A stretch of DNA of 32,000 bases from Candidatus Nitrospira inopinata. Its GTDB lineage: Bacteria; Nitrospirota; Nitrospiria; Nitrospirales; Nitrospiraceae. A program made the position numbers and the translations under genes. The notes beneath the pieces were generated by a model. It was given only the letters and a program-made list of their open reading frames with translations, ran no database searches and was not told the origin of the DNA. Location of the stretch: positions 1,590,001 to 1,622,000 of the forward strand of contig NZ_LN885086.1 in NCBI RefSeq assembly GCF_001458695.1. The letters are read 5' to 3'. How positions within the stretch are numbered: position 1 is the stretch's first letter; each line of letters starts with the position of its first letter. Positions 1 through 32,000 of this stretch are shown here, in pieces.

Positions 1-263
1 CGATCCACCGCTTCAGGGCTTTCCAGAATGACGCCGAGATGATCGAGGAACTGCGCGCCCGGCGGCTGGAAGGCCGAAAGCTCGTCCGTAGGGATTTGAT
101 GCAGGGCCAGATTGTCGGTCCCGGAGCTGAAATAGACATTGTCTGGGTCCGGCTCCCATACCGCTCTCATCCCCAGCAGTTGCTCGTAGAACCGACGTGA
201 AAGGGGGAGGTTCGTGACGCGAAGCGCGAGATGGCGTAAGCCTCGATGGAGCGGTTGGGTCAT
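1..263 (-). CDS. VOC/glyoxalase-bleomycin resistance-dioxygenase family protein, partial (C-terminus cut by window edge)
   Basis: Not in the ORF track because it is open at the edge. Manual translation from ATG (cat at 261-263) gives MTQPLHRGLRHLALRVTNLPLSRRFYEQLLGMRAVWEPDPDNVYFSSGTDNLALHQIPTDE... The HLALRV..L..S..FY...LGM start is typical of VOC-fold proteins. Confidence 0.6.
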   Translation of the reverse strand, partial: MTQPLHRGLRHLALRVTNLPLSRRFYEQLLGMRAVWEPDPDNVYFSSGTDNLALHQIPTDELSAFQPPGAQFLDHLGVILESPEAVD

Positions 264-371
264 GGAGTTTCCGTTTCTCTCCGGTTCCGGTCCGTATAGT
301 AGGAAGGAGCCGATAGGCTCGTCAAATGGAAATCGGCTCAATAGAAGTCCGCCCCGCCAGGCGGGTGGCGC

Positions 372-1382
372 TCACGACGGACTCCGGATTTCCAGCACCG
401 CCGCGCCTTGAAACGAACCGGCCTTGAGGGCTTGCAAGGCGCGGTCGGCTTCTTCGAGGGGAAAGCGCACCGTGTGGGGTTTGATCGGGATGGCGGCCGC
501 TTCGCGCAGGAAATCCAATCCGTCTTGCCTCGTGTTGGCCGTCACGCTGCGGATGGCCCGCTCGCCGAACACTTCGGAGTCGTAATCGAGCGGAGGGATC
601 GGCGACATGTGAATGCCGGCCAAGGCCAGGGTGCCGCCCCGTTCGAGCGCGCGCAGAGCCGGCGGAACCAATTCACCGGCCGGCGCGAAGATGATCGATC
701 CGTGCAAATGGTCCGGCGGCATGTCGGAGGCGCCGCCGACCCAGACGGCTCCCAGTTGTTTGGCCAGTTCCCGATGCTCGGCTTTGAGGGAACAGACATA
801 GACATGACAGCCCCAATGGCGCGCGATCTGAATCGCGATATGGGCGGCGGCGCCGAATCCATAGAGGCCCAACCGTTGGCCCGGCTTGATCCCGCTCAGA
901 CGGAGCGCTCGGTAGCCGATGATCCCGGCGCAGAGCAGAGGCGCAGCCTCGTCGTCCGAAAAGACTCGCGGAATCGGATAGGCAAACCGCGCGGGCGCGA
1001 CAGCATATTCCGCATAGCCCCCGTCAACCTGATAGCCGGTGAACCTCGCCGCCTCGCACAAATTTTCCCGTCCGCTCGTACAGAATTCGCATCGCTCGCA
1101 AGTGCCTTGCAGCCACGCGATGCCGACCCGGTCTCCCTCTTGGACATCTCGCACGTCGCGGCCGACGCGGACGACGGTTCCTACTGCTTGATGGCCGGGA
1201 ATCAATGGAAGTCGAACGTTGGGCAACTCGCCTTCGACGACGTGCAGATCCGTGCGGCAGACGCCGCAGACGTGGATCTTCACCAACACGTCTTTCGGGC
1301 CCGGTTCCGGGACGGTCCGTTCGACCAACGAGAGCCGGTTCTCGGAGACGTCGCCGGTTTGATTCAACACCATCGCCTTCAT
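372..1382 (-). CDS. Zinc-dependent alcohol dehydrogenase (medium-chain dehydrogenase/reductase family)
   Basis: 336-aa ORF. Catalytic Zn motif CGVCRTDLH plus GHQAVG, structural Zn cluster [15 protein letters not shown], and Rossmann [10 protein letters not shown]. Confidence 0.9.
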
Positions 1383-1463
1383 GGATGAGCCTTCGCGTCA
1401 GGCCCGCCGGCCGAAAGGCCGGCCCTGCCGCACATCAGCGCCGGTTGAAACGGCGACAGCCTT

Positions 1464-2081
1464 CTATTTTTTCTCCTTGATGCATTCGATTTCCAGCCGG
1501 ATCTGAACTTCGTCACCGACGACCAAGCCTCCGCTGTCCAAGGCCTTGTTCCAGACCATGCCGAAATCTTTCCGGTTCAATTTGCCCTCGGCGCTGAAGC
1601 CGGCCCTCAGATTGCCCCACGGATCTTGGCTGACGCCGTTGAACGTTCCGACGAGCACCACCTCTTTCGTCACGCCGCGCAGCGTGAAGTCGCCGACGAC
1701 GGAATATTTGTCTCCTTGCTTGTCGTAACGCTTCATTTTGTAGGTCATCGTGGGATACCGCTGGACGTCGAGGAAGTCTTCGTTGCGCAGATGGGCGTCG
1801 CGTTTTTCGTGGTTGGTGTTGATCGACGCGGCGTTGATGACGGCCTCGATCGCCTTGAACGTCCTGGCGTCCGCGTCCATCTCGACGAACCCGTGATAGT
1901 CCAGGAATCGCCCTGTGGTTTTGGACACCATCACGTGCGCGACGCGAAATTCGATGAGCGAATGGTCCGGGTCGATATTCCATCGGGCCGTTTCGGCATG
2001 GACTTCGATGGACATCCCGGCCAACAGAGCCCAGATGGCACCGGCGGCAATCCATCGCGGTCTATAGAAGAATCCGTTCAT
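1464..2081 (-). CDS. YceI-family periplasmic (polyisoprenoid-binding-like) protein
   Basis: The ORF track starts at 2156. I prefer the internal ATG at 2081 (MNGFFYRPRWIAAGAIWALLAGMSIEVHA, signal-peptide-like) preceded by GGAGGTGAAAAG. The body (IDPDHSLIEFRVAHVMVSKTTGRF...HEKRDAHLR..DFLDV..YPTMTY) is typical of YceI. Confidence 0.85.
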   Translation of the reverse strand: MNGFFYRPRWIAAGAIWALLAGMSIEVHAETARWNIDPDHSLIEFRVAHVMVSKTTGRFLDYHGFVEMDADARTFKAIEAVINAASINTNHEKRDAHLRNEDFLDVQRYPTMTYKMKRYDKQGDKYSVVGDFTLRGVTKEVVLVGTFNGVSQDPWGNLRAGFSAEGKLNRKDFGMVWNKALDSGGLVVGDEVQIRLEIECIKEKK

Positions 2082-2152
2082 CTTTTCACCTCCAGGCAAC
2101 GTGTTGTGACAGATGATCCGATCCGTGCTTCTTGCCGTGAAGCAAGTTCCCG

Positions 2153-3178
2153 TCATGGAGAAGGAACTGGCGTCGGCGCACCGAGCCTTGACGGTTGAGA
2201 ATGGGTGATCGACTGGATTCCCCTCGCTCGCCTGGCCGCCCCCATCTTCATGCGGACGTGCACGGTCACCGGTTCCGAGCCGAGTTCGTCGGGAAACGGA
2301 GGAAACGGCTGCGCGTGAATCACGGCGTGGATGCCGGCTTCATCGACGTCTCGTGCGCCGGAACCCTTTTCGATTTCGATCAATTGGGCCCGCCCGTTCG
2401 GGTACATGCGGAACCGCACGCGGACCGTTTCATCCGTCGGGGCGGCGCGCACCCGGCGGGCGGTGCGGCTCCAACTGCGACTTATGAGCGAACTGATCTG
2501 ATCCCAATAGACTTGATGCTGTCCGGGCGGAGGCGGCAAGAAGACGTTCTCTTCCGCCAATGATCCGTCGGCGAGGGGGATTGCCTCGGGCGTGGCGTCG
2601 TCATTCGGCTCTTCCTCATCCGGCGAGCCCGGCTCATCGGCTGGAGACGACACGGCGGTGGCGCCGCCGTTGGTCGTCTCTTGTTGATGCAGCGTGACAT
2701 AGACAATGCGTGTCAGGACCCGCTCCAAGTGATTATCCGAGTGGGCTCTGGCAAAGGTGACGCGGATTCGCGCGAAGCGGGGAGTGGCCGACAACTTCCC
2801 CGGTGGAATGGGGTCGAGGACGGCGGTGCCGCGCAACTTCTTCGAGAGCGGGTCCGGCTCCAGCGGTACGACCTGTCGCTCGAAATGCAGCGAGTCGAGC
2901 ACGGCCACCATCGGAATGCGCCCTTTGACCGTTCCATTCAGCACAAACGAGAGTTCCAGCGGTTTGTCGAGACGGATGTCTTCCGATCCTTCGAGCCCGC
3001 CGAAATCAAAGGTCACGGCGGGGGGGTGTGAAGAGGGCGGGGAGCCCGACGCCGAGGCGAGGGCGTCGGTCGGTCCTATGACGCCTCCAGGGACAATTCC
3101 GAGCAGGCTTATGATGAGCGTGCCCCTCGTGATCATGCTCGTCACGTTTGTGATGGATGGGAGCATCGGCGAGATCAT
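2153..3178 (-). CDS. Membrane-anchored hypothetical protein with TonB C-terminal-like domain
   Basis: 341-aa ORF with an N-terminal hydrophobic helix (TRGTLIISLLGIVPGGVIG) and an acidic/Pro linker (PADEPGSPDEEEPNDD...LPPPPGQ). The C-terminal YWDQISSLISRSW...VRVRFRMYPNGRAQLIEIEKGSGARDVDEAGIHAVIHAQPFPPFP resembles the TonB_C fold signature. Confidence 0.55.
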   Translation of the reverse strand: MISPMLPSITNVTSMITRGTLIISLLGIVPGGVIGPTDALASASGSPPSSHPPAVTFDFGGLEGSEDIRLDKPLELSFVLNGTVKGRIPMVAVLDSLHFERQVVPLEPDPLSKKLRGTAVLDPIPPGKLSATPRFARIRVTFARAHSDNHLERVLTRIVYVTLHQQETTNGGATAVSSPADEPGSPDEEEPNDDATPEAIPLADGSLAEENVFLPPPPGQHQVYWDQISSLISRSWSRTARRVRAAPTDETVRVRFRMYPNGRAQLIEIEKGSGARDVDEAGIHAVIHAQPFPPFPDELGSEPVTVHVRMKMGAARRARGIQSITHSQPSRLGAPTPVPSP

Positions 3179-3358
3179 TCTCTTTGCATCCTACTCATCC
3201 CGACGGATGTGCGCAACTCGTATCTTTCACGGGCTTTCTGGTGGACCAATTCCAATTTGTATAGAATCACGGAGCGGAAGAAGGGGCCGGGTTCCATCAT
3301 CAGGAGGCAGTGGGAAGAGGGCGGGGATCTTGGGAACCATAATGAGAAGGAGGATCGT

Positions 3359-3544
3359 ATGCCGAGCGTACTGGATCGGGTCTTGGAACGAGAACTCAAA
3401 GATGCCTTGTCGCGGTTTGAGCAGGCGCTGCATCAAGCCGGGCTGGACGACGAGAGCGTCAAGAACCGGGTGCGGGGGGCCAAGCAATTCGTGGCGTTCC
3501 TCTACGGGCGCTATGTGGGGAACAATCCGCGGGACGAGGAATGA
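3359..3544 (+). CDS. Small hypothetical protein (61 aa, helical, charged)
   Basis: Internal ATG of ORF 3209..3544 preceded by a strong SD (GAGAAGGAGGATCGT-ATG). Product is MPSVLDRVLERELKDALSRFEQALHQAG... No recognisable family. Confidence 0.45.
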   Translation: MPSVLDRVLERELKDALSRFEQALHQAGLDDESVKNRVRGAKQFVAFLYGRYVGNNPRDEE

Positions 3545-3671
3545 CGTGTCGTCCGTGTCGTCATCTTCTCGGCGCGCCAAGACGGAGCGGTGTGGGGCAG
3601 GGGGAGCGGCAAGGCCCGGACATCGCAAGAAAAAATCGGCCGTGTTCAGGCCATTGACGGATCTCTTGCGA

Positions 3672-3677
3672 TAGAAT
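3672..3677 (+). promoter_or_regulatory. Candidate -10 hexamer TAGAAT placed 6 nt before the tdh ATG (possible leaderless transcript)
   Basis: GATAGAATGACCCT-ATG with no Shine-Dalgarno between the hexamer and the start. The same ATAGAAT heptamer occurs at 3261-3267 upstream of the small ORF. Confidence 0.3.
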
Positions 3678-3683
3678 GACCCT

Positions 3684-4718
3684 ATGCGCGCGCTGGTGAA
3701 AACGACTGCCGCTCCGGGGCTGACTCCGACGAATTGGCCGGACCCGACGCCGGGGCCGCATGACGTCGTCGTCAAGGTGGCAGCCACGTCGTTATGCGGC
3801 ACCGACGCCCACATTTATCGGTGGGACGAGTGGGCGCAAGGCCGCATCACGCCGCCGCGCGTCATCGGCCATGAGGTCTGCGGCCACGTCGTGGAAGTCG
3901 GACGCGAGGTCTCGACGGTGACAGTCGGCGACTACGTGGCGGCCGAATCGCACATCACGTGCGGTCGCTGTTTTCAATGTCGGACCGGCCAAGCCCACGT
4001 TTGCAAGCAGTACCAAATCCTGGGCATTGATCGAGACGGGTCCTATGCCGAATATGTCGCGTTGCCGGAGGGCGTCCTGTGGCGGACCTCGCCGGAGATC
4101 CCTCCGCAGTTTGCCTGTGTTCAAGAACCGTTGGGGAACGCCGTCGATGCCGCGTTGGCCGAAGACCTGACCGGCCATACGGTCCTGATCGCGGGCTGCG
4201 GGCCAACCGGTCTGTTCGCCGCGGCCGTCGCGCGCGTGGCCGGGGCGGCCGTCATCATTGCCACGGATGTGAGCGACTACCGGCTGGGGCTCGCCAAGCA
4301 AGTGGGAGTCGATCACGCGGTGAATGTGAAACACCAACCGGCCGATGTTGTGAACGGCGTCTTTCGTGATCTCACGGCCGGTGAAGGGGTCGATGCGGCG
4401 CTGGAGATGTCGGGCGATCCCACCGCGCTCCACCAGGCCTTTCGAGCCGTCAAAAACGGCGGGCGTGTGAGTCTCTTCGGCATTCCGACCGGCCAGGTCT
4501 GTTTCGACCTGCCGAACGAGATCATCTTCAAGGGCATTCGCGTCTATGGGGTGACCGGGCGGCATCTCTTTGGAACCTGGTACAGACTGGCTGGGCTCTT
4601 CAAGGCCGGTCTCAACATCAAGCCGATCATCACCCATTCGTTTCCGATGGACGAATTCTCAACAGGTTTCGATCTGATTCGATCCGGACAATGCGGCAAG
4701 GTCGTGCTCTTTCCATGA
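3684..4718 (+). CDS. tdh: L-threonine 3-dehydrogenase
   Basis: 344 aa with CGTDAHIY, GHEVCG, CGRCFQCRTGQAHVC and GCGPTGL. Immediately followed by kbl, the classic tdh-kbl pair. Confidence 0.9.
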   Translation: MRALVKTTAAPGLTPTNWPDPTPGPHDVVVKVAATSLCGTDAHIYRWDEWAQGRITPPRVIGHEVCGHVVEVGREVSTVTVGDYVAAESHITCGRCFQCRTGQAHVCKQYQILGIDRDGSYAEYVALPEGVLWRTSPEIPPQFACVQEPLGNAVDAALAEDLTGHTVLIAGCGPTGLFAAAVARVAGAAVIIATDVSDYRLGLAKQVGVDHAVNVKHQPADVVNGVFRDLTAGEGVDAALEMSGDPTALHQAFRAVKNGGRVSLFGIPTGQVCFDLPNEIIFKGIRVYGVTGRHLFGTWYRLAGLFKAGLNIKPIITHSFPMDEFSTGFDLIRSGQCGKVVLFP

Positions 4719-4745
4719 AGCGGTGAGAATAACGACGGACGGGCC

Positions 4746-5936
4746 ATGGCCTATCGTTCCCTGAAACACACGCTCGATCGGCACCTCGCCGACATCCGTG
4801 AGAAGGGCCTCTATAAAGCCGAGCGGCGTCTTCTTGGTCCGCAGGGTGTCGAGATTCTCGCGGATCAAGGCCCGATGCTGAACTTATGTGCCAACAACTA
4901 TCTTGGCCTGGCAAATCACCCCGCCATCGTCCAAGCGGCGATAGACGGGTTGAAGAGCCATGGCTATGGCATGGCCTCGGTGCGGTTCATCTGCGGGACC
5001 CAAGACCTGCACAAACGGTTGGAGCGGGCCGTGAGCGAGTTTCTGGGTACGGAGGACACGATCCTCTACAGTTCCTGTTTCGACGCGAACGGAGGGCTGT
5101 TCGAAGCCCTGCTGGATGAGCGTGACGCCGTGATCAGCGATGCTTTGAACCATGCGAGCCTGATCGACGGCATCCGCCTGTGCAAGGCCAAACGGTTTCG
5201 GTATGCCCATTCGGACATGGCGGAGCTTGAAGCGCGATTGCAGGAGGCGGGCGATTGTCGGATTCGGCTCATTGCGACGGACGGGGTCTTTTCGATGGAT
5301 GGGGACCTGGCCAAGCTGGACCGGATTGTTGAACTGGCCGACCGGTATGATGCGGCGGTCGTGGTCGATGACAGCCATGCGACCGGTGTGCTGGGTCCCG
5401 GCGGGCGGGGCACGCCGGCCCGTTTCGGCCTGGCCGATCGCGTGGAGATCGTGACGAGCACCTTGGGCAAGACGCTGGGGGGAGGGACCGGGGGCTTTAC
5501 GTCGGGCAAGGCCGAGATCATCGAGCTGTTGCGCCAACGGTCGAGACCCTATCTGTTTTCCAATTCCCTGCCGCCGGTCATCGTCGCCGGGGCCTTGTGC
5601 GCGCTCGATCTCGTCGCGCGAGGCGATGCTCTGCGGGCCAGACTCCATGAGAACGCGAGGGATGTTCGGGCGCGGCTGACCGAACTGGGGTTTCGGCTGA
5701 TTCCCGGCGAGCATCCGATCATTCCCATCATGCTCGGCGAGGCGACCGTGGCGACCGCGATGGCCCAAGCCTTGATGAAGGAGGGGATCTACGTCGTCGG
5801 GTTCAGCTATCCGGTCGTGCCACAGGGTCAGGCTCGGATTCGCGTCCAGATGTCGGCGGCTCATACCAGGGCCCACCTCGACCGGGCCTTGGAGGCCTTC
5901 GCCAGGGTCGGGCGGTCGCTCGGCGTAATCACCTAA
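4746..5936 (+). CDS. kbl: Glycine C-acetyltransferase (2-amino-3-ketobutyrate CoA ligase)
   Basis: 396 aa, alpha-oxoamine synthase family. Has NNYLGL, the [10 protein letters not shown] motif and PLP-lysine context [10 protein letters not shown]. Paired with tdh. Confidence 0.9.
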
Positions 5937-5954
5937 AAAACGAGCAAGGTGAAT

Positions 5955-5983
5955 TTGACTTTTTGGCTGTCCGTCAGTATTCT
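5955..5983 (+). promoter_or_regulatory. Candidate sigma70-type promoter for rplI: TTGACT-N17-TATTCT
   Basis: TTGACT at 5955-5960, a 17-nt spacer, and TATTCT at 5978-5983, about 30 nt upstream of the rplI SD (AAGGAG) and ATG. Confidence 0.4.
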
Positions 5984-6014
5984 CCATTCCTTTCATAGAC
6001 AAGGAGCGGGAGCC

Positions 6015-6482
6015 ATGAAAGTCATACTGCAAGAGACATTGGAAGGGGTGGGCCACCTGGGCGACCTCATTAACGTCGCCGATGGATTTGCCAGGAACTA
6101 TCTCTTGCCCCGAGGCAAGGCGGTCGAGGCGGACAGCCGGAGCATCAAGGCCTTTGAACATGCCAAGCGCGTGGCGGCGGAGAAGGCGAAGAAAGAGAAA
6201 CTGGAGATCGAAACCTACGCCAAGAAACTGTCGGCGGTGACGTTGACCTTCGAGGTCCAAGCTGGCAAGGAAGACAAACTGTTCGGCTCGGTGACAGCCA
6301 AGGACATCGCCGAGCAATTGATCGCGCAGGGGTTCTCCGTGGATCGTCGGAAGATCCAGTTGGCGCACCCGATCAAGGAATTGGGGACGGTCACCGTGCC
6401 GATTAAGATGCCCAGGGACGTGACGGCGGTCGTGACCGTGCACGTGGTGAAGAAACAAGAACCGGAAGCGGCCGAGGCCTGA
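6015..6482 (+). CDS. rplI: 50S ribosomal protein L9
   Basis: Internal ATG at 6015 after AAGGAGCGGGAGCC. MKVILQETLEGVGHLGDLINVADGFARNYLLPRGKA is the canonical L9 N-terminus. Confidence 0.9.
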   Translation: MKVILQETLEGVGHLGDLINVADGFARNYLLPRGKAVEADSRSIKAFEHAKRVAAEKAKKEKLEIETYAKKLSAVTLTFEVQAGKEDKLFGSVTAKDIAEQLIAQGFSVDRRKIQLAHPIKELGTVTVPIKMPRDVTAVVTVHVVKKQEPEAAEA

Positions 6483-6507
6483 CGAGGCATGACATGAAAG
6501 GAACGAC

Positions 6508-7770
6508 ATGATGGACGACGTCGCATCGCTCGATGCCTTGAAAGCCGCCGACCCCGAGGTGTACGCCGCCATCCAAGCGGAAGAGGCCAGACAGCGGGAC
6601 AAATTGCTGTTGATCGCGTCGGAGAACTTCGCCAGCCCCGCGGTGTTGGCCGCGCAAGGCTCGGTGTTGACCAACAAGTACGCGGAAGGGTACCCCGGCA
6701 AACGGTACTATGGCGGCTGTCAGTACGCCGACGCGGTCGAAGATTTGGCGATTCAACGGTGCAAGGAAATTTTCGGCGCGGAACACGTCAACGTGCAGCC
6801 GCACTCCGGCTCGCAAGCCAACATGGCGGCCTATCTGTCGGTGCTGAAACCGGGCGATACGATCCTGGGCATGGACTTGGCGCAGGGAGGCCATCTCACG
6901 CACGGGAGCAAGGTCAATTTTTCGGGCATCCTCTTTCGCGTGTTCTCCTATGGCGTGGACCGCGAGACCGAACGGATCGACTATGACGCCGTCCAAAAGA
7001 TCGCCGAGGAGTGCCGCCCCCGCATGATCGTGGTCGGGGCCAGCGCCTACTCGAGGGTGCTGGACTTCCCCCGCTTTCAACAGATCGCCAAGTCGGTGGG
7101 AGCTTATTTGTTGGTCGATATCGCCCATATCGCCGGTCTCATCGCTGCGGGGCTTCATCCCAATCCGGTCCCCTACGCGGATTTCGTCACCACGACTACC
7201 CACAAGACGTTGCGGGGGCCGCGCGGTGGCGTCACGATGTGCAAGGCCGAGTACGCGAAGGGAGTCGACAAGTTGGTCTTCCCCGGCTTGCAGGGCGGGC
7301 CGCTGATGCACGTGATCGCGGCCAAGGCCGTGGCCTTCAAGGAAGCGTTGTCTCCGTCGTTCAAACGGTATCAGCAGCAGGTCGTCGCCAATGCCAAGGC
7401 GTTGGCGCAGGGCTTGATGGATCGGGGATATAAAATCGTTTCCGGAGGGACCGACACCCATCTGATGTTGGTCAACTTGACCAACAAAGGGATTACGGGC
7501 AAGGAGGCCGACGCCGCGCTCGACGCGGCGGGGATCATCTTGAATAAGAACGCCGTTCCCTACGACGAGAAGCCTCCGGCCGTCGCCAGCGGGATTCGAT
7601 TGGGGGCTCCGATCGTCTCCACGCGGGGCATGAAAGAACCGGAGATGCGGCAGATCGTGGAATTGATCGATCGCGTGCTGCAACACCGGCAGGACCCGTC
7701 GGTGCTGGAGGAGGTTCGCCTGGAAGCCAAGGCCTTGTGCAATCGGTTCCCGATCTTCCACTCCTACTGA
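6508..7770 (+). CDS. glyA: Serine hydroxymethyltransferase
   Basis: 420 aa with the [17 protein letters not shown]-lysine motif and SHMT-wide similarity ([20 protein letters not shown]). Confidence 0.95.
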
Positions 7771-7801
7771 CAACCTTGTCAAAGAGGCATGGTCACCGTC
7801 C

Positions 7802-8266
7802 GTGAAATGCCCGTTCTGCGATGAGCTCGAAGACAAGGTCGTGGACTCTCGCATGGCGAAGGAAGGCGAAGTCATCCGCCGCCGCCGCGAATGTACGTCC
7901 TGCCGTCGCCGATACACCACCTATGAGCGGGTCGAGGAGATTCTCCCGGTCGTCGTCAAGAAGGACGGTCGTCGGGAGTCGTTCGACCGTGGGAAGATTC
8001 TCTCCGGCATGAAAAAGGCGTGCGAGAAGCGGCCGATCAGCACCGCGGCGATCGAGGCGGCGGCCGACCGGATCGAGAAACGCATCCAAGAAATGGGGGA
8101 GAGCGAGATCCAAAGCCGAGTGATCGGCGAAGAGGTCATGAAGGAGTTGCATCAGTTGGATCAGGTGGCCTACGTCCGGTTTGCGTCCGTCTATCGGGAG
8201 TTCAAAGACATCGACCAGTTCATGGACGAGCTGAAAATGCTGGCTCAACAGCGTCGTGATCGTTGA
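7802..8266 (+). CDS. nrdR: Transcriptional repressor NrdR
   Basis: GTG start. MKCPFC...[15 protein letters not shown] zinc ribbon followed by an ATP-cone ([20 protein letters not shown]...[11 protein letters not shown]). Confidence 0.9.
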
Positions 8267-8358
8267 GTCTCTGAATTCGAACGTCGCGGGCGCTCGCCCC
8301 GCTCGATCCATTTCATGTTCATGTAAGATCAACTCGAAGCGCGTTCGCGGGATGAGCG

Positions 8359-9492
8359 ATGCCAGCGGAAAGCCGATATATGACGCCGGCGCGGTCTCGG
8401 CACATTCGACGCAAGACGGCAAGCCCCGGTGCGACCAACGTCGCCATCATCGGCGCGGGGCGCGGCGGAACCGCGCTCATGGAGATTTTTGCGAACGATC
8501 CCCTCGTGCAAATCGTGGGGGTGGCGGAGGTCGATCCACGGGCGCCCGGATTGAGTCTGGCCGAACAGTTGGGCATTCCCGTCACCCGCGATTATCGGCA
8601 GCTCTTGGACATGGAGCGGGTCGATTTGATCATCGACGTGTCGGGCAGTTCAGAAGTCTGGCATGCGCTTCAGGACTTCCACCGGATGGGCGTGACGGTT
8701 ATCGGCGGCGCCAGCGCCAAGTTCATGTGGGAGTTGATCGAGGCCCGCATCCGCGCGACGGCCGAAATCGAAAAGACGCTCACCAAGTATCAGTCTCTGT
8801 ACCGGCTGTACGTGAAGGAGTCGAGCGCGGCGGTGACGGAAGAGCGCACCCGCATCGCCTGTGAAATCCACGACGGGTTGGTGCAGAGCCTGGCGGGGGT
8901 GAATTTCAAGCTCGATCTCTGCCAACAGCTTTTGCGGAAAAACCCCAAGGCCGGTCTCGCGACCATCAAGGAAACCAAGGCGCAGCTCAAGTTGGCCATT
9001 CAGGAGGCCAGGCAGGTGATCTTCAATCTGCGACCGCTCCATTACGACAAGATGGAGCTGATTCCGGCCCTGACGAATTACTTCAAGTCTTACGAGACCA
9101 ACACGCATATCGCCACGCACTTCACCGTGACGGGCGATGAGCGAACTCTTTTTCCCCGGACCAAGATTTTTCTCTTTCGAATCATTCAAGAAGCCTTGAG
9201 CAACGTCGAAAAGCACGCGAAGGCCAAACGGGTCTCCATCCGGCTCGAAATCGACGTGGAGATGTTGCGGATTACCATCATCGACAACGGCATCGGATTC
9301 GATATGGAGGCCGTGCTGCGCGATCCCGAAAAATGGGACCATTTCGGCATCAAAGGCATTTTAGAACGCGCGCGGCTGGTGGGCGGAGAAGGACGGATCG
9401 AGTCGAAGAAGGGGCACGGGACGAAGGTCGTGGTGGAGGTGCCTTTGGCGAACCGCGCGAAAAGGAAGGACGGATCCCATGGAGAAAATTAA
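8359..9492 (+). CDS. Cytoplasmic sensor histidine kinase (HisKA_3/NarL-partner type) with N-terminal Rossmann-like NAD(P)-binding module
   Basis: No TM helices. The N-terminus NVAIIGAGRGGTALMEIFANDPLVQIVGVAEVD...VDLIIDVSG has GxGxxG plus an acidic residue after beta2. H-box IACEIHDGLVQSL, N-box EALSNVEKHA, G-boxes DNGIGF and GHGTKV. The start (8359 vs 8380) is uncertain. Confidence 0.85.
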   Translation: MPAESRYMTPARSRHIRRKTASPGATNVAIIGAGRGGTALMEIFANDPLVQIVGVAEVDPRAPGLSLAEQLGIPVTRDYRQLLDMERVDLIIDVSGSSEVWHALQDFHRMGVTVIGGASAKFMWELIEARIRATAEIEKTLTKYQSLYRLYVKESSAAVTEERTRIACEIHDGLVQSLAGVNFKLDLCQQLLRKNPKAGLATIKETKAQLKLAIQEARQVIFNLRPLHYDKMELIPALTNYFKSYETNTHIATHFTVTGDERTLFPRTKIFLFRIIQEALSNVEKHAKAKRVSIRLEIDVEMLRITIIDNGIGFDMEAVLRDPEKWDHFGIKGILERARLVGGEGRIESKKGHGTKVVVEVPLANRAKRKDGSHGEN

Positions 9493-10150
9493 GGTCTTGA
9501 TCGTCGATGATCATCGAGTCGTGCGAGAGGGGCTGGTCGCGATTCTCAAGACCAAAGAAGACATTCAGGTGGTCGGCGAGGCGCAGGACGGCATCGAGGC
9601 GGTCGAGAAGGCCCGCGCCCTGGTTCCGGACGTGATCCTGATGGACGTGAGCATGCCGCGGATGGGAGGAGTCGAGGCGACCAGGCAAATCAAACGCGAG
9701 TTCCCGCACATCGGCATCGTCGCGCTGACCATGTATGAAGAACAGCAATACATCTTCGATCTCGTACGGGCTGGGGCCACCGGCTATCTGTTGAAAGACT
9801 CCGAATCATCGCAGATCGTGGCCGCCATCCGGGCCCTGTACCGGGGTGAGTCGCTCATTCAGCCGTCCGTGGCCAGCAAAATTTTGGCCGAGTTTTCCCT
9901 CATGGCCCAGAAAAAAGGCAAGAAGCCGGCCTGGGCCGAACATGACCTCACGGAACGGGAAGTCACCGTCTTGCGACTGGTCGCCGACGGCAAGACCAAC
10001 AAGGAAATCGCCAACCACCTGGATCTCAGTGAGAAGACCGTTAAAAATCACGTCCGGAACATCTTCCACAAGCTGCAAGTGTACGACCGCACCCAAGCCG
10101 CCATCCTCGCCATCCGCAAGGGCTTGATCGAACTGGACCCGAAGCCGTAG
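9479..10150 (+). CDS. NarL/LuxR-family response regulator
   Basis: Receiver domain (VLIVDDH...DVILMDVSMP) plus LuxR HTH (LTEREVTVLRLVADGKTNKEIANHLDLSEKTVKNHVRNIFHKLQV). Overlaps the kinase stop by 14 nt, which suggests translational coupling. Confidence 0.9.
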   Translation: MEKIKVLIVDDHRVVREGLVAILKTKEDIQVVGEAQDGIEAVEKARALVPDVILMDVSMPRMGGVEATRQIKREFPHIGIVALTMYEEQQYIFDLVRAGATGYLLKDSESSQIVAAIRALYRGESLIQPSVASKILAEFSLMAQKKGKKPAWAEHDLTEREVTVLRLVADGKTNKEIANHLDLSEKTVKNHVRNIFHKLQVYDRTQAAILAIRKGLIELDPKP

Positions 10151-10383
10151 GTCCCGCTCCAACGGAACGAAGGGCAGATTCTCGGTAGAACCACTGCTCG
10201 GTTGGGCCGACGCCGGCGCGCGTCGCCGATGGCTCGCGGTCTGCGAGGCCCGCAAGGGGGTCGGTACGCTGGATGTTCGTTGATCGGACGGCAACGTCCA
10301 CAAAGGGGCCGGAGGTGAAACAACCCGGCGGCTCGTTTGAAATCAGATGCCTGATGGAAGAGACATTTTTAGGGTGACGGTCT

Positions 10384-10403
10384 GTATACGACGGTATACG
10401 ACG
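10384..10403. repeat. Perfect 10-bp tandem duplication GTATACGACG x2
   Basis: Read directly: tctGTATACGACGGTATACGACGgg. Lies in the convergent intergenic region, 13-32 nt past the stop of the 10416..11531 gene. Confidence 0.9.
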
Positions 10404-10415
10404 GGAGGGGGAAGA

Positions 10416-11531
10416 TCACCGCCCCATCATGGGCAGCACTGAAACGACGATGGACAGGGCGATCAGGACGATGATGATCCACTCCAACAGTTCCATCCGC
10501 CTGACGGCGGCGCGGTCGGACATTTTCCCGTAAATGCTGTTCAGCGTTTCGAGTTTCCGCAAGATGCTGGCGTCCCACTCTTCCAGGTGGAACCGTTGCG
10601 AGGCCAGGCGATAGACGCGGGCCAAATACTGGTCGCCGAACAGTTTTAAGGTGTTGGTCACTCGCTCAAAGAGCAGGGCGCCGTCCACCTGCAACTGAGC
10701 GATGTAGGTCGTGTCTTTTTCCGATGAGCCGGGAAACGGCAAGAAAGGCGGCTTGCGGGACAGGGTTTCATAGGCTTGATCCAACGCCTGATCGAGCTGA
10801 TTGTCGAGGATGCGCATCTCCAGCAGCTCGACATTGGCGAACGCCAACACCGCGCGCACGTCGTCCATGTCTTTGCCGAAGAGGACGGCGGCGTGCCAGT
10901 CGATGAGCGCGGCGTCTTCCCGACCGAAAGAAATGTGGCAAGCCATTGCGTCCTGCGTTTCTTGCGGGGAAAGCGGGGTCCGTTCTCCGCGGAGCACGTG
11001 AGCCAATTCGGTTTCAAGACTTATCCACGGAGGAGCATCTCCCGTCCAGGCGTAGGACTCGATTGAGAAAACGATGTAGTCTTCAACTTCCGGTGCGAGC
11101 GAAGGTCGCTCAATCGCCGGTTTGATGGCCTGGATCAGTTGCTCGACCCGCGCTCGGGATTCCACCAGCAACCGATCATTTTCGTAGAGCGATTCGCTCA
11201 GATCCAACAACGGCTCGAACGGGCCGTCGAGCGCAAATCGATAGGTAATGGTCACGGCTCCGAAGTCATAGACCATGAGCTCGACCAGAGGGCTCGATCG
11301 CGACGAGCCGATGGCCAGCGTGCCCCCTTCCTGCGTCAACCGCAAGGGCGCCGGATGGTACTCGAAATACTGGGGGGCTCTCGCCTTATGCCGGATCCGC
11401 CCCCGCTCGGTGCCTGCGGCAATGCGCCGCTCCGCTTCATCGATGTTCACGGAGAGGCCGATGTCGTAGGCGAACAGCGCGTAGCCCGTGCCGCTGGTGA
11501 TGGTGAGTATCGGCTGTGCTCCGGAAGCCAC
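10416..11531 (-). CDS. Hypothetical protein with single C-terminal TM anchor (possibly DUF155/RMD1-like)
   Basis: 371-aa ORF with protein-like composition. The C-terminal LLEWIIIVLIALSIVVSVLPMM helix and overall layout recall the RMD1/YagE (DUF155) family. This is remembered similarity only. Confidence 0.5.
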   Translation of the reverse strand: MASGAQPILTITSGTGYALFAYDIGLSVNIDEAERRIAAGTERGRIRHKARAPQYFEYHPAPLRLTQEGGTLAIGSSRSSPLVELMVYDFGAVTITYRFALDGPFEPLLDLSESLYENDRLLVESRARVEQLIQAIKPAIERPSLAPEVEDYIVFSIESYAWTGDAPPWISLETELAHVLRGERTPLSPQETQDAMACHISFGREDAALIDWHAAVLFGKDMDDVRAVLAFANVELLEMRILDNQLDQALDQAYETLSRKPPFLPFPGSSEKDTTYIAQLQVDGALLFERVTNTLKLFGDQYLARVYRLASQRFHLEEWDASILRKLETLNSIYGKMSDRAAVRRMELLEWIIIVLIALSIVVSVLPMMGR

Positions 11532-11859
11532 CTGTTTCTCTCGCGATCAGGACAAGGAGGTCGGGCGTCATCATAGCACCATTGGCGTGACGAGTCTCGA
11601 TCCGGCGTGTCGGGACCCGCCCGATCGCATGCCACGACGCTCCGCACCAAAGCGAACCGGTTTCCATTGCAACGAAAGGATGGTCACCTTCCTCACGATA
11701 TCGGTAAGAACGGCCCTCGCGGGGTTGATCCCGTCAATCGTTCTTCCAGGCGACCGATATACCGTACAACCTACCGAATCTTCTCCTGTTCATGGCGCCG
11801 TGATGATTTCTTGAGGCGGCTCAGATCGAACCGTAACGAAGACTCCGTAACGTTGTCAT

Positions 11860-11884
11860 CCAGGCATGCTGGTCACATGCCTGG
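11860..11884. repeat. Perfect 9-bp inverted repeat (CCAGGCATG-N7-CATGCCTGG)
   Basis: Read directly in the long non-coding region upstream of phoX. No adjoining T-tract on either strand. Confidence 0.8.
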
Positions 11885-12293
11885 TCAAGGCTTCATCCTC
11901 TTTTCATCGAACATTGTGGTGGATGGCATCCTCCCGTGTCGTCCGCCGCGCGGTGGGTGCCTGGCGGGCCAGTCGCCCACCGCCTCGCCCTCAACAAGGA
12001 TGTTGAGCGCGGTTGTTCTGTTCTGGCCTGTGGCTGTCGTGAAGACGGGCTCCCATGAGACGTCTTCAAGCCGACCGCGCAGCGGCCATTCTGTCTTAAT
12101 AAAACGGTGACACAGTATTGAGAATTCCCAGATTGTTCCGTGATCCATCCTTGCAAAAGTGCGCTATGCGCGGGCGACGGGATTTGGAAGCAGAACCATG
12201 GATTACGTCGAGCGTCCTGTTTACCGCCGAGAAACGGTGTGCGGCGACGCAGCGCGAGACATTCATTTCATTCATTCACAAGGGAGGTATGGT

Positions 12294-14300
12294 ATGTCAC
12301 AAGTCGACGACGATAGAAACGAGTGCAACGAGTCGGGCAACGAACGGGTTCACGACGTCGTGGAGGAACGGTTGTCTCGACGCAGCCTGCTGACCGGTGG
12401 GCTTGCGGCGGCCGCGGCCCTTTCGCTCGGCGGGGTGGAGGCGCTGTTGCGGGCGGTCCCGGCCATGGCCCGAGACGATCAGGATGATGATGACGACGAC
12501 AATGACAAGAGGGGCAAGAAACCTTTGCTGGGGTTCGAGAGTGTTCCCGTGTCCACCGCCGACGAGGTCATCGTTCCTAGAGGCTACAAAGCGGAGGTGT
12601 TGATCGCCTGGGGTGATCCGGTCTCGAACGGACCGGCCTTCCGTCAAGACGCAAGCAATACGGCCGATGAGCAGGCGCAGCAGAGCGGCATGCACCATGA
12701 CGGCCTCGTCTATTTCCCGATCGCGGGCTCTCAGCGCGGACTGCTCGTGCAAAATCACGAATACACCGACGACGGCCTGTTGTTTCCCGACGGCGTGGCG
12801 AATTGGAATGAAGAGAAGACGCGCAAGTCGCTCAACGCGCACGGGGTTTCGATCGTCGAAGTGGCGCGGCGGCCCGGCTTTTTCCGGGGACGAAAAAAAG
12901 ACCGTGAGTGGGAGGTCGTGCGCCCGTCCCGTTTTGCCCGGCGCATCACCGGCCTCACGCCGATCGAAATGGGCGGTCCGGCCGCGGGCGATCCTCGGTT
13001 TGTGACGAGCGAAGATCCGACCGGGCGTCGTGTGCTGGGGACATTGAACAACTGCGCCATGGGGTTTACACCCTGGGGCACCTATTTGGCCTGCGAGGAA
13101 AACTTCAACGGCTATTTCCGCAAAAATGGCCCGCAGACCCAGATGGAACGTCGGTACGGCATCACGGCGGCGGGATTCGGGTATCTCTGGCACACGACCG
13201 ACCGGCGGTTCCGCGTGGATGACGAGCCCAATGAGCCGAACCGCTTCGGCTGGGTGGTGGAGATCGATCCGTTCAAGCCCAACTCGACGCCGGTCAAGCG
13301 AACGGCGTTGGGTCGGTTCAAACACGAGGGCGCCAAGGTGCAGGTGGCCAAGAACGGACGAGTCGTGGTCTATTCCGGAGACGATGAACGAAACGAATAC
13401 ATTTATAAATATATCTCCAATCAGCCGTGGCGCGTGGCCAGGGCGCGCGGTGTGAGCCCGTTGGACGACGGGATTCTCTATGTCGCGAAGTTTCATGCGG
13501 ACGGCACGGGCGAGTGGTTGCCGCTCACGCCGGACAATCCTCGGCTGGCCGGCTGGTCGTTGAACGACATTCTCATCAATACCCGGAGCGCGGCGGACGC
13601 CGCCGGGGCGACGATGATGGACCGGCCGGAGTGGATTGACACCTTCCCGAAAGCGCTGGCCGGCATCGTGACATTGACGAACAACAATCGGAGAGGCTCC
13701 AACCCGCCATCAGTGAACAATCCAGACGGCAGCACGGCCGCCGGCTCCGCCCGGCCTCCCGTGGACGCGGCCAATCCACGGGCGATCAACAACTATGGAC
13801 ATCTCCTCCGATGGCACTACCGCCACGATTGGACGGATCTGGTGTTCGGATGGGACGTTTTCCAGCTTTGCGGCGATCCGGCCAATCCTGCTCACGGCTC
13901 GACGATCATCGGAGACAAGTACGGCTCTCCGGACGGTCTCTATGTGGACCCGAAGGGGCTGCTCTGGGTGCAAACTGATGTCTCGACCAGCACGATCAAC
14001 AGTGGGAACTACGCCGGGTTCGGTCACAATTGTATGCTGGCGATTGATCCCGAAACGAGAGAAACGCGCCGGTTCTTGGTCGGGCCGGCTCAATGCGAAA
14101 TCACGGGCGTGATGGTATCGCCGGACGAGCGAACCATGTTCGTCGGTATCCAGCACCCGGGCGAACGGCCGGACGATCTGCCCGGCGATCCGGCAAATCC
14201 GAAACAGTTCAGCTCTTGGCCGGATGGCCCGTCTGGCGGACGGCCTCGGTCGGCCTGTATCGTCATTACGAAAGACGATGGCGGAAGGATCGGGAGCTAA
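12294..14300 (+). CDS. phoX: PhoX-family (DUF839) alkaline phosphatase, Tat-exported
   Basis: Start moved to the ATG at 12294 (SD AGGGAGG at 12281-12287). Twin-arginine signal SRRSLLTGGLAAAAALSLGG...AMA. The GFESVPVSTADEVIVPRGYKAEVLIAWGDPV start and the long beta-propeller-like body are typical of PhoX. Confidence 0.85.
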   Translation: MSQVDDDRNECNESGNERVHDVVEERLSRRSLLTGGLAAAAALSLGGVEALLRAVPAMARDDQDDDDDDNDKRGKKPLLGFESVPVSTADEVIVPRGYKAEVLIAWGDPVSNGPAFRQDASNTADEQAQQSGMHHDGLVYFPIAGSQRGLLVQNHEYTDDGLLFPDGVANWNEEKTRKSLNAHGVSIVEVARRPGFFRGRKKDREWEVVRPSRFARRITGLTPIEMGGPAAGDPRFVTSEDPTGRRVLGTLNNCAMGFTPWGTYLACEENFNGYFRKNGPQTQMERRYGITAAGFGYLWHTTDRRFRVDDEPNEPNRFGWVVEIDPFKPNSTPVKRTALGRFKHEGAKVQVAKNGRVVVYSGDDERNEYIYKYISNQPWRVARARGVSPLDDGILYVAKFHADGTGEWLPLTPDNPRLAGWSLNDILINTRSAADAAGATMMDRPEWIDTFPKALAGIVTLTNNNRRGSNPPSVNNPDGSTAAGSARPPVDAANPRAINNYGHLLRWHYRHDWTDLVFGWDVFQLCGDPANPAHGSTIIGDKYGSPDGLYVDPKGLLWVQTDVSTSTINSGNYAGFGHNCMLAIDPETRETRRFLVGPAQCEITGVMVSPDERTMFVGIQHPGERPDDLPGDPANPKQFSSWPDGPSGGRPRSACIVITKDDGGRIGS

Positions 14301-14333
14301 CGACGGGGCTTCTTTCTTCTTGCCGGTTCTGAA

Positions 14334-14362
14334 TCCGACCGTGTCGTGACGACACGGTCGGA
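14334..14362 (+). terminator. Strong hairpin downstream of phoX (13-bp stem, 3-nt loop, no U-tract)
   Basis: TCCGACCGTGTCG-TGA-CGACACGGTCGGA, 34 nt after the phoX stop. Confidence 0.45.
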
Positions 14363-14382
14363 CCTCCATGATGGGATGGGGA

Positions 14383-14415
14383 GTTGTGCGCGACGGGAAG
14401 CCCGTCGCGCACAAC
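14383..14415 (+). terminator. Second strong hairpin downstream of phoX (15-bp stem, 3-nt loop)
   Basis: GTTGTGCGCGACGGG-AAG-CCCGTCGCGCACAAC, followed by CCAATTCTTCATCTC (weakly T-rich). Confidence 0.5.
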
Positions 14416-14628
14416 CCAATTCTTCATCTCTCGCCTATGCCGCTCATGAGTTGAAAGCCCGCCGTTGGATGTGAAGAACGACCGCCTGGATTCAAGAATC
14501 GTCAGAAGCGACGAGAGAGAAAGCGCCGAAAGATAAAGAGGACATGTTCAATCCGTGGGGCGCACAAGAAGCCTGCATCGGCGCGCTCTGTGCCGAGTCA
14601 AGCCGACTTCAGGGAAGGACAAAGAGGG

Positions 14629-14844
14629 TTAAACCTCGATAAACCGACCGTGCCTTCCATGACCGCGCCTATAAGTGGGCGTGCGAGGCCTGCTAAAAAC
14701 GGATCGTTGGCGCCGCATCCGATTGTGAATGATCACCCGATCCACGACGTCCCCGCAGTGGATGCATCGCAGAGCAGAGATCCGCACTCCTCCCTCACAA
14801 ATCATTTCTGGCACTCGCATGCCGTTACAGCGGGAACATTGCAT
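14629..14844 (-). CDS. Small zinc-ribbon protein (CxxC...CxxC) with basic tail
   Basis: ATG at 14844 preceded by AAGGAGGTTGGTC. Product is MQCSRCNGMRVPEMICEGGVRISALRCIHCGDVVDRVIIHNRMRRQR... Confidence 0.55.
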   Translation of the reverse strand: MQCSRCNGMRVPEMICEGGVRISALRCIHCGDVVDRVIIHNRMRRQRSVFSRPRTPTYRRGHGRHGRFIEV

Positions 14845-15024
14845 GACCAACCTCCTTGACGTGTGACGGACTCAGCGGATGGCCGCCGTGACGTTCATCC
14901 TGCTTGTCGTATAAAGAAATCCGCACGGGGGCCAGGTTTTGAAGGGAAGACGCAGTTGGATGCCGCGACGAGCGGGCGCCGGACGAGCGATCGCGGCATG
15001 GAGCCTTTGTACCATGATCATGGC

Positions 15025-15444
15025 TTACTCCTGTTCAATGAGCGTGAGACACGGGACGCAAAAGACCGTGTCCGGCTTGACGGTCAGCCGCTTGTACGGA
15101 ATTTCTTCGTGGCACCGACGGCATCGACCGTATTCCTTGGTTTGAATCAAACGCAGGGCGCGCTCGATGCGGTGCAATTGCTCAAGGGTCCGGATTCTGG
15201 TCTGAATGGCCAACTCTTGTTCCAGTCCTTCCGTGGCTTGGTCGAGCGGGTCAGGCTGCGCCTCCGCTTCCCTCTCGGCCAGGCGCGAGAGATGGGCGTT
15301 CGCCAGGAGCATGGCCCGCTGCCTCGTGAGTTTGGTTTGGAGCATCAGACGGCGTTTCCCGGTCACCGGCTTTGCGTGAGTCGGACCGGGATTGTGCGAG
15401 AGCGGTGCGCGCCCGGGCGGTCGAGATGGTGTCAGCGCCGGCAT
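15025..15444 (-). CDS. DksA/TraR-family C4 zinc-finger protein
   Basis: Start placed at ATG 15444 (SD AAAGGAG, 6-nt spacer). Coiled-coil region followed by CRRCHEEIPYKRLTVKPDTVFCVPC (CxxC-N17-CxxC). Confidence 0.8.
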   Translation of the reverse strand: MPALTPSRPPGRAPLSHNPGPTHAKPVTGKRRLMLQTKLTRQRAMLLANAHLSRLAEREAEAQPDPLDQATEGLEQELAIQTRIRTLEQLHRIERALRLIQTKEYGRCRRCHEEIPYKRLTVKPDTVFCVPCLTLIEQE

Positions 15445-15698
15445 GGAAGACTCCTTTCTCAAGCGATTGGTAGAGCGATTGTATAGGGGACAGGCACACC
15501 GCCGTTTCAGGATGCGCTCAATTCTTTGTAACGGACTTCCGTGAGACAGCGGGGCTTGCTTCAATGGACCATAGCAAGGCGGGGTCCCCGACGCGACGAC
15601 GTTTCATCGGACATATGGAATGGCGCAACGAGTGGATCGCAATCGGCGACGAACTGACGACACGAGACTGGACGGCAGGAGAGGAAACAGCGTATCGG

Positions 15699-15992
15699 CT
15701 AACGACAAGTCGTCTTTTCCCAGCGCTCTGATCGCTGGTCTTCGTCAAAATAGATCCGGTACCCCACGCAGCGGGAGTCGCCCGCCAAGAATTCGTATTC
15801 CCAGACTTCGGTATTCTTGGGCGGGAGTCTTTTCAATCGCTGGGGGTAGCCGAACTGCCGGATCATGTCGGCTTGGGCAAGCCGGCCGACGGAGGTTTCC
15901 AGATTTTCGACTCGTGGGTCGTGGCCGCACGACAGAACAAATAGAAACAGGAAGGCCGGGAAGAAACGGCACACACTCAATAACGTTGACAT
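15699..15992 (-). CDS. Small putative lipoprotein
   Basis: MSTLLSVCRFFPAFLFLFVLSCGHD has a lipobox (L-S-C). The mature part is ~75 aa. The start (15992 vs 16022) is uncertain and there is no clear SD. Confidence 0.5.
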   Translation of the reverse strand: MSTLLSVCRFFPAFLFLFVLSCGHDPRVENLETSVGRLAQADMIRQFGYPQRLKRLPPKNTEVWEYEFLAGDSRCVGYRIYFDEDQRSERWEKTTCR

Positions 15993-16072
15993 CGCAAGGC
16001 TCGGCGGTGATCCATGGAACATCGGTGATCGACCATCGGCGGTCCGTATGATGCGGCGCCGACGAAGGAGAA

Positions 16073-16906
16073 TCAAGCGGCGGCCACGGGCGAGGAGGAT
16101 CCGTGCGCATCGGGGAGAGGAGAAGCATTCGACCCGAGGGGGAACGTTGCCGGATCCGCCAGACTCCGCTCGACGGCCTTTTGGCACAGGGCGGCCAAGC
16201 GGCGGCGATCGCCCATCGAGCCGTCGATGGGGGGCGAGAACGACAGGCGCGCGATCGTGGTCGGCCGAGACAGCACGTTCAGAATCGACGACACCAACGA
16301 CTCGTCGCCGACGAAGGCGATGCCAGCATCGGGCGAACCGTCGGGCTTCAGGTAACTGATGCCGACCGGCCGGACCGGCGCGTTGGCTCGGATGGCGGAC
16401 TCGAATAATCCTGAGTGGAACGTGTGAACGGACGTGCCGTCGGTGGTTGTGCCTTCGGGGAAAAAAGCGATGCAGCCTCCCTGATGGAGAACCAACGAGG
16501 TTGCCCGCATGACATCAGCGAGTTCGTGCGGGCTCGTTCGCTTGAAGAACCACGTGCCGGTCTGAGAAGCAAGGTAGCCGATAATCGGCCATCCCTTCAC
16601 TTCTTTCTTGGCGATGAACCGCATCGGTTGCCAAGAAAGCAGTAACAGGATATCGATCCACGAAATATGATTGGCGACGAACACGGTGGATGACAGTGGT
16701 GTGGCCGGTATCTCTCCGTGGATCACCACATGAATCTGAAGGAGATCCAGCACCTCTCGGCACCAACGTTCGATGATGCCGTCGTGCCGAGAGGACTCGA
16801 TACGGGGGAAGACCAGGCAGACCAGGATGAGCGCCTCGGCCAACTTGCCGATCAGACGGATGCCGCGGCCTATTCTGGTCAGACAGCCGGTGCGAGCGCT
16901 TGGCAT
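16073..16906 (-). CDS. olsA: Lyso-ornithine lipid O-acyltransferase (PlsC/LPLAT family)
   Basis: NHISWIDI (HX4D) and FPEGTT acyltransferase motifs. Lies directly downstream of, and overlaps, olsB. The N-terminal extension of the 467-aa track ORF is an out-of-frame overlap with olsB and is discarded. Confidence 0.75.
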   Translation of the reverse strand: MPSARTGCLTRIGRGIRLIGKLAEALILVCLVFPRIESSRHDGIIERWCREVLDLLQIHVVIHGEIPATPLSSTVFVANHISWIDILLLLSWQPMRFIAKKEVKGWPIIGYLASQTGTWFFKRTSPHELADVMRATSLVLHQGGCIAFFPEGTTTDGTSVHTFHSGLFESAIRANAPVRPVGISYLKPDGSPDAGIAFVGDESLVSSILNVLSRPTTIARLSFSPPIDGSMGDRRRLAALCQKAVERSLADPATFPLGSNASPLPDAHGSSSPVAAA

Positions 16907-17652
16907 GACGTTCCCAGAAAATGGCGGGCGTACCGCGAATCCATTCGCGAAAGAGGCAGCAACATCAGCAAGTCGGCGGTGTTGAATTGCTCGTCCCATG
17001 CGGGCTCTCCGCAAATAAAGGCGCCCAGGCGCACGTAGCCTTTCACCAACGGAGGCAAGGTCGGTTTTCCGACCGACGTTCTGACGCCGATGGGATAGGG
17101 GCGGTGGGGGACGACGCGCCAGTAGCCGGGGCTCATGCAGGTCTCGCGAAGGTGCAGATAGGTTGCGGTCGCCTGCGCTCCGCCGTCGGCGAGGCTGATG
17201 CTGGCGCAGCCCATCAGATATTCGTACCCGCCGGCGATCATGTATTGCGCCAGTCCGGCCCAGAGCAGCGTGATGACGGCGCCCTGGCGATAGTCGGGAT
17301 GGATGCACGAACGGCCGACTTCGACCAGGCGCGGAGCCAGCGGCTTCAAGTTGCTCAAGTCGAATTCGGATTCGGAGTAGAACCGGCCGACTTCTCGTGC
17401 CTTCCAAGCGGTCAGGATGCGATACGTCCCCACGACCATGTCTTGTCGGACGTCGCGCACGATCAGATGATCGCAAAAAGAGTCGAACTCATCTTCGTCA
17501 ACACCCGGCGAGCCGAGCGGGAGCCGCGCTCCGCATTCCTCGGCGAAAACCCGGTGCCGAAGCTGTTGGGCTTGACGCACGTCGATCGGAGACTTGGCCA
17601 GGGATACCGCGAGGGTGGGGCGCCGAGCATCGTGGTCGTCGAGTGCTTCCAT
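16879..17652 (-). CDS. olsB: Ornithine lipid N-acyltransferase (GNAT, OlsB/hemolysin-like family)
   Basis: ATG at 17652 after AAGGAGGGAG. AQQLRHRVFAEECG...DEFDSFCDHLIVRD...VVGTYRIL...FYSESEFDL matches the remembered OlsB family signature. Paired with the PlsC-type gene. Confidence 0.8.
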   Translation of the reverse strand: MEALDDHDARRPTLAVSLAKSPIDVRQAQQLRHRVFAEECGARLPLGSPGVDEDEFDSFCDHLIVRDVRQDMVVGTYRILTAWKAREVGRFYSESEFDLSNLKPLAPRLVEVGRSCIHPDYRQGAVITLLWAGLAQYMIAGGYEYLMGCASISLADGGAQATATYLHLRETCMSPGYWRVVPHRPYPIGVRTSVGKPTLPPLVKGYVRLGAFICGEPAWDEQFNTADLLMLLPLSRMDSRYARHFLGTSCQALAPAV

Positions 17653-17775
17653 GGTCTTCTCCCTCCTTCTGAAAGCGGACATGCTTTCGTTTCCAATGTG
17701 GCAGGAAGAAGTAACAAGACCCTAAAGTCATCATGAATCGCCGGTTAAATCTGTTTGGGTCGTGGTCGCGAAGGC

Positions 17776-17799
17776 GAAAAATCCGCGCGGGCATCGGAT
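17776..17799 (-). terminator. Weak Rho-independent-type terminator after the response regulator gene
   Basis: Minus strand reads GATCCG-ATGCCCGCG-CGGATTTTTCG: a short stem followed by a T5 run, ~50 nt after the stop at 17848. Confidence 0.35.
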
Positions 17800-17847
17800 C
17801 GTTCGAGAGAGGGTGTTGCGGGAGAGAAGAAGAGATGGCGCGTCAGG

Positions 17848-18546
17848 CTATTGATCGACGAGCTTGTAGCCCAAAGACTTGATGGAGACGATGGCCTCGT
17901 TCAACAGGGGGATTTTCAGCTTGAGGCGGCGGACGTGCACGTCCACGGTTCTTGTCGTGCCGTAATAGTTGTAGCCCCATACGGCGTTGAGCAGGATGTC
18001 GCGCGTCAACACGCGGCCCGGATGGCGCAAGAGCTGCTCGAGCAAGCCGAATTCTTTGGCGGTGAGCGACACCTCTTTGTCGTTCACGGTGACTTCGTGA
18101 CGGATCGGATCCAGGACGAGCGGACCGAAGCGGAAAAACGATTGCGGATGGTCGTCCGCTCGTTCAAGACGCCGAAAAAGCGCCTTGACTCTGGCGACCA
18201 GCGCCTTGGGACTGAACGGTTTCGTCACGTAGTCGTCGGCGCCCAGCTCCAGCCCGATGATCGTATCGGATTCCTCGGATTTGGCGGTCAGCATCATGAT
18301 CGGAAGGAGCGCGGTCTCGGGGGCGTTGCGAAGTCTTTTGCAAACCTCGACTCCGTCCATTTCGGGAAGCATGAGATCGAGGATCACGAGATCCGGCTTG
18401 TCGGACTTCACGAGCGTGAGGGCCTCGACGCCGGATTGCGCGACGGTCGTGCGAAATCCCCCGTTCTCCAGATAGAGCTTCACAAGCCGGACGATGTCCG
18501 GTTCATCCTCGACGATGAGTATTTTCTTCGGCGTTCGGCTCGTCAT
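17848..18546 (-). CDS. OmpR/PhoB-family response regulator (orphan, no adjacent kinase)
   Basis: Receiver domain (ILIVEDEPDI...DLVILDLMLPEMDG...MLTAKSEESD...GADDYVTKPFSPKALVARVKALFRR) plus a winged-helix domain (RTVDVHVRRLKLKI). The receiver/linker motifs are PhoB-like. Confidence 0.9.
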   Translation of the reverse strand: MTSRTPKKILIVEDEPDIVRLVKLYLENGGFRTTVAQSGVEALTLVKSDKPDLVILDLMLPEMDGVEVCKRLRNAPETALLPIMMLTAKSEESDTIIGLELGADDYVTKPFSPKALVARVKALFRRLERADDHPQSFFRFGPLVLDPIRHEVTVNDKEVSLTAKEFGLLEQLLRHPGRVLTRDILLNAVWGYNYYGTTRTVDVHVRRLKLKIPLLNEAIVSIKSLGYKLVDQ

Positions 18547-18641
18547 GGTCCGTCGTCAGCGCGGTATCCGCGAGCAATCGATCCGAAACGGTCATCATGA
18601 TCGGGAGAATACCCGAATGATGTTACGGAACGATCAGTTTC

Positions 18642-18661
18642 CAGTAACGACGTGTAACAAG
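18642..18661. promoter_or_regulatory. Tandem GTAAC direct-repeat element (site A): CAGTAACGACG-TGTAACAAG
   Basis: GTAAC at 18644 and 18654 (10-bp period), 96 nt upstream of the regulator ATG. Near-identical to site B at 22427-22447. Confidence 0.45.
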
Positions 18662-18828
18662 TGCACGACGTCGCGCGCTCGCACCGCTCTGATTTGGAAG
18701 TGGATCGACTCGCCGGTCACGTGACCCATCGATGATCGACCTTCTGTGCGGAAGTCGATCGCTTCACGTCGAGTCGCGCTCCACCCTGATTGTCGGTCTC
18801 GGCACGAACGTTCCTGCCAGGCGCTCGG

Positions 18829-20262
18829 TCAGAGCCATGCCCGCTTCCCCCGCTTGAGGAGGGTGTTGAGCAGCTCCGGCAGTTCATCGCGGAGCAACTC
18901 TCGTCGTTGGCGCTGGCGTTCGATCAGCCTTCCCGCCACGAAGGCCGCCCGGTCGCCGCTCGATTGTTTGAAGAACGAACGGATGTAGGACTCCGCGGTC
19001 ACGGAGTCCTGATAGGCGCCCAGCACGTCCTGAACCGCCCGCGCCTGTTTGATGAACCGGGCCGCCGGCTTGCCCGCCGACCAAAGGGCCAACTCGGCGG
19101 CGTAGCGCGCGCGCTTGGTCTTGATGCGGACGGCGTGGAGGGCCGCGTCGTTCGGCTTCGGTCCGATGTGCCGCACGGCTTTCCGAAGCTTTTTGAATTC
19201 CCGTTTGGCGAGCGTTTGGAGCGTTTCGGGCGTCGCGGCCTCCACGACCGGCGGATCGTGAGCGGCCTGTTCGAGCCGATGAACGAGGTCGAAATACCGC
19301 GCGCTGTTCAATTCGCTCAGCACCGCCTGTTGAGCCTGCGCCCGTTTCGACCGCAGATGCGCCACGAATTGCGCCAGCGGTTTGCGGTCGGGCGCGTCCA
19401 ATCGGCCGATTTCTTCCTGAAAATAGGCGATTTGCACATCAAGGTCACGGGCTTGCCCCAGGCATTCGCCGAGCCAGGACAGTTCCTCCGCCAGCGATTC
19501 GTTCCAGTCGTGCGGAAGGATGGGGCGGGCGGCGCGAAGCACGGAACGCAGCCGCCTGGCGGCCACCCGCATTTGATGGAGACTCTCGCTCTCCGTCCCG
19601 AGCCTGGCGCCGGGATCGTGGGCCGTCAGCCAGCGGACGTGCCGGATCAACGTCCACTTGAGGTGATCCACGATCGGCGCGTCGGCCTCCGGCGGCTCGG
19701 CCGATTCAGGCGCAGGGAGCGACAGGGCGCGAAACAGCTTCGGCCGCCCGTCGTGATCGCGGGCGCCGGCTCGACGAACGAGACGCGCGACGTCGCGCAT
19801 CTCCTCTTCGTCGGCCTTGAGCGATTCAACTTCGAGCTCCCGAAACCGCAGGATGATGTGGCCGTCCTTGACCACCGTCACGGCGTCGAGCGACACCTCG
19901 GCGATGGGACGTCGCTTTCGTCGCACGACCATGCCGGCTCGTCGGACGCGCAGGGTGACAAGCGGAACAAGCCGGCGTTGCCTGAGGTGCAGCACAAGCA
20001 GGTCGAGCAACGTCGGCGGGGGAATAGGATGCCGACCGACGATCTCGACTTCCTGCCGGTCGTCGCACAGGGGAAGCTTGAGCTGCCAGGCCCGCTTTCC
20101 TCGCTCCACTCGATAGCGCAGCGTGATGCCCGCGTGGGTCAAATCATATGAGGGCGTGTCGTAATAGGTGGAGACGATCAACTTGGGCTGCCGGGGAGTC
20201 CCTAAGGCAGGCGGCAGGCGAAAATCGGGACCGACCGTGAATTTGATTTCGCGCTCGACCAT
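18829..20262 (-). CDS. CYTH-CHAD two-domain protein (triphosphate tunnel metalloenzyme domain + polyphosphate-associated CHAD domain)
   Basis: Start set at ATG 20262 (MVEREIKFTV, the ExExK CYTH motif). The helical C-terminal half carries LHQMRVAARRLRSVLR and VRIKTKRARYAAE, which are CHAD-like His/Arg-rich repeats. Confidence 0.8.
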   Translation of the reverse strand: MVEREIKFTVGPDFRLPPALGTPRQPKLIVSTYYDTPSYDLTHAGITLRYRVERGKRAWQLKLPLCDDRQEVEIVGRHPIPPPTLLDLLVLHLRQRRLVPLVTLRVRRAGMVVRRKRRPIAEVSLDAVTVVKDGHIILRFRELEVESLKADEEEMRDVARLVRRAGARDHDGRPKLFRALSLPAPESAEPPEADAPIVDHLKWTLIRHVRWLTAHDPGARLGTESESLHQMRVAARRLRSVLRAARPILPHDWNESLAEELSWLGECLGQARDLDVQIAYFQEEIGRLDAPDRKPLAQFVAHLRSKRAQAQQAVLSELNSARYFDLVHRLEQAAHDPPVVEAATPETLQTLAKREFKKLRKAVRHIGPKPNDAALHAVRIKTKRARYAAELALWSAGKPAARFIKQARAVQDVLGAYQDSVTAESYIRSFFKQSSGDRAAFVAGRLIERQRQRRELLRDELPELLNTLLKRGKRAWL

Positions 20263-20422
20263 GGACGTGAGACTCCGTGATCGAGTGTGAGGGAACGCAG
20301 AATGATCAACGGGCTTCATTGTCGGCGTCGGCAAAGAAGACACTTGTCAGTATCGATGAGGAAGCGGATGAACGCAAGAGACCGGAGCGTCGATCCGAAT
20401 CGGGGCATGCCGCGCCCGGTTT

Positions 20423-21238
20423 TCAGAAGTGATAGGCCGCTCCCGCCGCGACGTGAAAAATGCTGTACAGGCCGCTGATCCCGAACGTTTGATCAAGTGT
20501 GCTGACGTGGGCCAGATTGTATTTCCCCTCGGCAAACAGGGCCCAATGCTGGGTCGCCAAGTATTTGAGGCCGAACTGGGCGTTGAGGCCCGGCACGAAT
20601 TGCCGGCCATCGATTTGACCGGAACTCAGGAAATAAAATGCGCCGACGCCGACGCCGACGTAGGGTTGAACGACCGAGCCGGGGTAGCGGGCGATCAGAT
20701 TCAAGGCAAAGGTGATGACACGAAGATCCGACTCGTTCAAAGCTAGCCGTGATTTGCTGCTCACGGAGGCGGGGCAGTTGGGCGGAGGCCCGATCTGCGC
20801 ACAGTCCGTTGCTGGTGCGGGCGTGTTCGGCTGATAGGTGACCTGGTGGGAGGTATCGAGCTTCTGCGCCTTGATGTCCGGTGTGGTCGTGAACACTTCC
20901 GCTTCCACGCCGAGCCACGGCAGTTTCATGTCATTAAAAAAGTATCCGACTTTGCCCCCGTACATGGCGGCACTCTTGAGGGAGATGTCGGAGGTGGTGA
21001 ACTGCTGATAGAGGGTGCCTCGCCCGAGGGAGTTGAGCGGCTCATCGGCTTGAGGAAATTGCTGCCTGGCCAGCCGTTCGCCCCTCAAGGGCATGGTCAC
21101 GTCGTTGAAATCCCCGCCGGTACTATAGCCCCCATAGCCCGCCACGTACCATTCGGCCCGTGCCTCGCGGCCTCCGTCCAGGATCAGAATGCCGAGGGCC
21201 CCCACCACTGCCACTATCACCTGCTGGACGGATCTCAA
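20423..21238 (-). CDS. Outer-membrane beta-barrel protein (OmpA-like/OmpW-like small barrel)
   Basis: Alternating beta-strand pattern with a C-terminal ...AAGAAYHF terminal Phe. Preferred start is TTG at 21238 behind AAGAGGAGG, giving signal peptide MRSVQQVIVAVVGALGILIL...ARA. The track start at 21310 is also TTG, and an ATG at 21304 has no SD. Confidence 0.7.
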   Translation of the reverse strand: MRSVQQVIVAVVGALGILILDGGREARAEWYVAGYGGYSTGGDFNDVTMPLRGERLARQQFPQADEPLNSLGRGTLYQQFTTSDISLKSAAMYGGKVGYFFNDMKLPWLGVEAEVFTTTPDIKAQKLDTSHQVTYQPNTPAPATDCAQIGPPPNCPASVSSKSRLALNESDLRVITFALNLIARYPGSVVQPYVGVGVGAFYFLSSGQIDGRQFVPGLNAQFGLKYLATQHWALFAEGKYNLAHVSTLDQTFGISGLYSIFHVAAGAAYHF

Positions 21239-21342
21239 AGCCTGCCTCCTCTTGTTGTTGACCCTTTGATTTGATAGGCGACGATCATATAAAGCTCCGC
21301 GCATTATCAAAGAAAGCCGGTAACGGGCCCATGACGGGGTGA

Positions 21343-21359
21343 TTAACTTTCGGTTAACT
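21343..21359. repeat. Direct repeat TTAACT-N5-TTAACT (11-bp period) upstream of the OMP gene
   Basis: gaTTAACTttcggTTAACTcc, read directly in the gspC-like/OMP intergenic region. Confidence 0.6.
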
Positions 21360-21425
21360 CCTCCGCGGTCTCTTGCGCGGCCGCTTGGGGAGATTCATGG
21401 GAGTGTCGAGACCGAGAGAGAAAGG

Positions 21426-22325
21426 CTACTGCAATTCGTAGATCACCGTCGTGGGCCGGTTGTGGCGCACCACGTCGACTTTGACCACGCGTTCGTTGAG
21501 AAGCTGCTTAAAGATCGTGAGCATTTTTTCCTGATCGTGAATCTCGACCCCGTTAACGCGCTGGATGACGTCGCCGTACTGAAACCCCGCCTTGTCGAAA
21601 AAACCGGCCGGCAGCACGAAGTCAAATCGAAATCCCTGAAACGCCCCGTTTTTCAAAAAAGGGATGATATAGGCCTGCTGCATCAGTTGCGACGGATCGC
21701 CGACAGCTTGGGCCGCTTCACGGCGATCGAGGATGCGCTTGATAGTCGGGGCGAAAGGCTTAGGAGGGGGGGGAGGCGCGTAGGTGGGCGAGACGGGATG
21801 AGCGGGATCCTCCGACGGCGTGGTCAGCGGAAGCCATTCTTCTTGATCGTCTTGGCCGATGACGATGCCCTCGCAGGTGATGGAGCGAATCTCGCCGACC
21901 TCCGGAATTTCCTCATGGAGGTGAAACAGGCTCTGCTGCTTGGACGCGACGTCCTCAAGAACGGCGGAGTCGTGGCGGTCTCCCAAGACGACGCCAAGGA
22001 GCCGAACTTTCTTGGCCGCTTCAAGAGGAGGTTTCGGAGGGGCGGTCGCGAAGCCCGATTCCGCCGACCAGGTCTGCGAGGATGAGATAGGCAGTTCGAA
22101 CAGCCCGCTGTTCTTGATGGAGTCGACAAACTGCGGCGAATCGTCATCGCCGGTAAGCGACGGCTCGCCGGGCGCGAGTGTCGCCGATTCGGCGGAAGGA
22201 ATCACGGCCAATTGATGCTCGACGATCGCGTTGATCGAATGGGCCAACACGAGGGTGGCGCCGGTGACGGCTAGGATCATCAGCACGATGCGACGGAGCC
22301 TCGTCGAGTTTGTGCGTCTCAACAT
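21426..22325 (-). CDS. GspC-like protein (N-terminal TM anchor, HR-like region, Pro-rich linker, C-terminal PDZ), orphan
   Basis: MLRRTNSTRLRRIVLMILAVTGATLVLAHSINAIVEHQL, then VRLLGVVLGDRHDSAVLEDVASKQQSLFHLHEEIPEVGEIRSI (HR-like), PPPPPKP, and PDZ-like GFRFDFVLPAGFFDKAGFQYGDVIQRVNGVEI. No gspD-M genes in the window. Start is ATG 22325 or GTG 22340. Confidence 0.65.
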   Translation of the reverse strand: MLRRTNSTRLRRIVLMILAVTGATLVLAHSINAIVEHQLAVIPSAESATLAPGEPSLTGDDDSPQFVDSIKNSGLFELPISSSQTWSAESGFATAPPKPPLEAAKKVRLLGVVLGDRHDSAVLEDVASKQQSLFHLHEEIPEVGEIRSITCEGIVIGQDDQEEWLPLTTPSEDPAHPVSPTYAPPPPPKPFAPTIKRILDRREAAQAVGDPSQLMQQAYIIPFLKNGAFQGFRFDFVLPAGFFDKAGFQYGDVIQRVNGVEIHDQEKMLTIFKQLLNERVVKVDVVRHNRPTTVIYELQ

Positions 22326-22426
22326 GAAAGGTGGTCCCACCGGTCGAAGTGACCCTATGCCAATTCAGATTCAAGCTCAAGAGGAGGACAAGCGGTTTCC
22401 AGGGAATTAACGACTCCCCAAGTTGT

Positions 22427-22447
22427 CAGTAACGCCGGTGTAACAGG
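22427..22447. promoter_or_regulatory. Tandem GTAAC direct-repeat element (site B): CAGTAACGCCGGTGTAACAGG
   Basis: GTAAC at 22429 and 22440 (11-bp period). Lies in the divergent region, ~102 nt from the gspC-like ATG and ~131 nt from the tpsB ATG. Shares CAGTAACG, TGTAACA and a downstream ACGA with site A. Confidence 0.45.
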
Positions 22448-22577
22448 CAGACGATAAGAGTAGCCGTCCTTGAAGGGATTGCCGAACGGATGCGTCGGGA
22501 TCATACGGAGGAAATAGGGCGTGGATGCCGCCGGACCGGCTGAACAAGGCGGGCCTCCATTTCGAAAGTGATCAGGC

Positions 22578-24413
22578 ATGGTCAAATGGTTTGGGGGCAT
22601 GACCGTGGCGATGGGGGTCATCATAGGCATCGGCATTGCGGAAGGTCGAGCCGGGTCCGAGGTGCTCGTCCGACCCGTGCTTGCAGATGGGCCGATGATG
22701 TCGGCGTCATCGCAGTCCGTCTCGCCGTCCGACGCGACGGCGCCGTCCGAGCCGCCAGTTCAGCCTCGTTCGCGCGCCGACGAGAATCCGGCGGCGCCTC
22801 CATCGAGTGAAGGGGGGCCGGATGGCTTCACCATTCAAGAATTCGTGGTGGACGGCAGCACCCTCTTGTCGCGCGAGAAGATCGACGATGTTCTTGGCAA
22901 GTTTAAAGGGCGGGGCAAGACGATCAAAGACATCGAGCGGGCTCGAATCGAGCTGGAAAAGGCCTATCAGCAATTGGGGTACCCGACGGTCTTGGTCGTG
23001 GTGCCGGAGCAGACGGTCGAGCAGGGAACGATCAGAATGGAAGTCATCGAGGGGCGGCTGTCGAAAGTCGAAGTGACCGACAACCGCTACTTCTCCAAGT
23101 TGAACATACGCGGAAAGCTGCCGTCGGCGCGCCTGGGCGCGCTGCTCTATGAGCCGGACTTCGTCAAGCAGTTGGACGCGGTCAATGCCAATCCCGATCT
23201 GCAAGTCGCGCCCATCCTCAAGCCGGGCAGTTCGCAGGGGGACGTCGAGTTGGAACTGCGGGTCAAGGATCGGCTCCCGCTGCACGCCAAAATCACCGCG
23301 GACAACAAGGGGCCTTTCACCACCCCGCTGCATCGTCTGACGTGGGAAGCGCAATACGCCAACATGTGGGACGCCGATCATATCCTCACGCTGCAAACCA
23401 CGCAGACCCCGACGGATTGGGGAGCGGTGCAGGCCTACGGGTTCAGCTATGTGGCGCCGATCGGTTGGCCCGACCGGCTGTTGGCCGTCTATGCGTCCAA
23501 GGTCCTGAGCAATTCCGTATTGGCCGGGACGTCTCTGCCGATCAGCGGAGGGAACGTGGCGGTGGCCGGCAACGCAACCATGGCGGGGATGCGCTATCTG
23601 TTTCCGATTTTCAAAGAGAGCGCGTTCAAGCATCAGCTCTCCCTCGGGCTCGACTTCAAGCGGCTTGAGGAGACGGAAGCGACCTTCCCCGGCAACCTTG
23701 GCACGGCGCTGGTGTTGGGGCCGATTCAATATCTGCCGGCATCGATCGGTTATGCCGGCGCCTATCCCGATCGGTATGGAACCACGACGTTTAACGCCAC
23801 CGTGCTGGGGTATGTCGCGGGGCTGATTCCCGGAGGGCGAAAACAAGACTTTCGAGGAGACCCGAACAACATCGATCAGAATCCCGGCCAACGGGCTTCG
23901 TCAAGCGGGACGTTCGGCGTCATCAAAACAAGCCTCGGCCGCATGCAGCCGTTGCCGGGAGGGTTTCTCCTGTCCGGCCGTGTCGACGGCCAATGGGCGA
24001 CCGAACCGCTGATTCCCGCGGAATCCTATTTCGCCGGCGGCATGGATACCGTTCGCGGATACGTCCAAAGTTCCGCGCTCGGAGACAACGCCTTTTTCTG
24101 GCGCGCCGAGGTCTATACGCCCGATCTGCCGTCCGTTCCGTTGGATTACTTCTGGCAACGGCGCCGGAGCTCGGAATGGAAAGCAACCGTCAAATTTCTC
24201 GGATTCTACGACTATGCCCGACTGTGGGTGCAGAAGGCTCCCGCCGGGCAAACCGATCTGTTCCGCTTGGAGGGCGTGGGTGCAGGCCTTCGCCTGAGAG
24301 TCGAGCCGATCAACTTGACGCTTTCGTTCGATCAGGCCGTGGCGTTGCAAGACGCCGCGGATACCAAGAAGGGGGACACCTTCGCGCATTTCCTCTTGAG
24401 CGTCGGATTTTAA
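22578..24413 (+). CDS. Two-partner secretion transporter, ShlB/FhaC/HecB family (TpsB, Omp85 superfamily)
   Basis: 611 aa. POTRA region (FTIQEFVVDGSTLLSREKIDDVLGKFKGRGKTIKDIERARIELEKAYQQLGYPTVLVVVPEQTVEQGTIRMEVIEGRL), a beta-barrel and terminal ...LLSVGF. 17 nt upstream of tpsA. Confidence 0.9.
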   Translation: MVKWFGGMTVAMGVIIGIGIAEGRAGSEVLVRPVLADGPMMSASSQSVSPSDATAPSEPPVQPRSRADENPAAPPSSEGGPDGFTIQEFVVDGSTLLSREKIDDVLGKFKGRGKTIKDIERARIELEKAYQQLGYPTVLVVVPEQTVEQGTIRMEVIEGRLSKVEVTDNRYFSKLNIRGKLPSARLGALLYEPDFVKQLDAVNANPDLQVAPILKPGSSQGDVELELRVKDRLPLHAKITADNKGPFTTPLHRLTWEAQYANMWDADHILTLQTTQTPTDWGAVQAYGFSYVAPIGWPDRLLAVYASKVLSNSVLAGTSLPISGGNVAVAGNATMAGMRYLFPIFKESAFKHQLSLGLDFKRLEETEATFPGNLGTALVLGPIQYLPASIGYAGAYPDRYGTTTFNATVLGYVAGLIPGGRKQDFRGDPNNIDQNPGQRASSSGTFGVIKTSLGRMQPLPGGFLLSGRVDGQWATEPLIPAESYFAGGMDTVRGYVQSSALGDNAFFWRAEVYTPDLPSVPLDYFWQRRRSSEWKATVKFLGFYDYARLWVQKAPAGQTDLFRLEGVGAGLRLRVEPINLTLSFDQAVALQDAADTKKGDTFAHFLLSVGF

Positions 24414-24430
24414 CGCGATCGGAGCAATAC

Positions 24431-27400
24431 ATGGGATCGACCGGGAGAGCGACCAAACGATGGGAAACGGCCGTTCGGAAAGCAACCGTCGGATGGACCG
24501 CGACGGGGATGCTGGCGTGGGGACTCTCAGCAGGTCTCGCCGTTCCGCTCCACGCGGAGGTCGTCATCACGGATGTGGTGCACGGCAGGGTGGAGGTCCG
24601 CCCGCCGCAGACCCAGCTTGACGGTCGAATCAGAACCGACGTCGTGCAGTCCACGGCTCGGGCGATCGTGCACGCGAGCGATTTCAACATCGCGCCCAAT
24701 CACGTGGTCAACGTGATTCAACCGAACGCGTCGGCCTGGATGCTGGCCCGCGTGTTTGGACCGGCGACCCACATTGACGGCGCACTTAATGCCACCGGCT
24801 CGCTCATTCTTCTCAATCCCAACGGAGTCTTGATTGGACCGACGGGCCAAGTGAACGTCGGCGGCCTCTTCGCCGCCTCGACGTTGGCGATGAGCAACGG
24901 CAACTTCCTCAACGGCGTTTACCTGTTTCAGGACAGTGGAACGAACGGCGTTATTCGCAATGCGGGAGCGATCAACGCGGGCGTGGAGGGGGTCTATCTC
25001 TTCGCGCCGAACGTGGAGAACGCCGCCACCGGCGTCATCACGAGCGCCAACGGGCACGTGACGTTGGGAGCGGGGAGAACGGCGTTTCTCTCCAATCGGC
25101 CTGACGGCAGGGGGTTTTTGGCGGAAGTGACGGCGCCAGCCGGCGAGGCGCTGAATCTGGGCCAATTGTTGGCCGACGGCGGTCAGGTGACGTTGGCTGG
25201 GCGGGTCGTCAATCAGGGCAATCTGGTTCAGGCCAACAGCGTCGTGCAGCGCAACGGCCGAATCGAACTGATCGCGAGCGAGCGGATCACTCTGCAAGCC
25301 GGCAGTCGCACGAGCAGTACGGGCGGCGAGGTCGGCGCCCATGGCGGCACGATCGTGGCGCGCGCGGCCGATCGCGATGCAGGCGGAACTCGCATCAACG
25401 GCGCGGTGACCGTTGAAGCCGGGGCGGTTGTGGACGTCGGCCCCGCTGCCGGAGGCGTCGCCGGAGAGGTGTGGCTCGGCGGGACCGTGACGGCCAACGG
25501 CCTGGTCCATCGGCTGATTCCCAATCAAGTCACGCTCGGCGACGGTCAGCTCTTGGCCTTGGCGTCAAATTTGGGACGGGGAGAAGTCAACGTGTTGGCG
25601 ATGGATGACATTCACGTAACCGTCGGCCCGTCGGCTCCTCTCGATTTTTTGGCGATTCCCTCGGGGCAGAGGGGGACCTTCCATCTGCACGCGGGCCGTA
25701 ACCTCACCTGGACCAACAGCCGATTTGCCAGCGAGGGGGTTCCATGGAACATCGTCGCCAGGGCGGGGAACGATGTGACCGTCAACGCCAGCGAAGTCAG
25801 CACGGCGGGCGGGGCCTCCATTCATCTCCATGCGGGGCGGGATCTTTCCTTGGTCGATGGAAGCTTGACCTTTGCTCGCGTGCACACCGCGAATCTTGGC
25901 CATGAAATTCTCGGGGGCGATATCAGCCTCACGGCCCTGCGGGATATTGTGGCTCCGAGTCCGTTCGAACGGTATAGCGACGGGGTTTCTCTGCCGGGCA
26001 TTCACGTTGGACTCCCCGGCAACTTAACGATTCGCGCCGGGCAAGATCTCCGAGGGCCGGCATCGCCGAATCCGACGGTCAGGCCTCGAGCGTTCGGCTT
26101 TACCCTGCAAGGCGGGATTGCCGACGTAGCGGCGGGGCGCGATATTGGAAGTGACACAGCGCCTGTCAATCTGGTTCTTGGAGGGTTCACGGACAATGGC
26201 GACGGGACCTATACTGTGCCGGCAGCGGCTGCAAATCTCAATGCGGGCCGGTCGATCTATTTTAGCCTCGCGGAAGATTTCGGCCTGCGGGAAGCAGGGG
26301 TCTTGACGGCCAATGGAACGACGAGAATCGATGCCGGCACGGTGCTGAGGGCTCCATTGATCACCACAACCAGGACCGATGAATCGACAGGGTTGCCGAT
26401 TCACATTTTACCGACTCAATTAAACCTCGCAGCGCGGACCGGTGACGTGCTCATCCAACAGGATCGGCCGACCGGGGTATTCGCCAATGAACGAAGGCTG
26501 CTCCCCTCGGTCTTTTCCGCCAGGGCCGATCAAGGGAACGTGACTTTTGTAACCGGCAGCTCCCCACTGCGATTCTGGCCCTCGAACGAAGGGCGGATCC
26601 AGATTCATGCGCATCAGGCGATCAGGGGATTGGGGCCGTTGCAAACCGTGCCCGATCAAAATTCCGTGCTGATCTTTACCGGCCTCCCCAGCGATCCAGC
26701 CGCCCGCTGGGTTCGCGTCAGCCGAAGCGAAGCGTTGGCGGATCCCTTGTTGGCAAGGTGGTTTTACCAATGGGGAGACCTCAGCTTCGTAAATGGAAGC
26801 CCCGTGAGCCCCCTTCCTCCCGGTCTCGTCGGCTTGCCCCCGGCAAGTATTCGTGAGAAACCCCTCATCCTGCAGCGAAGCACATCCCCCGGGATTGTCA
26901 CATTGTACCCAGGCGACATCCGATCATTGGTGGGAGGAGATGTCACCGAACAAACCTTGGGGGTGGCTCTTCAAACTTCTGCGCCGAGCTCGGTCGGCCG
27001 AGGCATGACCATCGCCATGTCAACGGAGGAGGGGGATATTACCTCGTTGCAGCTCAATTTTCTGAGCCCGTTTTTGAGACAAACCACCATCAGTTCCGGG
27101 GGCGATATTCGGAGCGTCCTGCTCAATATCTCCACGCCGCAATTGCCGGGTGACCGGCCGTCGGCGATCGTTCATGCCGGGGGCTCGATCGATTTAACGA
27201 GAGTGCCGGGTTTCAATACATCGGGTATCCGGTTTTTCGGCAATGGGACTGCGGAAGTCCGCGCCAACGGGAATCTGAATTTGGGCGACAGTTTTGGAAT
27301 CGTCCATCTGCTTGGCAATACCCGTGATGCGGTCGCCCAACGAAGACAAGGAGGAGTATTGGACATCGGAATCGGCGGGCGCATCGAGATGACCCAATCT

Positions 27401-28924
27401 CAGATCGCGACCTTCAACGGGGCGGCGATCTTCATCCATGGAGCGGACGGAGTGCGTGTTGCCGATGATGCCGGCCGAATGATTCCGGGAGCGGTCGAAG
27501 TCAGAACTTTACTTGTCGATCGAGACGGCGCCATGGTCTTGGCCTTGCCGAATGAGAGCGGGACAGCCGTTCCCATTCAAGCCTATAGAACGGTTCTTCC
27601 CGTCGGTCAAACGACCGAGCAAAACGTGTTTACGGCGCAGGACGTGTCGAACGGCCGGGTTGAATTGGTCTGGAAACCGTTGTTTGTCGAGCAGACGGGG
27701 CAACTGTTTTTGGTCGGAGGCGAGCGGGTTCGTCAAGGAGAGCAAATCGTGTTCCAAGAAAAGGTGGTCGCCGTCGATTTGAATCCGGCCAGGACGGCCG
27801 ATGGCACTCCGATTCTTGTTGATGGAAGGCCGGCCCTGGTAGACGGCAGAATCATGCTCGAAGTCGGCGGGCAGCGGGTGTCTGTGGTGACGCCGGTCGG
27901 CGGGCGGGTCAACATCGGCGGCACGGTGGCGACTCGGAATGCAGAGCAAACCGGCATTGTGACCCTGCGAGGCGGCGACATCACGATTCTCTCGACCGGC
28001 GATGTCGATGTGAACCGCTCCCGCGTCGGCACCTTCGATACCGGCAATATCCTGATTAAATCCACGTCCGGGACGATCAATGCCGGTAGCGGAAGCAGAA
28101 ATGAGCGGTCGCTGTTCGTCATCGACAATGGAGATGGAACCAGCACCCCGGCCACAGTGCCGGGCAGCGGGATCTTCACCTGGGAGCGGGACGATCCAGA
28201 CATGACGACGTTACCCTTTCCCAAGTTTGATACGCCGGCGATGGAGGCGTTGAAGGCGAACATTGCCAAGCGGCGATTCCTTGGGCGCGACACGAGCGAC
28301 CTCGAAGCTCAGTTCAATCGATTGAGCAGAGAGCGGATGGTGGAGTATGACCGCATTTTCGAAGAATTCATTGCTGCGCCGTTCGGCCCGGGGAGCCGTC
28401 CCCTCCAGCTCGGCGATATCAGTCTGATTGCCGCCAGAAATATCGATGTGCCGTCGGCCGGGATCAGGGGCAGGCGCATTAATCTGGAGGCGGGAGAATC
28501 ATTGAATCTCTTAGGCGGGTTGATCATCGGAAAGACCACGTTTACTGCCTCGACGGTTTCCGGTTCTATCGGCGCCTTTGCCGGTGCTGCAGCAGGATCT
28601 GTGGGGGGCGCATCCGTCTCAGCGGCGGGCGGCGCCGGAGGCAGCTCGGTCGGGGGCTTAAGCGGGGTGACCTCGACGGTCTCGGCGACCTCGGCGGCGA
28701 CGAGTACAACCTCATCCACCGCTGCCAAGTCTGTCGAGCAAGTTCAGCAAACCGCCGAAGAATCGGCAGGAACAGCAGCGCCGGCTGCTCAACCGGGCGC
28801 TGGCGACAGACGACAGGTGGCTTCGGCCGATACGGAAAAAAGCAAGAAATCCCAAATGACCCGGTCGATTCGCATGGGACGCGGAGTCGTCATTCAAGTC
28901 GACGTCAAGCCGGCGGCTCAATAA
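24431..28924 (+). CDS. Large TpsA exoprotein (filamentous-haemagglutinin-type TPS domain + beta-helix repeats), 1497 aa
   Basis: Start set at ATG 24431 (GGAG 6 nt upstream). The earlier part of the track ORF overlaps tpsB out of frame. Long signal peptide, then TPS domain motifs (VIQPNASAWMLARV, LILLNPNGVLIGPTGQVNVG), many G/N/V-rich beta-helix-like repeats, and a Gly/Ala/Ser/Thr low-complexity tail. Confidence 0.9.
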   Translation: MGSTGRATKRWETAVRKATVGWTATGMLAWGLSAGLAVPLHAEVVITDVVHGRVEVRPPQTQLDGRIRTDVVQSTARAIVHASDFNIAPNHVVNVIQPNASAWMLARVFGPATHIDGALNATGSLILLNPNGVLIGPTGQVNVGGLFAASTLAMSNGNFLNGVYLFQDSGTNGVIRNAGAINAGVEGVYLFAPNVENAATGVITSANGHVTLGAGRTAFLSNRPDGRGFLAEVTAPAGEALNLGQLLADGGQVTLAGRVVNQGNLVQANSVVQRNGRIELIASERITLQAGSRTSSTGGEVGAHGGTIVARAADRDAGGTRINGAVTVEAGAVVDVGPAAGGVAGEVWLGGTVTANGLVHRLIPNQVTLGDGQLLALASNLGRGEVNVLAMDDIHVTVGPSAPLDFLAIPSGQRGTFHLHAGRNLTWTNSRFASEGVPWNIVARAGNDVTVNASEVSTAGGASIHLHAGRDLSLVDGSLTFARVHTANLGHEILGGDISLTALRDIVAPSPFERYSDGVSLPGIHVGLPGNLTIRAGQDLRGPASPNPTVRPRAFGFTLQGGIADVAAGRDIGSDTAPVNLVLGGFTDNGDGTYTVPAAAANLNAGRSIYFSLAEDFGLREAGVLTANGTTRIDAGTVLRAPLITTTRTDESTGLPIHILPTQLNLAARTGDVLIQQDRPTGVFANERRLLPSVFSARADQGNVTFVTGSSPLRFWPSNEGRIQIHAHQAIRGLGPLQTVPDQNSVLIFTGLPSDPAARWVRVSRSEALADPLLARWFYQWGDLSFVNGSPVSPLPPGLVGLPPASIREKPLILQRSTSPGIVTLYPGDIRSLVGGDVTEQTLGVALQTSAPSSVGRGMTIAMSTEEGDITSLQLNFLSPFLRQTTISSGGDIRSVLLNISTPQLPGDRPSAIVHAGGSIDLTRVPGFNTSGIRFFGNGTAEVRANGNLNLGDSFGIVHLLGNTRDAVAQRRQGGVLDIGIGGRIEMTQSQIATFNGAAIFIHGADGVRVADDAGRMIPGAVEVRTLLVDRDGAMVLALPNESGTAVPIQAYRTVLPVGQTTEQNVFTAQDVSNGRVELVWKPLFVEQTGQLFLVGGERVRQGEQIVFQEKVVAVDLNPARTADGTPILVDGRPALVDGRIMLEVGGQRVSVVTPVGGRVNIGGTVATRNAEQTGIVTLRGGDITILSTGDVDVNRSRVGTFDTGNILIKSTSGTINAGSGSRNERSLFVIDNGDGTSTPATVPGSGIFTWERDDPDMTTLPFPKFDTPAMEALKANIAKRRFLGRDTSDLEAQFNRLSRERMVEYDRIFEEFIAAPFGPGSRPLQLGDISLIAARNIDVPSAGIRGRRINLEAGESLNLLGGLIIGKTTFTASTVSGSIGAFAGAAAGSVGGASVSAAGGAGGSSVGGLSGVTSTVSATSAATSTTSSTAAKSVEQVQQTAEESAGTAAPAAQPGAGDRRQVASADTEKSKKSQMTRSIRMGRGVVIQVDVKPAAQ

Positions 28925-28954
28925 AGAGCCGCTTGCTAGAAAGGATGAAGCGGC

Positions 28955-29731
28955 ATGGATATGAGCTCGGGCGGCGTCGCGTTTGCGTTGAGTCACGCGA
29001 CGCTGGAAGGAAAGATCACCATTTCGGTGCTGCTCGTGTTCTCTCTGGTCAGTTGGACGATCATCGTCAACAAGTTTCGCCAACTGGGGAAAGCCAAGAG
29101 ACGAAACGGGGCGTTCTTGGAGGCCTATTCCAAATCCCAGGCATCGCTCAGCCTGTTCGGCAAAGGGCCCATCAAGGAGCTTCAAGGGTCCCCGATGTAC
29201 GACCTCTATTACGGAGGCTGTGAAGAGCTCAAAACCCAGCAAGAGAAGTACGGAGCCGAGAGGGTGCCCCGGCACGGCATGAACGCCGTGCGGATCGCCT
29301 TGGAACGGGTGCTGGGGGAATCGGCGGTGAATTTGGAATCGGGGATGATCGTCTTGGCCACCGCCATCAGCGGCGGGCCGTTCATCGGACTGTTGGGCAC
29401 GGTCTGGGGCGTGATGGATACGTTCTCCGGCATCGGTCGCGCGCAACAGGCCACCCTCACCACGATGGCTCCCGGCGTGGCCTCGGCGTTGATCGCCACG
29501 GTGGCCGGGCTGATGGTCGCGATCCCCTCGCTGTTTTGTTACAACTATTTGGTCACGAAAACCAAAACTCTGACGATGGAGCTCGACAATTTCGCCGCTC
29601 ATCTGGAGACCGTATTCATGGCCGAGTATCTTCAGGAGAAAAACGGGGCGACGGACGATGACGTGGAGGATTATCGTCCGGGCGGCCACCGGCAAGAAGC
29701 GGAACCCTCCGGCGCGGCGACGGCGCATTGA
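28955..29731 (+). CDS. exbB: MotA/TolQ/ExbB-family proton channel protein
   Basis: 258 aa with three TM segments. LATAISGGPFIGLLGTVWGVMDTF and APGVASALIATVAGLMVAIPSLFCYNYL are canonical ExbB/TolQ motifs. Starts 30 nt after the tpsA stop. Confidence 0.9.
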   Translation: MDMSSGGVAFALSHATLEGKITISVLLVFSLVSWTIIVNKFRQLGKAKRRNGAFLEAYSKSQASLSLFGKGPIKELQGSPMYDLYYGGCEELKTQQEKYGAERVPRHGMNAVRIALERVLGESAVNLESGMIVLATAISGGPFIGLLGTVWGVMDTFSGIGRAQQATLTTMAPGVASALIATVAGLMVAIPSLFCYNYLVTKTKTLTMELDNFAAHLETVFMAEYLQEKNGATDDDVEDYRPGGHRQEAEPSGAATAH

Positions 29732-29810
29732 TGACGCGGCGGTCGTGAGAGACGATGGAGCGGAAAAACGAACAAACGGACACACGAAACAAGGCGGATA
29801 GATCGGAGCC

Positions 29811-30227
29811 ATGAGACGATTTTCAAAGAAAACACACGGCGCCGTCGCCGACATCAATATCACGCCGCTGCTCGATTTGGCCTGGGTGCTGCTGGTCATC
29901 TTCATCATCACCACGACCGCGATGGTGCAGGGCATCGAGCTGAAGCTGCCGGAATCGACGCCGCACGAAACGGACATGGAGAGCAATACCCCGACCCTCT
30001 CCGTCAAGAAAAACGGCGACGTGTACTTGGACGAAGAGCGGGTGAAACTTGGCGATCTGGAAAAGCTGATTCGCGACCTGAAAGCGGCCAAGGGCGGCAA
30101 GCTGCCGCTGGTGCTCCGCGGCGACGCGGGCGTCGAATATAAACATGTCGTGGCGGTGTTGGACATTTTGCAACGGATTCCCGTCGAAGATCTCGCCCTG
30201 GCCACGAAACCGTTCAATGAGCCCTAG
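29811..30227 (+). CDS. exbD: ExbD/TolR-family biopolymer transport protein
   Basis: 138 aa. ADINITPLLDLAWVLLVIFIITT carries the conserved Asp in the TM helix, followed by a periplasmic domain. Confidence 0.9.
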   Translation: MRRFSKKTHGAVADINITPLLDLAWVLLVIFIITTTAMVQGIELKLPESTPHETDMESNTPTLSVKKNGDVYLDEERVKLGDLEKLIRDLKAAKGGKLPLVLRGDAGVEYKHVVAVLDILQRIPVEDLALATKPFNEP

Positions 30228-30236
30228 AGAACCGTG

Positions 30237-30339
30237 AGGCGTGAAAGATCAGGCGTGAAAGGTTACAAGACTCGCATCGTGGGTTCCGCGCACACTCCTC
30301 CCGCACGAGTGACGTTTCACGCTTGACGTTTTACGTGCC
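30237..30339. repeat. Composite repeat in the exbD-tonB spacer: AGGCGTGAAAG x2 (14-bp period) facing two inverted copies (ACGTTTCACGC, ACGTTTTACGTGCC, also 14-bp period)
   Basis: Direct copies at 30237-30247 and 30251-30261. Inverted copies at 30312-30322 and 30326-30339. The arms can pair into a long two-tier imperfect hairpin. Confidence 0.7.
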
Positions 30340-30344
30340 CCAAG

Positions 30345-30992
30345 ATGGCCGGGTATCGAGGATTTGAAAAAAAGAAGAGCAAGCTCGGCACGACGTTGCT
30401 CATTGTCGGTTTGATTCACGTCGGTATTGCCGCGGGGCTTTACTGGGTTTCACAGACCGAGTGGGGCCAGAACCTGATCAAGGTGTACAAGCTCACCGCC
30501 TTCGAGAAGAAAGAACCGCCTCCTCCGCCGGAGAAAGAGCCTGAACCGGAACCCGAACCGCCCAAGCCGGAACCCAAACCGGAGGCTCCCATGCCGGAGC
30601 CCGAACCGCAAGAGGCTCCTCCGCCTCCGCCGCCGGTGACCGAAGCGCCTCCGCCGCAGGTGGCCAGTCTCCCGCCGCCGACCAGCCCCGATCCGTTCGC
30701 CATCGGCAAGAGCCGCAACCGGTTTGCGGGCTACTCGGACATTCTCACGGCCATGATCCAGGCCAAGTATCAGCAACCGCCTTCGCTACCGGACGATCTG
30801 GAATATGCCGTGCTCTGCGAGCTGGTGATCGATGAGCAGGGGAGGGTCTTGCAATATCGCCTGGTCAATTCGTCCGGCAGCCTGCTCTTTGACCAATCGG
30901 CCCTTGATGCCCTGTCCAAGCTCACGCAGGTTCGCCCCCCGCCGGAAGGGATGGATCGCACCGTCATCGTGAAGTTTTTCCCGCCGTCGTGA
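30345..30992 (+). CDS. tonB: TonB-family energy transducer
   Basis: N-terminal TM (TTLLIVGLIHVGIAAGLYWV), Pro-rich rod (EPPPPPEKEPEPEPEPPKPEPKPEAPMPEPEP...PPPPPP), and TonB_C-like end (VLCELVIDEQGRVLQYRLVNSSGSLLFDQSALDALSKL). No SD is visible, so the start is uncertain. Confidence 0.8.
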   Translation: MAGYRGFEKKKSKLGTTLLIVGLIHVGIAAGLYWVSQTEWGQNLIKVYKLTAFEKKEPPPPPEKEPEPEPEPPKPEPKPEAPMPEPEPQEAPPPPPPVTEAPPPQVASLPPPTSPDPFAIGKSRNRFAGYSDILTAMIQAKYQQPPSLPDDLEYAVLCELVIDEQGRVLQYRLVNSSGSLLFDQSALDALSKLTQVRPPPEGMDRTVIVKFFPPS

Positions 30993-31308
30993 CCCGTGAC
31001 AGTTGACCGGTTTCTCAAACTCATTCCGACTTACTCCTTCGATCTTGCGACTTCTCTTCATGGGGCAGCCGATCTCTCCCACGCTCAAAGTTAACGGGTT
31101 CTAAAGAATCGACTCATCGCCGCGTAACCGGGGGAGCGTATAACCGCAAGGTCCGGGAGGGTTCTCCTGTCCTCGTTCGATGAGCGCGACCATCCAAGGA
31201 GAAAAAGAATCCGTCGAAGGGTCTTGAGAGAAGTTTAACGGAACAAAAAACGGATCCTTACGAGCCGGTAATGCCGACATGGGAAAAAGATCGCGTGCCG
31301 CGGGAATG

Positions 31309-31328
31309 AAGGATTGCAAGGATTGCAA
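31309..31328. repeat. Tandem 9-mer AAGGATTGC x2 (+AA)
   Basis: Read directly in the low-GC 470-bp spacer upstream of the last gene. Confidence 0.85.
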
Positions 31329-31463
31329 TGAAATGACGACGATGACGGGAAAGGAGGTGAGGGACGGCTCGTTAACTGGAAAGGCAGAGTCAAGAAAGCG
31401 TGTGGCGGTGTGAGGGAAGAAAGAAAAATCGTCGGTCAATCACTTTCTAAGGAGGATGATGAC

Positions 31464-32000
31464 ATGAAAGTCGGTGCAACAATCAAGCAGACGGTTGCGG
31501 CGTTCGCCGCGGTAGCCGGATTGGCGGTCGTCGGTCTGCCGTCTCCGGCGTCGGCACTTGAGTTTCCGTTTGGAGATCTCGCGTTTGTTGTGTATGGCGG
31601 CGATACCGAGCGGTATGAAAATATGGGCACGGGTTCAGTGGCATGGCTTGAAGAGACACCGAGGTCGTTTGGAACGAACATCGCGTCAGTTCTTCCTGTC
31701 CTTCAACAAGGTGCCGCGTTGGGGGTTCGCTGGGCGTTGTACGGGTCCACCGCTGATGGCTATCACATGTATATGACCTCACAAGCTAGAACCATTACTC
31801 CCCAAATCTTGGAAAACATATTTCCGACCCAAGCTGCCGAGCGGTTTCTTGAGTGGGGCCAGAGCCGGCTTCCCTTCGTGAGCGGAGGCATTGGGAATAC
31901 CTTTGCCAATAATCCCTTGCTGCTTCCCGCCTCCAATCCTCAGTCCTTTACCAATTTTGTCGGAAGAGAGGGGCAGTTGGGTGGCTATACCCCCTTCCAG
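31464..32000 (+). CDS. Secreted hypothetical protein, partial (continues beyond window)
   Basis: Not in the track because it is open-ended. ATG at 31464 after TAAGGAGGATGATGAC. Manual translation gives MKVGATIKQTVAAFAAVAGLAVVGLPSPASALEFPFGDLAFVVYGGDTERYENMGTGSVAWLEE..., a Sec signal ending ASA-L. The frame stays open for 179 codons to the edge. Confidence 0.65.
   Translation, partial: MKVGATIKQTVAAFAAVAGLAVVGLPSPASALEFPFGDLAFVVYGGDTERYENMGTGSVAWLEETPRSFGTNIASVLPVLQQGAALGVRWALYGSTADGYHMYMTSQARTITPQILENIFPTQAAERFLEWGQSRLPFVSGGIGNTFANNPLLLPASNPQSFTNFVGREGQLGGYTPFQ

What the first reader, a model, noticed from the sequence alone, without database searches (positions are those of the whole stretch)
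21426..30992. Two-partner secretion pair fused in one transcription unit with a dedicated ExbB-ExbD-TonB motor, and divergent from an orphan GspC-like protein
Seen: tpsB (22578-24413) and tpsA (24431-28924) are followed after only 30 nt by exbB, then exbD and tonB, all on the same strand with no terminator-like structure between tpsA and exbB. The exbB SD sits in the loop of a small hairpin, GCCGCTT...AAGCGGC, at 28928-28954. Directly upstream and divergent is a GspC-like TM-HR-PDZ protein without any other T2SS gene, followed by a small OM barrel. Established: TPS export across the outer membrane is considered energy-independent, and Ton complexes normally energise TonB-dependent receptors. 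No such receptor is present in the window. Inference: this may be a composite envelope machine in which proton-motive force is coupled to secretion, release, retraction or uptake through the TpsA/TpsB pair, with the GspC-like protein as a periplasmic adaptor. From memory (unverified here), P. aeruginosa PA0690-PA0695 (pdtA/pdtB TPS next to exbB2-exbD2 and a TonB-like gene, beside the Pho-regulated Hxc T2SS) is a poorly understood precedent. Its mechanism is not described.
Basis: partly seen in the sequence, partly recalled or inferred. Interest (0 to 1): 0.7.

Follow-up and report, generated by a model that had tools for sequence, protein, structure and literature searches.

The report
Two-partner secretion operon with dedicated motor
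In Nitrospira, a giant secreted surface protein and its outer-membrane exporter always sit in one apparent phosphate-starvation operon with a proton-driven Ton/Tol-type motor, and the secreted protein ends in an invariant short strand resembling the "handle" such motors grab, so this supposedly energy-free secretion system may be mechanically powered.

Summary
tpsB, tpsA, exbB, exbD and tonB lie on one strand, with 30 nt between tpsA and exbB and no terminator. A GspC-like gene and a small barrel gene lie divergently upstream. The window is from a Nitrospira.

In species genomes the layout is conserved. All 40 loci with enough sequence carry TpsA plus the motor, and 49/49 carry the GspC-like gene. 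The gene set survives a rearrangement.

The locus sits in a likely phosphate-starvation island (PhoX, ornithine-lipid genes, PhoB-type regulator, CHAD, PstS-like proteins, OprO/P porin). The tpsB promoter carries a conserved three-unit direct repeat shared with a pstS-like promoter.

Main new finding: TpsA (about 35% identical overall) ends in a predicted disordered ~100-residue tail carrying the near-invariant peptide RGVVIQVDVKP, under protein-level selection. It resembles TonB/TolA boxes. Motor-linked TpsAs in Proteobacteria carry a comparable tail strand.

The same TPS-motor-porin layout, often with T2SS and PstS-like genes, occurs in eight proteobacterial replicons and in P. aeruginosa pdt-exbB2-exbD2-tonB4. 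That association is published but its mechanism is unknown.

Best reading: the TonB/TolA-like protein grips the TpsA tail in the periplasm. Binding is untested. The junction hairpin is lineage-specific, and the motor is more Tol-like than Ton-like.

The parts
22418..22445 (+). Candidate Pho box of the tpsB promoter. Three units spaced 11 bp apart (CCAAG..., cagTAAC, gtGTAACA).
   Evidence: TAAC-N7-TAAC occurs twice in the window against 0.05 expected. It is present in + orientation in 52/55 gspC-tpsB intergenic regions, at 2.4 per kb versus 0.029 per kb elsewhere. Consensus and information content. In the position-weight-matrix scan the second-best site in L001 and L003 is the pstS-like promoter.
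22453..22458 (+). -10-like hexamer GATAAG, about 8 nt downstream of the box (inferred).
   Evidence: A conserved CCGrTA lies downstream of the box in 52 aligned promoters. The assignment as a -10 element is inference.
21344..21358 (+). Second TAAC-N7-TAAC element, between the GspC-like gene and the barrel gene.
   Evidence: It recurs at the same place in several relatives.
20423..21310 (-). Small outer-membrane beta-barrel protein. The true start is probably downstream of the longest ORF.
   Evidence: Pfam OMP_b-brl 3e-8. Present in 48/49 loci with enough upstream sequence. Signal peptide and C-terminal F are read from the sequence.
21426..22340 (-). Orphan GspC-like protein: membrane anchor, HR region, Pro-rich linker and PDZ.
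   Evidence: NCBIfam GspC_delta over full length, 112.8 bits, below the 150 cut-off. PDB hits OutC, PulC and EpsC. The L056 orthologue passes Pfam T2SSC (51.6 bits against 27). Present in 49/49 loci. Poorly conserved.
22578..24413 (+). tpsB, an Omp85-type exporter (POTRA_2 + ShlB, VRGY loop motif).
   Evidence: The N-terminal ~80 residues are unconserved.
24431..28924 (+). tpsA, a 1497-aa exoprotein: TPS domain, beta-helix, then a disordered tail.
   Evidence: Pfam TPS and TIGR01901. Best PDB hits HMW1 and HxuA secretion domains. Homologues of the C-terminal region carry DUF3739.
28619..28921 (+). Predicted disordered C-terminal tail of TpsA (residues ~1397-1497): S/G/A/T-rich, then K/D/E-rich.
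   Evidence: In the AlphaFold2 model built with a 16-sequence alignment, pLDDT is 22-37 over fragment residues 248-348. The preceding 247 residues score 74-94.
28877..28912 (+). Invariant tail motif GRGVVIQVDVKP (TpsA residues 1483-1494); candidate TonB/TolA-box-like strand.
   Evidence: One copy per locus in 49/49 loci that hold the tpsA 3' end. Codon positions 1 and 2 vary 2-3% and position 3 varies 41%. Kept in L070; altered to KVRIKVETKP in L056, where TonB is only 48% identical. E. coli TolB N-terminus EVRIVIDSGVD.
28928..28954 (+). Hairpin around the exbB ribosome-binding site (lineage-specific).
   Evidence: Absent from most related junctions.
28955..29731 (+). Motor stator subunit (MotA/TolQ/ExbB family).
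   Evidence: Pfam 4e-30. TolQ 163 bits versus ExbB 113 bits in NCBIfam, both below cut-off. PDB TolQ 110 bits versus ExbB 69-76. Median 84% identity across Nitrospira.
29811..30227 (+). Motor subunit (ExbD/TolR family).
   Evidence: 43-46% identical to ExbD of TPS-linked proteobacterial clusters, against 26% to E. coli TolR. Median 92% identity across Nitrospira.
30345..30992 (+). TonB/TolA-like force transducer: membrane helix with H-L-S of the SHLS motif, EP/KP-rich spacer and C-terminal domain.
   Evidence: Pfam TonB_2 and TonB_C above cut-off. The C-terminal domain is nearest to P. aeruginosa TolA domain III (E 0.02) against TonB (E 0.4-0.5).
31464..32000 (+). Start of the PEP-CTERM protein gene ('d249'), cut by the window end. 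Beyond the window it is followed by a 532-aa PstS-like protein, a second PEP-CTERM-like protein and an OprO/P-type porin.
   Evidence: d249 and the PstS-like gene are present in 34/35 loci with at least 10 kb downstream.
17848..18546 (-). OmpR/PhoB-family response regulator (context; candidate regulator of the box).
   Evidence: Response_reg 4e-33 and Trans_reg_C 4e-22.
12159..14300 (+). PhoX alkaline phosphatase (context for the phosphate-starvation island).
   Evidence: Pfam PhoX 2e-155.

Best explanation
What it is. This is a likely phosphate-starvation-regulated envelope module of Nitrospira. A two-partner secretion pair (TpsB/TpsA) is co-transcribed with its own proton-driven Ton/Tol-type motor (ExbB/TolQ-like, ExbD/TolR-like, TonB/TolA-like).

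Shown.
- The five genes form a conserved unit with the GspC-like gene, a small barrel, a PEP-CTERM protein and a long PstS-like protein.
- The unit sits among phosphate-scavenging genes.
- Its promoter carries a conserved PhoB-type direct repeat that is shared with a pstS-like gene.
- TpsA ends in a ~100-residue predicted disordered tail carrying an invariant strand motif, conserved at protein level.

Inferred.
- TpsA is exported N-terminus first through TpsB, and its beta-helical shaft lies outside the cell.
- The flexible tail stays threaded through TpsB into the periplasm, as the FhaB prodomain does.
- There the C-terminal domain of the TonB/TolA-like protein captures the motif by beta-strand augmentation. 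TonB binds TonB boxes, and TolA binds the TolB N-terminus, in the same way.
- The motor then uses proton-motive force to hold and pull on TpsA. TpsA would thus be an energised, cell-tethered and possibly retractable surface filament.
- It would work together with the PstS-like and PEP-CTERM proteins and the phosphate porin during phosphate limitation.
- The GspC-like protein is more likely a specificity factor for the co-varying secreted cargo than part of the motor link.

Relation to known systems. The locus is a Nitrospirota variant of the uncharacterised P. aeruginosa pdtA/pdtB-exbB2-exbD2-tonB4 type of cluster.
For: Unit.
- 40/40 Nitrospira loci with at least 7.5 kb downstream of tpsB hold TpsA, ExbB, ExbD and TonB.
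- 49/49 hold the GspC-like gene, and 34/35 hold d249 and the PstS-like gene.
- The junction is 12-40 nt in most loci, with no terminator.
- The same gene set is kept after rearrangement in L056.
- TpsA-ExbB-ExbD-TonB is also present in L070, whose ExbB is 63% identical.

Regulation.
- The conserved three-unit repeat is present in 52/55 promoters, an 83-fold enrichment. It is shared with the pstS-like promoter.
- Neighbouring genes: PhoX, OlsB/OlsA-type acyltransferases, a PhoB-family regulator, CHAD-CYTH, two PstS-like proteins and an OprO/P porin.

Tail.
- The motif is present in 49/49 loci although TpsA has a median identity of 35%. Third codon positions vary 41% against 2-3% at positions 1 and 2.
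- The tail is predicted disordered.
- In the L001/L003 comparison the conserved DNA block is exactly the tail codons plus exbB-exbD-tonB (92.9% nt). Both flanking cassettes are replaced.
- The motif changes only where TonB diverges (L056: TonB 48%, ExbB 85%, ExbD 93%).

Precedent for the mechanism.
- TonB and TolA C-terminal domains bind disordered boxes by strand augmentation and pull. Colicins are pulled through outer-membrane proteins in this way.
- The E. coli TolB N-terminus EVRIVID resembles VVIQVD and VRIKVE.

Cross-phylum.
- Eight of nine inspected proteobacterial replicons with the related motor have TpsB immediately upstream.
- Their TpsAs carry a comparable strand in a low-complexity tail: PSIITVEVLGYG, PSTISVEILGYG, GILTVELLSLG.

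Other.
- A Nitrospira genome is reported to hold four Ton-type sets, so this set is not the only motor.
Against:
- The resemblance to TonB/TolA boxes rests on four to five positions. Between Nitrospira and Proteobacteria only a hydrophobic-hydrophobic-polar-V-x-hydrophobic core is shared.
- The closest non-Nitrospira ExbB relatives (41-50% identical) are Tol-like triads without TPS genes. One is next to a TolB-like gene.
- One proteobacterial motor (Methylomagnum) lacks TPS genes.
- In Proteobacteria a Porin_5 gene follows tonB as faithfully as TpsB precedes exbB, so the porin is an equally good candidate partner.
- The topology of the TpsA tail is unknown.
- Covariation between tail variants and TonB columns gave nothing, because there is too little variation.
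- The Pho box is assigned by motif sharing only. No such site lies upstream of phoX, and the L056 variant lacks it.
- P. aeruginosa tpsA, tpsB and tonB-homologue mutants showed no loss of virulence in zebrafish. This gives no functional support.
Confidence: 0.45

Rival explanations
1. The motor energises a different outer-membrane partner encoded in or near the cluster: the phosphate-type porin (Porin_O_P here, Porin_5 in Proteobacteria), the small barrel, or a TonB-dependent receptor elsewhere. It would serve uptake of scarce phosphorus compounds. The TPS pair would be merely co-regulated in the same phosphate-starvation operon.
For: - Porin_5 follows tonB in every proteobacterial cluster inspected that has TPS, and Porin_O_P lies four genes downstream in Nitrospira.
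- The Methylomagnum motor has no TPS genes but sits beside PhoX and an alkaline phosphatase.
- HxuABC shows that a TpsA can serve a TonB-dependent uptake route.
- Nitrospira genomes encode TonB-dependent receptors elsewhere.
Against: - No plug or TonB-dependent receptor domain is found in any cluster protein.
- This reading does not explain the invariant TpsA tail motif that travels with the motor block.
- It does not explain the 12-40 nt tpsA-exbB junction.
- In Nitrospira the porin is separated from tonB by variable genes and has its own repeat element.
Confidence: 0.25
2. The triad is a housekeeping Tol-type motor (TolQ-TolR-TolA-like, for envelope integrity or division). It lies downstream of the TPS genes by inherited synteny within one genus and has no functional link.
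For: - Scores against TolQ, TolR and TolA exceed those against ExbB, ExbD and TonB.
- The nearest outgroup motors are stand-alone triads in housekeeping contexts, one next to a PD40/TolB-like gene.
- The motor is very highly conserved (ExbD median 92%, ExbB 84%), while its neighbours evolve fast.
Against: - No tolB or pal follows in any of the ~45 loci.
- All NCBIfam TolQ/TolR/TolA scores are below the equivalog cut-offs.
- The spacer is TonB-like (EP/KP-rich), not a TolA helical domain.
- Linkage is kept after rearrangement (L056) and in the L070 clade.
- The same pairing recurs in three proteobacterial classes.
- ExbD is 43-46% identical to TPS-linked ExbDs but 26% to TolR.
- Four motor sets are reported per Nitrospira genome.
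- No room for a conserved promoter was detected before exbB.
Confidence: 0.1
3. The motor powers export or release. Proton-motive force is used to drive or gate secretion of TpsA through TpsB, or its release from the cell.
For: - Operon linkage.
- TPS transport is otherwise regarded as needing no external energy (abstract of PMC9355242), so a dedicated motor would be notable.
- From memory: the Myxococcus TonB-dependent transporter Oar is needed for secretion of PopC.
Against: - Known Ton/Tol transducers pull towards the inner membrane. That fits retention or retraction better than outward export.
- TpsB has no conserved periplasmic box.
- The candidate handle is at the end of TpsA that leaves the cell last.
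Confidence: 0.1
4. The TpsA tail motif is a recognition site for a periplasmic PDZ protein or protease, either the GspC-like PDZ domain or a tail-specific protease. It would control maturation or degradation, as with the FhaB prodomain and CtpA/DegP (from memory), independently of the motor.
For: - A PDZ protein is encoded divergently in 49/49 loci.
- PDZ domains bind C-terminal strands by strand addition (established knowledge).
Against: - The motif is not at the extreme C-terminus. The 3-10 residues after it vary in length and sequence.
- The GspC-like protein, PDZ included, is poorly conserved (median 39% identity) while the motif is invariant.
- In L001 versus L003 the GspC-like proteins are 30% identical while the tail and TonB are conserved.
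Confidence: 0.1

Closest known systems
P. aeruginosa PUMA3/PhoB-regulated locus PA0674-PA0699 (vreAIR, hxc type II secretion, lapA, pdtA, phdA, pdtB, exbB2, exbD2, tonB4, PA0696 porin...) and its proteobacterial relatives
   Same: - A TPS pair is joined to an ExbB-ExbD-TonB-type triad, and regulation by phosphate limitation is shown in P. aeruginosa.
- A porin, type II secretion component(s) and a PstS-family secreted protein lie in the neighbourhood.
- TpsB identity is 30% (E 2e-59), ExbD 43-46% and ExbB 35%.
- The TpsA C-terminal region is DUF3739-like.
- The TpsA low-complexity tail carries a conserved strand.
- The mechanism is unknown in both. [quoted passage not shown]
   Different: - Nitrospira ExbB lacks the DUF2341-LamG N-terminal extension.
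- There is no STN/ECF-sigma/FecR signalling unit, and no Porin_5, YbjN, PPIase or PA0697-like genes.
- Only an orphan GspC-like gene is present, not a full type II secretion system.
- PEP-CTERM proteins, a small barrel and an OprO/P-type porin are present instead.
- The gene order is tpsB-tpsA-motor.
- The tail motif is RGVVIQVDVKP, 3-10 residues from the end, rather than xIITVEVLGYG, 30-60 residues from the end.
- ExbB is closer to Tol-like triads of Verrucomicrobiota than to the proteobacterial TPS-linked ExbBs, so common descent of the fusion is unproven.
- The P. aeruginosa sequences themselves could not be compared here.
Tol-Pal system (TolQ-TolR-TolA with TolB-Pal)
   Same: - The best-scoring solved relatives of all three motor proteins are Tol proteins.
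- TolA domain III binds the disordered TolB N-terminus (EVRIVIDSGVD) by strand augmentation and pulls.
- The TpsA tail has the same V-x-I-x-[VI]-[DE] pattern.
   Different: - No tolB, pal, ybgC or cpoB is adjacent.
- Scores are below the NCBIfam equivalog cut-offs.
- The spacer is Pro-rich like TonB rather than a long helical domain.
- The triad sits in an apparent phosphate-starvation operon behind a TPS pair.
TonB-dependent import of colicins and pyocins, and TonB-box recognition in TonB-dependent transporters
   Same: A disordered segment carrying a short strand motif is threaded through an outer-membrane protein. A TonB/TolA C-terminal domain grabs it and pulls with proton-motive force. 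This is the mechanism proposed here for the TpsA tail.
   Different: - Here the box would be at the C-terminus of a self-made exoprotein, threaded through an Omp85-type TpsB channel.
- It is not at the N-terminus of a transporter plug or an incoming toxin.
- No 22-strand receptor is involved.
Haemophilus influenzae HxuA-HxuB-HxuC
   Same: A TPS exoprotein is genetically and functionally linked to TonB-dependent nutrient uptake. The HxuA secretion domain is among the best solved matches of the TpsA N-terminus.
   Different: HxuC is a classical TonB-dependent transporter and the operon holds no motor genes. Here the motor is in the operon and no such transporter is present.
Bordetella FhaB/FhaC (C-terminal prodomain retained in the periplasm)
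   Same: It is a precedent (from memory) for a TpsA whose C-terminal part stays periplasmic, threaded through TpsB, and controls retention and maturation.
   Different: The FhaB prodomain is about 1200 residues, is degraded, and is not known to engage a Ton/Tol motor. The Nitrospira tail is ~100 disordered residues ending in a short motif.
Type II secretion protein GspC
   Same: The protein has a membrane anchor, an HR region and a PDZ domain. It matches GspC_delta over its full length and matches OutC, PulC and EpsC. The L056 orthologue passes Pfam T2SSC.
   Different: - No other type II secretion gene lies within 10 kb in any Nitrospira locus surveyed with the window proteins.
- Scores are below family cut-offs in the window protein.
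- It is always paired with the TPS-motor cluster.

Membership tests
Two-partner secretion (type Vb) | TpsA with an N-terminal TPS secretion domain | tested here: met
   Pfam TPS 61.4 bits (cut-off 33.5) and TIGR01901 57.9 bits (cut-off 29.1). PDB HMW1 adhesin 5e-21.
Two-partner secretion (type Vb) | TpsB with ShlB-type POTRA plus an Omp85 barrel carrying the loop-6 VRGY motif, encoded next to tpsA | tested here: met
   POTRA_2 68 bits and ShlB 57 bits. 'MDTVRGY' is in the sequence and invariant in the alignment. There are 17 nt between tpsB and tpsA.
Two-partner secretion (type Vb) | Transport across the outer membrane without an external energy source | not testable with these tools
   This is the field's view (abstract of PMC9355242). 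The dedicated motor and the tail motif question it for this subfamily, but only an experiment can decide.
Ton system (ExbB-ExbD-TonB) | MotA/ExbB-family and ExbD-family proteins encoded together with a TonB_C-domain protein | tested here: met
   Pfam MotA_ExbB 105 bits, ExbD 92, TonB_2 39.5 and TonB_C 34, all above cut-off.
Ton system (ExbB-ExbD-TonB) | Equivalog-level match to ExbB/ExbD | tested here: not met
   TIGR02797 exbB 112.6 bits (cut-off 206). ExbD models 45-51 bits (cut-offs 123-216). Both are lower than the TolQ/TolR scores.
Ton system (ExbB-ExbD-TonB) | TonB architecture: N-terminal helix with the SHLS motif, Pro-rich (EP/KP) spacer and a C-terminal domain | tested here: met
   H25, L32 and S36 are present; the first S is replaced by V21. 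The EP/KP-rich spacer spans residues ~56-110. tonB_Cterm 34.2 bits (cut-off 27.1).
Ton system (ExbB-ExbD-TonB) | A TonB-dependent transporter (plug plus 22-strand barrel with TonB box) as client | tested here: not met
   None is found in the window or in the 9 kb downstream. Such receptors exist elsewhere in Nitrospira genomes.
Tol-Pal system | TolQ/TolR/TolA equivalogs | tested here: inconclusive
   These are the best-scoring families and solved structures, but all are below cut-off: TolQ 163 against 221, TolR 83.5 against 127, TolA 29.7 against 59.
Tol-Pal system | tolB and pal adjacent; TolA with a long helical domain II | tested here: not met
   No tolB or pal is found in about 45 loci. 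The spacer is Pro-rich and the protein is 215 aa.
Type II secretion protein GspC | Membrane anchor, HR domain and PDZ, matching the GspC models | tested here: inconclusive
   GspC_delta matches over full length at 112.8 bits (cut-off 150). Pfam T2SSC 20.1 and PDZ_2 23.5 (cut-off 27). OutC 1.4e-4. The L056 orthologue scores T2SSC 51.6 bits.
Type II secretion protein GspC | Encoded within a gsp operon (GspD-M) | tested here: not met
   No other gsp gene appears among the window ORFs scanned or in the L001 gene calls. Whether a type II system lacking gspC exists elsewhere in the genome was not testable.
Pho regulon | PhoB-type box (direct repeats with ~11-bp period next to the -10 region) shared with core Pho genes | tested here: inconclusive
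   A three-unit 11-bp repeat is conserved in 52/55 promoters. The same layout occurs at a pstS-like promoter. No site lies upstream of phoX. The regulator is unidentified and no expression data exist.
Pho regulon | Neighbourhood of phosphate-scavenging or phosphate-sparing genes | tested here: met
   PhoX, OlsB/OlsA-type acyltransferases, a PhoB-family regulator, CHAD-CYTH, two PBP_like_2 proteins and Porin_O_P.
pdt/exbB2-type TPS-Ton cluster (P. aeruginosa PA0690-PA0696 and relatives) | tpsB (and/or tpsA) directly followed by exbB-exbD-tonB | tested here: met
   Window. Proteobacterial examples. P. aeruginosa from the literature.
pdt/exbB2-type TPS-Ton cluster (P. aeruginosa PA0690-PA0696 and relatives) | ExbB with DUF2341-LamG extension; Porin_5, PA0697-like, YbjN and PPIase genes after tonB; STN/ECF/FecR unit | tested here: not met
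   None of these is present in the Nitrospira loci. They are present in the proteobacterial clusters.

The most novel reading that the evidence does not exclude
TpsA is a proton-motive-force-powered, retractable surface filament, a 'fishing line'. Its shaft is outside the cell and its disordered tail is threaded through TpsB. The terminal strand motif is a TonB/TolA box, gripped by a dedicated transducer. Motor strokes reel the filament back through the Omp85 channel. Phosphate-loaded PstS-like or PEP-CTERM partners, or mineral or organic phosphorus bound to it, would be drawn in with it. This would be the first energised, retrograde use of a type Vb transporter. It would also give a function to the orphan ExbB2-ExbD2-TonB4 systems of Pseudomonas, Burkholderia, Klebsiella plasmids and others.
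Probability: 0.15. Interest if true: 0.9.

Novelty: new variant of a known kind. Interest (0 to 1): 0.68.

Why it matters
- Two-partner secretion is the textbook example of outer-membrane protein export that needs no energy. A whole subfamily of these systems is nevertheless hard-wired to its own proton-driven motor. Examples occur in Pseudomonas, Burkholderia, Ralstonia, Variovorax, Cupriavidus, Klebsiella plasmids and methanotrophs, and here in every Nitrospira species genome surveyed that had enough flanking sequence.
- The P. aeruginosa example has been known since 2009. [quoted passage not shown] This is a short invariant strand at the end of a disordered TpsA tail, which travels with the motor genes through recombination and looks like a TonB/TolA box.
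- The open question "why is a Ton system there?" becomes a binding assay, a point mutant and a structure prediction. All of these can be done in P. aeruginosa.
- The module also ties into phosphate limitation. That matters for Nitrospira ecology in oligotrophic and engineered nitrifying systems, and for phosphate-starvation virulence in Pseudomonas.

Tried and rejected
- A TonB box in TpsB. The N-terminal ~80 residues of 17 TpsB orthologues are unconserved. Rejected.
- The junction hairpin as a functional element. It is found only in the nearest relatives. Rejected as a general feature.
- Complex prediction.
- Covariation between tail variants (R/H, V/I/L) and TonB columns. There is too little variation and no signal.
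- The GspC-like PDZ domain as partner of the tail. Disfavoured, because GspC-like is poorly conserved while the tail is invariant.
- Foldseek search of the folded part of the TpsA C-terminal model against the PDB. No match with E below 3.
- Rfam scan of 20000-32000. Only one chance-level hit.
- Searching beyond Nitrospira with the TpsA C-terminal 348 aa. Only 19 hits were returned, mostly fragments. One (P0408) did lead to the DUF2341-ExbB clusters.
- Nearest ExbB representatives at 50% identity or less. The contigs are short or lack TPS genes. The Verrucomicrobiota triads are Tol-like.
- The Pho-type box upstream of phoX, and in the rearranged L056 variant. Not found.
- PstS-like PBP532 versus the Methylosinus 573-aa binding protein. 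There is no blastp hit at 1e-3, although both give the same partial PBP_like_2 match.
- DING relationship of PBP532. No DING structure appears among the PDB hits.
- Literature search for a described TpsA-TonB-box link, or for a function of exbB2/tonB4. Nothing was found in the held library.
- P. aeruginosa protein sequences could not be obtained, so PdtA's own tail was not inspected.

Full report
**1.

All the following are on the + strand:
- tpsB at 22578-24413 (POTRA_2 and ShlB)
- tpsA at 24431-28924 (TPS domain)
- a MotA/ExbB-family gene at 28955-29731
- an ExbD-family gene at 29811-30227
- a TonB_C/TonB_2 protein at 30345-30992

The tpsA stop and the exbB start are 30 nt apart. The inverted repeat GCCGCTT/AAGCGGC at 28928-28954 encloses AAAGGA and folds at -11.7 kcal/mol. 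No + strand terminator-like site lies between tpsA and exbB, or after tonB.

Divergently upstream lie two genes:
- A GspC-like protein. It matches NCBIfam GspC_delta over its full length at 112.8 bits, below the 150-bit cut-off. Its best solved relatives are OutC, PulC and EpsC.
- An OMP_b-brl barrel.

No TonB-dependent receptor is found among the window ORFs scanned, or among the genes called in the following 9 kb.

**2. Source and conservation**

The window's ExbB is encoded on Nitrospira-type metagenome contigs. The best TpsB relatives are Nitrospira/Nitrospirota proteins.

A scan of one genome per species with a TpsB profile returned 61 loci. Almost all are Nitrospira, including the complete N. 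moscoviensis genome. Mapping the window's proteins onto them gave one order throughout: barrel(-), GspC-like(-), then tpsB, tpsA, exbB, exbD, tonB, a PEP-CTERM protein and a 532-aa PstS-like protein (+). The counts are:

| Condition on the locus | Genes present | Count |
|---|---|---|
| at least 7.5 kb downstream of tpsB | TpsA, ExbB, ExbD, TonB | 40/40 |
| at least 2.5 kb upstream | GspC-like | 49/49 |
| at least 2.5 kb upstream | barrel | 48/49 |
| at least 10 kb downstream | PEP-CTERM and PstS-like genes | 34/35 |

Two loci show that this is more than frozen synteny:
- L056 is rearranged to tpsA, PEP-CTERM, PstS-like, tpsB, exbB, exbD, tonB, gspC-like. It keeps the whole gene set.
- L070 has an ExbB only 63% identical and a TonB-like spacer of quite different composition. 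It still has TpsA directly followed by the triad.

The junction hairpin occurs only in the closest relatives. Other junctions are 12-40 nt with a GGAAAGGA-type ribosome-binding site.

**3. The motor evolves unlike its neighbours**

Median identities to the window proteins are as follows:

| Protein | Median identity |
|---|---|
| ExbD | 92% |
| ExbB | 84% |
| TonB-like | 75% |
| TpsB | 55% |
| barrel | 49% |
| GspC-like | 39% |
| TpsA | 35% |
| PEP-CTERM protein | 31.5% |
| PstS-like protein | 30% |

Two contigs carrying identical ExbB proteins (L001, L003) make the point sharply:
- The flanking backbone is 90-97% identical in DNA.
- The block from the last ~45 nt of tpsA through tonB is 92.9% identical (98-100% at protein level).
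- The barrel/gspC/tpsB/tpsA cassette on one side, and the PEP-CTERM/PstS-like cassette on the other, are replaced by versions only 29-52% identical at protein level.

So a constant motor is flanked by two exchangeable, co-varying cassettes of surface or secreted parts.

**4. Phosphate-starvation context**

The neighbours are:
- PhoX (12159-14300)
- OlsB- and OlsA-type acyltransferases (16073-17682, minus strand). By established knowledge these make phosphorus-free ornithine lipid.
- an OmpR/PhoB-family response regulator (17848-18546, minus strand)
- a CHAD-CYTH protein
- beyond the window, two PBP_like_2 (PstS-type) proteins, a Porin_O_P porin and another Trans_reg_C protein

The 532-aa PstS-like protein keeps the phosphate-binding sequence blocks, for example SRRAGSGT aligned with PstS structures.

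De novo k-mer counting on 54 gspC-tpsB intergenic regions found GTAACA in 51 of them. The exact pattern TAAC-N7-TAAC behaves as follows:
- It occurs twice in the 32-kb window against 0.05 expected: upstream of tpsB and upstream of the barrel gene.
- In L001 it also occurs at the pstS-like promoter and upstream of the second PEP-CTERM/porin pair.
- It is present in + orientation in 52 of 55 tpsB promoters, at 2.4 per kb against 0.029 per kb elsewhere.

The aligned consensus is CCAAT-N7-rTAAC-N6-GTAACA followed by CCGrTA. That is three units with an 11-bp period next to a -10-like element. A matrix built from these sites scores the pstS-like promoter second-best in two loci (TCAAT-N6-TTAAC-N6-TTAAC).

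Direct repeats of this period are typical of OmpR/PhoB-family boxes. From memory, the B. subtilis PhoP box TTAACA and the cyanobacterial Pho boxes are similar.

This is motif-sharing evidence, not proof. No site lies before phoX, and the L056 variant has a different upstream region.

**5. The new element: an invariant strand at the end of TpsA**

Aligning the tpsA 3' ends showed the motif [KG][RH]GV[VIL]IQV[DE]VKP, 3-10 residues from the C-terminus. It follows an S/T/A/G-rich and then K/D/E-rich stretch.

- A six-frame search finds it exactly once per locus, in all 49 loci that contain the tpsA 3' end. Codon positions 1 and 2 vary 2-3% and position 3 varies 41%. Selection therefore acts on the peptide, not on an overlapping DNA signal.
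- An AlphaFold2 model of the last 348 residues, built with 16 aligned homologues, folds residues 1-247 with block-mean pLDDT mostly 74-94. The last 101 residues score 22-37. The motif thus behaves as a short linear motif in a disordered tail.
- The motif is retained in L070 (RRGVVIQVEV).
- It differs only in L056 (DKVRIKVETKP). There TonB is 48% identical, while ExbB and ExbD remain 85% and 93%.
- The recombination breakpoint in L001/L003 places the tail codons inside the conserved motor block.

TonB and TolA C-terminal domains bind disordered boxes by beta-strand augmentation and then pull. The boxes include the transporter TonB box, the TolB N-terminus and colicin boxes. The E. coli K-12 TolB mature N-terminus, read from the genome, is EVRIVIDSGVD. 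It shares V-x-I-x-[VI]-[DE] with the TpsA tails.

The GspC-like PDZ region is also poorly conserved. Both are unlikely partners of an invariant peptide.

**6. What kind of motor**

- NCBIfam scores are higher for TolQ (163 bits) and TolR (83.5) than for ExbB (113) and ExbD (about 50). All are below the equivalog cut-offs.
- Among solved structures, TolQ (110 bits) beats ExbB (69-76), and TolR slightly beats ExbD. The third protein's C-terminal domain is nearest to P. aeruginosa TolA domain III.
- Yet the third protein is 215 aa with a TonB-style EP/KP spacer and the H-L-S part of the SHLS motif.
- No tolB or pal follows in any locus.
- An exhaustive representative search shows a rather isolated ExbB clade, with only 168 representatives at E of 1e-30 or better.
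- The next relatives (41-50% identical) are stand-alone triads, mostly from Verrucomicrobiota, without TPS genes. One is next to a TolB-like gene.
- A Nitrospira genome paper reports six TonB-dependent receptors and four TonB/ExbB/ExbD sets. This triad is therefore one of several.

**7. The wider family**

A distant TpsA C-terminal hit (P0408) is followed by a 601-aa DUF2341-LamG-MotA_ExbB fusion. Plasmid and chromid records with that motor type number 12. Nine were inspected:
- Eight have TpsB-ExbB-ExbD-TonB-Porin_5-hypothetical-YbjN/PPIase, usually with TpsA adjacent. They are Methylosinus, Aquabacterium, two Klebsiella plasmids, Cupriavidus, Burkholderia arboris, Ralstonia and Variovorax.
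- Several also carry an STN-domain/ECF-sigma/FecR unit.
- Type II secretion genes are adjacent in Methylosinus and Cupriavidus. In Cupriavidus a secreted-type nuclease gene lies among them.
- Long PBP_like_2 proteins are adjacent in Methylosinus, B. arboris and Ralstonia.
- The ninth, Methylomagnum, has the motor without TPS genes but next to PhoX and an alkaline phosphatase.

This is the layout of P. aeruginosa PA0674-PA0699 as described in the literature. Llamas et al. 2009 already reported the PUMA3-TPS-ExbBD-PA0696 association in other Proteobacteria.

In P. aeruginosa the locus is induced by phosphate limitation. The adjacent Hxc system exports PstS-family proteins that end up on surface appendages. 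The motor is 'still uncharacterized'.

The proteobacterial TpsAs also end in a low-complexity tail carrying a conserved strand:

| Organism | Tail strand |
|---|---|
| Ralstonia | PSIITVQVLGYG |
| Methylosinus | PSIITVEVLGYG |
| Klebsiella | PSTISVEILGYG |
| Variovorax | PSVFTVRVLGFG |
| B. arboris | WTISVQVEGFG |
| Aquabacterium | GILTVELLSLG |

Their core I-T-V resembles classical TonB boxes (FhuA DTITVTA, from memory). With Nitrospira they share only the pattern hydrophobic-hydrophobic-polar-V-x-hydrophobic.

Sequence relationships are mixed. Nitrospira ExbD is closer to the TPS-linked proteobacterial ExbDs (43-46%) than to the Verrucomicrobiota ones (32-38%). ExbB shows the reverse. Common origin versus repeated recruitment remains open.

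No paper in the held library links a TpsA to a TonB box, or assigns a function to exbB2/tonB4.

**8. Interpretation**

Shown:
- a conserved operon-like unit
- a probable Pho-type promoter
- a phosphate-scavenging neighbourhood
- an invariant, protein-selected motif in a predicted disordered TpsA tail that stays with the motor through recombination
- a parallel architecture in Proteobacteria

Inferred:
- The tail remains periplasmic, threaded through TpsB.
- The TonB/TolA-like domain grips it by strand addition.
- The motor holds or pulls TpsA, giving tethering and possibly retraction.
- The PstS-like and PEP-CTERM proteins and the porin work with it in phosphate acquisition or surface remodelling.
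- The orphan GspC-like protein matches the variable cargo to a secretion route.

The main rival is that the porin or another outer-membrane protein is the motor's client and the TPS pair is merely co-regulated. A housekeeping-Tol reading is unlikely but not excluded.

**9. Verdict**

The general arrangement is already in the literature for Proteobacteria, so it is a new variant of a known, mechanistically unexplained kind. It is not categorically new.

Its value lies in three points:
- It extends the arrangement to Nitrospirota, where it was found in every surveyed species locus with enough sequence.
- It links the arrangement firmly to phosphate limitation.
- It exposes a specific candidate motor-substrate contact that makes the old question testable.

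Noticed in passing
window 16073-17682 (- strand): An Acetyltransf_5 (OlsB-type) ORF and a PlsC-type acyltransferase (OlsA-type) ORF lie directly downstream of the PhoB-family regulator. They are probably ornithine-lipid (phosphorus-free lipid) synthesis genes. The two longest ORFs overlap, so the olsA start is likely near 16880.
   Followed up: partly
L001 versus L003 (window-equivalent ~20400-32900): Two contigs carry identical ExbB proteins and a 90-97% identical backbone. Both cassettes flanking the motor (barrel/gspC/tpsB/tpsA and PEP-CTERM/PstS-like) are only 29-52% identical in protein. The breakpoints lie at the motor edges. This resembles allelic cassette exchange of surface parts.
   Followed up: partly
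window 2153-3178 (- strand): A second TonB_C/TonB_2-domain protein (341 aa) sits next to a YceI-like gene (1464-2156). It has no exbB or exbD beside it.
   Followed up: no
L021 (N. moscoviensis) 17175-17528 and 19034-20555: A 117-aa ORF is inserted between exbB and exbD; by its sequence it may be a four-helix-bundle protein (not scanned). Similar 0.5-0.8 kb gaps occur in L011, L043, L049 and L060. After tonB there are possible toxin-antitoxin-like ORFs (assigned by eye, not scanned) and a duplicated tonB 3' fragment (19798-20040). These displace the PEP-CTERM/PstS-like genes.
   Followed up: partly
L056 13521-14690: In the rearranged variant the GspC-like protein is 389 aa with a duplicated HR region (two T2SSC stretches). 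It lies downstream of tonB on the same strand.
   Followed up: partly
L001 19383-20126: A Trans_reg_C protein (247 aa) has an N-terminal half with no clear receiver-domain match. It is divergent from the pstS-like gene and shares the repeat element with it. It may be an atypical PhoB-like regulator.
   Followed up: no
window 8359-9492: A HisKA_3/HATPase_c histidine kinase has an N-terminal Rossmann-like (GFO_IDH_MocA/DapB_N) region instead of membrane helices. It is followed by a LuxR-type response regulator (9479-10150).
   Followed up: no
L074 998-2803; L076 8948-10762; L075 13005-14666: In Proteobacteria the TPS-linked ExbB is fused to an N-terminal DUF2341 plus laminin-G/concanavalin-like domain of about 330-350 aa, presumably periplasmic. 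The Nitrospira ExbB lacks it.
   Followed up: partly
L082 (Methylomagnum plasmid) 11602-22293: A DUF2341-ExbB/ExbD/TonB triad has no TPS genes. It lies within 10 kb of PhoX and another alkaline phosphatase. This is a further link between this motor type and phosphorus scavenging.
   Followed up: no
L063 142-8007: A paralogous Nitrospira TpsB (42% identical) has no TpsA or motor nearby. Its neighbours are a CBM96-like protein and a PEP-CTERM beta-propeller protein.
   Followed up: no
L080, L084, L085, L086 TpsA C-termini: Proteobacterial motor-linked TpsA tails contain a second, similar strand further downstream (for example VQVLGAG, FQMIGNG, VSLLGFG). The tail may therefore carry two box-like elements.
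   Followed up: no
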